Below, piece by piece: positions 1-64,000 of a stretch of 64,000 nt of DNA (position 1 is the first letter of the stretch; the number at the start of each line of letters is the position of its first letter). The notes under the pieces were generated by a model. It made no database searches. It was not told where the DNA came from and saw nothing but the letters and a program-made list of their open reading frames with translations. Both the position numbers and the translations under genes were made by a program. The stretch comes from an uncultured Gemmatimonadaceae bacterium (GTDB lineage: Bacteria; Gemmatimonadota; Gemmatimonadetes; Gemmatimonadales; Gemmatimonadaceae): contig CAWAGQ010000011.1 in the NCBI GenBank assembly GCA_963781585.1, forward strand, positions 224,001-288,000, read 5' to 3'.

Positions 1-95
1 CGTCTACAAAGCGGGGGGAGAGGGGGCGCCACGGCCGAGCACAAAAGAAAGAGAGAGAGGGAGTGGCCTCGTCCGCTTGGCGCTGGCCCGCCCCG

Positions 96-200
96 GTGTA
101 TGCTGCGGCGCGGGTGCATGATGCCGAGCTTTGGACGCAGGACGCCGACTTCGAGGGCAAGCCGCACGTGAAGTATCGCGCGAAGCGGGCGGCGCGGTGA
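96..200 (+). pseudogene. C-terminal part of a PIN-domain (VapC-like) toxin; upstream part garbled or outside window
   Basis: Manual translation gives VYAAARVHDAELWTQDADFEGKPHVKY...*, matching the LWTQDADF C-terminal signature of PIN proteins. Confidence 0.55.
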
Positions 201-291
201 AGAGTGGCCGCCTGGAGTTGCCTGCAGAGAGGCGTTTCGGGCAGATTGCGGGAGCCGGTCTTCGTGCGCGGTGCGAGGGCCGCTTTGTATT

Positions 292-364
292 TGGGGCGTA
301 GCTTAGCTGGCAGAGCGCCTGACTGTTAATCAGGAGGTCGGTGGTTCGAATCCACCCGCCCCAG
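292..364 (+). tRNA. tRNA-Asn (GTT), CCA not encoded
   Basis: Acceptor stem TGGGGCG/CGCCCCA; anticodon arm CCTGA-CTGTTAA-TCAGG with GTT at 325-327; T arm GGTGG-TTCGAAT-CCACC; discriminator G364. Confidence 0.97.
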
Positions 365-580
365 TTCATGGGTAAAAGCGCATAGAGTATTACAGGATCT
401 GCGCGCGCTCGATGTCCCGGAACATCGCACAGCTGAATGTCGCGTCGCAGTCGCCGGCGTTGTTGCACGAGTGTTGGGTCGGAGAGAGAGACGTTATTCT
501 CACCGTCGCACTTGGTCGGCCGGGAACGTCTGATGCGTCACTGCGGTATTCGGTATTGCTCGGCTGAAGGGAGCTTCCCG

Positions 581-1718
581 ATGACACACGTCGCGAAGGC
601 GGGATCACATGGACGACCGCCGACACTTAGGGGTGGTGTCCCCCGTGGTCTCATCGTCGCAACTCTCCTGGCCGCCGCACGGCTCCCCGCACAACAGATC
701 ACTCCGGGTACAGTGGCGGGCATGGTTCGCGACCAGTCTGGCCGCCCGATCACGGCTGCGTTGGTCGTACTGGACCCGGGTGGGGCCCGTGTCATCGTGC
801 GCACCGACTCGACTGGGAAGGTCGCCGTCGAGCATGTTCGGGAAGGCACGTACGAGCTGTCCACAATGGCGATCGCCTACCGCACGGACATCCGCAGCAT
901 TCTGGTGCCGCCGGCTGGACTGGACGTTGACATCGAGCTGCGCATCAATTCGTCGATCCTCGACACGATGCACATTCTCGCGCGCCGCACGGGGGTGCAC
1001 GGCGTGGTGATTACAAAGGATCTCCATCCGCTGGCTGGGGCCAAAGTGCAGATGATCGGACCACGCGGTGTCACCTCGAAAACCGACCCTCAGGGTCGCT
1101 TTGACATGCCCGAGGTGTCGCACGGTGCGTACGTGGCGTACGTCACGCACGCGGGCCATGTCTCACGGCTGCTCTCGATCGTCGTCCCGAGAGATAGCGC
1201 GCTGGACTTGGCGATCGCGCTCGATGCCGGGACCAGTGGATCGGGAAAGCTCCTGGCCATGCCTCTGAGCGAGTTCGATCGGCGAACGCGGTGGATGGTG
1301 GGCGGCAACCGGCGCTCATACCCCGTCAGGAACTGGCCGCGCATCAAGGCCAGGTCCTCTGGGATGCTCTGCGATACTCGATGACTATCTGATCAAGAAC
1401 CTGCGGCTGGACGAGGGCGCGTGCATGTACCTGAATGGCATCTTTCAGCCCGGGATGACGGCGAAGGACTATTTCGTGGCGGACATCGAAGCGGTCGAAG
1501 TCTACGGCTCCGGGGCCGACTGGACGGGTACGGTGACGAGCCAGGGCGGCCATCGGCCCACGCGATTACCGCCTCACGCCGAGTGCGGTTCGAGCGTTGC
1601 CTCGCAGTCGTTGTCCACCGCGACACCGTTTGACCAGCGGGTCACGAATCCTGGCTTGCTGAAGAACGCCGTGCATACTGCCCGGGTGGAGGCAATCGTC
1701 ATTTGGTTGAAGCAGTAG
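581..1718 (+). CDS. Secreted protein with two carboxypeptidase-regulatory-like domains and a C-terminal plug-like domain; frameshifts at about 1310-1390
   Basis: Signal peptide; GMVRDQSGRPI..TDSTG motif. The frame-joined C-terminus (ALIPRQELAAH..CMYLNG..IEAVEVY..IVIWLKQ) is collinear with 41097..42209. Confidence 0.75.
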
Positions 1719-1849
1719 AGGATCGGATCGCTGGACTCGGTTGCGCTACGGAACAGCGGTCACTATTTGCTCCGCATTGGTGCGACGCCTTGGGACACTC
1801 GAATTCGCCTCAATAGGACGTCTCGCAACGGAGGCTGGTCTCGCTAACG

Positions 1850-2160
1850 ATTCTCCAGGGTGACACGATCCTGATCTTCGATGGTCCAACGCGGCGCGTG
1901 TCTGTCTTGTCGCCGGTGTTGCAGTTCGTGAATTCCGAACCATTGGCAGCGAACGTGGAGCGTGCTACGCTCTTTCCGATGGCACGATTGGCGTGGTTGC
2001 GAAGATCGGCGCTGGGGATGCCATCGGGTTCCCGGTGCATCGCTTGGGTCGCGATGGAAAACGGCTGAACTCCTTTGGAGTGGATTCACCCTTTGTGATG
2101 CCGGGTCGGTATCCGGCGGGTCCGCAACTGGCAGCGGCTCGAAACGGCAATGACACACGG
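1850..2160 (+). pseudogene. Degenerate remnant of a 6-bladed beta-propeller gene
   Basis: Fragments GDTILIFDGPTRRVSVLSP and AIGFPVHRLGRDGKRLNSFG resemble GDSMVVLDG and AGWPLH..ASFG in the paralog 36131..37306. Confidence 0.45.
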
Positions 2161-2536
2161 GTCAGCCGCCAAATCCCGGACGACCGTCACGAGCATGGTG
2201 AACTCGACCTGACGAGTCACTTTCACTCGGCGCTCTGAGTGTCGGGAAACATTGGTGGGGTTCGGTTGCTTCGTCGGCCACCCCTGTCGACCCTGTGTCG
2301 TGAGGCGACGGGCGCAGCCCGGTCGTCACCTTTGCGGTCGCGCGGGACGCTGCGGACGACGAATCTACCACGGCGAGCCTTCCACTGCTTGTCGCGCGGG
2401 CCACATTCGACAATACTGGTCATGGTCGCGGTCGAGGCGATACGGGTTTCCGTTCGCAGACTGGAAACTCGCGGCAGCGCGAGCGCCGACGTACGCTGCA
2501 CGGGCCGATCCGCGCGCGACGTAATTCACTGCAGAT

Positions 2537-4399
2537 ATGCGAAATAGTTACCAAACGGGTTGCGCTCTTGCGCTCGCAGCTGCCACGGTGTTGGCCAGTC
2601 CCCTCGCCGGCCAGAATCCGCTCACCCGCCCGGCGGATGCCATCGAGGCGCGGTTCTCCATGTCGCAGCCGGTGGTCAACTATGCACTGACCATCACCGC
2701 AAACGACACGACCGGCTTCGACGTGACAATCCGAGTGCGCAACGCACCGGATACCTTCCGACTGGCGATGCCGCGGCATCCGGAGTACGACGAGCGCTAC
2801 TGGCGGTACGTCGCGAATATTGGGGTCGACTCGCCTCGCGGCACGGCGAACGTGACACGCGCCGACAGCGCTCTCTGGCGCGTGACCGCCCCGGGCGGCG
2901 AAGCGGTGATTCACTACCGAATCGACGTGCCGCTGCCGCCGTCACAGTATCGCGGCGCGTGGCGACCGTTCCTCTCGTCCGAGGGCGCGCTGGTCGGCGG
3001 ACCGTACGGCGTCATGTACGTCGTCGGCGCGGAACTCGCGCCGTCGCACATCCGGATCGACGTGCCGGACGGCTGGACGATCGCGACCGGTCTCGAGCCG
3101 ACCTCCGATCCGAGCTTCTACTTCGCGCCGAGCGTCATGATCCTCAACGACTCACCGCTTCTGGTGGGCCCGCTGCGCAACTGGCGCTTCGACGTCGACG
3201 GCGTGCCGCATCGGCTCGCGTACCTGCCGATTGCGTCAGCAACGCCGTTCGACACCACCGGGTTCGTCGATCGCCTTCGTCGCATGGTATCGCAGGCCGT
3301 GGCGCTCTTCGGCCGCGCGCCCTACCGAGAATTCACGTTTCTGGTGCAGGACGGTGCATACGGCGCCCTCGAGCATCTCAATTCGGTCACGTTAGGCATA
3401 CCGAGCGCCGACCTGGCCCGGAACGTCGACGAGCCGTTGGAAGAGATCGCCCACGAGTACTTCCACGCGTGGAATATCATGCGGATCCGGCCGGCGGAAT
3501 ACCCGGCGGTGACGTGGGACGCGTTCCCGGCGGCCTCCGGGCTCTGGTGGAGCGAGGGGCTGACGATGTTCTACGCCGATCTGCTGCTCCGGCGGGCAGG
3601 AATCCCGGTCGCGCACGAAACGCGTACCGCACACCTCGAGTCGCTGATCGCGCGGTATCTCTCGGAGCCGGGAGATTCGCATCTCTCGCCCGAGCGCGTG
3701 AGTCGTGGCGCCTACGGCGCACCCGACGCCCTCGGCGACTATCAGGCCTCGACCCACCTGCAAGGCGAGTTGCTGGGCGCGATGCTCGATCTCATGGTGC
3801 GAAGTGCCACGCGCGGCACGCGGACCATCGACGACGTGATGCGTCTGATGATGCGCCGATACGGCGGCGCGGTGGGATTCCACAGTGGGGACATCGCTGG
3901 CGTGGTGGCGGCGGTCTGCGGGTGCGAGATGAAGACTTTCTTCGACACCTACGTGCGCGGCGCCGCGCCGATCGACTTCAACCGGTTCCTCGCCCTGGTC
4001 GGACTGCGGGTCGACATCACCAGGAGACCGGCGGTGGACGAGCGTGGGCAGCCGGTGCCGAACCGGCGGATCTATGTGTTCAATCCGGCGACGGACGCGT
4101 CGACGCGTCTGCTGCTGAGCGATCCGGAGAGCGAGTGGGGGAGAGCCGGATTGCACAGCGGCGACGTCATCATATCGATGAACGGGGCGAGTGTGCCGAG
4201 CTTCGCGGCGTTTCGCCAGATGGTGGCAGGCTGGCGCGTGGGCGACAGCGTGCGCGTCGTGGTGTCACGGCCCACCGGTCGATATTCGGCGACCGTGGTC
4301 ATCGGGCAGGCGCAGCAGGTCACCGCGCGGATCAGCGAGATCGACGGGGCGAGTGCGGCGGAGCGCAAGCTGAGGGTGGAGTGGGAGGCGGGGCGGTGA
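2537..4399 (+). CDS. M61 family metallopeptidase (glycyl aminopeptidase-like) with C-terminal PDZ domain
   Basis: Signal peptide; GALEH, HEYFHAWN zinc motif and WWSEGLT; AGLHSGDVIISMNG PDZ signature. Confidence 0.9.
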   Translation: MRNSYQTGCALALAAATVLASPLAGQNPLTRPADAIEARFSMSQPVVNYALTITANDTTGFDVTIRVRNAPDTFRLAMPRHPEYDERYWRYVANIGVDSPRGTANVTRADSALWRVTAPGGEAVIHYRIDVPLPPSQYRGAWRPFLSSEGALVGGPYGVMYVVGAELAPSHIRIDVPDGWTIATGLEPTSDPSFYFAPSVMILNDSPLLVGPLRNWRFDVDGVPHRLAYLPIASATPFDTTGFVDRLRRMVSQAVALFGRAPYREFTFLVQDGAYGALEHLNSVTLGIPSADLARNVDEPLEEIAHEYFHAWNIMRIRPAEYPAVTWDAFPAASGLWWSEGLTMFYADLLLRRAGIPVAHETRTAHLESLIARYLSEPGDSHLSPERVSRGAYGAPDALGDYQASTHLQGELLGAMLDLMVRSATRGTRTIDDVMRLMMRRYGGAVGFHSGDIAGVVAAVCGCEMKTFFDTYVRGAAPIDFNRFLALVGLRVDITRRPAVDERGQPVPNRRIYVFNPATDASTRLLLSDPESEWGRAGLHSGDVIISMNGASVPSFAAFRQMVAGWRVGDSVRVVVSRPTGRYSATVVIGQAQQVTARISEIDGASAAERKLRVEWEAGR

Positions 4400-4449
4400 C
4401 GCCGATGCCGCTCGGCCTACCTCTGCGTGCCAAGCGCCTGGCGGTCGGA

Positions 4450-5819
<1,370 letters not shown>

Positions 5820-5894
5820 ATACCTTACCGAAGATGGGGAACACTCCCTACGGCATTGCAGGATTCATGAGCATTCTTCAGCCAGGAGTCAACC

Positions 5895-6344
5895 ATGCGT
5901 TGTCGCGGCTACCCTGCCGAAACCAGAATTACAGCGGGACGCCAAGACAGAACCCTGCGACGTTTGCGCCTTTGCATCGGCATTGCACCGTTCTTTCTTC
6001 TGCTGAGCGCATGCCGTGGCTGGCTGTCACCGTGCGATCTGGTCGGACATGATTCGGTGCGCGTGACAGTATCGGATTCCGTGACGGGAGGTCGGCCAGC
6101 AGCCGAGCTTCTGCTAATCCTCTCGGACGGCGTAGTAGCTGATACCGTGAAGTACCCACCGGGAAGTGGGCCCGCGGTAAGCATCGGCGTCGGGTTGGAT
6201 CGGAAGGGAACATTTACGCTGACGGTGTGGGCGGACGGCTACCTCCCGTGGATAAGGCATAACGTCGTGGTTCCCTACGATCCCCGATGTGACCATGACC
6301 AAGCTAAAACGCAGACATTGCGGGTGCTGTTAGTACCTGAGTAG
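5895..6344 (+). CDS. Hypothetical lipoprotein with a small beta-sandwich (carboxypeptidase-regulatory-like) domain
   Basis: LLLSAC lipobox; VTVSDSVTG..GTFTLTVWADGYLPW. Start codon uncertain. Confidence 0.55.
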   Translation: MRCRGYPAETRITAGRQDRTLRRLRLCIGIAPFFLLLSACRGWLSPCDLVGHDSVRVTVSDSVTGGRPAAELLLILSDGVVADTVKYPPGSGPAVSIGVGLDRKGTFTLTVWADGYLPWIRHNVVVPYDPRCDHDQAKTQTLRVLLVPE

Positions 6345-7043
6345 ACGTCTCGCGAAAGCGATGCAGAAGTGTTGGACGCCCGGCGGATCCTCGTGAGTTC
6401 GTCGAAGCGCCCCGAACCCACGGGGCGGGATCGGTGCCCGGCGCGTTGGCTCGGCTGGCCCCGGCCATCGAATCAGTGGGACTGCTGTTCGCCGCGCTGG
6501 CTCGCAGGGGACATCGTCGGGGATAATAGGAGTCCTGGCGACGATAGGCACTTACTCGTTGCCCTTTGAGGGGATAGCTCAAGATATAGGCCACGGAGAA
6601 GAACGATGCGTGGGGAATCACTTGCTTGCCGCCGTCGGTTCATGCGAACCCGCTGGAGCGTGCCAATACTGACCTTTGCTCTTCTGGGGTGCGTCGACCC
6701 GCCGGTGGAGCCCACACCTCATGGCGGCCCAGGCGATGTTATCTCACTCGACGTTGGTGTCCCGGCGTCCGTGCGTCCTGGAGAAGAGTCGTTCGCGGCT
6801 CTGGCAACAACCTCACCGAGCAGTGCTGGCTTCTACTTCGATCCCCAAGGTGTCTTGGTTGTCCGCGTCCGGGACCAGAATGATGACGAGTTGGCGGTCA
6901 CGGCCGCAAGAACCCTTGGACGCAATGGCCATGCGCCGTCACGCGACGGAAGGACGGAGGCGGTGTCAGCACGAGTTCAGCGCGCCCAATACACGTTTAG
7001 GCAGTTGGCTGAGTGGCGCGACTTGGCTCTTGCGAAGGTCTAG

Positions 7044-8388
7044 CAGGATGATGAAAAACGGCAGGGAAGTGACGATTTCTGTTGTGGCTGCGCGTGCGAT
7101 GCGGCCGTCGGCAGTTCAGGGAGCGTCCCTTTGCGCGATCGCGGCGGCGATTCCGCGCGCTGGTCGACGTTAGGGGCATACGCGGGCCCGGATCAGGGTG
7201 CGGATCCGCACCAGATTGTAGGTGGCATTGGTGAACGTGAAGATCCAGCCGACCTTCTCGCGACCGCGATGCCGGAGTTTGCGCAGCAAGCCCACGGTTT
7301 TGTCCCAGCCAAAGCCTTGCTCCACCAGTTTCCGTTTGCGCTGACTGATCTCGTAGCCCGAGTGGCGGGTCGTCCGCGCGTCAATGGCGCTGCGAAGCCG
7401 GCGGGGGTGAATGTTCTGACTGACATGGGGCGTCACCCCCGCGTCCCGCGCCCGGTGACGAACGATTCGGTATCGTAGCCCTTGTCGGCCCCGAGGGTCC
7501 GGTGCGGCCGGTGGCTTTCCAGCGTGGTCAGCATCTCGAGCCCGGCCTCCTCCTCCGCATGCCCGCCCGGCGCGCGCACATCGGTCGCCACCACCAAGCC
7601 GTGGCGATTATCGATGATCACACTCGCCAGGTAGCCGAGAATCGCGGCGGTGTTTCGGCTCTTCCGGGCCAGCCGCGCGTCGGGATCCGTCCTCGACCGA
7701 TGCGTCGCATTCGACCGCTTCTCCCCCGGAAATTCACCGTCGGATTCTTCGGCCGACTCGCGGCATCCGCCTCCGCCGGTGGGGTGGGCCCCTGGGGTCC
7801 GTCGCCCCCCTCGGTGATCGGGCGAAAGCTCTTCTGGCTCGCCCAAGCTTCGAGGAGCGTGCCATCCACCGTGAAGTGCTCGTGCGAGAGCAACTGCCGC
7901 ACCTCGGCCTGCCGCTGGACCGCCGCGAAGAACGCGTGCGCGATGTCCCCCTCCAGGAGCCGCTCCCGGTTCTTCGTGAACACGGTCGGCACCCACACGG
8001 GCTCGTCGGGATTCAGTCCCACGAACCAGCGATAGAGGAGATTGTAGTCGAGTTCCTCCATGAGGCGCCGTTCGCTCCGGAGCGTGTACAGCACCTGGAG
8101 GAGGAGCGCCCGCAGCAAGTGCTCCGGCGGAATCGACGGCCGCCCGATCTTGGCGTACAGCACGTCAAATTGGGGGGACAGCTCGCGCAGCACGGGTTCC
8201 ACGAGCTGGCGGATCACGCGCAAGGGGTGGTCGACCGGGATCCGGTCCTCGACCGAGCGATAGCTGAACAGAATCGTCTGCTGGGGGCTCTCGCCGCGCA
8301 TACCGGGGACTCTCCATTGGGGTCGCGCCACGTTAGGCATCGCTCTCCCGTTCTGCAACAGCAAGTTTTCCACCCTTTTTCAGACCTG
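7044..8388 (-). mobile_element. IS5-family element; transposase 8301..7170 with frameshifts
   Basis: MRGESPQQTILFSY..DHPLR, GRPSIPPE, HFTVDGT, GADKGYD. Ends CAGGATGATGAAAAA and TTTTTCAGACCTG; CTAG on both flanks (7040-7043, 8389-8392). Confidence 0.9.
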
Positions 8389-9184
8389 CTAGGTTCGGTG
8401 TCAGGTGTAGTCTCATTGGACCTAGACGAAGTGCGGAATCGTGTCGCTCTAGGCCTGTTACCATCGCAATTTACAGCAGCCCGGGACGCTGCGCATCGGA
8501 TCTTGGCCGCGCAGGGGGTGGACACGGCAGCGCTCGTGTATGACTCGACCGGCGCTCCCAAAATGGATTCCGCTCCACCAACACTGACCAGCGAGACAAC
8601 CGATCCCCTGGCTGGGGGATTGTGGATGATAACCTACGACGGTGATTCGTTCTATGGCAACTGTACGCTCGGATTTGTAGCGCGGCGGAACGATACGTTA
8701 GGCTTCGTTTCCGATTCTCACTGCACGACGAGCTTTTTTGGAATCGGGCAGAGCTTAGGCGATTGGGTGCATCAGCTGGCGACGCGTGTTGTCGCCCGGG
8801 AAGCCGTCGATCCCGACGGCTACATCTGCGGCATTCTCTTGTTTGAATGCAGAGCCAGTGATGCCGCCTTCTTCTCGCAGTATCAGACTCAGCCGATGAC
8901 GGTCGGGTTGATATTAAGAACGCAGGCACCTACCGCTGATGGGTGGTCAGCAGGGCAAGGTTCAATTGCGGTGAACAGCACCCACCCCTACTTCTTCGTC
9001 ACTCGGGAAGAGAACGAGGACGTCTACACCGGCCAGGAGGTTCACAAGATAGGCGCGTATGGCGGCTGGACTAGCGGGGAAATAACTGGCACGTGTGTCG
9101 ACTACACGCCGGCGTACCCCCAGGAGATTCGTTGCATGTACAAGGCCACCTATTGGTCCACGGGAGGTGACAGCGGGGGCCCGG

Positions 9185-10388
9185 GGTAAGCTTCCCCGTC
9201 AAGGAGACCATTCGTACTCAGACGCTGCGGGGGCAGTGGGCCTCGGGAGAAAGGTGAGCGGCGGCACCCGCCCGAGGCTGTCGTGGGGCCGCTGCGTGTT
9301 GTAGGTCGTGAGCCACTGCGCGGTGAGGTCGCGCACTTCCGCGATGGACGTGAAGACGTAGGCATCCAGCACTTCGGTGCGATAGGTCCGGTTGAAGCGT
9401 TCGATATACGCGTTCTGCTGCGGCTTCCCCGGCTGGATGTAGAGCAGCGCGATGCCGCGCTGGGCGCACCACCGGGTGATCGCGATTGAGGTCAGCTCCG
9501 GGCCGTTGTCGAGACGCAGGCCACTGGGCTGGCCGTGGACCGCGACGAGATCATCGAGCACCCCGATGACCCGAATGCTCGGGAGCGAGCGCGCCACCTC
9601 GATGGCGAGGCCTTCCCGATTCCCCTCATCCAGGATGTTGCACGTCCGAAAGCTGCGGCCGTCGTAGAGGGCATCCGTCATGAAGTCGAGCGCCCAGATG
9701 TGATTGAGCTGGGCTGGGGCCGCCAAGGGATGCGGCACCCGCTTCGGACGCCGACGCCGCGTGCGCCGCGGCAGATTGAGGCGGAGCGCGCAGTACACGC
9801 GGTGGACGCGCTTGTGATTCCAGGCGTGGCCGGTGTTCCGCAACCGATCAAAGCACTTCCAGAATCCCCAGCGGCTATTCACGGCGACCACCGCCTGCAA
9901 CGCGTCGATCACCGGCGCGTCGTGGAGCACGCGCTCTGTGGGCGGGCGGTAGTAGGCCGCCCGCGCCAGTCGGACCAGCCGGCAGGCACCCCGCACGGAG
10001 AGGCCGTGCGTGCCGGCGAGGATCTCGACTGCCTCCCGCTTCGCGGACGGCGTCACAACTTTCGGCTCAGGACGTCTTTGATCGCCGCATTCTCCAGCGC
10101 GAGCTCGGCGTACATGCGTTTGAGCTTCGCGTTCTCCTGCTCCAGTTCCTTGAGGCGAGCCAGATCCTTCACGCTGGCCCCACCGTACTTCGACTTCCAC
10201 AGAAAGTAGGTCGGTCGGCTGATGCCGTGCTTCCGCACAATCTCCGGCACCGGAACGCCGGCCTCGCCTTCCTTCAGAATCGCGACGATCTGCGACTCCG
10301 TGAATCGGGACTTCCGCATGGATGATGCCTCCTGTAGGCACCCCGGAAAGTCCAACTACGAACGGTCTGCGCGGAAGGGGAGCTTACC
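9185..10388 (-). mobile_element. IS3-family (IS407 group) element; orfA 10319..10053, orfB to 9199
   Basis: OrfA MRKSRFTESQIVAIL; OrfB WALDFMTD, DNGPE, QNAYIERFN (DDE). Imperfect IRs GGTAAGCTTCCCC / GGGGAGCTTACC; 4-bp TSD CCGG. Confidence 0.95.
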
Positions 10389-11103
10389 CCGGTATTCATG
10401 TATGACTACGGTGGGTGCGCAATCGACAGCGTCATGGAATGCGTCGAGCTGCTGGGGCTACACGAAGCGCACTACAACAACGAGTCGATGTTCAGCAAGC
10501 TATCCCGCATCAAATCAGACTTGGGCGGAACGTGGTCCATAGTTTTTACGCCCGGCCTCGACACTCCCAACGTTAGCGGCACGGACGTCAATGGACATCC
10601 ATCTCTCAGTTGGAGCGGTGTTTCGGGAGCGTCATCATACGAAATCAGTGTCGGGTCCGGAAATCGTTGGCACTATCTTACCACAACAACCGCTACGTCT
10701 GCGAACTTTCCTGACGTGGACGTGGCTGAAGTCGGTGGCGCTGGGCCGTGGGTCACATACCACGTTGTTGCGCGGGGAGTGAGCAACTACTCTCAGGCCA
10801 GCAGCACGATCTATTTCACGCTCGAATCCGGAGGATCTCCGCTGTCAGTAAGCATGGATGGTCCGAGTTCCATCGATCCCAATGCCCAATGTACATGGAC
10901 TTCGTATGCGAGCGGCGGAGTGGGCAGCTATTCGTATCAGTGGTACCTGAATAGCCAGCCGATTCAGGGAGAATCGGGCGAGTCTCTCTCCTATAGCGGA
11001 TCGAATGCGCCCTATACGATTTCGGTGCGCGTTATTGACGAAGCCTCACACACGCAGACGGCGGACTTGTATGTGGCGTCACAGGTCGATGCGTGGTGCA
11101 ACT

Positions 11104-11373
11104 AGAAGTGGCCCCGGTCTTTTGAACAGGTGAGATAGCTGGACCGGCTGGCTCCACGAGCGAGATTTCGCTCATCCTCAGGCGACCGCACAAATGGCCC
11201 GACGTCCTCGCCGCAATCATGCTCCGGCCTTCAAGGCCAAGGTCGCCCTCGCCGCGCCCTCGGCAAGGCCGGCCTGCTCAGCGCCAAGCGATGATCGACC
11301 GGACGCATGCCTTGCCGATCACGCGTCAGGCGGCGGCGCTGGGAATCAGTCGCGGGGCGGTCTACTACACCCC
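11104..11373 (+). mobile_element. Internally deleted IS3-family remnant (left end plus scraps of orfA and orfB)
   Basis: GAAGTGGCCCCGGTCTTTTGAACA left end; MARRPRRNHAPAFKAKVALAA; MIDRTHALPITRQAAALGISRGAVYY. Confidence 0.75.
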
Positions 11374-11513
11374 CAGTTCGAACTCGGTCTTCGAACTCGC
11401 CCTGATGCGGTTGGAGCATGTTCGCGGCACTCTGATCGCTGGATTCCACCCAGATAGCACGAATGAAGCCGAGCAGTGGCGGGGCGTATCGTTGATCCAA
11501 TTCCCGCCACGCC

Positions 11514-12925
11514 GGTCAAGTGCAGAGGTGTGTGTAGAAACGGATCTTCTGGGTTGAGGGTCGTTAGGCAGTCTTCTGCATGAGCGACTGGGGATCAGGA
11601 ATGCGTTGGAGTTCTGCAGGATCGAGGTAACGTCGTTCCATCCACTGTTCGTTGCGTTCGATCGCGAGCGCCGTGCCGAGGCGCAGGAGGCTCGCATCGT
11701 TGGGGAAGATCCGCACCACCTTCGTGCGCCGTTGCATCTCCCCGTGTTCATGCTCGATCGAATTCGTCGTGCGGAGCTTCCGGCGGAGATCGCCGTCCGG
11801 CAAGAGATACACCGCCAACGTTTCGTGCGCGGTCGCCTCGAGCCACTCGGCCAGGGCGGGGAGCGGCTTCCGAAGACTCGTGATCAGGCGCGTCAGGCGC
11901 TCCTCGGCCATCTCGCGGGTGGGCGCCGCCCAGACATCGCGCAGCGCGGCGACGAGTTGCTGCTGCCGGCGCTCACCACTGACTTTCGCGAGAGCGTTCC
12001 GGAGGTAGTGCACCTGACAGCGTTGATGGACCGCGTTCGGGAAATACCGGTGCAGCGTGGTCGAGGCCCTGGTGTTCATCCGACACCACGTACTGGACGC
12101 CCGTGATCCCACGCTGCGTGAGCTGGGCGAAGACCTGGCCCCAGCTCTCGGCACTCTCGCTCACGCCAAGCCAGCAGCCGAGGTGTTCCCGATGGCCATC
12201 GGCCGTGATCCCAATGACCCAGAGCCTGGCCGTCGAGCGCACGTGCCCATCCCGCCGCACCTGCTCGTGGTGCGCATCGATAATGAGGATCGGGTACGTC
12301 GTCGCATCCAGCGCCCGACTGCGCCAGGCGGCGAGCTCCACGTCGAGCTTCTTCGCCAGGGCGCTCACCTCGGAGGCGGAGATCGTCGTGCCGCAGAGCT
12401 GCTCGACGATGGCACTCACCTTCCGGGTCGAAACCGCCTGCACGTACATCTCTTGGAGCGCAAGGACCAACGCCTTCTCACTCCGCTGGTAGCGCTGGAA
12501 GAGCGAGGGCTGGAAGCGGCCACTGCGATCGCGGGGAATCTGGAGCGTGAGCGGGCCGACCCGCGTCACCCACCGCCGCGTGCGATACCCGTTCCGCCAG
12601 CCCGTGCGCTGCGGCGTGCGCTCGAAGGCTTCCGCCCCGAGGAACGCGGTAAACTCGCGGTCGATCACGTCGTGGACAATGGTCGTCAGCATCTGGCGGA
12701 GCGCGTCGTCGGGGGCGGGCTCTTGTTCTCCCACCACGGTAAGACTACTCTTTCGATCGAAGGCCATCGTTGATCTGCTGGGTGTTGCGGGCGCGAACCC
12801 GCGGTGAAGGACTCTTCACCCCAGAAGATGAGCGGTGGTCTTTCTCTTTCAAGGCCCTTCGACTGCCTAACGGCAATCAAAGGCTCGACGCACCGCCGAT
12901 TCTACACAAACTTATGCACGCTCCC
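11514..12925 (-). mobile_element. IS256-family element; transposase 12767..11564 with one frameshift near 12060
   Basis: RNGYR, IPRDRSG, VSTRKV, VVSDEH, QRCQVHYLRN, TTNSIE. 26-bp imperfect IRs ending TGTGTAGAA; 8-bp TSD GCCACGCC at 11506-11513 and 12926-12933. Confidence 0.95.
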
Positions 12926-12941
12926 GCCACGCCTCGACCCA

Positions 12942-13998
12942 GGTGCAGGACGGTGCATACGGCGCCCTCGAGCATCTCAATTCGGTCACGTTAGGCATAC
13001 CGAGCGCCGACCTGGCCCGGAACGTCGACGAGCCGCTGGAAGAGATCGCCCACGAGTACTTCCACGCGTGGAATATCATGCGGATCCGGCCGGCGGAATA
13101 CCCGGCGGTGACGTGGGACGCGTTCCCGGCGGCCTCCGGGCTCTGGTGGAGCGAGGGGCTGACGATGTTCTACGCCGATCTGCTGCTCCGGCGGGCAGGA
13201 ATCCCGGTCGCACACCCCTCGCGTACCGCACACCTCGAGTCGCTGATCGCGCGGTATCTCTCGGAGCCGGGAGATTCGCATCTCTCGCCCGAGCGCGTGA
13301 GTCGTGGCGCCTACGGCGCACCCGACGCCCTCGGCGACTATCAGGCCTCGACCCACCTGCAAGGCGAGTTGCTGGGCGCGATGCTCGATCTCATGGTGCG
13401 AAGTGCCACGCGCGGCACGCGGACCATCGACGACGTGATGCGTCTGATGATGCGCCGATACGGCGGCGCGGTGGGATTCCACAGTGGGGACATCGCTGGC
13501 GTGGTGGCGGCGGTCTGCGGGTGCGAGATGAAGACTTTCTTCGACACCTACGTGCGCGGCGCCGCGCCGATCGACTTCAACCGGTTCCTCGCCCTGGTCG
13601 GACTGCGGGTCGACATCACCAGGAGACCGGCGGTGGACGAGCGTGGGCAGCCGGTGCCGAACCGGCGGATCTATGTGTTCAATCCGGCGACGGACGCGTC
13701 GACGCGTCTGCTGCTGAGCGATCCCGAGAGCGAGTGGGGGAGAGCCGGATTGCACAGCGGCGACGTCATCATATCGATGAACGGGGCGAGTGTGCCGAGC
13801 TTCGCGGCGTTTCGCCAGATGGTGGCAGGCTGGCGCGTGGGCGACAGCGTGCGCGTCGTGGTGTCACGGCCCACCGGTCGATATTCGGCGACCGTGGTCA
13901 TCGGGCAGGCGCAGCAGGTCACCGCGCGGATCAGCGAGATCGACGGGGCCAGCGCGGCGGCGCGCAAGCTGAGGGTGGAGTGGGAGGCGGGGCGGTGA
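12942..13998 (+). pseudogene. 5'-truncated duplicate of the M61 peptidase gene (copy of 3343-4399)
   Basis: Near-identical over 1057 bp (offset 9599) with a few substitutions (HET vs HPS, AAERK vs AAARK); no signal peptide. Confidence 0.9.
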
Positions 13999-14101
13999 GG
14001 CGGCTGGCGCGGCGCTGACCGGCAGTCATATAGTAGTGCTGGGCGGGCGTTAGCAGCCAAGCCCAATCAAGGGCCGTGACAACAGGGATGGCTGAAGACT
14101 G

Positions 14102-15235
14102 ATGATCACGACACGCCCGGCAATTCCACACGCGGCGTTCTCGGCGTTGTTGCTGTTGTCGGCGCCTGGAGGGAGCGCGGCACAGCCGAGTCGCGTCATC
14201 CGGATTCCTGACGAGCCGTCGTGCGCACGGTGCACCATCACAAGCCGCACCGTCGTCACGATGGGAGCAGACGCCGGCCCGGGCGCGTTGAACTTCGGTC
14301 CCGCGCTGGTTCGCGTGGATGGACGCGGCCGGTATTGGGTCAGAGTCGGTACGGACCCGCCTCGCCTGTTCGACAGCGCGGGACGATTTCTTCGCATGGC
14401 GGGGCGATCCGGCCAGGGGCCGGGCGAGTTCTTTCACCCATACTTCTTTCTCGCCCTCCCCGGTGACTCGATGCTGGTGGTGGACGAGGGATTCGCGACC
14501 GTCTTCGACGCCGACTTGCTGGATGATCGCCGCATCACGACGCGCGCGACGCTCTATCCGACGATCATACTGTCCTGGCCTGGCGACATCATCGCGGTCG
14601 GCAACCGCCCCGGGCCGACGTGGGGAGTGAATCGCGTGCATCGCGTGTCCCTCGCCGGCCGGGACCTGCAGTTCCTCGAATCACTTCCACGCGACTCCTC
14701 TCCTCCGCTGCGCCAGCCGTACCCACCCAACCTGCTCCAGGTTCTTGCGGTGAGCGGACCGAATTCATTCTGGACGGCCGACCGCACTCTCTACGACGTA
14801 CTCAGATGGACGAGGGACAGCGGCTTCGTTCAGGTCTTGCAGCGTCGCCCGCGCTGGTTTGCCGATCGCTCGAAGTTCGGAATTGGGAATCCCAGGGAAG
14901 CACCGCAGCCGCACCTGGTCGCCTTGCATCAGGACGAAGCCGGACGCCTGTGGGTCTACTCGAAGATTGCCGCCGACAGCTGGCGATCAGCCTGGGATCG
15001 AGTCCCGCCGGGGGCCGTTGAAGTACCCGCGACGCAGATCGACCAGGAGAAACTGTTCACGCCCGTTGTCGAGGTGATTGACCCTGTCTCGGCGACCGTG
15101 ATTGCCCGGCAGTTTCTGGGCAGGGATCTGTCCGATGTTCTGCCTTCCGGCCGGGTCGCGTCCTACGAGGTGGATGCGAATGGTGTTGGACGCCTGACGA
15201 TCATGGAGCTCATCATTTCGGGGACTGGAAAGTAG
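14102..15235 (+). CDS. Secreted 6-bladed beta-propeller protein with N-terminal CxxC
   Basis: Signal peptide; PSCARCTI; GRSGQGPGEF; DEAGRLWV. Paralog of 36131..37306. Confidence 0.75.
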   Translation: MITTRPAIPHAAFSALLLLSAPGGSAAQPSRVIRIPDEPSCARCTITSRTVVTMGADAGPGALNFGPALVRVDGRGRYWVRVGTDPPRLFDSAGRFLRMAGRSGQGPGEFFHPYFFLALPGDSMLVVDEGFATVFDADLLDDRRITTRATLYPTIILSWPGDIIAVGNRPGPTWGVNRVHRVSLAGRDLQFLESLPRDSSPPLRQPYPPNLLQVLAVSGPNSFWTADRTLYDVLRWTRDSGFVQVLQRRPRWFADRSKFGIGNPREAPQPHLVALHQDEAGRLWVYSKIAADSWRSAWDRVPPGAVEVPATQIDQEKLFTPVVEVIDPVSATVIARQFLGRDLSDVLPSGRVASYEVDANGVGRLTIMELIISGTGK

Positions 15236-15372
15236 TCACACTCCGGCGAGGGTTGGCCGAGACGCCGACGAATGAGCATGCAAGGGGAACACTGGCATCC
15301 CCAGCGGGTGACCTGGCCCCGTTTCTTCATGAACGGAGGGGAAGCGGAGGTCGCGCGCCAGACGATGGCCGA

Positions 15373-18072
15373 CTACTCGGCGCGGATCGCTGCGATCGGA
15401 TCGGTGCGGGCCGCCCGGATCGCCGGCAGCAACGCGGCGATGACTCCAACCCCGAACAGGAGCGCGATCCCCGTTCCCAGGGCCATCGGATCGTGCGGCG
15501 AGAGGCCGTACACGAGACTCCGCGTCAGCCGCAGCAGCGGGAACCAGAGGACGAAGCCCGCCACGAGTCCCCCGGCGATTGTCCGCAGTGAATCGCGCAA
15601 CACGACCCACGACACCGCCGCCGGCGAGGCGCCTAACGCAAGCCGCACGCCCATCTCGTTCGTCCGCCGGGTCACCGAGTAGCTGATCACCCCGTACAAC
15701 CCGATCGCCGCGAGCAGCAGCGCCAGCACACCGAAGCTCCCCGCCAACCGCGCCACCATCCGCTCGGTCGTCAATCCCCGCTCGAGCAGTTGCTCGACCA
15801 CCATCACGTCGCGCACGGGAAGGTTGGGATCCACCGACGCGAGCGCCGTCCGGATTCCGGAGATCGCGGCCTGCGGCGCACCGGTCGTACGCGCCTCGAC
15901 GCTGGTGATGTATTCCTGCGGGCGCTGCGCCAGCGGGTGGAACACCAGGGACGCCGGCGCCTCGCGCAGGCTGTTGACGCGGACATCGCGCACCACGCCC
16001 ACCACCTCGAGCTCCGGCGGCGTGTCATATCCGAAGTGCTTCCCGACCACCGTGTCCGTGCCGAAGAATCGTCGCGCTGCGGTCTGGCTGATCACCACAA
16101 CCTGAGGGGCGTCCCTGGTGTCGCGATCGGTGAAGGCTCGGCCGCGGACCAGGGGGACGCCGACCGTCTGGAAATAGTCCGGCGTCACGAAATCCTCCTG
16201 CCCGGGTTTGGTCCCGGTCGCTTGTTCGCGGCCGGGCACGGTGAATCCGCTGGTTCGCCGCGATCCGGTCCCGAGCGCGTGGTCCGACAGACTCGCCGAC
16301 CGCACGCCGGGCACCGCCCGCACCGACGCCAGCAACCGGTCGTACAGCGCCGGCAGTTGCTCGAAGGTGTAGCCGGCGGCGCGCAGGTCGAGCTGCGCGG
16401 TCACCAGCCGCTCGCGCTCGAACCCGGGGTCGATGCTCAGCAGGTTCCGGAATGTGCGCACGAACACGCCTGCCGAGGTCACGAGCACCAGCGAGAGCGC
16501 GATCTGCGCCATGACGAGCAGACGTCCGAGCGGCAGCCGATGCGATTGGGGTGCGGAAACCACTCGCGTTCCGCCCTTGAAGCTGTCGTGCAGATCGGTA
16601 CGGGCCACGCGCAGCGCGGGCGCCAGGCCGAAGAGCAAACCGGCGACGATCGTCACGCCGAACGCGAACGCGAGGACGCGTCCGTCGAGCGACGCGTCGA
16701 GCGGAATGGCCCGGGAGCCCGTGGATGCCAGACGCAGCAGCGCCCGCGTCGCCCACTGGGCGACGCCGAGCCCGAGCAGTCCGCCGATGATCGCGAGCGT
16801 GAGGCTCTCGGTCAGCGTCTGGCGGACGAGTCGTCCGGGCCTGGCGCCGAGGGACACGCGCACCGCCATCTCGTGCGAGCGTGCGGCTCCCCGCGCGAGC
16901 AGCAGCCCGGCGAGATTCGCGCAGGCGATGAGCAGGATGAGACCCACGCTCGCCATCAGGGCACGCAACGGATCACCGAATTCCTCGCGCAGCGGCGAGA
17001 ATCCACGGCTGATCGGTTGCAGCAAGACGTGCGCACGCGACCAATGCGCCCGGGTCGCCGAGTCGCTATTGGCCAGCTCGGCGTCGAGGTTCGCGCGGAA
17101 CGGCAGGTCGAGACGTGCCGCGATGGCGCGTGCCTGCGCCGGATCGACCCGCGCGACCAGGGTCAGCCAGCTCATGCCGCTCTGCGGAAGCCACGGTTGA
17201 CCGGGGTCCGCGTTCGACGCGCCGAAGTTCGAGATCCAGTGCAGGTTGTGCTGCATAACGAGCGGCACGAACAGGTCCATCGTCTGACCAACCGTGAGTC
17301 CACGGAACCCGACCTGGGCGACGCCGATGATCGTGAGCGGTACGCCGTTGACGCGCATCGTGCGGCCTATGACCGACGGATCGCGTCCGAAGCGCCGGTC
17401 CCAGAAGCTCTCCGTGATCACGGCCACCGGCCCGCCGCCTAACGTGCGGTCGTCGTCGGGACCGATGAGGCGGCCGGCCAGGGCGCGAACGCCGAGCATG
17501 GAGAAGAATCTCCCGGAGACCAGCTGCGCGGCGACCGCCTCCGGCCGGTCGCCGATCGTGGCGTAGAGCCGCGACACCGAGGTCATGGCGCCGATGCGGA
17601 GGGTATCCGGCAGCGCCTGCTGGTACCGGAGCATCAACGGGTGCGACACCAGGTCATTGTCGTCGTCGATGCCCGTTCTCGTGATCGTGTGCAGCTGTTC
17701 GGGACGCGCAACGGGCAGGGCCCGGCGCATCAGCGCGTCGAGGATGCTCCAGACCGACGTGTTGGCGCCGACGCCGATGGCGAGTGTCAGCGCGGCGGCG
17801 ACGCTGAAGCCGGGCGACCGCGCCATGGCGCGCAGTGCATAACGCGTGTCGTGCCACCAGTCCTCGATCCACCGCGTACCGCGCGCATCGCGGGTGCTCT
17901 CCTTCACCTGCTCCAGGCCGCCCAGGTCGACGCGGGCCCGCCGGCGCGCTTCGGCGCGCGAGACTCCGAGGCGCTCGAGGTCATCGGCGGCGGTGTCGAG
18001 GTGGAACTGGAGCTCCTTCTCCAGCTCACGCTCCAGTGCCCGGCGCCGGACGAGACGGGTGATCCACGACAT
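15373..18072 (-). CDS. ADOP-family duplicated ABC permease (MacB/FtsX-like)
   Basis: ERELEKELQFHL prefix domain, [38 protein letters not shown]. Confidence 0.93.
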   Translation of the reverse strand: MSWITRLVRRRALERELEKELQFHLDTAADDLERLGVSRAEARRRARVDLGGLEQVKESTRDARGTRWIEDWWHDTRYALRAMARSPGFSVAAALTLAIGVGANTSVWSILDALMRRALPVARPEQLHTITRTGIDDDNDLVSHPLMLRYQQALPDTLRIGAMTSVSRLYATIGDRPEAVAAQLVSGRFFSMLGVRALAGRLIGPDDDRTLGGGPVAVITESFWDRRFGRDPSVIGRTMRVNGVPLTIIGVAQVGFRGLTVGQTMDLFVPLVMQHNLHWISNFGASNADPGQPWLPQSGMSWLTLVARVDPAQARAIAARLDLPFRANLDAELANSDSATRAHWSRAHVLLQPISRGFSPLREEFGDPLRALMASVGLILLIACANLAGLLLARGAARSHEMAVRVSLGARPGRLVRQTLTESLTLAIIGGLLGLGVAQWATRALLRLASTGSRAIPLDASLDGRVLAFAFGVTIVAGLLFGLAPALRVARTDLHDSFKGGTRVVSAPQSHRLPLGRLLVMAQIALSLVLVTSAGVFVRTFRNLLSIDPGFERERLVTAQLDLRAAGYTFEQLPALYDRLLASVRAVPGVRSASLSDHALGTGSRRTSGFTVPGREQATGTKPGQEDFVTPDYFQTVGVPLVRGRAFTDRDTRDAPQVVVISQTAARRFFGTDTVVGKHFGYDTPPELEVVGVVRDVRVNSLREAPASLVFHPLAQRPQEYITSVEARTTGAPQAAISGIRTALASVDPNLPVRDVMVVEQLLERGLTTERMVARLAGSFGVLALLLAAIGLYGVISYSVTRRTNEMGVRLALGASPAAVSWVVLRDSLRTIAGGLVAGFVLWFPLLRLTRSLVYGLSPHDPMALGTGIALLFGVGVIAALLPAIRAARTDPIAAIRAE

Positions 18073-18081
18073 GGGAGCGGA

Positions 18082-18414
18082 TCAGGAGATGCCGAGGACG
18101 AGCGCGATCGCTCTGGACAGCTCGATCCACTCGGCGACTTCGATGTCGAGCCGGCGTTTGCCCTTCGCGCTCAGGCGATAGAACTTCGCTTCGCGTCCGG
18201 TGGCGGTGGCGCGCCACTCCGCCTTGAGCAGGCCCTGGTTCTCGAGTCGATGGAGGGCCGGATAGAGGGAGCCCTGCGGGACGGTGAGGCGGCCGCCGGA
18301 GATGAGCTTGAGGCGGTGGACCAGCGCGTAGCCGTGGAGCGGCTCGTCGGCGACGGCGCGCAGGACGAGCATGTCGAGGGTGCCCTGGAGGAGGTCGGCT
18401 CTGGCGGTCGCCAT
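18082..18414 (-). CDS. PadR-family transcriptional regulator
   Basis: LLQGTLDMLVL..HGY..GSLYPALHRLE..AKFYRL; directly upstream of an ADOP permease. Confidence 0.93.
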   Translation of the reverse strand: MATARADLLQGTLDMLVLRAVADEPLHGYALVHRLKLISGGRLTVPQGSLYPALHRLENQGLLKAEWRATATGREAKFYRLSAKGKRRLDIEVAEWIELSRAIALVLGIS

Positions 18415-18415
18415 A

Positions 18416-18453
18416 TCGAGACATTCTAGGCATCAACGCCGAGGATGTCTAGG
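18416..18453. promoter_or_regulatory. Two tandem pseudo-palindromic candidate PadR operators
   Basis: TCGAGA-CAT-TCTAGG (18416-18430) and CCGAGG-ATG-TCTAGG (18439-18453) lie immediately upstream of the padR start. Confidence 0.55.
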
Positions 18454-18581
18454 TGTGTGGTGCCAGGCCGTCGCCCCATCCCGTCACGGGGGATTCGAGC
18501 AGGAGGCCGAACCGGACAGTGACTGCCTGCGCCGAGGAACTCGCGTCTTCACGATGCGCGGCATATCGAGTATGATCCGAT

Positions 18582-18944
18582 ATGTCGAAGACCCCATCGT
18601 TCGCCCGGATCGCCATCACGTTGCCCCGGCAAGTCCTCGCCGCCGCCGACCGGGCGGCCAGCGCGCTCGACCGATCCCGGAGCTGGGTGATCGCGGAGGC
18701 GGTGCGCCGCTTCACCGTCGAGCCCCCCACACCGCCGTCCTCGTCGACGCCAGGCGTCGGTTCATCGCGACGGGCGCAGCTCGCGGCCGACCTCCGCCTG
18801 TCACCGGAGGAACGCGTGCGTGAGGCTGAGGAGACCATGCGGACGTCCCGGCTCGCCCACGGTGCCGGGCGCCACGGCATCGTGGCATTCGACCGGTACG
18901 AAGACTACCTCGAGTGGAAGCGCGTGCAGGACGTCGCCCTGTGA
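18582..18944 (+). CDS. Ribbon-helix-helix (CopG-like) protein, putative antitoxin
   Basis: RIAITLP..AADRAA..RSRSWVIAEAV. IR CATATCG/CGATATG (18562-18584) overlaps its start codon. Confidence 0.7.
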   Translation: MSKTPSFARIAITLPRQVLAAADRAASALDRSRSWVIAEAVRRFTVEPPTPPSSSTPGVGSSRRAQLAADLRLSPEERVREAEETMRTSRLAHGAGRHGIVAFDRYEDYLEWKRVQDVAL

Positions 18945-19414
18945 GACGGGCTGTGAAACCGGAGCGCACGCGTCTGGCGCGCGTGTGTGGCGCGCTCGAG
19001 GCGGAAGGCGCGCGTTACGTGCTGGTCGGCGCGAGCGCGATGCAGCTCTGGGGAACGACCCGGGCGACGCGGGACGTCGACATCCTCATCGAGGCGACCG
19101 TGGCCAACGCGCGACGTGTGCTCCGCGCGCTTTCGTCACTGGGATTCGGATTCGCGAAGGAGCTGCTCGCGGAGGAGGTGGCGAAACGGGCGGTCACCAT
19201 CGTCGGCGACATGCCAGGCGTGGACATTCTCACAATCGCGTGGACGGTGCGCTACGCGGACGCTCGGCGCGATGCGACGGTGTTCGAGCTGGAAGGGGTG
19301 AAGATCCCGACGGCGTCGATCGAACACCTGATCGCATCGAAGCGCACGGGGCGATTGCAGGATGCCGCGGACATCGAGATCCTCCAGGAGATCCGACGGC
19401 TGCGAGGCTCCTGA
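18941..19414 (+). CDS. Nucleotidyltransferase-fold protein (DUF6036-like)
   Basis: YVLVGASA..RATRDVDILI, LIASKRTGRLQDAAD; GTGA overlap with the upstream gene. Confidence 0.75.
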   Translation: MRRAVKPERTRLARVCGALEAEGARYVLVGASAMQLWGTTRATRDVDILIEATVANARRVLRALSSLGFGFAKELLAEEVAKRAVTIVGDMPGVDILTIAWTVRYADARRDATVFELEGVKIPTASIEHLIASKRTGRLQDAADIEILQEIRRLRGS

Positions 19415-19535
19415 GATCGCCCTGACCGCGCCCTGCGCTCTGGCGTCCCCACCGCGCCCGTGCATATTCGTTTCGGGAGGGCTGCAGGAAGAACGAGCGG
19501 GCGATTCCACCATGCCTAATGCAAGGAGGGCCATC

Positions 19536-20039
19536 ATGAAGCGGACACTGATCCTGTTGTGTGCCGCAGCGGCCGTCGGCGCGTGCGCGCCGGTTGGTGG
19601 CGGCGGTGCGATGCCCAGAGTGAATGATCCGGCCGACCTCGCGGCGGTCGGGCAGGTGCGCTCCGACTTCCAGGCGGCGTTCAACGCCGGGGACAGCGCA
19701 AAGATCGCGTCGCTGTACACCGACGACGCGCGGTCGATGGGCAACGGATTGTCCACGGGCGTGGGTGGTGCGGCGGCGGCTGCCGCCAACATGATGGGGC
19801 GCGAGAACGCGCAGTCGATGAGCGTCGAGATCGCCCCGGCGCGGACGGAGGTGGTGGGTGACATGGCGTACGACCAGGGGACGTTCAAGGTGTCGATCAC
19901 ACCGAAGACGGGCGCCGCGATGACCCAGGAGGGGCGGTATCTCGTCGTGTTGCGTCGTCAGGCAGACAGCTCGTGGAAGCTGGTGGCGGATATGGGAAAC
20001 ACGGCGACGCCGCCGGCGCCGCCTCCGGGGAAGAAGTAG
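19536..20039 (+). CDS. NTF2-like/DUF4440 lipoprotein
   Basis: AAGGAGG RBS; AVGAC lipobox; AAFNAGD..LYTDDA, GRYLVVLRRQADSSWK. Confidence 0.8.
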   Translation: MKRTLILLCAAAAVGACAPVGGGGAMPRVNDPADLAAVGQVRSDFQAAFNAGDSAKIASLYTDDARSMGNGLSTGVGGAAAAAANMMGRENAQSMSVEIAPARTEVVGDMAYDQGTFKVSITPKTGAAMTQEGRYLVVLRRQADSSWKLVADMGNTATPPAPPPGKK

Positions 20040-20061
20040 GATTGCGTGCGGAATCATGGAG

Positions 20062-20092
20062 ACGGGCGCCGCGGACTGCGGCGCCCGTTTTT
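20062..20092 (+). terminator. Rho-independent terminator
   Basis: 11-bp stem ACGGGCGCCGC/GCGGCGCCCGT, 5-nt loop, followed by a T run, 22 nt after the stop codon. Confidence 0.8.
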
Positions 20093-20412
20093 GCATGGGC
20101 GAGACCACGGGGGGTCGCGGCCAAGGGGAAGCCTATCGCAAGCGACGGCCCACGGTCGTGCTCCAGCACGGCGTACTGGCTCTGAAAGTCGTAGTGGGCG
20201 TTGATCAGCGCGGAGCTCTCGTGCTCGAACTGCTCGCGCGACGTGGTGACGTCGAAGATCGAAACCGATCCCAGACGATATCGCTCGGCGTCCAGGCCAA
20301 GGAGGGGAAGCGGGAAGTCGGAGGTCGCGTGAAGTCAGGGGACGGTGTAGCGTAAGGGGAACCGCCCCACGGTCAGCCGCGTACGGTGGCGCAAGGTCGA
20401 CGGAGAAGGAGC

Positions 20413-22827
20413 ATGTGGCTCGATCTGAAGTGTGTGGCCCGACGCCTTGGTCGACGTCGACTCTATTCTGCGATCTGTGTGGTCTGCATCGGCGTTGCGG
20501 TGGCGGCCTCCTGCGTGGCCTATTCGCTCCTTGACGCGACGCTTCTGGCCCCTCCAGCGGACGTGCGAGTGCCCGCGGAGCTGTTCCGCGCGACGGTCTC
20601 GGTAACCATCGGCACTACGCGCGCCGTGCCGCTTCCAGCCGTCTCTTTTCCGCAGTACGAAGCAATGCGTGCGAGCCTCCGCGGGCGTGCTTCCCTCGGT
20701 GCGTACATCACGCAGCCGGTGACCCTGGGCGATCCAGCGTCGGCCATCGTGGGCGGGGCATTCCTCACCTCGCACGAGATGCTCGAAATACTGGACCTGC
20801 GACCCACCTTCGGGCGCTCCCTCACTGCCCAGGACGATGCGCCCGCTGGCGAGCCGGTGGCCATGATCGGAGTCTCCTTCTGGAATCGCGAGTTCGGCAG
20901 GCGACCGGACATCGTGGGTCAAACGGTGCGGGTGAACGGGCATCCATTCACGATCGTCGGGGTTCTTCCGCCGCTCTTCGATGGACTGAACCGGCGCCGC
21001 ATCGATGTGGCGCTACCGCTGCGGGCCGTTGCGGCGGAGATGCTTGCAGATCCTCGTGCCCTCACCGACCGCCGGTATTTCTCATATTCGGTGGTCGGTC
21101 GTTCCAGTCACCTACCCGACGACCTGACCTGGTTGGCCTCGCAACTCACCGCCGCCTTCCGGCGTAACGCGGTCGACGGTCCGGAGCTCGACCCGCACGC
21201 GCTGCTACGCGTGACTCCCGTGATGCGGGAGGCCATTCCCCGTCTCGAACGCGTTTCGCAACTCAGCGTATGGGTAACAGCCCTGACCGCTGCGATGCTG
21301 CTGCTTGGCTGTTTCAACGTCGCCGGTCTGGTGGCCGCGGATACGATGGCTCGCCGGCAGGAGGTGTACATCCGTCGCGCGCTCGGGGCATCATCCCGGG
21401 CAATTCTTCGACTGCTTGTACTGGAAGCGTCCGTGCTCGGGATCATCGGCCTTGGTGCCGCGTTATTGCTGACCGCAGTGGCGCAACGGGCGATCTATCG
21501 GAGCGCGCTCGCGCATCTGCAGATGGACCCGCTGAGAGTCTCAGCAGGTCTCATCCTCTTCGCTCAACTCGTCGCCGGCGGTGTGATCGTCGTGGTGTCG
21601 ACCCTGGCCGCCATCACGGTGACACGGGCGTTGCGTGGCGAGACGAACCTGGCGATCGAGTTGCATCGGTTTCGGAGATTCCGGTTCGCGGAACGGCTGA
21701 TTCCATCGATTCAGGTCGGGCTGGCGGTGCTCCTCCTGATTGCAGCGAACCAGTTCATCGCGGTCATGGTTCGGGCCCGTCGCGCTGACCTCGGTCTCGA
21801 CGTGGAGCATCTCGTGAGTGTTGATATTCCGGGAAGCACACCGGGGCTCGCCGACCGGTTGCGGGAGGAACTGGCCGGCGAAGCCGGCGTTCGCGGAACG
21901 GCGGTGCTCTCCGCGGTTCCGTTCGGGCGGCGGATGATCGATGTGGTCCAGGTCGATCCGCCCGGACGCGCCCCCGCGTCGATCGAGTCCGCGGCGAGTG
22001 TGGTAGGCGTCACGGCGGGATTCGAGCAGGTTCTGGGACTGTCGGTTGTGCGTGGACGTCCCCTGCTGAGCAGTGATGGTAGCGAGTCCCCCAACGTGGC
22101 GGTGGTGAGCAGAAGGATGGCAGAGATCTACTGGCCCGGGACGGACCCGATTGGCGAGTGCCTTCGCCTGGGCGGCCCGACCCAGCCGTGCGTCCGCGTG
22201 GTCGGGATCGTCTCCGACTATCGGACTGACCTCTTCGAGCCGGCGGCGCCACAGTTCTATATCCCGCTCGATCAGACGAATCGAGCATCGGGAAGGGCAG
22301 TTCTCGTACGGACGGTGGCGGGCGGCCGATCGATGAAGGGGATGGTCGCGCAGGCGTTTTCACGCATTGCCCCGTCCAGTGGCTCGCCCCGAGTCGAGGC
22401 GATTGGTGAGTCCTTTGACCGGGTGTTGGCACCGTGGGGTGTCGCATCGTGGACGCTTGTCGCGTTGGCAGGGGTTGCATTGTTGATCGCCCTGCTGGGG
22501 GAGTTGGCGTCGACGAGATTGGAACTTCAGAGAGAACGTACCAACATCGCGGTTCGTGCGGCTCTTGGCGGCTCGTCGCGGCAGGTGATGCGAGAGTTGA
22601 TGACGAACCAGTTGGTTCCATTCCTACTCGGCACGACCGCGGGCGTGGTGACCTTCATCCTCGTCCGGAATCTGTTGGCGAAACTGACTACGCTGCGCGT
22701 TCCCGTCGCCCCGCTTGGCATCGTGCTCGCCGTTCTGGTTTTCGTGCTGGGATCGTCAGCGGGGAGAATCGTGCCGATTCGTCGTGAGCTTCGCCGTCCC
22801 CTGCGCGAACTACTGGAGGCGAGCTGA
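20413..22827 (+). CDS. Divergent ADOP/MacB-like ABC permease
   Basis: AAGGAG RBS; FWNREFG..VNGHPFTIVGVLP, GCFNVAGL, RRQEVYIRRALGA. Family motifs are degenerate. Confidence 0.8.
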   Translation: MWLDLKCVARRLGRRRLYSAICVVCIGVAVAASCVAYSLLDATLLAPPADVRVPAELFRATVSVTIGTTRAVPLPAVSFPQYEAMRASLRGRASLGAYITQPVTLGDPASAIVGGAFLTSHEMLEILDLRPTFGRSLTAQDDAPAGEPVAMIGVSFWNREFGRRPDIVGQTVRVNGHPFTIVGVLPPLFDGLNRRRIDVALPLRAVAAEMLADPRALTDRRYFSYSVVGRSSHLPDDLTWLASQLTAAFRRNAVDGPELDPHALLRVTPVMREAIPRLERVSQLSVWVTALTAAMLLLGCFNVAGLVAADTMARRQEVYIRRALGASSRAILRLLVLEASVLGIIGLGAALLLTAVAQRAIYRSALAHLQMDPLRVSAGLILFAQLVAGGVIVVVSTLAAITVTRALRGETNLAIELHRFRRFRFAERLIPSIQVGLAVLLLIAANQFIAVMVRARRADLGLDVEHLVSVDIPGSTPGLADRLREELAGEAGVRGTAVLSAVPFGRRMIDVVQVDPPGRAPASIESAASVVGVTAGFEQVLGLSVVRGRPLLSSDGSESPNVAVVSRRMAEIYWPGTDPIGECLRLGGPTQPCVRVVGIVSDYRTDLFEPAAPQFYIPLDQTNRASGRAVLVRTVAGGRSMKGMVAQAFSRIAPSSGSPRVEAIGESFDRVLAPWGVASWTLVALAGVALLIALLGELASTRLELQRERTNIAVRAALGGSSRQVMRELMTNQLVPFLLGTTAGVVTFILVRNLLAKLTTLRVPVAPLGIVLAVLVFVLGSSAGRIVPIRRELRRPLRELLEAS

Positions 22828-23047
22828 TGCGGCTTCGATTGCTACTCTTCGTCAGCTGGCTCTCGTCGTCATGGACGGTGCCGGTTCCGGGTCAAGCGTC
22901 AGGGGGCATAGGTGCGGTGATTCACGCAGACATCGTGGTCACCGCAGAGGCGGACAGTGACTCCGGAGCCAGGCGATGCGGCTCACTCCAGAGTCTCTAT
23001 CGGTGACGGAAGGCCAATGATACGCGGCCATTTTTCAGCGGACGAAG

Positions 23048-23908
23048 ATGCTACGCGACGACACAATTCTGCTCCGGGACGGACGGACGCTGGCGTACTC
23101 CGCGTGGGGTGATCCACGCGGGCAACCCGTTCTACGGATGCATGGAACGCCGGGATCGCGATTTGGCAGGAATCCGGATGCCGGACTCTATGCGCGTGTC
23201 CCCGTGCACGTGGTGACATTCGATCGCCCGGGCTACGGCGGGTCATCGACACATCGCGACCGCACGATCGTGTCCGTTGCCGAGGACGCGCTGGAACTCG
23301 TTGACGCGCTCGGGTGGGCGAAGTTCAGCGTGTTGGGCGGCAGCGGCGGAGTCCCTCACGCGCTCGCGCTGGCCCGGCGCGCTCCCGAGCGGATTATCAG
23401 CCTTGGTCTGGTTGGCGGCACGGCGCCCAAGGAGTTCATCGATGACGCGGATCTGATGGAATTGAATCGGGAGGGATGGCGGCGGGCGCGACAAGGTCGG
23501 ATGAGTCTCGAAGCATTCATGGCGGAGCCGGCGAAACAAATCATGGCGGACCCGGTCGGAATGATCGCGGCGTCGATGAGGGACGCCTCGGCCATTGATC
23601 GCCGCATGCTCGAGCGACCCGAGGTCCAGGCCGCGCTGGTCGAGCAGCTTCGCGAGGGATTCCGGCAGGGACCAACAGGATGGTTCGACGACGCATGGGT
23701 GCTCATGCAGCCGTGGGGATTCGACCTCGACGAGGTACGCGTACCGGTCTGGATGTGGCACGGCGAGCTGGACCGCAATTGTTCAGTGTCATCCGGTCGC
23801 AGGATGGCGGAGCACCTTCGCGTTCAGTCGTTCACGGTATTTCCCGGGCAGGGCCATCTCTGCATGATCACTGAGGAGGAAACCATGCTGAGAACGTTGG
23901 TCGCGTAG
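23048..23908 (+). CDS. Alpha/beta-fold hydrolase
   Basis: HGTPGS, DRPGYG, GGSGG nucleophile elbow, HGELD, GQGH. Confidence 0.9.
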   Translation: MLRDDTILLRDGRTLAYSAWGDPRGQPVLRMHGTPGSRFGRNPDAGLYARVPVHVVTFDRPGYGGSSTHRDRTIVSVAEDALELVDALGWAKFSVLGGSGGVPHALALARRAPERIISLGLVGGTAPKEFIDDADLMELNREGWRRARQGRMSLEAFMAEPAKQIMADPVGMIAASMRDASAIDRRMLERPEVQAALVEQLREGFRQGPTGWFDDAWVLMQPWGFDLDEVRVPVWMWHGELDRNCSVSSGRRMAEHLRVQSFTVFPGQGHLCMITEEETMLRTLVA

Positions 23909-23954
23909 CCGATCGTGACTGGGTCAGGGGAGATTCAGGGGGCACGGACGAATC

Positions 23955-24200
23955 GTGCCTTCTTCTTCTCACGGTAGGTTCAGTGTGCAGCACGACAGAG
24001 CGCATCGGCGCGGTACGGCGCGCCTGACGGCACCGAGCAAGCTTCTTCGAGCGGGAGTGACGGCCGGCTGTTGCGCAGCGTCGTTGGTGTTGTCGTCGCC
24101 GCTTACGCTCGCCGCCCAGGAGACTCGGCCTCATGCCCGCCCGGACTCCACCGCTCCGGCCGACTCGATCTGGCGTGGCCGCCTGATCGGGATCCCGCGT
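23955..24200 (+). pseudogene. 5' scrap of a secreted carboxypeptidase-regulatory-like protein
   Basis: Signal peptide ..LAAQ followed by WRGRLIGI, similar to LGRVIGVFD in 25530..26369. It breaks off at the TA module. Confidence 0.35.
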
Positions 24201-24207
24201 CCCTCCG

Positions 24208-24570
24208 TCAGGGAGCAGTCGTCCTCGCCGACCGGACACGCACGCGCGTCCGCTCCACCGTCACGAGCGCGCCCGCCTCCAACTCAGCGCCGTACTGTGC
24301 CAGCGCGCTCACACAAATGGCACCCTGCTCCTGGGCCCGGAAACCGACAATCCGCACGATTCCGGTATGGGGGATACCGCGGACGATCGTCAGTTCGCCG
24401 AAATCCTTGTCGAGGGTCAGGACGACTGCCGACTCACGCACGGCGTGTGCAAGAACCTCTTCGTCGCCCGGGTCAGCCGGCCAGTCTCCCACGCAGTCGA
24501 CTTCGTGACCAGCGCCAACGAGTACTTCCCGCGCACCGGACCACATGCAACTGTCGAGCAGGAGCCTCAC
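24208..24570 (-). CDS. DUF5615 PIN-like toxin
   Basis: MRLLLDSC..D..VLTLDKDFGEL. Confidence 0.85.
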   Translation of the reverse strand: MRLLLDSCMWSGAREVLVGAGHEVDCVGDWPADPGDEEVLAHAVRESAVVLTLDKDFGELTIVRGIPHTGIVRIVGFRAQEQGAICVSALAQYGAELEAGALVTVERTRVRVRSARTTAP

Positions 24571-24827
24571 GCCGCGGAATCGATGAGCGGCGGTTCCACC
24601 CGTTCGTGGGCGACCAGGCGGTGCGCGTAGCTCAGGCAGGCACGGATGTCATCCTGCTCCAGCCAGGCATAGCCGGCAAGAATCGTCTCCGGTGTGTCAC
24701 CCGCTGCCAGCATGCCGAGGACGTGCTCAACAGCCAAGCGGCGGCCCCGAATGATCGGCTTGCCACCAAAGATCCTCGGATTGACGGTGATCCGGAGAAG
24801 AAGCCCGTCTTCGTCTTGATCGGTCAC
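24567..24827 (-). CDS. DUF433 antitoxin
   Basis: ITVNPRIFGGKPIIRGRRL..DIRACLSYA; 4-nt overlap with the toxin gene. Confidence 0.88.
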   Translation of the reverse strand: MTDQDEDGLLLRITVNPRIFGGKPIIRGRRLAVEHVLGMLAAGDTPETILAGYAWLEQDDIRACLSYAHRLVAHERVEPPLIDSAA

Positions 24828-24953
24828 TGCTGTCCTCCCTGGCGCGTGATCCAGCCGCCCCTCTCGGGAAAGGTCGATGGTCGGGCGATTGGTTGCAAGC
24901 CCGGACGCGCGCCGCCGATAACCGCACCGACGGCCGTGTCGCTCAGGGCGCCC

Positions 24954-25487
24954 TCACGGCTTCAGCGGCGGCGCCGGCGGCACATCGTCCCAGTTGATGA
25001 TCGCGTTGAACACCATGTTGAACTCTCCATGGTTCTGCCACCGGTAAATCGGATGGTTCGCGAACAGCAGCACGCGCCCCTTCCCGTTATGCGCCTGCGG
25101 CACGTCGACCACAAACGCCCGCCCCTTGATGTTGTCGGGTTCGCCTTTCCTGCCGGCGTATCCGACGTACTTGCCGTGTTCGTCGTAATGCCGGACTGTC
25201 AGCGAGCCGTCATTCGCCACCGCCAGTCGCCCGTCAGTGAGCCGTACGACGCCGTTTACCCGCAGCAACTCATAGAGCGAGTCGCCGACCAGGCCAGGAT
25301 CCAGCGCACTACCGATTTGCAGGATTGGCGTTGGCGACAGTCGCCAGGCGCGAGCACCGCTCATGGCCGGCTGCGCATTCTCGACAACGCGAACCCCAGC
25401 GCTGTCTCGCGAGGTTTGCGCCAGGGTCCCGGGCGAGACGATCAAGAATCCGCCCAGTATCAGGGCACAGAGTCTGACGCCGTGCAT
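24954..25487 (-). pseudogene. In-frame chimera: 5' part of a beta-propeller gene fused to a duplicated M14 peptidase 3' end
   Basis: RDSAGVRVVEN..GRKGE is followed by DNIKGRAF..PPLKP. 24954-25138 matches 27993-28177 with 6 mismatches. Confidence 0.85.
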
Positions 25488-25529
25488 CTCAACGACCCGT
25501 TTGTCATGGTGGCTTGCGACCTCCGAGCA

Positions 25530-26369
25530 CTACCGCGTCCAGACCAGCGTCGCGCCACACAACCGGCCCCGACGCGTTGGATTGTATTGAGCGGGAACCT
25601 CCGAGACCCGGTACATCTCTACCGCTAGGACCTCCCTGGGAAGGAAGAGCACGTCCAGTCCGTTCCGATACGGCTGCGACACCTCCGCGCGCTTCTGCGA
25701 CTGTCCCGGAAAGGGCGCCAGGAGGTCCGGGACATCGACCTTGATGCCGTTGATGTACAGATTGGTGGTGCACACTTCCCGGCCGGTGAGCGTAATCAGG
25801 TCCTTCAACAGAGAGAGCTTCTCGATCCTCTCGCTCGTCACGAATGCGCGCGCCGGCGCACCGGTCGTCATCTGCCGTTCATAAAAACCGTTCAGCTGCA
25901 GCGCACGAATGGTATCGCCCGGGTGTCGAGGTGTGGTTGCACGCGTGAGAACCGTGGGTAGCGTCTGGGTCTGGCGCTTGAGCAGTATGGTGATTGGAAC
26001 GGTGTCCCGACTGGAATTGGCCGCGTAGAACATCTGGGGGGCGTACCCGATCTTCCGGACCTGGATCAGCGAACCGAGCGTATCCACGAACGACAAGGCG
26101 ATCAGCCCGGCCCTGTTGGTTGTCGCCGATCTCCTGGTACGCATGTCGGTCACCTGCGCCTCATCGACGGGTTCACCGCTCTCGAAGTCGAAGACGCCGA
26201 TGACGCGACCGAGACGTGGTTGCTGCGGCGGCACCGCGAGGAGACTGCTCTGCGCGAAAGCGGGAAATGGAGCGAGGGCGTGTGCCAGACCGCACGCGAC
26301 AAGAAGCACTACAGGCACCACCGAGCGAACGGTTCGCATCGATCCCGGAGGCGTCAGTTCTTCAGCCAT
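25530..26369 (-). CDS. Secreted carboxypeptidase-regulatory-like protein with C-terminal plug-like domain
   Basis: Signal peptide; GVFDFESGEPV, VRKIGY, GFYER, LYINGI, VLAVEMY..CGATLVWTR. Confidence 0.75.
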   Translation of the reverse strand: MAEELTPPGSMRTVRSVVPVVLLVACGLAHALAPFPAFAQSSLLAVPPQQPRLGRVIGVFDFESGEPVDEAQVTDMRTRRSATTNRAGLIALSFVDTLGSLIQVRKIGYAPQMFYAANSSRDTVPITILLKRQTQTLPTVLTRATTPRHPGDTIRALQLNGFYERQMTTGAPARAFVTSERIEKLSLLKDLITLTGREVCTTNLYINGIKVDVPDLLAPFPGQSQKRAEVSQPYRNGLDVLFLPREVLAVEMYRVSEVPAQYNPTRRGRLCGATLVWTR

Positions 26370-26950
26370 ACCACGACGGAGCCGATCATGAGTCGCGGAT
26401 TGACCTCCCGGATCGGCGGGGCGATGTTGTGCGCCGTCTGCGCCTGCGCGTCACGACGGGGTTGCGGCAGCTCGTCGGTGGGCGACGCGTTCGCCCGGAA
26501 CTGTCCGCAGGGCGGCTGGCCCGAGACTGGGCGAACGTCGCCCCGTCTGTTCTTCAGGCTGCGATCCTGCGGCGTGTTCAAGCCATAGATCTCGATTACC
26601 ACCATATCATCCACGCTGATCGCGTCGAGCGACCACCCGTGCGGCATCTCGTGTCCATTTACCCAGATGCAGGGATACGCCTTATCCATGGGGTTGCTGA
26701 GCGCCGCCGGATGGAACCGCAGGTCCTTGATGATCAGGGAGCGCGCGTGAAGCATCGTCGTCAGGATGCTGGCCCTTGGATTCGACCCCAGTTCACTCGG
26801 TGGCACCAGGACGCTGGCGTAGCCGTCGGCGTGCACTCGCGAATCGAAGTCCTCCCACAATTTGTCCTGACGATGCGACTGGTGCGCTGAGCGCTCGAGC
26901 CGAGTGCGCAGATATTGCGGGAGCTTCTCGTACTGGTCGCTCCGAAGCAA
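26354..26950 (-). pseudogene. 3' fragment of a carboxypeptidase-regulatory/plug-like paralog
   Basis: DFDSR, VLVPPSEL, CIWVNG, VVIEIYG, CG, VVVWLKN; N-terminal domains missing. Confidence 0.65.
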
Positions 26951-27204
26951 CGACACTACCGCCGGCAATGCTCGCGCCACCGCTGCCTCCGTGACCAGCA
27001 TTCGCCGCGGCTACCTCACCCACCGTCCCGCGACGGTTTCATGACCTCAGGCCTGGAATCAGAGAAGTTGGGCGCTTCGTGAATACGCGTCAACGCGCCA
27101 TCGCGGAACCGTTGGTGGCCTTCCTCACCCCCGGGGTAGACGACGGTCCCGGGCGAAAGGCGTTGGCGGGGTGCAGGCGCCTTCCACCCAGGCCTTGCCC
27201 GTTA

Positions 27205-27236
27205 ATGCCATAGATAGCATATTCCCTCTATGGCAT
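27205..27236. promoter_or_regulatory. Candidate TA autorepression operator
   Basis: Perfect 10-bp inverted repeat ATGCCATAGA / TCTATGGCAT overlapping the toxin ATG. Confidence 0.6.
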
Positions 27237-27589
27237 GGGAGGTGGAATACACGAACGAGTTCGGGTTGTGGTGGACCATCCTTACGGCCGACGAACAAGA
27301 ATCGGTCAGCGCGGCAGTTGGACTGATCGAGTCGCTCGGCCCCCATATCCCGTTCCCATACGGCTCGGGGGTGGAAGGGTCTCGCCATGGACGAATGCGG
27401 GAGTTGCGAGTGCAGGATGAGGGGCGGCCCTACCGTGTGTTCCATGCATTTGATCCACGCCGCATGGCGATTCTGCTGATCGGTGGTGACAAGACCGGTG
27501 ACAAACTGTTCCATGAACGTATGGTGCCGATGGCTGACCGGCTGTACGACGAACACCTGGAGACTCTGCGAGGAGAGGGACCACTCTAA
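27230..27589 (+). CDS. RelE/HigB-like (Gp49-type) toxin
   Basis: WEVEYT..GSRHGRMRELR..AFDPRR.AILLIGGDK. Confidence 0.88.
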   Translation: MAWEVEYTNEFGLWWTILTADEQESVSAAVGLIESLGPHIPFPYGSGVEGSRHGRMRELRVQDEGRPYRVFHAFDPRRMAILLIGGDKTGDKLFHERMVPMADRLYDEHLETLRGEGPL

Positions 27590-27912
27590 TGGCAAACAAG
27601 TTCGGCGACTTGCGGAAGAAGATGGCGCCTGACCATCAGGCGCGCGCCGGGGCACGGACCAAAGCCATGCTGGACGGGATGGCATTGGCTGAACTCCGCC
27701 GCGCCCGTGAGCAGTCGCAGGAATCGCTGGCTGCGGCGATGAAGGTATCGCAGCCCGAAATCTCGAAGCTCGAGAAACGTGCAGACACCTACATCAGCAC
27801 GCTGCGCAAGTACATCGAAGCGTTAGGCGGATCGCTGGAGATTGTGGCGCATTTCCGGGAGGGCGACGTGCGGATTACGCAGTTTGGTGAGCTCGAGGAC
27901 GCGCACGCCTGA
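27589..27912 (+). CDS. XRE/HigA-like HTH antitoxin
   Basis: LAELRRA..SQPEISKLEKRAD..STLRKYIEALGG; TAATG overlap with the toxin gene. Confidence 0.88.
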   Translation: MANKFGDLRKKMAPDHQARAGARTKAMLDGMALAELRRAREQSQESLAAAMKVSQPEISKLEKRADTYISTLRKYIEALGGSLEIVAHFREGDVRITQFGELEDAHA

Positions 27913-27992
27913 CGGAACGGACGGCATCCATGGCAGAGTTTTTCAGCAGGCTGCTGCTCGTGCCACTCCAGACTGACTCCCCACAGTTTCAT

Positions 27993-30900
27993 TCACGGCT
28001 TCATCGGCGGCGCCGGCGGCACATCGTCCCAGTTGATGATCGCGTTGAACACCATGTTGAACTCCCCATGGTTCTGCCACCGGTAAATCGGATTGTTCGC
28101 GAACAGCAGCACGCGCCCCTTCCCGTTGTGCGCCTGCGGCACGTCGACCGCGAACGCCCGCCCCTTGATGTTGTCGGCGCCCACCATCAGCCCGCTCAGC
28201 ACCGACGCATCGCCGCCCACGTACTCGGCCAGCACGTTGGCCTGATCGGCCACCCCCACCCGGAAGACCTGCGACCCCTGCCCGTACTTGATCGGGAAGA
28301 TCTTGCTGGCATATCCATAGAACACCGGGTGCTCGGGACGCGTGATCTCCGCCTGGATGAGCGGCTTCTGCGCGTTCACCCCCTGCGGTGACTCGAGATC
28401 GATCGACCGGGCGAGGCCGAAGTCGATGGGATAGCGCACCGCCTGCAGCGTGGTGATGAGCGTGCCGCCGGCGTCGAGGAACTTGCTCGATCGCCTTCAC
28501 CCCGGCCTCACCGAACCCGCCGCTCATGTCGTCGGTGGATCCGTACATGCCGAGGAACTGGTACTTGTCGCTGTGCTGATAGGGCTGCGGCCGCGCGGCC
28601 GGCGACGCGAGCACCGCGGCGCGGTTGATGTTCTGCGCCGCCATCACGATCACGTCGTAGTCCTTCTCCAGATTCCCCTGGGCGACGCGTTCCTTGAAGA
28701 TCAGATCGTACGGGATGCCGAACTTGTCGAACGTGAACCGGTACCACCCCAGCTCCTGCGTCCCGCTCCACTGCGAGTAGATCGCCACCCTCGGCACGTC
28801 GGCATTGTGCGAGGGCACCGCCGGCACGGTCGACAGCGCCGCCGCGGTCAGGCCTAACGACTCGGCCGCCGAGCGCGCCGTCTGGAGATCGGCCGCGGAG
28901 CCGGTCACGATGAACGACCCGGCGCGGAAACGTGTCGTTCGCGGCCACGAACTGCTGCTCCGCAACCTGCATCGGGACGTTCTTCAGCCGGTAGCGGAAC
29001 GTGATCATGTTGTTCGACCCGTAGTGCGCCACCGCGAGACCGGCCGTACCGGATCCCGCCACCGTCCCGTGCACGACCACCGTGTCCACCGGCGTCACCT
29101 TCGCGTCGAGCACCGCCTTGTCGTCGATCTGCTTGACGTCGACGTTGAACGCGTACCCCATCGACCAGCCGCTGTCGTCGTACGTGGAGAGGTTGGGGTC
29201 GGGATAGTCCTGGCGCTCGAGGAAGTTCTTCGCGAGCCGGCCATACGGCTGGTTCAGCTTGATGACATACGACCCCGCCGGATAGGCGACGCTGTCGAGC
29301 GTGACCGGCCCGGTGAGTCGCCCGATCTCGATCCCCTGCGCGCGCAGGATGTTGAGCAGCGTCGCGACCCTGGTCATGTCGCGCTGCACGGGGAAGACGT
29401 AGCCGTAGGGCGCCCTGGTCTTGCCGTCGTTGATCGAGTTGCGGGTCTTCACGTAGAAGTTCTCGACCACCAGGTTCGGGAACATCGACGTGAGCTGGAG
29501 CGCCGAGAGCACTCCGGTCTCCATGTAGTTGGTATTGTTGCGGCGCGAGAAGGTCTGCACCGCGTTAGGCGGAATCGGGATGCCGCGATACCACTCGCGC
29601 GGCTGGCCGCCGCCGCGCCCCGTGGGGGCGCCGCCCCTTCCGCCGAACCCGCCACGCCCTCCGCCAGCGCCTCCACGTCCGAATGGCGTCTCGGCGGTCC
29701 CGCCCGCGGTGGAATCCGCGACGGCACCCCGGCCGCCGCGTCCGCCCCCGCCCCCGCCCCCGGCCCCGCCCCCGCCGGCTCTGCCTCCACGACCACCACG
29801 ACCGCCACCAGCCCGGCCGCCACCGCCCGCCGCTGTCGTGTCAGTCGCGCCGCGGCCACCCCGGCCACCCCGGCCACCCCCCGCACCGCGACCGCCGCTC
29901 GCGACCGTGGTGCCGCCCTCGGGCGCGTCAACGCCCGACTGCGTCTCGTACATCTTCATCATGCCGTTATGATTGTATGCCACCGAGCCGAGGTAGCCGG
30001 GCGACCAGCCGTCCATGAACGCGTGGGTGTACACGCCCGGCATCCCCCACTTGGTCATCTGCGCCAGCTCCCAGTTGGAAAAGAACGGTAGCTCGGCGAA
30101 GAGCAGCGGATCGAGATTGGGATTCTGCGGAGGCCCGCCGCTGTACGTGTACATCAGGGCCTGCGCCTCGTGCAGGTCGTGCATGATCGGCGGATGCGCC
30201 GTGAAGTACCAGTCGGTGATCGCGCGCATCGACATCTGCGAGAGGTTGATGTCGCGATTGTTGTCGTGATAGACGTACTTGCCCCAGTAGGGAAGTCCGC
30301 CGATCAGCCCGCCGCGACCACCGCCTCGTCCGCCTGCGCCAGCTCCACCGGCCCCGCGGCCACCACGTCCCGCGGCGGTGGTGTCGCGTCCCGCGGCCGC
30401 GGTATCGCGTCCCGCGGCGGTGGTGTCGCGTCCCGCGGCAGTGGTGTCGCGTCCCGCGGCGCTGTCGCGCGCCACCTGTGCCGCGACCTCGAGGCCGCGA
30501 TAGAACCAGTCCACATTACGGTCGCGCCCGTCAGGCTCGGCGGCCGGCGTGACCGAGACGTAGACGTTGTCGCGGATCTGGGTGATGAGGGGTGACGTCT
30601 CCGTCGCGAGCCGGTAGACCAGCTCCATCAGCATCTCCGACGGCCCCGTCTCGCCGCTGTGCAATCCACCGATGAGGTGATAGTGCGGCTTGGTGGTGGC
30701 GATCAGCTCGCGAATCTGCGCGTCGGAAAGCCCGCGCGGGTCGGCGATCTTCGCGAGGTTGGCGCGATTGTGGGCGAGATTCCGGATGTTCTCTTCCGAC
30801 GAGACCCAGACGACGACGAGCTCGCGTCCCTCATCGGAGCGGCCAATGGTCTCGACCTTGACGCGCGGCGTCGCCTTCTCGAGGGCGCGGTAGTACTTCA

Positions 30901-31198
30901 GGATGTCGGCGTAGTAGGTGAGCTTGCGCGGCGCGCCGATGTAGTAGCCGAGGATGTCCTTCGGCGTGGGGATGCCGGCGACCTTCGGGAGATGGTCCAC
31001 CAGCGGGCTGCCGTATCGCGGCTCGGTGGTCCACGCGGCGTAGTCCTTTGCGAACTGCGCGTCCTGCGTCTGCTTCGGATCGCGCGTCTCGGTCACCATC
31101 TGCTGCGCGGGGAGCGCAGAGGCGGCGGCGAGGAAGAAGAGCGAGGCGCCGTGTACGAGCTTCACCGAGCGGCGTGGGATCATTCGTCCGACATTCAT
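27993..31198 (-). CDS. M14-family zinc carboxypeptidase with Gly/Arg-rich inserts; two apparent +1 indels at about 28925 and 28490
   Basis: HSGE, DGRDR, DNNRD, HDLHE motifs; three consecutive ORFs are collinear with the family architecture. Confidence 0.85.
30366..30467. repeat. 21-bp coding tandem repeat (4 units plus 1 partial) encoding RDTTAAG
   Basis: CGTCCCGCGGCGGTGGTGTCG-type units at 30366, 30387, 30408, 30429 and 30450. Confidence 0.9.
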
Positions 31199-31505
31199 TG
31201 AATGTGACTCCTTCGATGTGTCGCGCAGGGGGCGGAGAATGGGCGCGCGGAGCGCAGACGGAACTCACTCCCCCGGTCGGTGAAGCCCGGCGTTGCGGGG
31301 CTTCGACCGACGGACTGGTCCGTCCGCCGCTCGTTAGCTTACTCGGCGGTGCAGCGAGCGGCCAGACGGAATGGGCTATGGGGATTTCCGTCGGGATTGC
31401 GCCGGCACATGACGACAGAACTCAGGCTCGCCGGGTAGCCTCGACGGGACCAAAAGCCCACGCGCCGCATCCGCGTGTGGGCCAGGATCGAGTATTTTCG
31501 GCGCG

Positions 31506-33941
31506 CTACTCGGATCTGATCGCGATGACCGGATCAATCGCCGCGGCGCGCCGCGCGGGGATCCAGCTGGCCGCGAGCGCCGCGGCCGCAAGGAGCCCGG
31601 CGGCGGCGCCGAACGCCACGATGTCGGTCGCCGGAATGCCGTAGAGCAGACTGGCCAGCAAACGCGTGATGGCGATCGCGCCAGCCGCTCCAACGGCAAC
31701 ACCGATGCCCGCGAGCACGGCGCCCTGACGAAGGACGAGGCCCAGCACCTGGCCGCGCTGGGCACCGAGGGCGACGCGCACGCCGATCTCGCGTGTGCGT
31801 TGCGCCACGCTGAACGCCACGACGCCATAGATCCCGAGCAGCGCGAGCAGCAGTGCGACCGAGCCGAGTGTGGCGGCGACCCAGAGTGCGATGCGCTGCG
31901 GGAAGAGCGACGTCGCGATCTGGTCCTCCATGGTGCGCTGATCGAGGATCGGGAGCGCGGGATCGAGCTCGCCCACCAGGCGCTTGATCGCTCCGGCGAT
32001 CGGTACGCTGCCGGCGGTGCGCACGACGAGGTTGAGACGCGGCATGTAGCGCTGCGCGAGCGGGACGTAGACGAAATTCCGGGGCGGCTCTGCCAGCGTG
32101 CGATATTTCCCGTCGCGCGCGATGCCGATCACCGTGACGGTCCGGTCCTCGTTCCTGAACGTGCGACCCACGGGGTCGTCACTACCATATAGATGGCGCG
32201 CGAAGGTCTCGTTGAGAATGGCGACGTCGGTGGCGCCCTGCCGGTCGGCGTCGCTGAAATCGCGGCCGCGCAGCAGCGGGATCCGCATGGTCGCGAAGTA
32301 GCCGGGGGTGATGATGTCCCAGTCGGGGTTCCAGCCGCGCCGTTCGTCAGGCGGCTGGCGTCCTTCCACGTCCACTCCGCCGAGTCCCATTCCGCCCCCG
32401 CCGAGTGGGAGCATGGCCGTCCAGGCGGCCGCGGTCACCTGGGGCAGCTGGCGGGTGCGTGCGAGAATCTCGCCAGACCTGAGGAGACCCCAGGTCGGGT
32501 CGTAATTCGCGAGCTGGAGGTTGAGCGAGGCGACGTCGACGCCGCGCGGATCGAAGCCGGGATCGATGCTGCGCGCGTGGGTGAGGGCGCGCGCGAAGAG
32601 TCCGGCCACGATGAGGAGCAGCATGGAGAAGGCGATCTGCGCCACGAGCAATCCGCCGCGCAGTCGCTGGCGTCTGGTGGTGCCCGCGTCGAGCTTGAGT
32701 GCCGGCACGAGGTCCGGCCTGGTGCTCTGGAGCGCCGGCACCGCGCCCACGATCAGGCCGGTGACGAGCGAGGCGCCGAGCGCGAAGAGGAAGACGCGCC
32801 AATCGAGGCGCGGGTCGAAGTAGAGCTGTACCGGAAGGCGCGGCACCAGGGTCATGAGCGCGCTGATGAGCCAGCGCGCGAGGACGATGCCGATTGCGCC
32901 GGCGGCCACGAAGAGCACGAGGCTCTCGGTCACCAGTTGGCGCACCAGTCGCCGGCGCGTGGCGCCAATGGCGAGTCGGACCGCGATCTCGCGCTGCCGC
33001 CCCGCGGCGCGTGCCAGGAGCATCCCGGCGACGTTGGTGCTGGCGATGAGCAGCACCAGCCCGGCGACGGCGAACAGGACGGCGAGGAATCCCCCCACCG
33101 CGCCGCGCATGTCGCCGGGGAAGAGGCTGGCCGGCATGACGCGCACGCCCTGTCCGGCATTCACCTGGGGATAGTCCTGCAGCAGGCGCGCGGCGATGGT
33201 GGAGAGGTCGGCCTGCGCGGCACCGAGCGAAACGTCAGGCGCCAGTCGGCCGACGGCCATGAGCCAGACGTTCTGACGACCGGTGAAGCGCGACTCGTCG
33301 ACGTGGAAGAGGAGGGTGACGGAGTGCAGCGGCACCCACAGGTCGGGCGCGATCACGAACGGCCCCTGGAACCGCTCGGCGGCAACTCCGACGACCGTGA
33401 ACGGGCTTCCGTTGAGGACGATGGCACTTCCCACGATTGAGGAATCGCTGCCGAATCGCTGGCGCCAGAATCGGTGGCTGAGCACGGCGACCGTATTGGT
33501 CGCGGACGGGCCGTCTTCGGAGGGGAGAAAGAAGCGGCCGTAGGCCGATCGTGCCTCGAGGACCTGGAAGAAGCTGCCCGAGACCAGGCCGGCCTGGACC
33601 GCTTCGCCGCCGGAGGGTCCGGCGAGGCTCAGCGGCTGCGGTTGGATCTGGATCGCGGCGAGGCCGGACAGGGTCTTCGTATTGGCGGCGTAGTCGGCGT
33701 AGTTGGGATACGAGAAGTTGTCGAAGCCCGAGCCGTCCTGGGTGCGGCCAACGGTCACGACGCGATCGGCGTGGCCGATACCGGGAGGCGCCTGAAGCAG
33801 CATCGTGTTCGCGAGGGTGACGATGGCTGTGGTGGCGCCGACGCCTATTCCTATGGAAAGGACGACGATCGCAGTGAAGACGGGGCTGCGGTGGACGGCA
33901 CGCAGGGCGGTTCGCACGTCGTGACGGGTGTCGTCAAGCAT
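31506..33941 (-). CDS. ADOP-family duplicated ABC permease
   Basis: DVRTALR..PVF, LIASTNVAGMLLAR, QRTREIGVRVALGA; no prefix domain. Confidence 0.92.
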   Translation of the reverse strand: MLDDTRHDVRTALRAVHRSPVFTAIVVLSIGIGVGATTAIVTLANTMLLQAPPGIGHADRVVTVGRTQDGSGFDNFSYPNYADYAANTKTLSGLAAIQIQPQPLSLAGPSGGEAVQAGLVSGSFFQVLEARSAYGRFFLPSEDGPSATNTVAVLSHRFWRQRFGSDSSIVGSAIVLNGSPFTVVGVAAERFQGPFVIAPDLWVPLHSVTLLFHVDESRFTGRQNVWLMAVGRLAPDVSLGAAQADLSTIAARLLQDYPQVNAGQGVRVMPASLFPGDMRGAVGGFLAVLFAVAGLVLLIASTNVAGMLLARAAGRQREIAVRLAIGATRRRLVRQLVTESLVLFVAAGAIGIVLARWLISALMTLVPRLPVQLYFDPRLDWRVFLFALGASLVTGLIVGAVPALQSTRPDLVPALKLDAGTTRRQRLRGGLLVAQIAFSMLLLIVAGLFARALTHARSIDPGFDPRGVDVASLNLQLANYDPTWGLLRSGEILARTRQLPQVTAAAWTAMLPLGGGGMGLGGVDVEGRQPPDERRGWNPDWDIITPGYFATMRIPLLRGRDFSDADRQGATDVAILNETFARHLYGSDDPVGRTFRNEDRTVTVIGIARDGKYRTLAEPPRNFVYVPLAQRYMPRLNLVVRTAGSVPIAGAIKRLVGELDPALPILDQRTMEDQIATSLFPQRIALWVAATLGSVALLLALLGIYGVVAFSVAQRTREIGVRVALGAQRGQVLGLVLRQGAVLAGIGVAVGAAGAIAITRLLASLLYGIPATDIVAFGAAAGLLAAAALAASWIPARRAAAIDPVIAIRSE

Positions 33942-34190
33942 GGGGGCGCCGATCGGGAGAAAGGTTCTGGGCACAACGCGCGAGCGGGGGGCCGGGTTTC
34001 AGGATGGAGTTCAGGTGCAGCCTTGCCCGAGCCCCGAGTCAGTGGATACATCGTCTTGCGGTTGTGGACGTTGCGACGGTGATTTCAATTGGTTTCCGTT
34101 ATACGACACAAAGGCGTCTGTGGCCAGGTGGAGCTGACTCCACAACTTCCTCGCGTGTACTCTCGTTCGCGGTCTCTCTCGGAGGCACCG

Positions 34191-34652
34191 ATGCTTCGTT
34201 ACTTGACCGTCGTCGGCGTTGCTTGGCTCTTCGTCGGATTCCCCACGGCGTCAAGCGGTCGACTGACTACTCCAGGCAGTTTCCAGCAATCCGACACGCT
34301 CACGCTGGCCTCGGGGGACACGTTGGCCTCCACCCTCCGCATCGTCTTCCCCGGCTATCGTGATCTCATGGGTCGAATCGAGCTACGAACCGAGTGGCTG
34401 AGCGTGCATCCGGATACACTGGAACTCCCTTCGCCGGCGGTGCTGGTGTTGAAGCCCGGGCCGATCGACTTTCAGCTCCGTGCGCCGGCCGGGGATCCCG
34501 CTCTTCGGATCGCATTCCACTACGCTGTGGCAGGGGCAACCACGCAGACGTACTGCGTTGCGGAAGGTTCGACATTGCGAGTGCTTCGCGACGTGGGTAT
34601 GGACCGCCCGAAAGTCCTTCCTGACCGTGCACTCGAGTGCCACATGCGTTAG
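34191..34652 (+). CDS. Hypothetical secreted protein
   Basis: GGAGG RBS and signal-peptide-like N-terminus; family not recognised. Confidence 0.5.
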   Translation: MLRYLTVVGVAWLFVGFPTASSGRLTTPGSFQQSDTLTLASGDTLASTLRIVFPGYRDLMGRIELRTEWLSVHPDTLELPSPAVLVLKPGPIDFQLRAPAGDPALRIAFHYAVAGATTQTYCVAEGSTLRVLRDVGMDRPKVLPDRALECHMR

Positions 34653-34819
34653 GACTTCGGGATCCAGCACCGTCGCTTCTCTGCGGCCTGTTCCGCCCAC
34701 CAGCAGACGTGCCGAGGACGGAGACCGGCCTGGGTTGACAGCATCTCCGCCGCCTCCAGGTCCTCTCGAGCAAAGCGAAGCCATCGGCGCACCTCGTCGC
34801 GGACATCAGGGCTGTTCAT
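34649..34819 (-). pseudogene. Truncated HEPN-domain toxin (56 aa)
   Basis: Manual translation MNSPDVRDEVRRWLRFAREDLEAAE..RHVCWWAEQAAEK, then unrelated sequence and a stop. Overlaps the MNT stop. Confidence 0.75.
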
Positions 34820-35123
34820 AAAGGACCCTGCCTTCGCGCAAGGCCGGCCTCAGTACGCTGCCGACCATGTTGCCCCGTCGCGCTATCTCGTCAGGCGTCG
34901 TCACTATGATGTCCTTGCTGACCAGCATATCGCGAAGGGCGCGGCGAATCTCCACGGCCATCCTCCGCTTGTCGGGTGCGTCGCGGAGCACGACGAGCAG
35001 GTCAATATCGCTCTCGTCGGTGGCCGTGCCACGGGCATGGGACCCAAAGAGGATGATCCGGAGCGGATGGAACTGCCGCACGATGCGCTCGACGGTGTCC
35101 TGAATGGTCCGCTCCGCAGTCAT
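34806..35123 (-). CDS. Minimal nucleotidyltransferase (MNT) antitoxin
   Basis: IILFGSHARG..SDIDLLVV. Confidence 0.9.
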   Translation of the reverse strand: MTAERTIQDTVERIVRQFHPLRIILFGSHARGTATDESDIDLLVVLRDAPDKRRMAVEIRRALRDMLVSKDIIVTTPDEIARRGNMVGSVLRPALREGRVLYEQP

Positions 35124-35184
35124 GTGGCTCCGCTAGGTGAAGAGGCGGGGTGGCTTCGTCGGAAGCCCTGTCGTCGCCGCCACA

Positions 35185-35484
35185 CTATGGCGGTTCCGTT
35201 TCTGAAGGATCCCATGCGCGTCGCACATGCCTGACTGTCAGGATGACAATTCTGTCCGGTTCGCGCCGGTAGACGACTCGGTACGGGTGCACGATCAGTT
35301 CTCGAATCTCCCGGCGTCCGGCTTCGGGGGTCATTCGACCCAGATCGGGGTGACGTATGAGCTGTTCCACCCGGTCGAGAACGCGATTGAGCCATCGTAC
35401 GGCTGCTGCACGGCGACGGGCTGCAATGTAATCGAAGGCCTCTGTGACGCGCGCTTCGGCAAGCGGCGCCCAGACGACTTTCAC
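35185..35484 (-). CDS. RelE/ParE-family toxin
   Basis: MKVVWAPLA..GRMTPE..IRELIVHPYRVVYR. Confidence 0.88.
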   Translation of the reverse strand: MKVVWAPLAEARVTEAFDYIAARRRAAAVRWLNRVLDRVEQLIRHPDLGRMTPEAGRREIRELIVHPYRVVYRREPDRIVILTVRHVRRAWDPSETEPP

Positions 35485-35762
35485 TTGAGCAGTCTGGCGC
35501 GAAGCCGTTTCGCGACTGTCTTGTGCGGGCTGGCCTTTGCTCTCGCCACTTGCCCTTCGGCGGTCCTGATGTCGCGCAAGAGGGCCAGCTCATCGAGCAG
35601 TTCCTCATAGACACCGACGTCGAGCAGCACTGCGGCGCTCCGTCCGTGTTGCGTGAGAATGACGGGACGCCGAGTGCTCTGTACCTGGTCAATCACGGTG
35701 GAGGCGTTCGCCCGGAATTCGGTTACGGGGCGGACGTCTTCGGAAGGGCGCCAGCTGGACAT
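35481..35762 (-). CDS. Phd/YefM-family antitoxin
   Basis: PVTEFR..PVILTQHGRSAAVLL. Palindrome TATTA-CGTACA-TAATA at 35788-35803 upstream. Confidence 0.88.
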   Translation of the reverse strand: MSSWRPSEDVRPVTEFRANASTVIDQVQSTRRPVILTQHGRSAAVLLDVGVYEELLDELALLRDIRTAEGQVARAKASPHKTVAKRLRARLLK

Positions 35763-36130
35763 GACATTACTCCATCGATGGGTGCGCTATTACGTACATA
35801 ATACCGTACTGGTTGACGACTGTCGAGCCCGGAGTGGTCGCGAAGTCCTGGCCGACCGGGTTCAGGGTGTGGCATCCTGTGTTGGATGGCCCGCGCGCAC
35901 CGTGACCAGCCCCGACCAGCATCCGCCGCCTGGCACCCGAGCCTTCCGGAAGATGGAAGCTGAATGCCGGCTCGTCTGCGACACCCGCGTCCAGACAACG
36001 CTGCCGCCCCCACACAGTTGTAACTGAGAGGCTTGGTGGGCCATTCTCCTTCGGGTGGGAGCGCGCCAGGGGGAAGGCAGCTCGACAGCAGCACCAGGGC
36101 CATCGCGATGCACGCGAGAGGAGGTGTCCG

Positions 36131-37306
36131 ATGCGTGACCACAGGAATCCCGGGCCGAAGGCGAGCGCCGATTGGCGATTCGCGAGCGAGAGATGCTTCG
36201 AGTGGTCGCGTCTCGTCAGCCTGTTGACCGCAACGTGCGTGAGTCATGCTCTTCTCGCGCAGGATGTACCGGTTGTGGAGGTGCCTGACGCCCCGAGCTG
36301 CCCGCGGTGCACCATATCGATCGACACTCTGGCGGTCCTCGGCACGCCGGACGGACCGGGATCGCTGAGTGGGATTCCCTCAATGGTGCGCGTCGACAGC
36401 AAGGGGCGCTACTGGGTGTTCGATCCCCAAACGCAGATTCGCGTGTTCGCCGCGGATGGCGTCTTTCTGCAAGGCGTCGGCGGTCACGGGCGTGGCCCTG
36501 GCGAGTTCGTCTACCCCGGGGATGCATTTCCGGTGAGCGGTGATTCGATGGTGGTGCTCGACGGCATCATGCGTGCGACCGTTGTCGGGCCGGATCTGGT
36601 GCCAGGACGGATGATTCAGCTGTTCCATATTCTGTCTCCCGCCGTGGCGCTCCATTGGCCCGACGTCGTGGTGGTGCACGGAGAGGTCAATACGCCGGGT
36701 GGAGCAGGATGGCCGTTGCATGGCGCGTCGTTCGCGGGGGCGGACCTGGAGCTGGGCGCGTCATTCGGGCCCGAGCGCGGCGAGCGGCGGCCCGGCAGAT
36801 TCGAGCACGTGAAGCAGCTGGTTGCGCCTGCGCGGGGTGCCGGATTCTGGACCGCGGATCAGGTGCGGTATCGGATTCACCGATGGAGCATGTCGCTCGT
36901 GAGGCAGCAGACGCTCGAGCGTCGTCCACCCTGGTTCGCTGAAGAATCCATCTACTGGGTCGGGAACAAGACCACGCATCCGCCGCCTCTGGTGAAGGGC
37001 ATCAGCGAGGATAGCGCGGGGATGGTCTGGTGTCTTGTCGGCATTCCCTCCGCGAACTGGAAGAGCGCGTGGCCAGACTACCCGGAAGGCACGAAGGAGC
37101 TGTCGGCGAGGAGCGTCTCGATCGAGAAGCTCTATGACACGGCGATCGAGGTTATCGATCCGGGAGCCGGTCGAGTCGTCGCCCGTCGTGTGCTGCAGAG
37201 CTTCCCGATGGGAGCATTGCCCGATGGGCGCGCGGCACTGTACGGACTCGATGCCAATGACACTCCGCGTGTGGCGATCATCCGGCTGCGCGTTGTTGGC
37301 CGATAG
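36131..37306 (+). CDS. Secreted 6-bladed beta-propeller protein with N-terminal CxxC
   Basis: PSCPRCTI, GGHGRGPGEF, EDSAGMVW; paralog of 14102..15235. Confidence 0.75.
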   Translation: MRDHRNPGPKASADWRFASERCFEWSRLVSLLTATCVSHALLAQDVPVVEVPDAPSCPRCTISIDTLAVLGTPDGPGSLSGIPSMVRVDSKGRYWVFDPQTQIRVFAADGVFLQGVGGHGRGPGEFVYPGDAFPVSGDSMVVLDGIMRATVVGPDLVPGRMIQLFHILSPAVALHWPDVVVVHGEVNTPGGAGWPLHGASFAGADLELGASFGPERGERRPGRFEHVKQLVAPARGAGFWTADQVRYRIHRWSMSLVRQQTLERRPPWFAEESIYWVGNKTTHPPPLVKGISEDSAGMVWCLVGIPSANWKSAWPDYPEGTKELSARSVSIEKLYDTAIEVIDPGAGRVVARRVLQSFPMGALPDGRAALYGLDANDTPRVAIIRLRVVGR

Positions 37307-37359
37307 GTCGGCGATAGAAGCTCATATCACCCGGCCGGCGCTTCGACCGACAACGCTCT

Positions 37360-38260
37360 TCAGTTCTTCAGCCATATGTACACGAACGACACCAACCCCG
37401 GGCGTGCGCGAACCTTGTATCTCACAGAGTACTTGCTGTCGGAAATGATCGCCATGTGCGCCCAGACTCCACACGGGGGTCTCCGAACTGCACCCGCAGG
37501 CCGGGCTGGCTGGCGAGTTCGCTGTCCTGGTCACCGCTCCCGTAGACTTCCACCATCGCCACGTCCTCGGCCAGGAAGTCCTTGAGGCGCATTTGCGGTG
37601 CCGGTATGCCGTTCAGGAAAACGCATTCGTCGTTCACGATGGTCAGGCCCTTCATCAGGAACGACGGCGAGTACCGCAGCGCGACATCCAGCGTCTTCCC
37701 ACCGCGCGGTGCGAGCTCCGGCCGAGGCACGATGACGGAATTCGGCACCGATCGCCGGTCCAGCCGCATCTTCATGTCAATGAACAATTGCTCGGCGTTT
37801 CTGTTGGCCTTGGTGGCGGGACGGTCGAGCGCCAACGAGAGCTCGACGGCGTCCCTTTCCGGGACGACGACCGAGAGGAAGAGCGTCTTGAATCCCGCGT
37901 GGATCGCCCGCACCACGTAGGCGCCGGGACGGATGTTCGGAAAGGAGAACCTGCCATCGGCGCCCGTCGGCGTTCTGGTGCGCGTTTCCAGTACCTGGAC
38001 GTCGACGCCACTGAGGGTACTCAGGTCGGTCCCAACAACAGTGGCGCCGAACATGCCCGTGCGATGGGCGACCACCGCCAGCGTGTCCAGCTGAAACGCC
38101 AGTTGTGCCAGGACGATCGTGACCTCGAGGCCGGCCTCCGGCACGTCGACGGAGCGCTCGTCAGGCTGGTGCCCGACCCACACCGTGCGAAGTTCGTGCG
38201 GACCGGGGGCAACGTTCGCGAAGCGGAAGCGACCCTGCGTGTCAGCGCCCGTGACGCGGC
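37360..38260 (-). pseudogene. 5'-truncated carboxypeptidase-regulatory/plug-like paralog with frameshifts near the 3' end
   Basis: ADTQGRFRF..GADGRFSF..VPRPEL..CVFLNG..VAMVEVY. Another frame supplies VSFVYIWLKN* ending at 37360; no signal peptide. Confidence 0.7.
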
Positions 38261-38543
38261 TGCGGATACGACCGCGGCAGCGCAACGCATGGCGGGTTCC
38301 CTCAATGCGTGGGGTTGGACGGACCCGGTGGCATCGACGTCTGAGCAGTCACATATACTGTTCGGCTTGGCGCAGGTTCCGGCCCGGCCCGCACGCTGGA
38401 AACGACCGGCTTCGCACGCTGCAGGGGAGTCCAGTCATTCTCGAAGGACGGGCGCGACCACGCCAACGTTGTGTTGGAGGGCACGAGGCTCGATGCGCAC
38501 GCGAACAAGTTCGCTCAGGTTCGGGAGGCTTTGGACAGCACGC

Positions 38544-39671
38544 ATGCGACGGACTCTCCGTGCATGCGCCTGCGTCATCACCGTCGTCGTGGGCGCCCCG
38601 CCTCAGCGCGCGATCGGGCAACAAGAGTGGTCCCTGATCGAAGACCTGCGAATCGGCTCGGAATCGGACACCGCGACGGAGTTCTCCGACATTCGGGGCA
38701 TTGCGGTGGGTGCCGACGGCCGGATCTTCGTGCTGGACTTCCAGACGCAGACCATTCGCATGTTCGACGCGAATGGCCGGCTCCTGAAACGCATTGCGCG
38801 ACGGGGCGGGGGTCCCGGTGAGATTCGCGCGGCGAATGGCATGGCGGTGGCGCGAAATGGCGACCTGTGGGTAGACGATCCGGGCAACGGCCGCTTCAGC
38901 GTCTTTTCCGCTGAGGGCGAATTCCTCACGCAGCACCCGATGGTTGCCAGAAGCGTGTCGTGGACATGGGATGCGGCCCTCACGTCGTCAGGCGACCTCT
39001 ACGAGTTCACCGTAGTCGGTACGGCTGCGGGAAGACAGGCGGCGCTTCTGCGGTTTGCATCCGATGGCTCGGTGAGAGACACGCTCGCGGTCCCGCCGTG
39101 TGCTTCGAAGGAGTTGAAGGCCTCCGAAGCCGAATTCGAAGGACATGGCCCGGGCGGACGGCGAATCCTGCTGGGTATTCCCTACCTGGTGCGTCCGGTT
39201 ACCGTGCTGGATGCTCAGGGGACTCTCTGGTGTTCGTCTCGGGATAGGTACGAGGTGTTGCGGTTGGGCCTTCCCGGCCTCGACACTCTGGCTCGGATTG
39301 AGCGCGACGACCGCCCGCTTCCCATCGCCCGCGCGGAGCGTGACGCCGCCGTAGTGGCGATACGCGAAATCTTTCGACGCTCCGGCGCACCGGAACCCGA
39401 CTACACCCGGATTCCACGGGTTCGACCGGCCATCGAGCAGCTCGACGTGGATGACCAGGGGCGTGTCTGGGTCCGTCGCGCTTCCAGCGACACCGCGCCG
39501 ACGCACTTCGACGTGTGGGACTCGGCCGGCCGGCTGGTGGCCGTCGCAACGCTACCGGTTGCGGTTTCGGGGTTTCCGGAGCACGTGATCATTCGAGCGG
39601 ACCGGATGTACGCGGTAGTCGTCGACCAGAACGACGTCCCGCGTGTGATTCGAGCTCGCATTCGCCGTTGA
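38544..39671 (+). CDS. Secreted 6-bladed beta-propeller protein
   Basis: EDLRIGS..GRIFVLD..RRGGGPGEI..DDQGRVWV. The 5' part of the listed 692-aa ORF is antisense to another gene. Confidence 0.8.
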   Translation: MRRTLRACACVITVVVGAPPQRAIGQQEWSLIEDLRIGSESDTATEFSDIRGIAVGADGRIFVLDFQTQTIRMFDANGRLLKRIARRGGGPGEIRAANGMAVARNGDLWVDDPGNGRFSVFSAEGEFLTQHPMVARSVSWTWDAALTSSGDLYEFTVVGTAAGRQAALLRFASDGSVRDTLAVPPCASKELKASEAEFEGHGPGGRRILLGIPYLVRPVTVLDAQGTLWCSSRDRYEVLRLGLPGLDTLARIERDDRPLPIARAERDAAVVAIREIFRRSGAPEPDYTRIPRVRPAIEQLDVDDQGRVWVRRASSDTAPTHFDVWDSAGRLVAVATLPVAVSGFPEHVIIRADRMYAVVVDQNDVPRVIRARIRR

Positions 39672-39679
39672 AGGCCGGC

Positions 39680-40773
39680 TCACGGCCATGGATATCGCCG
39701 GAGTTGCTCCACGCCGTCGTCATCGGTGAGGGCAGTGAAGATCCAGCGCGCACCGGAACCGACAACGCGGCCCGCCTTCGCCAGTTCGAGGCGACCGGTG
39801 AGTCGACCTTCCGATCGACGAGGTCGTAGCGCTGCACGTTGTCATCCGTCAGCGCAACGCGATGGATGAGCACTTTGCCGTCCGGCGCCGCAAAGAGGGC
39901 GGCTCTCTGAAATGGCGGCACATACTCAGGCCAATCGGGAAGAATACTGGTCGGTGCGTCCCTGAACGGGGCGAGATCGCGCGCGAGCACCATGCGCTTG
40001 ATCCGTTCGTCGACGCGGACCGCCGCGGTATCCAGATTCGCACCGCGGATCATCCGGCCATCTGCTGCCCGCCAGTCGATTCGGTAGGGATTCAGACGAG
40101 CCAAGGCGATCCATCCGTCAGGGAACAGCAGCGCCTGCTCGTCGACAAGTAGCGGGTTGGCCACGAACGCTAACGCCCCACCGCGCGACGGCGCGACACG
40201 ATTCAAGCGGATGTTGGCGCTCCGGAGGCGCGCCACGGTGTCCACCCGAAAGACCGCCAATGTGCCCCGAACAAGCACCACGGAATCGGGACGGCTATGA
40301 GAAACCCGAATGGGAGGACCACGCACGGCCAGGAGGTGTCCGGCGCGATCACCTCCGGCGAGGTGCAGTCCGAAGGTAGCGACGCGAGCGTCGGTGGAAG
40401 ACACAGTCGCGACGATGCGATCGTGGGCCAGCACCAACCATCGGCTGAGATCGGAATCGGGGGCAAGCGTGGAATCGACTCCGAGCGAAACGAGATCGCC
40501 AAGCGCTTCGTACTCTCCAGGTCCGCGACCGATGCGGCTGATTTCTGCAATGCGCCTCGGCGGCCATTGCAAGTGGACGAGACGTCTATCATGCACGTCC
40601 GTCACAAGCAACGTCCCATCCTGCAACTCGCGAACGGCGCCGACTCGCGAGAACTCCTCCTGGAAGGTCTCGCCGCCGCTCAGACGGATTGGCGCGTACC
40701 CCTGGGCGAGCGCAAGCCACAGCGGCCAGCACGTGAACAGCCAAACCCAACTCGAGCCGATTAGTCGCGTCAA
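39680..40773 (-). CDS. Secreted beta-propeller-like protein; frameshift near 39800
   Basis: FSRVGAVREL.DG, GRGPGEY. An alternate frame gives the family-type end TDDDGVEQLRRYPWP*. Confidence 0.7.
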
Positions 40774-41096
40774 GCGGACCAGGTTCCTTCACCGGGTATG
40801 GGACGCACCATGGCATCTCCCGCGATCGGGAGAGAGAACTTGCAAGGATCCGTGATCCAGCTAGCACCGGAACCGGACGATGGCCCTAGCCGGGCTTCAA
40901 CGCCATCGCGGCGCCGCCTTTCTGCTACGGGCTTCCCGGACCGTTCGTTCCTCGCCCGGTCGGAGCGAAGGTCCATCGAGCCGCCCGGAGAATCAGGAAG
41001 CCGCCGGCCTGGCCGACTGGCGAACCTTGCGGTGGTCCGGTGTAGCATCAACTTCGAGTCCTGAGCGCCAGGTCATCCGCGCCGATTCTTTCTGGC

Positions 41097-42209
41097 ATGA
41101 GCATCCGTCTGATTCTTCCAGCCATCGTGCTGAGCCTCGCGGCGGGGGCCGTACCGCTCGCTGCGCAACGCGACGTCGTCGTGGCCGGCACTGTGCGCGA
41201 CGAAGCGGGAAATCCGATCGAGGACGCCCTCGTGGTCCTGGATGCGAGCTCGGATCGGCGACTCACCAGAAGCGACTCGACGGGCCGCTTCCGCTTCGAC
41301 CGCGTGCCGGTGGGCCCGCACGAACTTGCCACGGCCTACCTGCGCTTCGTGACCGACCTCCGGACGATCGATGTGGGCGCCGATGGCCTCGAGGTCGACA
41401 TCACTCTGCGACGGAACACGGCGCTCCTGGACACCGTGCACGTGGTGACCCAACGGACGGGCGTGCACGGCCTGCTGATCGCGCACGAGGACATCACACC
41501 ACTGGCCGGTGGTGAGGTGCAGTTGCTCGGCGCGAACCTGCACGCAAAGACCGGAGCGGATGGACGCTTCGATTTCCCCAGGGTCAGGCCCGGCGGGTAC
41601 GTGGTGTACGTGAAGCGCGACGGCTACCAGTCGCGGATGCTGTCGATCGTGGTTCCGCGCGACAGTGCGGTGGACCTCGCCCTGAACGTGGACCGCTCCA
41701 CGTCGCAGTCCGACAAGCGGCTGGAGATGGTCCTGCACGAGTTCGACCGTCGCAAGACGTGGGCGGTCCACGGGAACGCTGCCCTGATTCCGCGGCAGGA
41801 ACTGTCGGCGCACTCCGGACAACAGTTGGGGAGCGCGCTGCGCTATTCGATGACGTTCCTGATCAAGGGGCTGGTGGTCGATGACAGCACGTGCGTGTAC
41901 ATCAACGGCATCTTCCAGCCCTCGTTGTCCGTCGACGACATCCCGGTCCAGGGGATCGAGGCGGTGGAAGTGTACGGCACGAATTCCGACTTCACCGGCA
42001 CGGTCACGTACCGGCACGGTGAGCGACCCTCGCGCCTGCCGCCAAGGGCGATCTGCGGCTCGGGGTCGCCGCGCAGCGAAGCGGCGATCGGGCTGGAGGA
42101 CCTGGCGAAGCAGGTGCAGACCATGGGCCCAGGAGGCAAGAACAAATTGCCCGGCGCACGCGGAAATCCGGCCCGCGCGGAGGCGATCGTCATCTGGGTC
42201 AGGCCGTAG
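41097..42209 (+). CDS. Secreted protein with two carboxypeptidase-regulatory-like domains and a plug-like domain (intact)
   Basis: Signal peptide; GTVRDEAGNPI, SDSTGRFRF, GADGRFDF, CVYING, IEAVEVY, IVIWVRP. Confidence 0.82.
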   Translation: MSIRLILPAIVLSLAAGAVPLAAQRDVVVAGTVRDEAGNPIEDALVVLDASSDRRLTRSDSTGRFRFDRVPVGPHELATAYLRFVTDLRTIDVGADGLEVDITLRRNTALLDTVHVVTQRTGVHGLLIAHEDITPLAGGEVQLLGANLHAKTGADGRFDFPRVRPGGYVVYVKRDGYQSRMLSIVVPRDSAVDLALNVDRSTSQSDKRLEMVLHEFDRRKTWAVHGNAALIPRQELSAHSGQQLGSALRYSMTFLIKGLVVDDSTCVYINGIFQPSLSVDDIPVQGIEAVEVYGTNSDFTGTVTYRHGERPSRLPPRAICGSGSPRSEAAIGLEDLAKQVQTMGPGGKNKLPGARGNPARAEAIVIWVRP

Positions 42210-42226
42210 CCTGACCAGACGCCCCG

Positions 42227-44974
42227 CTACTCACTCCGCAGCGCCGTCACCGGATCCACCCGCGCCGCCCGCAGCGCCGGCACCAGTGCCGCGGCCACCG
42301 CCACCACCAGCAGCACTGCGACCACGATCGCGATCGTCGCGGGGTCGTGCGGCGTGATGCCGTACAACAGCGACGCCACGAAGCGACCGGCAAGAATGGC
42401 GAGCGCCACACCCACCGCGACGCCGATCACCACGGTGCGCAGGCCGTCGGTGAGCACGTGCTTCACCACGTCGCCCAGACGCGCCCCCAGCGCGACCCGC
42501 ACACCGAATTCGTGGGTTCGCTGGTTCACGTTGTACGATACCGTGCTGTACACGCCCACCGCCGCCACCACCGCGGCGAGGATCCCGAACAGCGTGAAGA
42601 GCGTCGCCCCCAGCCGCCACGGCCGGTACTGCGGCGCCATGACGTCAGACATCCGCTCGATCACCGGCTCCCCGTCGGGGAACGCCTGCTTGAGTGTCGC
42701 GCGCACTTCGCCGACGACGGCCGGAACATTCTGCTCGCTGGCGCGGATCGCGAGCTGGCGAGAGTTGTATGCGACGAACGGCATGTTCCCGAGCGGCAGA
42801 TAGAACTGCGGCGTGGCGTCTTCGATCACTGCACCCCAACGCGCTGTCTCCACCACGCCGATCACGGCGTTGCAGCGTCCGTCGGGTTCCGCAAACCGCA
42901 CGCAGCGGCCGAGCGGGTCCTGGCCCGGCCACAGCGCCTTCGCCATTGCGCTGTTGACGATGACGGCCGGCGCCGAGCCGGGGCCCTCGTCAGGCGGGAA
43001 GTCGCTGCCCGAGACGATGCGCGTCCCGGTGGTCGCGAAGTATCCCGGTGACACCGCCCAGAACATGCCCATGGGCTTGGGGTGCGCGATGGTGTCGGTC
43101 TCCGGGAAGTACGTCTCCGTACTGAAGCCCCACATGGGGCGCATCCCCGCGAGCGCCGCGCCCTGGATTCCCGGCATGCCGCGCAGACGATCCACGACCT
43201 CGGCCAGTCTCGGCGACAACGTCGAGTCGCGATGCGGATCCTTCGACTCGAAGACCATGTGCGCGTACAGCAACCCTCTGACGTCGAAGCCCAGATCGAG
43301 CGCGCGAACGTTCGCGAGGCTGCGCACGAACAAGGCGGCGCCCACGAGCAGCATCACCGAGAGCGCGGCCTGCGTGACCACGAGTGCCGAGCGGGCGCGG
43401 GAGCGTCGCACGTAGCCCTCGCGCGCGCCGGCCTTGAGCACCTCGGTGAGCTCGGTCGATCCGGACTGCAGGGCCGGAATCGCGCCCGCGACCATCCCCG
43501 CGGCAAGGGTCGCGAGCGCCGCGCCGCCAAGCACACGCCAGTCGACCGGCGAATGCGCCCAGTGCACGTCAGGCAGGAGGAGGGCCCGCAGCGCGAGACC
43601 GCCCCACTGCGCCGCGAGAATCGCACCCACGCCGGCGAGCAACGCCAGCAGGACGCTCTCCGACAGCACCAGGCGCGTGAGCCGGGCCCGCGAAATGCCG
43701 AGCGCCAGGCGCATCGCGATCTCCCGCCGCCGGCGGACGGCGCGCGCGAGCAACAGATTCACCACGTTGGCGCAAGCGATGATCAGCACGATGAGCGCGA
43801 CGCCGCCGAGGCGCACCGCGATCTCCACCTCCTGCTGCTTCTTCCCCGGTCCACGCGCGGCAATGATCGAGCCGGTGCGCGCGACCGATGTCGAATCGAG
43901 CAGCGCAGTGGGTCGCGACTGCCCGGACTGGCCCTCATTGTTGCGCGAAGCGATCACGTCATCGGGACGCCGCAGCACCGCGGTCGTCTGCGCATCGATC
44001 GCGTCGTCGCTGGCGCCGGCGGCCTCACGAATGAGAACCTTGAAACCATTGACATTGCTGTCCAACCACCACGGCGTGTTGCCGCGTGACTTCATGCTGG
44101 CGAACGGCACCCACACGTCGACCGCGTCCAGATCAACGCCGGTGAATTGCGGGTCGCAGACGCCGACGATCGCGTACGACTCATCGTTCAGCAGGATCGA
44201 TTGGCCGAGCACGCCCGGGTCGCCGCCCAGGCTGTGCCGAAAGAAGCGATCGCTCACCACTGCCACTTTGAGCCCGGCACCCAGGCGGTCTTCCTCGGCG
44301 GAGAAGAACCGCCCCTGAGCGGGCCGCACGCCGAGGAGGCGAAAGTAGTCGTCCGAGGTGGAGACCATCTTGGCCTGTGGCGCAGCGAACCCTCGGCCAA
44401 CCTTCACCTGCTCCGGCCCGCGATAGATCGCGGTCGTGCCTAGGCCGGCCAGCCCCTCGCGGATGAGTTCGTATCGCTGGTAGTCGTAGCCGGGCCAGAA
44501 CTGTCGCCCGCTACGGAAGTCCCGTTGCGTCCAGAGCCGCCGCACCTGCTCCGGATGCACGACCCCGGTGGGCGGCCGCAGGTAGACGGCGTTGAGCAGG
44601 GTGAACATCGCGGCGTTGACGCCGAGTCCGAGTGCGAGCGTGAGGATGATGGTGGCGGTGACGGCCGGGGTGCGGCGCAGCGAGCGCGCGGCGTAGGCGA
44701 TGTCCTGTCGCCACGCGTCGAGCCGTTCGCCACGCTTCTCGCGGCGCGCCATGCGCTCGTCGATGTCGCGCAGTCCGCGGCGCACGGTGGTCACGTCGCC
44801 GAACTCCTCGAGCGCCACGGTGCGCGCCGCCTCGGGCGTCATCCCCTGCGCCACCAGCTCGTCGATGCGCGCCTCAAGGTGGAAGTGCAGCTCGTCGTCG
44901 ATGTCGCCCTGCACGTTGCGGCGCAGGAAGCGGAGGTATCGGCGCCAGCGTGGCGTGCCGCTCAGAAACTCCAT
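42227..44974 (-). CDS. ADOP-family duplicated ABC permease
   Basis: DIDDELHFHLE prefix domain, IACANVVNLLLAR, QRTHEFGVRVALGA. Confidence 0.93.
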   Translation of the reverse strand: MEFLSGTPRWRRYLRFLRRNVQGDIDDELHFHLEARIDELVAQGMTPEAARTVALEEFGDVTTVRRGLRDIDERMARREKRGERLDAWRQDIAYAARSLRRTPAVTATIILTLALGLGVNAAMFTLLNAVYLRPPTGVVHPEQVRRLWTQRDFRSGRQFWPGYDYQRYELIREGLAGLGTTAIYRGPEQVKVGRGFAAPQAKMVSTSDDYFRLLGVRPAQGRFFSAEEDRLGAGLKVAVVSDRFFRHSLGGDPGVLGQSILLNDESYAIVGVCDPQFTGVDLDAVDVWVPFASMKSRGNTPWWLDSNVNGFKVLIREAAGASDDAIDAQTTAVLRRPDDVIASRNNEGQSGQSRPTALLDSTSVARTGSIIAARGPGKKQQEVEIAVRLGGVALIVLIIACANVVNLLLARAVRRRREIAMRLALGISRARLTRLVLSESVLLALLAGVGAILAAQWGGLALRALLLPDVHWAHSPVDWRVLGGAALATLAAGMVAGAIPALQSGSTELTEVLKAGAREGYVRRSRARSALVVTQAALSVMLLVGAALFVRSLANVRALDLGFDVRGLLYAHMVFESKDPHRDSTLSPRLAEVVDRLRGMPGIQGAALAGMRPMWGFSTETYFPETDTIAHPKPMGMFWAVSPGYFATTGTRIVSGSDFPPDEGPGSAPAVIVNSAMAKALWPGQDPLGRCVRFAEPDGRCNAVIGVVETARWGAVIEDATPQFYLPLGNMPFVAYNSRQLAIRASEQNVPAVVGEVRATLKQAFPDGEPVIERMSDVMAPQYRPWRLGATLFTLFGILAAVVAAVGVYSTVSYNVNQRTHEFGVRVALGARLGDVVKHVLTDGLRTVVIGVAVGVALAILAGRFVASLLYGITPHDPATIAIVVAVLLVVAVAAALVPALRAARVDPVTALRSE

Positions 44975-45004
44975 TGGTCTTGCGGGCCGGGTGTCGGAGG
45001 GTCG

Positions 45005-45379
45005 TCAGGCAGGCGCGGGCGTGGCGCGCATCACGCGTGCGACGGCGGCGACGTAGTCGTTCCAGGACGCCGTCTCGCTGCGCAGGGCGCGCCGTCCCGC
45101 CGTGGTGAGGCGATAGAACCTGGCGCGCTTGCCTTTCTCGGAGGTGCCCCATTCCGACTCCACCCAGCCGCGCTCTTCCATGCGGTGCAGGGAGGTGTAG
45201 AGCGCGCCGTCGAGCACCTTGAACGATCCGTCGGAGCCGCTGCGGATGAAGCGTGCGACGGCGTAGCCGTGCATCGGACCCCAGGAGAGGGCGCGGAGGA
45301 CGAGCACGTCGAGGGTGCCCTGGAGGAGGTCAAGCTCGGGCGGTGACTGGGGTAGGGGCGGGGGCGGGGGCGGGTTCAT
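45005..45379 (-). CDS. PadR-family transcriptional regulator
   Basis: LLQGTLDVLVL..MHGY..GALYTSLHRME. Upstream TCAA-GTG-TTGA palindrome at about 45411-45421. Confidence 0.93.
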   Translation of the reverse strand: MNPPPPPPLPQSPPELDLLQGTLDVLVLRALSWGPMHGYAVARFIRSGSDGSFKVLDGALYTSLHRMEERGWVESEWGTSEKGKRARFYRLTTAGRRALRSETASWNDYVAAVARVMRATPAPA

Positions 45380-45620
45380 GCCGCGATGATAGCGTCGCGC
45401 GCTGATTCCATCAAGTGTTGAGTGAATAACAACGGGCGTGGTTGAGGAGGTGTGGCGGGGAAGCGAGCCGGGCTGGCGTTCCTTCTGCCGGCGGCGATAA
45501 TCACGACCAGGCCCCGATGCCAGGAGCGTCTGACGTGCAGTGCCGGGAACCCATGCGCCTGCATTCGTGCACCGCCGGACTCACGTCCGGGCTTCCGTCC
45601 ATGCACGGATTCACCGCGCC

Positions 45621-46313
45621 ATGACCACCGAGGCCTTCGGCACCAGAGTCCTCTCCTTCTATAGAAGTCTCCGGACACCGCGCGCGCTGCCCCGCGGGGT
45701 CGGAGTGCTGTCTCCATATCGCGAGCCCGTCGTGCGCGAATGCATGGAGCGCTTCTACACGGCGTTCTTCTCCGACGCGCGCGAACGGGTGTTCGTGCTC
45801 GGCATCAATCCCGGCCGGTTTGGCGCCGGTGTCACCGGCATCACCTTCACCGATCCGGTGGCGCTCGAGGAGTACTGTGGCATCCCGAACCCGTTGCCGA
45901 AGCGACGCGAGCTCTCGTCACGCTTCCTCTACGACTTCATCGAGCACTGCGGTGGCGCGACCGCGTTCTACCGGGCGTTCTTCCTCACGGCAGTCTGTCC
46001 GGTGGGATTCACGCGCGGTGGACTCAACCTGAACTACTACGATGAGGCAGCGCTCATGGCCGCCGTGCGGCCGTACATCGTTCGCACGCTCAATCGCCAG
46101 CTCGCGCTGGGCGCGCGGCGCGGCACCGCGATCGTGCTGGGGGCGGGGCGCAACCACGCGCTGCTGGCTGCTCTCAACGAGGAGCACGGGTTCTTCCGCA
46201 CGATCATCCCCATCGAACATCCGCGCTTCATCATGCAGTACCGGCGGAAGCGGGTGGGCGAGTACCTGAAGCGATACCACGAGGCGTTTCGGCGAGCGTT
46301 GGACGGAGCGTGA
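45621..46313 (+). CDS. SMUG2/DUF4918-like uracil-DNA glycosylase family protein
   Basis: LGINPGRFGAGVTGITFTDP, RELSS, NLNYYD, EHPRFIMQY. Confidence 0.85.
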   Translation: MTTEAFGTRVLSFYRSLRTPRALPRGVGVLSPYREPVVRECMERFYTAFFSDARERVFVLGINPGRFGAGVTGITFTDPVALEEYCGIPNPLPKRRELSSRFLYDFIEHCGGATAFYRAFFLTAVCPVGFTRGGLNLNYYDEAALMAAVRPYIVRTLNRQLALGARRGTAIVLGAGRNHALLAALNEEHGFFRTIIPIEHPRFIMQYRRKRVGEYLKRYHEAFRRALDGA

Positions 46314-46600
46314 GAGAGCCGCTGCGATTGAGGGTCGCTCCGCGTGGCGCCGGAGCAGCTCGTCGGCGATATCCCGACACACCGGGCCGTCCTCGTTGTC
46401 ACTGGGTAACGGGGATGCGCGATCCCTTCGATGCCGCGTCCAGCGTCGTATCGTCCACCTGTCACACTCGACAGGCAGAATCTTCTCTGGCGCATTGGGC
46501 CCAATGCCGCACATTGCGTGGAGGAGGTGAACGATTCGGCGTTGCGAGGCCAAGCTCGCACCGCGCCGGTCCATCGATCTACGGGGAAGCGGGGCGTCAG

Positions 46601-49600
46601 ATGGCTCGACGATACCTCGGACTATTGCTGTTCTGGTGCGTGACCGCGGGTTCGCGAGCGGCAGCACAGCATCCGCTGCGCGTACTCGAGTTCCGGCCCG
46701 GAGCGAGCGCCGCGCCCGGCGACGTCTTCACCATCACGTTCGATCGGCCGGTGGCGGGGATGATCGAGCAGACATTCGATCCGGCACGCGTCGTGACGAT
46801 CGTGCCGGACATCCCCCTGCGGGTCGAATGGCGGGATCCAGCCACGATTCGCGTCGCGCCGTTGACGTTGCTCAGCGCGGGACGCGAGTACGTTCTCCAG
46901 GTCGACACGACGTTTGCCGCGGTGGACGGCGCGCGACTCGACGCGCCGGCGCAGTTCCGCATCCGGGTGCACGGTCCGCGGCTCATGGCGTCCATTCCCC
47001 GGTTCGTTGCAGCGCGAGACGCACCAACGCTCACTCCTGACGGCCAGCTCCGCTTCGCCTACAGCGCGCCGATCGACAGTGCCGCGTTCGGGCGCGTGGT
47101 GCGCGTGGAGATCACCCGTGACGGCGACTGCTCCGCGGCCGCAATTCCGTTTCGGGTGATCTCGCAGCGCCTCCCGACCGATGCGGATTACTGGGTCCCG
47201 CGTTCCTATCCGCGCGACTCGGTGCGGGATCGCTTTCTGCGCGTGGTCGAGATGCGACCGGAGGTCCCGCTGCCCGATGGCTGCACCGGTGAGATCTCGC
47301 TCCCGTCGCTGGATTCGCTCGACGCCCGCGTAGTCCGCTATCCGATTCATACGGCAGCCCCGTTCCAGCTCGCTCCGATCGCATGTCTGGGATTCGACTG
47401 CGTTTCGGGCGCCGGCATCGCGCTCCGCTTCTCGGCCCTGGTTCGCGTCGACGAGCTGCGCGCGCACGTGCACTTCGAGCCCTCGGACGCATTCACGCCG
47501 TCGTGGCCGGACGGAGTGGCGGGAGGGCGGTCCACGCCGAGCGTGCAGTATCTGACCGTGGTCACGCGGTTCGAGCCGCGGCAGTCCTATCGCGTGCTGA
47601 TCGACTCGACGCTGCGGGATGTCTACGACCGGCCGTTTGCCGGTGCGCGGGTGGTTCCCATCGCGTCGGGGGATCGAGCGGCCGGGGCAGGTCACTTTGC
47701 GGGCATGGTGACGCTGCCGCGCGACGTCGCACCCGTCCTTCGCGTGCGACACGTGAACGTGGACACGGTCGAACTGATCCTGACTCCGGTACCCGACGGC
47801 AAGCGGGCGGAGAGGTTGTTAGGCAGAGCGGACGGCCGCACGGCGCGCGCGCCGACGATCCGGCGCACGGTGGTGCTGCACGCCCCCTTCAATGAAGTGC
47901 GGGTGACCGACGTTTCGCTGCCCGAGCTCGCGGATCGATACCATGACGGCCTCCTGGGCGTCCAGGTGCGCGTGCGGCATCTGATGACGCTTGGCGGGCG
48001 GCTGGCTCAGGCGGCGGCGGCGGGGATCGTGAAGGGCCAGGACACGGTGCCGACACCGATGGCGCTGTTCCAGCGCTCGAATCTTGCGGTGCACGCGGTG
48101 GTGGGCGAATCGGAGGGCGCCGTGTTCGTCACCGACGTGCGGACGGGGAGGCCCGTCCAGGACGCCGAGGCGCGATTGATGGACCGAACGGGAGCTATTC
48201 AGGCGAGTGGCACCAGCGACGCCAGGGGTGTGGCAGTGCTTCGGCCGCTTCGCGCCGGCCCGGTGCGGACTCCCGATGATCCCGACGGCAACCCCTGGGC
48301 CTGGCAGCGTCGGATGGAGGCGAGCCGCGTGGTCGAGGTGGCGGCGCGCGGGGATCGGGTGATCACGTCGGTGGGAGGCGACGACGACCTCGGGGTCGCG
48401 GCCGCATGGTCGAGCTACGGCTCGTGGGTCATGAGTCCCTCACCGAGTCACGCAGCAGTATTCACCGATCGGGGGATCTATCGCCCGGGTGAGCCGGTGT
48501 TCGCCGCGGCCGTGTTGCGCGATGGGCCGCTCGCGAATCTGCGTGCGCCGGAGCGCGGCACGCGGGTGCGGTGGCGGGTGATCGGGTTCACCCCCGAGAA
48601 GGGGTGGAGCACCGTGCGCGAAACCGTCCGCACGCTCGGGGCGTTCGGAACTGCGACGGATTCCTTTCAGGTGATGCCTGACGCGGCGCTTGGCGGCTAT
48701 CAGCTGCAGGCGGCGGTCCGCGTCGGTGGGGGGTGGGAGACGCTCGGCTCGGCGAGTTACCGCGTGGCGGAATATCGCGCCCCCGAGTTCCTGGCGAAGC
48801 TCGTCCCGGACAGCGGCGTCCGGTTCCTTGGCGACACAGCGCGCGCAGCGCTTTCGGCGCGGTTTCTGTTCGATGCCCCGATGCCCTACGCGCGGGTCAG
48901 GTGGCGGGGGACGTTCACGCCGCTGACGGCCGCCGACGTGACCATCCCCAACGTTCCGCGAGGGTTCTCGATCGGGGATCAGAGACCGTGGTGGGACCCG
49001 TCGGCACAGCAATCCGCGCGCTCCGTATCCGGCGTCGATTCGCTCGATATTGGCGGCCACCTGTCGTTGCGCATCCCAACGGCCAACATCGACATGCGCA
49101 CCGGGGCGCGGCTCCGATACGAGGTCGCGGTGGAGGACGTGAACCGACAGACGGTCACCGCCAGCGCGACGCAGCTCCTGCACGCGGCCTCGTTCTATCT
49201 GGCGCTCCGGGATGCCGGCCGGACGTACTGGTGGAACACCGGCGTACCCCGCCGGGTTGAGGTCCTTGCCGTGCGGCCAGACGGCCGGCGGGTCGCCGGT
49301 GTGCCGGTGCGGGTCGCACTCGTGAGGCATCGGTACGAGGAAGATCAGCCCGGTGGGCGACCCACCGGTCGCTGGCGGTGGATCCAGGACACGGTTCGAA
49401 TCGACTCGGTGGTGACGGCGGATACCGCCGTGGGGCTCGACGTCCGGGCGCCGAACGGGGGCTATCACACCATCGTGGTCACCGCGCGTGACGACGCCAG
49501 GCGGCCGGTACGCGCCAGCCTCGCCCGGTACGTACTCGGCGGCGGCGGGGTGCGGTGGGGCGACTCGCCAACGAGGCTCGATCTGGTGGTGTCAACCGAA

Positions 49601-52480
49601 GAACAACGCGTTGGGGACACCGCGACGGTTGCGTTCGTGTCGCCGTTCGATTCGGCGGAAGCCTGGGTGACGGTGGAGCGGGAGACCGTGCTCTGGCAGC
49701 GGCGGATGACGGTGGCCGCGGGGCCGGCCACGGTGGCGATACCGATCACCGAGCCCTTCGTGCCTAACGTCTTCGTGTCGGTGCTGCTGGTGAATCATGG
49801 GAATGCGGCACGCCTGGACTCGCTCCAGCAGCGGATGCGGCGCGGAAGCGCCGCGATCCGCGTCGACCCCGCGCCGAAGCGCCTGGACGTGCGGGTTCAG
49901 CCGGAGCGCGCTGAGTACGGCCCAGGCGACAGCGCGGCCGTGGTCGTACGGGTGGGCGATCACGCCGGACGAGCTGTGCCGGGTGCGGTTGCGGTGTGGG
50001 CCGTGGACGAAGGCGTCCTCGCCCTGACCGGGTATGAGCGGCCCGATCCGGTGGCCGTAATCTTCCATCCCGTCGCCCCGGGCCTGCGTCACGCGACGAC
50101 CCTCACGATGCTGCCCACCGGCGACCCGACGTTCCTGCGGCGGATGATCGGTTACGACGTGAACGGAAAGCCGGTGGTGAACCTTCTGAGTGAAGTCGTG
50201 ACGACGGGCGCGGCGGTTGCCAGCGAGGCAAGGCGGTTGGTCGACGCGACGTCGCCTGATGCCGCCATCGAGGCACTCCGGTCGGACTTCCGAACCACCG
50301 CGTTCTTCCGGGCGTTCGTGCGCACCGGCGCCGATGGCTCGGCGCGGGTCGCCTTCAGGCTGCCCGACAACGTCACGACGTTCCGGGTGATTGCGGTGGC
50401 GGCGTCGCAGGGCGACCGGTTCGGCAGCGGCGAGTCGCCGCTGGTATCGACCAAAGCGCTGGTGATCCGCGCCGCGCTGCCACGCTTCGTACGGCCGGGC
50501 GACGAGTTCGTTGCCGGCGGCGTGGTGAACGCGCGCGACGGGCGCATCAGCGACATCGACGTGAGCGCGAGCGCGGCCGGCATGGCGCTGGTCGGTGACA
50601 GCACGCACCACCTTGCTCTGGCCGCGTCGGGAAGCGAGGCGCGTTTTCACTGGCGCGTACCGGAAGGCGACTCGGTCCGGGTCCGGCTTGCGGTTCGCGC
50701 CGCGGCGTCGCGCGACGCGGTGAGCGTGCGGCTGGCGATTCGGCCGGACTACACGCCCCGCGCACACACGCTGGCCGGCGTGGTCCGCGACAGCGCACGG
50801 GTGCAGTTCGTGCTGCCGGCTGGAATCGATGCTGGGCGCTCGCGCCTGACGATACGCGTGGGTTCCTCGCCGATGCCCACCATCGAGATGGCGGGGCAGT
50901 ATCTCACGTCGTACCCATATCTCTGCACCGAGCAGCTGATGAGTGCCGGCAACTATCTCGTCTCGCAGCTCGAGCTGGATGCCGCGGGCGCCGCCAAGGC
51001 GCGGGACGCCAAGGGGATGCGCCGACAACTGCAGGAGGTCGTCGACCAGCTGGCCAAGCGGCAGACCGCGGCCGGCGGATTCGGATACTGGTCGCGCGAC
51101 GGGTGGACGACCACCTGGCTCAGCGCGAACACCGGATTGTTCCTGACCGCTGCCAGGGATCGCGGCGCGCACGTCGGCGTCGACGTGTTCGCGCGATTGA
51201 CAAAGTACCTGATCGACTCGCTGGCCCTGATGCCGGTGATGCCCGACACCACCTACGGCACCCGCACCGAGCGGTGGCTGACGACGTCGGCGCAATTGAG
51301 CGACCGACTGGCCACGGCACAGTATCTTGCGCGTGTGCACGATGCCCGCGGAGCACGGGCGGCGCTCGAGCTCGTGCCCGTCGCGCATCGCCTCTGGTGG
51401 GAGGACCGTATCTGGCTGGCGCAGCTGCTGTACGGTGTCGGGCACGAGCGGGAGGCACGCACGCTGCTGGACAGCGCGTGGACGAGGGTAACCATGGCAG
51501 GGGCGCGCGTGGACATTCCCGACTCGCTGGTCAACACGGGACTGTTTCCGTCACGAATCCGTCCGGCCGCGCGGCTGCTCTCGGCGACGCTCGCGATCGA
51601 CCCCGGGAACGAGCGGACAGGCGCGCTGGTGGAGCGCATCGTGCAGCGTGCGCGCAGCCAATCGGTGTGGTGGTGGAACACGCAGGACTACGCCGCGGCC
51701 GCGCACGCGCTGTCGGAATTCACGATGCGGCTGCCCGCGCGATCGGTGGAGGTGACGGTGCGTTCCGGTCTGGGGGAAGTGCGATCGAACGTGCTTGCGA
51801 CCGTCGCGGCGTCGCGGAGAGACGCCCGCGACACGACCGTGGCGCTCAGCGGGCTGGTCGAGGCACGCGGCGATTCGGTGTGGGTGCCGCTGACGCTCAC
51901 GGCCGCCAATGGGCCTGTGTACTACGCGCTGACCGTCGAGGAGGTCCCGCTCGAGCGGCCGACCACGCCCGATGTGCGGGGCATCTCGGTGGAGCGCTGG
52001 TACGAGCGCTTCGATGACGGTCGCCCGGTCACCGAATTGCGTGAGGGCGAGCTGGTACGCGTACGGCTGCGGGTCACGGTGCCCGGTGATCGCGAGTTCG
52101 TGGCGCTCGAGGACCCGCTGCCGGCCGGACTGGAAGCGGTGGATCTCTCGCTGCGCACGTCGGGCACGTTAGGCCCGTTCACCACGCCGGCCAGCGACAG
52201 CGCGCGGCGCGCGCGCGACCGGCAGGCGATGGGGCCGTCGCTGTTCGGCGCCTGGGACAACGGCTGGTGGACGCCGTGGGAGCACACGGAAATGCGGGAC
52301 GATCGCGTGGTGTACTTCGCGCGGTTTCTGTGGCGCGGGACGTACACGGCCACGTATGTGGCCCGCGCGACGACCAGCGGCCGCTTCGTGCGCGTGCCGG
52401 CGCACGCCGAGGAGATGTACAATCCCGCGCTCAGCGGGCGGAGCGAAGGGGGATGGTTCCGGGTGGTGGAGCGGCGCTGA
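46601..52480 (+). CDS. Bacterial alpha-2-macroglobulin family protein
   Basis: FTDRGIYRPGE, VAEYRAPEF, AVDEGVL, LRSDF, LPDNVTTFR, thioester YPYLCTEQ, DPLPAGLE, AEEMY. Confidence 0.93.
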   Translation: MARRYLGLLLFWCVTAGSRAAAQHPLRVLEFRPGASAAPGDVFTITFDRPVAGMIEQTFDPARVVTIVPDIPLRVEWRDPATIRVAPLTLLSAGREYVLQVDTTFAAVDGARLDAPAQFRIRVHGPRLMASIPRFVAARDAPTLTPDGQLRFAYSAPIDSAAFGRVVRVEITRDGDCSAAAIPFRVISQRLPTDADYWVPRSYPRDSVRDRFLRVVEMRPEVPLPDGCTGEISLPSLDSLDARVVRYPIHTAAPFQLAPIACLGFDCVSGAGIALRFSALVRVDELRAHVHFEPSDAFTPSWPDGVAGGRSTPSVQYLTVVTRFEPRQSYRVLIDSTLRDVYDRPFAGARVVPIASGDRAAGAGHFAGMVTLPRDVAPVLRVRHVNVDTVELILTPVPDGKRAERLLGRADGRTARAPTIRRTVVLHAPFNEVRVTDVSLPELADRYHDGLLGVQVRVRHLMTLGGRLAQAAAAGIVKGQDTVPTPMALFQRSNLAVHAVVGESEGAVFVTDVRTGRPVQDAEARLMDRTGAIQASGTSDARGVAVLRPLRAGPVRTPDDPDGNPWAWQRRMEASRVVEVAARGDRVITSVGGDDDLGVAAAWSSYGSWVMSPSPSHAAVFTDRGIYRPGEPVFAAAVLRDGPLANLRAPERGTRVRWRVIGFTPEKGWSTVRETVRTLGAFGTATDSFQVMPDAALGGYQLQAAVRVGGGWETLGSASYRVAEYRAPEFLAKLVPDSGVRFLGDTARAALSARFLFDAPMPYARVRWRGTFTPLTAADVTIPNVPRGFSIGDQRPWWDPSAQQSARSVSGVDSLDIGGHLSLRIPTANIDMRTGARLRYEVAVEDVNRQTVTASATQLLHAASFYLALRDAGRTYWWNTGVPRRVEVLAVRPDGRRVAGVPVRVALVRHRYEEDQPGGRPTGRWRWIQDTVRIDSVVTADTAVGLDVRAPNGGYHTIVVTARDDARRPVRASLARYVLGGGGVRWGDSPTRLDLVVSTEEQRVGDTATVAFVSPFDSAEAWVTVERETVLWQRRMTVAAGPATVAIPITEPFVPNVFVSVLLVNHGNAARLDSLQQRMRRGSAAIRVDPAPKRLDVRVQPERAEYGPGDSAAVVVRVGDHAGRAVPGAVAVWAVDEGVLALTGYERPDPVAVIFHPVAPGLRHATTLTMLPTGDPTFLRRMIGYDVNGKPVVNLLSEVVTTGAAVASEARRLVDATSPDAAIEALRSDFRTTAFFRAFVRTGADGSARVAFRLPDNVTTFRVIAVAASQGDRFGSGESPLVSTKALVIRAALPRFVRPGDEFVAGGVVNARDGRISDIDVSASAAGMALVGDSTHHLALAASGSEARFHWRVPEGDSVRVRLAVRAAASRDAVSVRLAIRPDYTPRAHTLAGVVRDSARVQFVLPAGIDAGRSRLTIRVGSSPMPTIEMAGQYLTSYPYLCTEQLMSAGNYLVSQLELDAAGAAKARDAKGMRRQLQEVVDQLAKRQTAAGGFGYWSRDGWTTTWLSANTGLFLTAARDRGAHVGVDVFARLTKYLIDSLALMPVMPDTTYGTRTERWLTTSAQLSDRLATAQYLARVHDARGARAALELVPVAHRLWWEDRIWLAQLLYGVGHEREARTLLDSAWTRVTMAGARVDIPDSLVNTGLFPSRIRPAARLLSATLAIDPGNERTGALVERIVQRARSQSVWWWNTQDYAAAAHALSEFTMRLPARSVEVTVRSGLGEVRSNVLATVAASRRDARDTTVALSGLVEARGDSVWVPLTLTAANGPVYYALTVEEVPLERPTTPDVRGISVERWYERFDDGRPVTELREGELVRVRLRVTVPGDREFVALEDPLPAGLEAVDLSLRTSGTLGPFTTPASDSARRARDRQAMGPSLFGAWDNGWWTPWEHTEMRDDRVVYFARFLWRGTYTATYVARATTSGRFVRVPAHAEEMYNPALSGRSEGGWFRVVERR

Positions 52481-52659
52481 GGTGACGCTACGCCTTGTCG
52501 TCGAGAACGCCGCAAAACAATGGCGGCAGGTCGATCAGGAGTGGCTCCGGCGCGCCGGCGGGTTGCCACGTCAGGCGCTCGTCGAGCACCTCGGGGCGAT
52601 CGTCCTGCGGACGCCACCGTTCGAGCAGCTGCGCATCCTGATCGACGAGCAGTACTCCA

Positions 52660-53471
52660 CTACTGCTCGCGTAATGCCTCGACCGGATCCACCCGTGCGG
52701 CGCGCCAGGCCGGGATCAGGCCGGCGCCAAGCGCTACGCCGCCGAGCACCAGGACGGCCATGGCGTACACCCCGGGATCCGCAGGCTGCATTCCATATAG
52801 AAGGGTGGTCACCAGTCTGGTCGATGCCAGCGCGCCCGCCGTGCCGATGAGCACACCGAGCACGATGAGTACGGCGACCTCGCTCAGGACCATCCGCACC
52901 ACGCGCGCGTGCAGCGCGCCGAGTGCGATGCGAACGCCGATCTCGCCGCGCCGCCGCGCCACGGCGTACGACATCACGCCGTAGAGGCCAAGGATCGCCA
53001 GCGTCAGCGCCAGCACTCCGAACAGCCCGGAGAGCAGCGCGAGCATACGCTCGCGCTGCAGGGAGTCGGACAGCTGGTGCGCCATCGTTCGAATGTCGCC
53101 ACGGGGAGCGGGCGCAGCACGAGGGCGTCGAGCAGTGTGAAAATGGTCGTATTCGCGCCGATGCCGAGGGCAAGCGATCCGACGGCGACGAGCGTGAAGG
53201 CGGGGGAATGCCGGAGCGCGCGGAACGCGTATCGGAGGTCGGCGGCGACCGACTGGATCCAGGCGGGGATGTCGGCGTCGCGCGTGCGCTCGTGGAGTGC
53301 CGTCCGGTTCCCGAACTGACGGCGCGCGAGCGCCTGGGCTTCAGGCGCGGAAAGCCCGCCCGCGCGCAGATCTTCCGCGCGTTCGCTCAAGTGGAATGCC
53401 ATCTCGCGCTCGATGTCGCGCGAGACCCGATTCGACCGCAGGAAGTTGAAGAGGCGATGGTACCAGGCCAT
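52660..53471 (-). pseudogene. ADOP permease with a large internal deletion
   Basis: The N-terminus (..VLRPLPV) is joined out of frame near 53100 to the C-terminal [28 protein letters not shown]. Confidence 0.85.
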
Positions 53472-53861
53472 GGCGACGTTACCCGATGCCGTTCCCGGTG
53501 CGCGTCACAGAGTGGAATGCGCGCCAAGTATAGCTAGCTATGTATTGTAAATAGAACAGCGGCTTCCCGGCGTCAACCGGGGTCGCGACGGCTGCCCACG
53601 TACCGCCGCCACTGCAGGCGTGACCAGCACGACCGTGGAGGAAACGTGAGGGACGCCGAGGAAGGGCGACGACTCGCGGAATGCGGCGTGTTGCCGGAAT
53701 CGCTCAGGGCCGTGGCCGTTTGCGCGGCCCGTCGCGGAGAAGTGCGTCGATCCGCCGCCGTAGCTGTCAGCCAGATGACAGCACGTTGCGCGCCTTACGC
53801 CGGATGCGTTGATTGCGCGCATCGACTCCGTCTGGGGTTGATCCCGACGCCATGACCCCGA

Positions 53862-54782
53862 ATGCCTGACGAGACCCGGCGCCCCTGGCTGTGGATTGCG
53901 GTGCTCGGCATCGTGATCGTCGCCCTGTTCTGGCCCGCCTCCGGAACGAGCGCGGCCGCCCGCTTCTACGCGTCGCTCCGGATCGAAAAGCCGAAACCGG
54001 TGACCGCCGGCATCGCCGCGCCGCCGGGGACGAATCCGAATCGCGCGCTGCAGACGCTGGTCGGGGCGATGCTCGCCGAGAGCGTAACCGTGACGCTCGA
54101 CGAGCTTGACGAGTCGGTGCCGGACACGGGGGCCGCGAACCGGCGCGCTGGCTTCGCGGCGGCGCTTCCGTCCGGGCGAACGGACGGGCCGGTCCTGACG
54201 GTGGTGGGCGCGCATGCGATCCGGATGAAAGTGAACCGCGCCCAATTGCGGACGACGCTGGTGCAGGCGGGGATGGGCCGGACCGCGCTGGCACCCACGA
54301 TCGATGGCGCGACCGCCACGTTCAGCAATCCCCGCGCGATTCGCGCCCAGTTCGGCCATTGTCCCGAGCCGGTCGCGAACACGCTGACCGCACAGCTGCA
54401 GGGGCCGCCGCCGACCTCCACCGACTATGGCACCTGTGTCGTACTCATCGAGAGCGCGCCCACCACGGCCGAGATCCCGACCGGACTCGACGTGGGTCAA
54501 CTGGTCGAGGTCGCGCTCGAGCTTTCGGGGATGAGTCCCATCCAGGTGCAGGCGTTCCAGGCGCGCTTCGGCTGGCAGTCGGCACTGAGCCTCGTCCTGC
54601 CGCGATTCATGCGGTCGTACGACACCGTTCAGGTCGCGGGGGCGCGCGGCATGCTGCTCAACACCGCGGGAAGACGTGGCCCCACGTACACGCTGCTGTG
54701 GGAGAGCGATGGCCGCGTGTACACGCTGACGGGCTACGGCAGCGCCGCCGACGCGGTGCCACTCGCCAGCTCATTACGCTGA
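53862..54782 (+). CDS. Membrane-anchored hypothetical protein (anti-sigma extracytoplasmic-domain-like), first gene of an ABC operon
   Basis: Single N-terminal TM helix; C-terminal LLWESDGRVYTLTG; tightly linked to the ABC genes. Confidence 0.55.
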   Translation: MPDETRRPWLWIAVLGIVIVALFWPASGTSAAARFYASLRIEKPKPVTAGIAAPPGTNPNRALQTLVGAMLAESVTVTLDELDESVPDTGAANRRAGFAAALPSGRTDGPVLTVVGAHAIRMKVNRAQLRTTLVQAGMGRTALAPTIDGATATFSNPRAIRAQFGHCPEPVANTLTAQLQGPPPTSTDYGTCVVLIESAPTTAEIPTGLDVGQLVEVALELSGMSPIQVQAFQARFGWQSALSLVLPRFMRSYDTVQVAGARGMLLNTAGRRGPTYTLLWESDGRVYTLTGYGSAADAVPLASSLR

Positions 54783-54794
54783 CCGGGTGACGGC

Positions 54795-55721
54795 GTGAGC
54801 GGATCCTCCGACTACGCGATACAGACCGAGTCGCTGCGCAAGGTGTTCGGCGCGCAGGTGGCGGTTCGCGACCTGTCGCTCACGGTGCCGCGCGGGGAGA
54901 TCTTCGGGTTTCTCGGTCCCAACGGTGCGGGGAAGAGCACGTCGATCAAGATGCTCCTGGGGCTGGTGCATCCCACCAGCGGGCGCGCACAGGTCCTCGG
55001 CCGGCCGGCGACCGATGTTGCGGTGCGCCGCGCGATCGGCTTTCTCCCCGAAGACTTCCGCTTCTACGACTGGCTCACCGCGGCCGAGTTGCTGCGCTTT
55101 CATGCGCGCCTGTGCGGCATGCCTGACGCGCGGAGCCGGGTGCGCGTGCCGGCGATGCTCGATCTGGTGGGGCTCACGGCGCACGCCGATCGGCGGCTGC
55201 GTGGATTCTCCAAGGGGATGCTGCAACGCCTGGGGCTCGCGCAGGCGCTGGTGCACGAGCCGGAGCTCGTCTTTCTCGACGAGCCGACGTCCGGGCTCGA
55301 CCCGATGGGGCGGCGACTGGTGCGCGACATTCTGCGGGCCGAGCGGGAGCGGGGCGCCACGGTGTTCCTCAACTCGCACCTGCTGAGCGAGATCGAGATT
55401 ACGTGCGACCGCGTGGCCTTCATCAAGGACGGCGCGGTGGTGGGCGGCCATGACCTGCACGGATCGACCGACGACGAGTTGCGCGTTACGGTGGAGGCGC
55501 GCAACGTCACCACGGCCGCGCTGGCGGGACTGGCGGCCTGGTCAAGCGACGCGCGGCTGGTCGAGGAGCGGCTCGCGTTCACCGTGCTCTCCCGGGATGC
55601 GCTGCCGCAGATCGTGCGACATCTGGCCTCGTCAGGCGCCGACATCTACCGGGTGGTGCCGGAGCGCACGTCACTGGAGGAGCTGTTCGTCCGGATCGTG
55701 GGGGAGGACCAGGGCCGGTGA
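54795..55721 (+). CDS. ABC transporter ATP-binding protein (ABC-2 type)
   Basis: GPNGAGKS, FSKGM, LDEPTSGLD, NSH. Confidence 0.95.
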   Translation: MSGSSDYAIQTESLRKVFGAQVAVRDLSLTVPRGEIFGFLGPNGAGKSTSIKMLLGLVHPTSGRAQVLGRPATDVAVRRAIGFLPEDFRFYDWLTAAELLRFHARLCGMPDARSRVRVPAMLDLVGLTAHADRRLRGFSKGMLQRLGLAQALVHEPELVFLDEPTSGLDPMGRRLVRDILRAERERGATVFLNSHLLSEIEITCDRVAFIKDGAVVGGHDLHGSTDDELRVTVEARNVTTAALAGLAAWSSDARLVEERLAFTVLSRDALPQIVRHLASSGADIYRVVPERTSLEELFVRIVGEDQGR

Positions 55722-56551
55722 GAGCCATCTGGACGATGGCCGCGATCACGCTCCGCGAGGCGGCGCGGCGACGGATTCTGTGGACGGCGGTGATCGCGGG
55801 CGTGCTGCTGCTCGCGATTTTCGGGGTCGCGCTGCGGTTGCAGGTGATGGAGTTCGGCTCGCGGCCGATGTCCCCGTTCCTCCGGTACCAGGTCGAGAGC
55901 GGGATGTTGATGATCGGCCTCTACACCTGCGACCTGCTGGCGGTGGTGCTGACGATTCTGACGTCGATCGACACACTGGCGGGGGAGATCAGCTCGGCCA
56001 CGATCCACGCTATTGCCACGAAACCCGTCGCGCGCTGGCAGATCGTCGCCGGGAAGTTCCTCGGCTTCACCGGCATGGTCACGGCGTTTGTGGTGCTCAC
56101 GTTTGCGGGCACGGTCGCGGTGGCCTATGCGACGACCGGAGTGCTTCCGGAGCATCCGCTGCGGGGTCTGCTGCTGATCATCTTCGAGTGCGAGCTGATG
56201 CTGGCGGTGACGTTCGCGCTCGGGACCTGGTTTTCGACGCTGACGGCGGGGGTGCTGGCGCTGGGTATGCAGGGGGTGGCGTTCATGGGCGGGTGGCTGG
56301 AGCAGGTGAGCGGGTTCTCGCAGAGCGCGCACATCGTCACGTTAGGCGTGGTGTCGAGCCTGTTGATTCCGAGCGAGTCGCTGTGGCGGCGCGCGGCCTA
56401 CGTGATGCAGACGCCGCTGGCCGGCTCACTGTCGTTCTCGCCGTTCGCGAACGTGTCGATTCCGAGTGTCACGGCGGTGTGGTACGCCGGCCTCTATCTC
56501 TGTGTGGCGCTGGCGGTGGCGATCCGGCACTTCCAGGCGCGCGATCTGTAG
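55718..56551 (+). CDS. ABC-2 type permease
   Basis: Multiple TM helices; EISSATI..KPVARWQIVAGKF; GTGA overlap with the ATPase gene. Confidence 0.88.
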   Translation: MRAIWTMAAITLREAARRRILWTAVIAGVLLLAIFGVALRLQVMEFGSRPMSPFLRYQVESGMLMIGLYTCDLLAVVLTILTSIDTLAGEISSATIHAIATKPVARWQIVAGKFLGFTGMVTAFVVLTFAGTVAVAYATTGVLPEHPLRGLLLIIFECELMLAVTFALGTWFSTLTAGVLALGMQGVAFMGGWLEQVSGFSQSAHIVTLGVVSSLLIPSESLWRRAAYVMQTPLAGSLSFSPFANVSIPSVTAVWYAGLYLCVALAVAIRHFQARDL

Positions 56552-56659
56552 GCCCTCGCCGGCGCATTCGAGGCACATCTGTCTCACCACCAACCCGTCC
56601 TGGATGCGGTGGCACAGCCGCAGTGACGGTCGAGCGGCCGGCGCGAGTCGCGGCTGGCG

Positions 56660-57208
56660 CTATCGCAGATAAAGCTGCAGTCCCACCAGCGAGCGGAGCG
56701 ACACGCTATTGGTCGTCGATTTCGCCGTTGTGCCGAGTGTTTCGGCCTTCTGTGTGGCGTGGCGGTACTCGGCGCCCACCTCACCGAATGTCGCCAACCG
56801 GCGGCCAAGGAAGAACTGCAGACCGAAGCCCATCGAGGCGGCGAGCGAGTTGGAGCTCTCGATGGAAGAACCGGAATTCCAGGTGTACGAGACGCGGGGA
56901 ACGACGTACGGGTGCAGACTGTCGACACCGTTGCCGAAGAAGAGCGCACTCAGTCCGGCGACGACGCTCGAGGAATTGGTGGACGACGTCAGCTCGTTGG
57001 AGGAAGGTCCCGAGAGAGTCGAGCGCGTCGTGGAGTGTGAGTACGCCAGGTCAGGGCGGAGCGCGAAGTGCGCGCCCGTGTGCCACAGGACGGCGAGGCT
57101 GGGTGAGCTGCTCAGGGCAAGCGCGAGATGGCGGGGCGCCTGTGCTCCGAGCCGGATGCTACCGAGGACCATCACGACTGCGAGGATGACCGAACACCGG
57201 TTACGCAT
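56660..57208 (-). CDS. Small outer-membrane beta-barrel protein
   Basis: GGGAG RBS, signal peptide, alternating beta strands (HPYV, GFGLQFF, FGEVG), terminal aromatic-type strand LQLYLR. Confidence 0.65.
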   Translation of the reverse strand: MRNRCSVILAVVMVLGSIRLGAQAPRHLALALSSSPSLAVLWHTGAHFALRPDLAYSHSTTRSTLSGPSSNELTSSTNSSSVVAGLSALFFGNGVDSLHPYVVPRVSYTWNSGSSIESSNSLAASMGFGLQFFLGRRLATFGEVGAEYRHATQKAETLGTTAKSTTNSVSLRSLVGLQLYLR

Positions 57209-57377
57209 CGACGAACTCCCGGGAGTGTGATGACACAGCGTACCCCCGTCCGGCCAACCGTGGCAATCAGGGCTTCGCCGAGTAGACAGAGGGAAGGGGC
57301 GGGACGAGCATTGGGGGTGACGCGCGGAACCTCCCGGATTCGGGCGGGTTCCACACGAGCGATCCCCTGGAACGGCC

Positions 57378-58483
57378 ATGACCCCCCTTGGCTGTCTTTC
57401 GCTGGTCCGGACGCGCTGGTGGCGGTTTTTTGCTGCTGCGGCCGTCGCATCGTTCATCGCGTTAGGCGTCCAGGACGTTGCGGCCCAGGCACGCCCCGGT
57501 ACGATTTCGGGCATCGTGCGCGACTCGGCGGGCCGGCCGCTCGAAAACGCGGTGATCGGGCTCGACCCGAGCGGCAAGTCACGCGCAACGCGCGCCGATG
57601 CCCGCGGGCGCTTCCGGTTCGACAGGGTTTCCGCGGGAAAGCACGAGCTGCGCACCACCTGGCTGGGCTATCAGCCGGATGACCGGACCGTGGACGTGCC
57701 TGACGAAGGGCTGGACGTGACGATCGTCCTCACCGCGATCCCGTTCCCCCTCGACACGCTGGTTGTCGTGGCGAAGCGGACCGGCGCCTTCGGCACGGTG
57801 GTGGTGCACAACGACCTCCGGCCGCTCGGCGCGGTGCAAGTGGCGGTCGCAGGCACGCGATTCCGCAAGCAAACCGGATCGGACGGGCGCTTCTCGTTCC
57901 CCGACCTGAAGGAAGGCGGCTACCTGGTGGAGGCCCGGCGCGACGGGTTCAAGACGATGTTGCTGCCTTCGCGGTGCCGCGCGAGGACGCGGTCGAGGTG
58001 GTGCTGACGATGGACAGTGTCACGACGAAGGGCGACAAGCTGATGGAGAACCGTTTCCGCGACATGGAGACCCGATGGCACTGGCGGTCGGTGGCGAATT
58101 CCGCCCTGGTCCCACGGCAGGAACTCGCGCCTCAGCACGGCATGAGACTCGATCTCGCCCTGCGCTATGCCCCCTCGTTCGTCCACAAGACGCTGATCTT
58201 CAACGGCGAGGAGTGTGTGTGGGTGGACGGAAAGCCGTCCCCCGGGATGCGGGCGCGTGACTACGCGGCGGACGACGTCGCGTTCGTGGAGGTCTACGCC
58301 ACCGCCGGCGGCGGCGCGTCCCTCAAGGACCTGCAGGAATTCGAACTTCTGTCAGGACAGAGCAGCTGCGGTGCCTGGACGGGTACGAGCGAAATGGATA
58401 CCCCCGACGGTCCGCTGCACTATGTCTCGACGAGGCCGCGCCCCGGCACGGTGACGTTCGTCTACATCTGGCTCAAGCACTAG
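57378..58483 (+). CDS. Secreted carboxypeptidase-regulatory x2 plus plug-like protein; frameshift near 57970
   Basis: GIVRDSAGRPL, ADARGRFRF, ALVPRQEL, CVWVDG, VAFVEVY, VYIWLKH. Confidence 0.78.
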
Positions 58484-58513
58484 GCACCGCCGCGCGCCGC
58501 CGCCGAGCCGCGC

Positions 58514-59446
58514 TCACCGCACCGGCAGACTCCAGGCCATCGCCACCTGCCCGTGCCCCTGCGGCACCACCATGCCGTGGAGCATGATGCGATCGAGCAG
58601 GTTGTTCGGGTGGTCGTGCACGTACTGGATCACCTTGATCCCGCTGAACGTCCCGATCGCGGCGCCGAGTACCACGTCGCTTGCCCAGTGATCGTTGTGA
58701 TACATCCGCGAGATACCAACGACCGTGGCGCCGCCGTAGAGCGCGGGCCCGATGAGCCACTCCGACCACCACCTGCCGGGCCACGTGGCCCGTGATTCGG
58801 ATGTCACCGCCGCCGCAAGGGCGAACGCTGTGGACGTATGGCCGGACGGAAACGAGGTGCGCTCGGCGCTGCTGAATCCGCCACCCAGCTTGAAGTCATG
58901 CGCGTTGGTGTCAGCCGACACGAATGGACGGGATCGCCCCACGAGATCCTTCAGAACCGTGGTGATTCCGCCGGCGACCAGCAGCGCTTCGGTGCCGTGC
59001 CAGCCGACCTGCGCGGCACGCGTGTGGTGCCCGAGCCTGCCAATGAGATAGAGCCCGCCCTCGATGACGTAGCCGCCGGGCGACGCGAGCGCCTCCGACG
59101 GCTTCGAGACACCCTTCAGGAATTGATTGGCCTGCGTCACCTTGCTCTGCGATCCCAGCGCGACGTGCTTGTCGAGCTGAAAGAGACCCACCGTGGCCAC
59201 GCCGAACCCGGCTGCCAGCGCCGCGTCTTTCCAGCCGAACAGCGGCACCAGTTCGTTGGAATCGCTCTGCGCCTTCATCGCCGCGAGCACCTTGGTCACG
59301 GTGTCGGGGCGACCAACACGCACGGTGTCGGGTTGCTGCGCGTCGAGGGTGGCCGTGACCGGCGCCGGCAGGGCGACCAGGAGGGTCACCACCACGACAT
59401 AGCGCGCGATCGACGCGGGGAATTTGGATGGCGGAAGTCGCTGCAT
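58514..59446 (-). CDS. PAP2-family phosphatase
   Basis: K..GRSRP, SFPSGH, SRMYHNDHWASDV. Confidence 0.92.
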   Translation of the reverse strand: MQRLPPSKFPASIARYVVVVTLLVALPAPVTATLDAQQPDTVRVGRPDTVTKVLAAMKAQSDSNELVPLFGWKDAALAAGFGVATVGLFQLDKHVALGSQSKVTQANQFLKGVSKPSEALASPGGYVIEGGLYLIGRLGHHTRAAQVGWHGTEALLVAGGITTVLKDLVGRSRPFVSADTNAHDFKLGGGFSSAERTSFPSGHTSTAFALAAAVTSESRATWPGRWWSEWLIGPALYGGATVVGISRMYHNDHWASDVVLGAAIGTFSGIKVIQYVHDHPNNLLDRIMLHGMVVPQGHGQVAMAWSLPVR

Positions 59447-59754
59447 GTCACGTCCTGTTGGAAGAGGCGGCTCACGCGCCCCGGAGTGCGCGGCCGATTC
59501 GAAACCCTATACACACGAGAACAGCGGTGGGTCGGTCCGCGCTCCTTGACGACTCAGCCGTTTCGCTCCACTCATTGAGGAGAGCGCCAGCGACCCGGCG
59601 GATGCACGCGCCGATCGTGAGCGTTTCTCGCCGCCGATCAGGCCGTGCTTCATTTCGCAGGGGCGGCGGGCACCGCCACTGCCGAGGCCCCCATGCTCGC
59701 CGCCGGATGTACGGTGTCCCTCCGGCCTCCACACTCCTCGGAACGGGCGAGACC

Positions 59755-61014
59755 ATGAATCCCCGGCGAGCCGTCGTCGCAGCGAGCGCGTCGATCGTCG
59801 TGCTCGCCGCCTGCGCGCGCGAGAGCCGGAACACGGCACGGTCCGCCAGTGCCGCCGGGGTCGCTGGAACTGTGACCGACAGCACCGGCGTTGCGATCGT
59901 TTCCTTCGACAGCACGGCGTCAGGTGAGGCGCGCGTCCTGCGCGGGCCCGCGATCACGATCGGCGCCACACCGGAAAGCGAGCTGGCCTTTGTCAGCGGC
60001 GCCATCCGTCGTCGCGACGGCGCGATCGTGGTGGCGGATGGGCAACGGCTGCAGCTCCTGCTGTTCGACTCCGTCGGAACACTCCGCCGCGTTCTGGGGC
60101 GCGACGGTTCGGGTCCCGGCGAGTTTCGATCCATCATGTGGATGGGCCGCCTCGGCCGTGACTCGATTGCGGTATTCGACATGCGCCAACTGCGGATGTC
60201 GGTGTTCGCGGACACCGGCTTCGCGCGCTCGTATGCCGTGCGACGCAACGACCAGATTCTGGCAGCCGCGATGACCCCCGCGGGGTTTTTCCCCGGCGGC
60301 CGACCCGTCATCCACTCGGGCGGATCCTTCCTCCTCGCCGACCCGGGTCCCGCGCGGATCGAGCGCAACCAGTGGTCGGCGGCGGTCTACGATGCGGCCG
60401 GGAATCCCGGGGCCCTGATCGGTCGATTTCCCGGCAACGAGGTGGCCGTGTCGCCAATCACCTCGGGGCCCATTGCAGGACGGTTCTCCCGCTCAGGACT
60501 CCTGTTCGGACGGAGCGGTGCGCTCGCGGTGGCCGGCGACAGACTCGTCGCGCTCGACAATGGCGAATTCCGGATCGACGAATACGATGACACCGGCAGG
60601 CTGCGTCGCAGCATTCGTAGAGCGCAGACTCCCGAAGCCGTTACCGATGCTGACGTGGAGGCCCTCATCGAGGAGCGCGCGGCGACGATGGCGCGACCCG
60701 AGGCGCAGGCGCGCATGCGCGAAGCGTACAAGGGCGGCCCCCGCGCACAGACCTTCCCGATCCTGGAACCGACCCTGGTCGTCGACGCCGACGACCACAT
60801 CTGGGTTGGAGAATACCGGCGACCGGGAATGCGCGATCGACGCTGGTGGGTTTTCTCCCTGGACGGGGTCTTGTTGCGCGAGGTCATGGTGCCCGGGGCG
60901 CTTCAGGTCACCGATGCGGATTCGTCCCACCTGGTAGGAGTCTGGCGCGACCAGGACGGTGTGCAGACCGTGCGCGTATACGACCTCGTCCCGCGAGATT
61001 CCACAACGCGCTGA
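59755..61014 (+). CDS. 6-bladed beta-propeller lipoprotein
   Basis: VLAAC lipobox; DSTGVAIV, GRDGSGPGEF, DADDHIWV, RDQDGVQTVRVY. Confidence 0.8.
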   Translation: MNPRRAVVAASASIVVLAACARESRNTARSASAAGVAGTVTDSTGVAIVSFDSTASGEARVLRGPAITIGATPESELAFVSGAIRRRDGAIVVADGQRLQLLLFDSVGTLRRVLGRDGSGPGEFRSIMWMGRLGRDSIAVFDMRQLRMSVFADTGFARSYAVRRNDQILAAAMTPAGFFPGGRPVIHSGGSFLLADPGPARIERNQWSAAVYDAAGNPGALIGRFPGNEVAVSPITSGPIAGRFSRSGLLFGRSGALAVAGDRLVALDNGEFRIDEYDDTGRLRRSIRRAQTPEAVTDADVEALIEERAATMARPEAQARMREAYKGGPRAQTFPILEPTLVVDADDHIWVGEYRRPGMRDRRWWVFSLDGVLLREVMVPGALQVTDADSSHLVGVWRDQDGVQTVRVYDLVPRDSTTR

Positions 61015-61106
61015 TCGGCCGACCGCGTCCAGGGCGGTCCGCGCCTTGCCCGATGAGGGGACTGGCTGCAGACTCCGCAGGGGTTCTTCCGTGATCCGGA
61101 GTCGCC

Positions 61107-62219
61107 GTGCGCTCGCTATCCGTGGTCGTGTCCGCCGTACTCGGCGCAGCGAGTCTGCACACCTTGCCTGCGCAGGCTTGGCGCGTCGATCCCGCACCCC
61201 TGCTCGACATTGCTGGTACGAGCGCAGATGGGAACGTGGTACTGGAGCTGGCTGTGGGCGGCGCGCGCTTCTCGTCAGGCACATGGATCATCGCAGACGG
61301 CGGCGCGTCGCAACTGCGGCTGTTCGACGCCACAGGGCATCCGGTCGCTACCATCGGGCGCAAGGGAAAGGGGCCGAACGAATTCGCGTCGATCTCCTGG
61401 CTCGGCCGGTGCGCCCGGGATTCGGTGTTCGCGTGGGATTTCGCGCAACAACGGATGTCGGTGGTATCCGCCGGCGGGGAGATCGTGAGCCAGGCGCGAT
61501 TGCCGGCCGACCCGTCGATTGGCGTGCGGCCATTTACCCTGGCATGCTCGCGGAGCGGTGTCGTCGCCGTGCAGGGCTGGGGCAAGTCGTCCCAGCCAGA
61601 TGCGTCGGGTGTGCTGCGAAGCCCCGGTCCGATGGTGCTTCTGGACGCGGCTGGGCGGCTCAAGGCCCGAATCGGCGACATTCCCGGTGACGAGATGGCG
61701 ATGACTGGAATGGGGGTCGGCCCGCGGCCACTTGGCAGGACCACGAGATTCGCCTTGTCGGACGATCGGCTGTTTGTGGGCACCGGGGATTCGGCCAGCA
61801 TCGTGAGCTTCGACCTGACGGGGAAGCCACGCGACGTGATCTCGCTCGCCCTCGCGCCGAAACGCCCAACGCAGCAGAACCGGGAGCAGGCGGTCGCGTC
61901 GCTCGTCGCGTTCGCGCCCCGGGGAGGCGTGCGCGATGCGATGCGGCAGGCGCTCATGCAGATCGCGATGCCCCGGGAGCTGCCACCGTACACCGCGCTG
62001 TTCACCGACCCGTCGGGGAGGTTGTGGATCCAGACGTCGTTTCCCGGCGATGACCGGACGCGGCTCCAATCCGTGTCGACCACCGGGCGCGTGCAGGGCA
62101 GCCTCGAACTGCCGCGCGACATCATCGTGTTCGAGATCGGCACCGAGTATGTGCTGGGCAAGTACGCGGAGGCGGGCGGCGAGGAGCACGTCGTGGCCTA
62201 CGCGATTCACGGTCCCTAG
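61107..62219 (+). CDS. Secreted 6-bladed beta-propeller protein
   Basis: Signal peptide; GRKGKGPNEF; DPSGRLWI. Confidence 0.8.
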   Translation: MRSLSVVVSAVLGAASLHTLPAQAWRVDPAPLLDIAGTSADGNVVLELAVGGARFSSGTWIIADGGASQLRLFDATGHPVATIGRKGKGPNEFASISWLGRCARDSVFAWDFAQQRMSVVSAGGEIVSQARLPADPSIGVRPFTLACSRSGVVAVQGWGKSSQPDASGVLRSPGPMVLLDAAGRLKARIGDIPGDEMAMTGMGVGPRPLGRTTRFALSDDRLFVGTGDSASIVSFDLTGKPRDVISLALAPKRPTQQNREQAVASLVAFAPRGGVRDAMRQALMQIAMPRELPPYTALFTDPSGRLWIQTSFPGDDRTRLQSVSTTGRVQGSLELPRDIIVFEIGTEYVLGKYAEAGGEEHVVAYAIHGP

Positions 62220-62316
62220 TTCGCCGTACCAAGGCCCGAGCCCAAAGGGCCAGGACAAAGGCCAAACCCTGACGTGACTGCGGGTGTCCCATTTCGGCGC
62301 CACCACAATCCCCACC

Positions 62317-64000
62317 ATGAACACCGTGCCGCGCGATCGTTTGTCCCTGCCCTGGCTCGACCACGTCCGCCAGGACGTGCGCTACGCACTCCGTGGGCTC
62401 CGCCGATCGCCCGGTTTCACCGCGGCCGTCGTACTCACCCTCGGCCTGGGCATCGGTGCCAACGCGGCGATGTTCAACGTCATCGACCAGATGATGTTCC
62501 GGCCGTATCCGTACCTGCGTGATCCGGCCCGTGTGCACCGCGTCTACCTCCGCATGCCGGGGCAGAATCGCCAGAATCGCCAGGAGTCGTTCCCGTACAC
62601 GCGATACCTGGACCTTACGAAGTGGACGAATTCCTTCTCCCAGACCGCGGCGTTTTTCCCGGTCACCGTCGCGGTGGGCACCGGTGAGGCGGCGCACGAT
62701 CGTCCGATCGCCGCGGTGAGCGCGAGTTTCTTCGGGTTCTTCGACGCCCGACCGGTGGTCGGGCGATTTTTTGTAGCCGCCGAGGACACCGTGCCCGTCG
62801 GCGCGCGAGTGGCGGTCCTGAGCTACGCCTTCTGGAAGGCGCAGTTCGGCGGAGGCGATGTGATCGGCCGGCCGATCCAGGTGCACAACGTGTTGTGCAC
62901 GATCATCGGCGTTGCTCCCGAGGGATTCATCGGTGTGGCCGACGAGCAGGCCGGATCGGGCACGGGCTGGAGCCCCGATCTGAACCCGGGGCCGCCAGTG
63001 CTGTTCATGCCGATCACCACGTTCGGCGGCAACCAGGGCGGCGGCTCGTCGGTGGACTACTGGCTGCGCTACAACTGGGACTGGACCGAGATGATGGTGC
63101 GGCGCAGGCCGGGCGTCTCGATCGAGCAGGCGAGCGCCGACCTCACATTGGCGTACATCCGGAGCCGCGACGCGGCCCGTGCGATCCACTCGTGGATGCC
63201 GCGCACCGATCCGGTGCGCCCCCTTGCGCTGGCCGGCGCGCTGAAGACCGCGGCCGGGCCCTATCCCGGCCTGGAAGCGCGCACCCTGGTCTGGGTGACC
63301 GGAGTGGCGATCATCGTTCTGCTCATCGCGTGCGCGAACGTCGCGAACCTGATGCTCGCGCGCGCGCTGCGCCGGCGGAAGGAGGTCGCGCTGCGTCTCG
63401 CGCTCGGCGTCAGGCAGTCGCGGCTGGCGGGCCAGTTCCTCATCGAGGGACTGGCGCTCTCGCTCTGCGGGGGCGTGACGGGGCTCGCGATCGCGCAGTG
63501 GGGCGGGGCGGTGCTGCGCCGCCTGTTTCTGCCACCGGGAGGCGCGGCCGGGGTGGCCACCGACTGGCGAACGTTAGGCGTGGTGACGGCAGCGGTGGTG
63601 GTGGTGGGCGTGGTCACCGCGCTGGGGCCGATGCTGCTGACCGGCCGCGACGACCTCACGAGCGCGCTCAAGGCCGGGGTGCGTGAAGGCACCCATCAGC
63701 GCTCGGGACTACGTGGGGCGCTGGTGGTTTCGCAGGGCGCGCTGTCGGTCGCGCTGCTGGTGGGCGCGGGCCTGTTCGTTCGCAGTCTGGCGCACCTCGA
63801 GGACATGCGGCTGGGCTACGACGTGAATCCGGTGCTCCTGGTCAATTGGCAGCGCCGGGGCGAGCGGATGGACGCGAGCGATCTGGCCAATGTCCGGCGC
63901 CGGCTGCTCGATGCCGCGGGCACCATCCCGGGCGTTGAGCGCGCAGGATGGGCGAGCAACGTGCCCCTCCTGGGTTCATCGACGATGCCGCTGTTCGTGC
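62317..64000 (+). CDS. ADOP-family ABC permease, partial (runs off the window)
   Basis: Manual translation of an open frame: QDVRYALRGLRRSPGF..GIGANAAMF..IACANVANLMLAR..SQGALSVALLVGAGLFVRSL. Confidence 0.9.
   Translation, partial: MNTVPRDRLSLPWLDHVRQDVRYALRGLRRSPGFTAAVVLTLGLGIGANAAMFNVIDQMMFRPYPYLRDPARVHRVYLRMPGQNRQNRQESFPYTRYLDLTKWTNSFSQTAAFFPVTVAVGTGEAAHDRPIAAVSASFFGFFDARPVVGRFFVAAEDTVPVGARVAVLSYAFWKAQFGGGDVIGRPIQVHNVLCTIIGVAPEGFIGVADEQAGSGTGWSPDLNPGPPVLFMPITTFGGNQGGGSSVDYWLRYNWDWTEMMVRRRPGVSIEQASADLTLAYIRSRDAARAIHSWMPRTDPVRPLALAGALKTAAGPYPGLEARTLVWVTGVAIIVLLIACANVANLMLARALRRRKEVALRLALGVRQSRLAGQFLIEGLALSLCGGVTGLAIAQWGGAVLRRLFLPPGGAAGVATDWRTLGVVTAAVVVVGVVTALGPMLLTGRDDLTSALKAGVREGTHQRSGLRGALVVSQGALSVALLVGAGLFVRSLAHLEDMRLGYDVNPVLLVNWQRRGERMDASDLANVRRRLLDAAGTIPGVERAGWASNVPLLGSSTMPLFV

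Follow-up and report, generated by a model that had tools for sequence, protein, structure and literature searches.

Why is the 3' end of an M14 zinc carboxypeptidase-family gene present twice in this DNA, once on the gene itself and once on the far side of a group of accessory genes? Self-comparison of the window (the whole stretch analysed, 64,000 nt) placed a direct repeat at 24954-25138 and 27993-28177, 185 bp long with six mismatches (96.8% identity), a start-to-start spacing of 3039 bp and 2854 bp in between, one of only five direct-repeat families of at least 60 nt in the 64-kb window. The pair gave a BLAST E value of 1e-82 against the whole 5.7-Mb genome, in which these two are the only near-identical copies of the 185-bp tail. 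On the plus strand both copies open with TCA, the TGA stop of the minus-strand ORFs 24954..25487 and 27993..28439; identity breaks off at this stop codon and, at the inner end, after a common CC. The coordinates, mismatch count and stop-codon boundary reported by the first-pass annotation are therefore exact, and the M14-tail duplication is a genuine recombination scar. The features concerned are as follows.

24208..24827, minus strand: second TA-like pair, DUF433 (24567-24827) and DUF5615 (24208-24570), directly downstream of the distal tail
24954..25138, minus strand: displaced copy of the M14 3' end (tail copy A, distal), which forms the 3' portion of a chimeric ORF of 177 aa
25139..25487, minus strand: 5' fragment of a propeller-family gene (codons 1-116, including its signal peptide) that runs in frame into tail copy A
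25530..26369, minus strand: intact plug-like gene, 279 aa, with signal peptide; weak CarboxypepD_reg matches, under the cut-off
26354..27001, minus strand: chimeric 5'-truncated plug-like gene, 215 aa, with a start like a protein on contig C7 and a plug-like remainder
27230..27589, plus strand: RelE/HigB-like toxin gene (Gp49/DUF891), 119 aa; Pfam PF05973, E 1.1e-12, 48 bits
27589..27912, plus strand: XRE-type HTH antitoxin-like gene, 107 aa; Pfam HTH_37, HTH_3 and HTH_31 (PF13744 and PF01381 over the cut-off)
27993..28177, minus strand: tail copy B (proximal), comprising the final 61 codons and the stop of M14, contiguous with the gene body
27993..31198, minus strand: M14 zinc carboxypeptidase-family gene, about 1068 codons; Pfam PF00246

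The M14 gene carries a PF00246 Zn-carboxypeptidase domain (51 bits against a cut-off of 21.6) and, in each aligned segment, is about 60-73% identical in amino acids to intact orthologs, 994-1060 aa long, in four genomes (G003, G016, G035 and G334). Two 1-nt insertions, near 28930 and 28485, spread its reading over three frames; tblastn and the sequence place the frame switches there, and the extra base at 28485 is missing from one public contig. Proximal copy B completes the gene and retains the consensus residues A (77/80 orthologs) and N (80/80), at which distal copy A has V and H, so that substitutions at near-invariant or invariant positions among the 80 orthologs number two in the distal copy and none in the proximal one. 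In a collection of 15 billion proteins, the chimeric product of 177 aa stands as a singleton. Judged from its sequence, the distal copy is a decaying, non-functional relic fused to a truncated propeller gene.

Between the copies lie the genes named by the first-pass annotation, a RelE/HigB-XRE pair, one intact and one 5'-truncated plug-like gene and a 3'-truncated propeller gene; the description can be refined in that the 5'-truncated plug-like gene is chimeric and the propeller fragment is joined in frame to the distal M14 tail. The RelE/HigB-like and XRE/HigA-like genes, small, adjacent and co-directional, with the toxin stop and antitoxin start overlapping at 27589, are predicted to form a type II toxin-antitoxin (TA) pair. 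Homologous pairs occur in other contexts in genomes G004 and G017. The XRE gene is convergent with M14, and 80 nt separate their stops. Residues ~10-42 of the 215-aa product are similar to the C-terminal part of an unrelated protein of 1254 aa encoded on contig C7 (window 26905-26991, 79% nucleotide identity), and the remainder aligns with the C-terminal ~45% of CarboxypepD_reg/plug-like proteins of ~370 aa. Family members of the intact 279-aa gene, at up to 50% identity, occur in 29 of 301 genomes surveyed from the order, and a search of the genome_contigs collection gave no close relative. The propeller fragment, whose family is weakly linked to DUF5128/NHL, is 68% identical in amino acids to a 460-aa paralog on contig C14, the match ending at residue 116, which is the joint. 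Beyond the distal tail, the second TA-like pair was assigned by Pfam to DUF433 (PF04255, E 1.4e-21) and DUF5615 (PF18480, E 8e-15).

We consider it somewhat probable that this structure arose through one homologous exchange within M14 and one illegitimate join. A single novel joint would be needed, from propeller codon 116 to M14 position -185, while the outer junctions (M14 stop to the XRE side and M14 stop to the DUF433 side) would be the native gene ends of two related haplotypes that carried different accessory genes behind M14; homologous exchange within M14 together with illegitimate end-joining would then yield the product. The route could have been homology-facilitated illegitimate recombination (HFIR), repair of a break at -185 in which a related template was copied before end joining sealed the break, or integration, by a single crossover, of a fragment that had re-circularised. 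Campbell-type insertion-duplication, in which circular DNA carrying a chromosomal fragment integrates by a single crossover, leaves precisely this arrangement, an insert between two directly oriented target fragments, via host homologous recombination; however, it requires a circle already joining the propeller fragment to the M14 tail, and the M14 locus shows no sign of such a circle. Illegitimate joining is supported by the second in-frame chimera in the cargo, the 215-aa plug-like gene. The genome encodes Ku and, with regard to the DNA uptake that HFIR would require, ComEC, although this gene is widespread (10/14 control genomes). By the junction criterion for HFIR there is a single novel joint with 2 nt in common, the homologous junction being visible only with parental sequences; so short a microhomology speaks against the model. 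TA pairs on both sides would bias the surviving products: recombinants that replaced or later excised a resident pair would be killed, and additive products would persist and stack behind the gene. The TA pair would thus counter-select excision, as the first-pass annotation had suggested. The exact end of identity at the stop codon is not predicted by the exchange-plus-join model but would be expected if an element brought in an att site restoring the end of the coding sequence.

Such a site would belong to a site-specific integrative element, decayed or cis-mobilisable with its integrase in trans, of which the cargo would be a remnant; the element's att would include the last 185 bp of M14, the copies would be attL and attR, and integration would restore the gene. 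This model expects the repeat to extend from a fixed crossover point and to finish precisely at the stop codon, as observed, and is consistent with restoration of the consensus C-terminus by the proximal copy. Genomic islands and integrative elements that occupy the 3' ends of protein or tRNA genes are familiar, as are cis-mobilisable derivatives lacking an integrase; there, as here, the direct repeats are the 3' end of the target and the gene-side copy restores the gene. The genome itself holds a classical-looking case on contig C10, where a 12.8-kb island is enclosed by 109-bp repeats (97%) made of the 3' half of a tRNA, and a genome-wide search for tyrosine-type recombinases (PF00589) gave 11 matches. 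However, all of these lie elsewhere, with none on the 444-kb contig C11 that contains the locus, and Pfam detected no transposase or recombinase domain on any cargo ORF. Moreover, the breakpoint does not recur in relatives, a distal tail copy standing there in 0/80 metagenome loci (a count that leaves out seven genome loci), and the same architecture at M14, S9 and RND targets would require several integrases. The cargo ends are broken genes: the distal joint cuts the propeller gene mid-domain, and with the other gene fragments in the cargo this looks like illegitimate joining. We therefore regard a site-specific element as unlikely. An insertion sequence (IS) or composite transposon was also considered and rejected, the cargo having neither a transposase gene nor terminal inverted repeats at its ends.

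The stop-codon boundary can be accounted for in another way. In three pairs of tandem whole-gene paralogs in this genome (80-88% identity), similarity likewise ends within 1 nt of the stop codon, and the boundary would therefore be an outcome of homology limited to the coding sequence. On this basis the structure could have originated in situ, from an older local duplication or tandem M14 paralog that was mostly deleted, leaving the 185-bp tail on the propeller gene; gene conversion with the live gene would then preserve similarity as far as homology extends. Local direct repeats are indeed common, with 46 pairs spaced 0.5-30 kb genome-wide against two inverted HSP rows within 30 kb. However, the genome has no second ortholog-level M14 copy, the next paralog being 45% identical in the tail; the distal copy bears relaxed-constraint substitutions rather than signs of homogenisation; and more events would be needed than for exchange plus join. 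An origin in situ thus seems quite improbable.

The sequence could also join two strain haplotypes linked by the assembler or by a chimeric read, a structure present in no cell. The assembly has 17 contigs, an estimated contamination of 7.2% and clustered frameshifts, and one public sequencing run contains a second M14 haplotype (95-97% identity), as well as one contig that departs from the assembled sequence 30 nt into the distal tail. Yet the novel joint between propeller gene and M14 tail has only 2 nt in common, so no k-mer path accounts for it, and it is in frame. The same architecture occurs at other loci of the genome, at conserved sites the distal copy has diverged from the proximal one in the manner of a relic, and the public run yielded 151-nt contigs identical to the cargo and its flanks, although that run may itself come from the source sample. 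On the other side, this run, the one public run found, consists of short contigs, and none of those shown spans a joint. We judge an assembly artefact to be very improbable.

Comparison of the sequence downstream of M14, as the first-pass annotation had proposed, was carried out on 80 metagenome loci; the genes found there have no synteny to the window, and none of the 80 loci carries any cargo gene or TA gene. A single M14 tail is present in 79/80, the exception (L106) having a 113-bp tandem repeat. Among the matches listed for 401 genomes of the family, a second ortholog-level tail match appears only in G562, on short contig ends. In the same-genus genome G001 the M14 region is missing; its contig ends inside the region and keeps only an 18-residue relic of the plug gene. 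Neither an empty site nor a donor arrangement was found in any genome or contig compared.

With one homologous exchange and one illegitimate join as the preferred origin, the structure appears to fit "insertion with long target duplication", known for restriction-modification (RM) systems (PMC2853133). In the cases reported there, RM systems had entered without any other mobile element and with target duplications of 46-423 bp; some of these overlap the 3' end of a gene, one insertion came with a gene fusion, and Furuta, Abe and Kobayashi (2010) suggested double-strand breakage for these long duplications (PMC2853133). The class is described there by flanking repeats longer than 30 bp, here 185 bp at 96.8%, around an insert shorter than 20 kb without other mobile-element genes, here 2854 bp. 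Shared as well are a repeat far longer than transposon target duplications, an addiction-type module as cargo, a repeat at the 3' end of the neighbour and a gene fusion. R and M genes also belong to that description, whereas the M14 cargo has no RM domains and consists of a type II TA pair plus gene fragments, so that the cargo itself does not cut DNA and the likeness concerns the insertion mode, not the cargo. In further contrast to the RM insertions, which are defined by an empty-site genome, no such genome was found for the M14 locus among those compared, and its repeat lies wholly in coding sequence and ends at the stop codon.

Related behaviour is reported for chromosomal RM systems, which resist allelic replacement (PMC3874152), and for transformation with lethal cassettes, which gives recombinants retaining a duplication (PMC3784515). 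Orphan-immunity arrays of the Vibrio cholerae T6SS have been attributed to HFIR (PMC5361080). Like these arrays and Rhs C-terminal displacement (PMC5361080, PMC3240628), the M14 locus would combine one conserved anchor with one illegitimate join and no integrase, new modules entering beside the conserved gene, older ones being pushed downstream and selection for the protective gene keeping them. However, in those arrays variable toxin tips and immunity genes are displaced, while at the M14 locus a near-identical, housekeeping-type peptidase tail is involved and the TA pairs are retained.

The first-pass annotation had proposed a recurrent, integrase-independent mechanism anchored in conserved secreted-peptidase genes, with two events within 28 kb, and genome self-alignment for direct repeats as a check. 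The self-alignment shows that the architecture recurs: on contig C12 the tail of an RND pump brackets a DUF433-DUF5615 pair, followed by Phd-PIN, and on C4 an S9 peptidase tail brackets a propeller-family gene, both integrase-free, and on C8 a DPP-IV/S9 segment has TA pairs after both copies. Recurrence without an integrase thus stands for the M14 cargo and for C12 and C4, but IS genes are present in the cargo of 2/5 partial-copy cases. The RND pump means that targets are broader than peptidases alone. The other supposed event, at an M61 gene, lies inside a 15-kb block adjoining tRNA-Asn that is missing next to tRNA-Asn in G001. Because the block carries transposase genes of the IS3 and IS256 types, it is not established that one mechanism acted twice within 28 kb.

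Taken singly, the M14 locus is an ordinary scar, of a type already known for other "addiction" genes. Duplicated-tail scars are unusually frequent beside TA pairs in this soil bacterium: of the 26 TA marker genes, encoding PIN or DUF433 proteins, 11 have a copy of a local direct repeat less than 1 kb away, against a random expectation of 0.9 and a maximum of 6 in 2000 trials, an association that may come partly from islands rich in both, two of the repeat families near TA genes being IS- or integrase-bearing elements. It is conceivable, though we advance it only tentatively, that in this Gemmatimonadaceae lineage TA operons spread as integrase-free cassettes, entering conserved genes at their 3' ends, with target duplications of 100-300 bp, and stacking with the newest nearest the gene; a recombinant that lost its resident TA pair by replacement or excision would die, so that host recombination and end-joining would give only additive products. 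If so, addiction modules would turn allelic replacement into additive insertion, a TA counterpart to the life cycle proposed for RM systems, and duplicated gene tails would be datable scars, minable across genomes to gauge how much gene gain recombination drives in uncultured soil phyla. They would also account for orphan gene tails and chimeric ORFs that are annotated as hypothetical proteins. If the link holds, it would provide a simple, testable rule for how accessory modules gather behind conserved genes without mobile-element machinery.

The cargo also contains one copy of the genome's own over-represented octamer, at 27821-27828 inside the XRE gene, which suits a donor of the same lineage.

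Alignment of the two tails of the M14 peptidase gene bore out, in both coordinates and counts, the 185-bp repeat with 6 mismatches that the first-pass annotation had described as ending at the stop codon. The direct repeat pairs 24954-25138 (the distal copy) with 27993-28177 (the proximal copy) without gaps, at a spacing of 3039 bp, and on the plus strand each copy opens with TCA, a TGA stop read from the other strand. Past the stop codon the flanks of the two copies are unrelated, and at the inner end their identity ends after a common CC. When the tail was compared with the whole genome (5.7 Mb in 17 contigs, 67% G+C, completeness 93.5%, contamination 7.2%), these two were its sole near-identical copies (E 1e-82), and the next-best match to the M14 tail was a 73%-identical paralog on contig C13. 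The tail duplication is a real feature. We also considered whether the tail end is a dispersed genomic site and rejected this, since its last 30 nt had no occurrence in the genome outside the two copies. Pfam, ORF and paralog comparison recovered all of the cargo claimed to lie between the copies, namely a RelE/HigB-XRE pair, one intact and one 5'-truncated plug-like gene and a 3'-truncated propeller gene. The features are as follows.

31198 to 27993, minus strand: M14 peptidase gene (PF00246, Pfam)
27993..28439, minus strand: 148-aa ORF ending in the stop of the proximal copy
27589-27912, plus strand: XRE-type gene, converging on M14, its stop 80 nt from the M14 stop
27230-27589, plus strand: Gp49/RelE-HigB-like gene, its stop overlapping the XRE gene start
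26354-27001, minus strand: 215-aa plug-like ORF without a signal peptide
25530-26369, minus strand: intact 279-aa plug-like gene with a signal peptide
24954..25487, minus strand: 177-aa ORF ending in the stop of the distal copy
24208-24827, minus strand: DUF433/DUF5615 pair directly downstream of the distal tail

The six differences between the copies comprise three third-codon-position changes and three replacements. Metagenomes scanned with the C-terminal ORF of M14 yielded 80 loci (best 86% aa), and at two of the replaced sites these orthologs have A in 77 of 80 and N in all 80; the proximal copy carries A and N, the distal copy V and H. On this pattern the distal copy is a drifting relic and the proximal copy the working end of the M14 gene. 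The M14 gene of the window reads in three frames, with 1-nt insertions near 28930 and 28485, and in four relatives (G003, G016, G035 and G334) its ortholog is one uninterrupted ORF (994-1060 aa). Because a contig from a public run does not have the extra base at 28485, because M14 orthologs of other assemblies are also frameshifted (three in G239, one each in G182 and G197), and because 3 of 11 RND pump genes are split in this assembly while about 18 kb of further long ORFs in the window are intact, consensus errors, concentrated in certain genes, are the probable source of the insertions rather than decay, pseudogenes being the alternative. Orphan M14 tails, suggested by short tail ORFs in a 90% cluster, were dropped for want of support: the three comparable short-frame matches among family genomes (G239, G182 and G197) are frameshifted M14 genes. 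Two ortholog-level tail matches in G562 both lie at short contig ends.

Two of the cargo ORFs are composite. Residues 16-151 of the 215-aa ORF resemble the C-terminal part of CarboxypepD_reg/plug-like proteins of about 370 aa (comparators a C13 paralog and the gene after M14 in G334, 28% identity, pairwise E 3e-8), and residues ~10-42 resemble the C-terminal region of a 1254-aa protein on C7 (79% nucleotide identity over 87 nt); the ORF is thus a composite of two gene fragments, a chimera. In the 177-aa ORF, residues 1-116 are a propeller-family N-terminus, 68% identical to a 460-aa paralog on C14 whose match ends at residue 116, and they are fused in frame to the final 61 M14 codons. The label 'propeller' is weak, as it comes from DUF5128/NHL matches in paralogs that rise above cut-off only in a 692-aa paralog in the window, and an NCBIfam search gave no name for the propeller or plug families. 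Apart from distant paralogs the cargo is unique in the genome, and its third-position G+C is 0.70-0.86 versus 0.92-0.96 in the M14 tail. An octamer, CGTTAGGC, has 17 sites in the window (e.g. 3390, 27821, 28852 and 29563) versus about one expected from shuffles; as a marker of the joints it was rejected, being absent from the repeat joints and having its sole cargo copy inside the XRE gene.

Among the relatives, genome_contigs and metagenome loci compared, neither an empty site nor a donor arrangement was found. A DNA search of 40 relatives found M14 orthologs in other genera only, with flanks that are not syntenic. Across 301 genomes of the order the best hit to the 279-aa cargo protein was 50% identical and conserved neighbours were absent, and a genome_contigs scan with its gene gave no relative. 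The 40-relative and family-genome tallies include the unpublished-flagged G008, G316, G317 and G365, which no specific claim uses. The 80 metagenome loci contained no RelE, XRE, plug, DUF433 or DUF5615 homolog at E <= 1e-6, and extra M14 tail copies occurred in a single one of them, L106 (8370-8770, another organism), where a 113-bp unit, covering the final ~70 nt of the M14 ortholog and the hairpin downstream, is present in about 3.5 tandem copies. In an exact-protein look-up (~15 billion proteins) the chimeric 177-aa ORF and the cargo proteins were singletons. The same-genus genome G001 is collinear, in reverse, with window 243-24048 and then diverges, its contig ending 775 nt later; the sole trace in that end stretch is a 52-nt (18-residue) relic of the 3' end of the 279-aa plug gene.

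Among the M14 orthologs found, the closest (G334:C4, locus L122, 5177-9566; 87% aa in the tail) is followed after 83 nt by a full-length 374-aa plug-like gene, and this neighbour suggests that the plug-like genes behind the window M14 may have long stood there and not have been imported as cargo. Of 56 loci with 1.5 kb or more of sequence downstream, G334 alone had such an adjacency, and a conserved M14/plug-like adjacency was rejected on this count. As cargo, propeller-family genes vary within this genus. In G001 (contig C3, locus L033, 1761-2990) an extra 409-aa propeller-family gene lies between the permease and alpha/beta-hydrolase genes, where the window has 220 nt. Reads were neutral as evidence: one public run had a 0.05 share of words and gave short contigs, and among those listed none crosses a joint. 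In run X1 one short contig matches the DUF433-side flank, runs through the final 30 nt of the distal tail (to 24983) and goes on for 120 nt that are absent from this genome; it could derive from a further haplotype whose tail relic is shorter, or be a chimeric unitig.

These arrangements could be explained with a sole novel joint, from propeller codon 116 to M14 position -185, the start of the repeated tail counted from the gene end. The two stop-codon junctions may then be original gene ends, contributed by two related haplotypes that differ in the accessory genes behind M14, and the structure would reflect one homologous exchange in M14 and one illegitimate join. The route might be homology-facilitated illegitimate recombination (HFIR), break repair from a related template closed by end joining (the genome encodes Ku), or the entry, by a single crossover, of a fragment that had re-circularised. 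This exchange-plus-join model is weakest on the regular boundary at the stop codon, and two rivals that predict such a boundary were kept. One is a site-specific element bearing its own att site; the cargo ORFs had no recombinase or transposase domain in Pfam, all 11 PF00589 matches in the genome lie on contigs other than C11, which carries the window (224001-288000), and no inverted repeats were found at the cargo ends. The other is homology limited to the coding sequence, followed by gene conversion.

The genome self-alignment proposed as a check, for direct repeats ending at stop codons, yielded 46 distinct pairs at spacings of 0.5-30 kb, with only 2 inverted HSP rows within 30 kb. In nine of the 46 the repeat stops no more than 3 nt from the stop codon of the best coding frame; whole-gene tandem paralogs (80-88% identity) account for three, and the other six are partial copies, of the M61, permease, M14, S9 (C4) and DUF2442 (C8) genes and one on C2. 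An RND pair ends 4 nt from the stop. The nearest parallels, all on other contigs, are as follows.

C12: ~135 bp from the 3' end of an RND pump gene (92%), bracketing DUF433-DUF5615, with Phd-PIN next
C4: ~190 bp from the 3' end of a 1004-aa S9 peptidase gene (92.6%), bracketing a full-length propeller-family gene
C8: near-3' 320-bp DPP-IV/S9 segment (89%) in two copies, with Phd-PIN after the gene, RHH-PIN after the distal copy and an IS21-like gene in the cargo
C10:166000-185000 (locus L117): repeats 3305-3413 and 16147-16255 (109 bp, 97%), a tRNA 3' half and hairpin around a 12.8-kb island

In the distal S9 copy on C4 the stop is mutated to TGG. On the C10 island lies a defence-like set of genes (SNF2/ResIII-like, and Multiubiquitin plus ThiF/E1-like), and the ORFs tested there included no integrase.

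Secreted-peptidase genes, the anchors that had been proposed, are not the only ones, since the RND pump tail on C12 is also duplicated. The 'first case', at the M61 gene, was not borne out as the same kind of event. In G001 the tRNA-Asn (window 291-365) has its 3' end directly against the stop codon of an FtsX-type permease gene (window 15373), and G001 therefore lacks a 15-kb block, window 366-15372. This block contains the following.

Full M61 gene, with 1057 bp of its 3' part present a second time (99%)
Copy of the 3' part of the permease gene (896 bp, 87%)
9199-10341: IS3-type rve gene
11973-12767: IS256-type transposase gene

The M61 case may thus have an island or IS history. The suggested recurrent, integrase-independent, homology-anchored mechanism stands in outline, with no integrase match in the cargo or on C11 and similar cases on C12 and C4, and fails in detail on the M61 case and on peptidases as the sole targets.

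The closest described class is the 'insertion with long target duplication' of restriction-modification (RM) systems (PMC2853133). That report gives repeats of 46-423 bp and no other mobile genes, with some repeats overlapping a gene's 3' end and one gene fusion, and calls the insertion mechanism unknown. Full-text literature searches aimed at other questions returned no description of such insertion of toxin-antitoxin (TA) pairs, and we do not claim its absence. We infer that TA pairs may have a role in shaping such structures, from the genome-wide TA-repeat association and published analogues: chromosomal RM systems are reported to resist allelic replacement (PMC3874152), transformation with a lethal cassette to yield recombinants retaining a duplication (PMC3784515), and HFIR has been invoked to explain orphan immunity arrays (PMC5361080). 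The association is the part worth following. Among 26 TA marker genes (20 PIN, 6 DUF433), 11 have a repeat copy no more than 1 kb away, against a mean of 0.9 and a maximum of 6 in 2000 trials of random placement; islands rich in both TA genes and repeats add to this count, as do IS- or integrase-bearing repeats. A 2.5-kb element on C7 (172257-174768 and 182856-185367; copies 99.7% identical) carries a tyrosine-recombinase gene (303-aa frame), with a third identical-scoring recombinase match at C13:~309060, and a PIN gene lies 240 nt from one copy.
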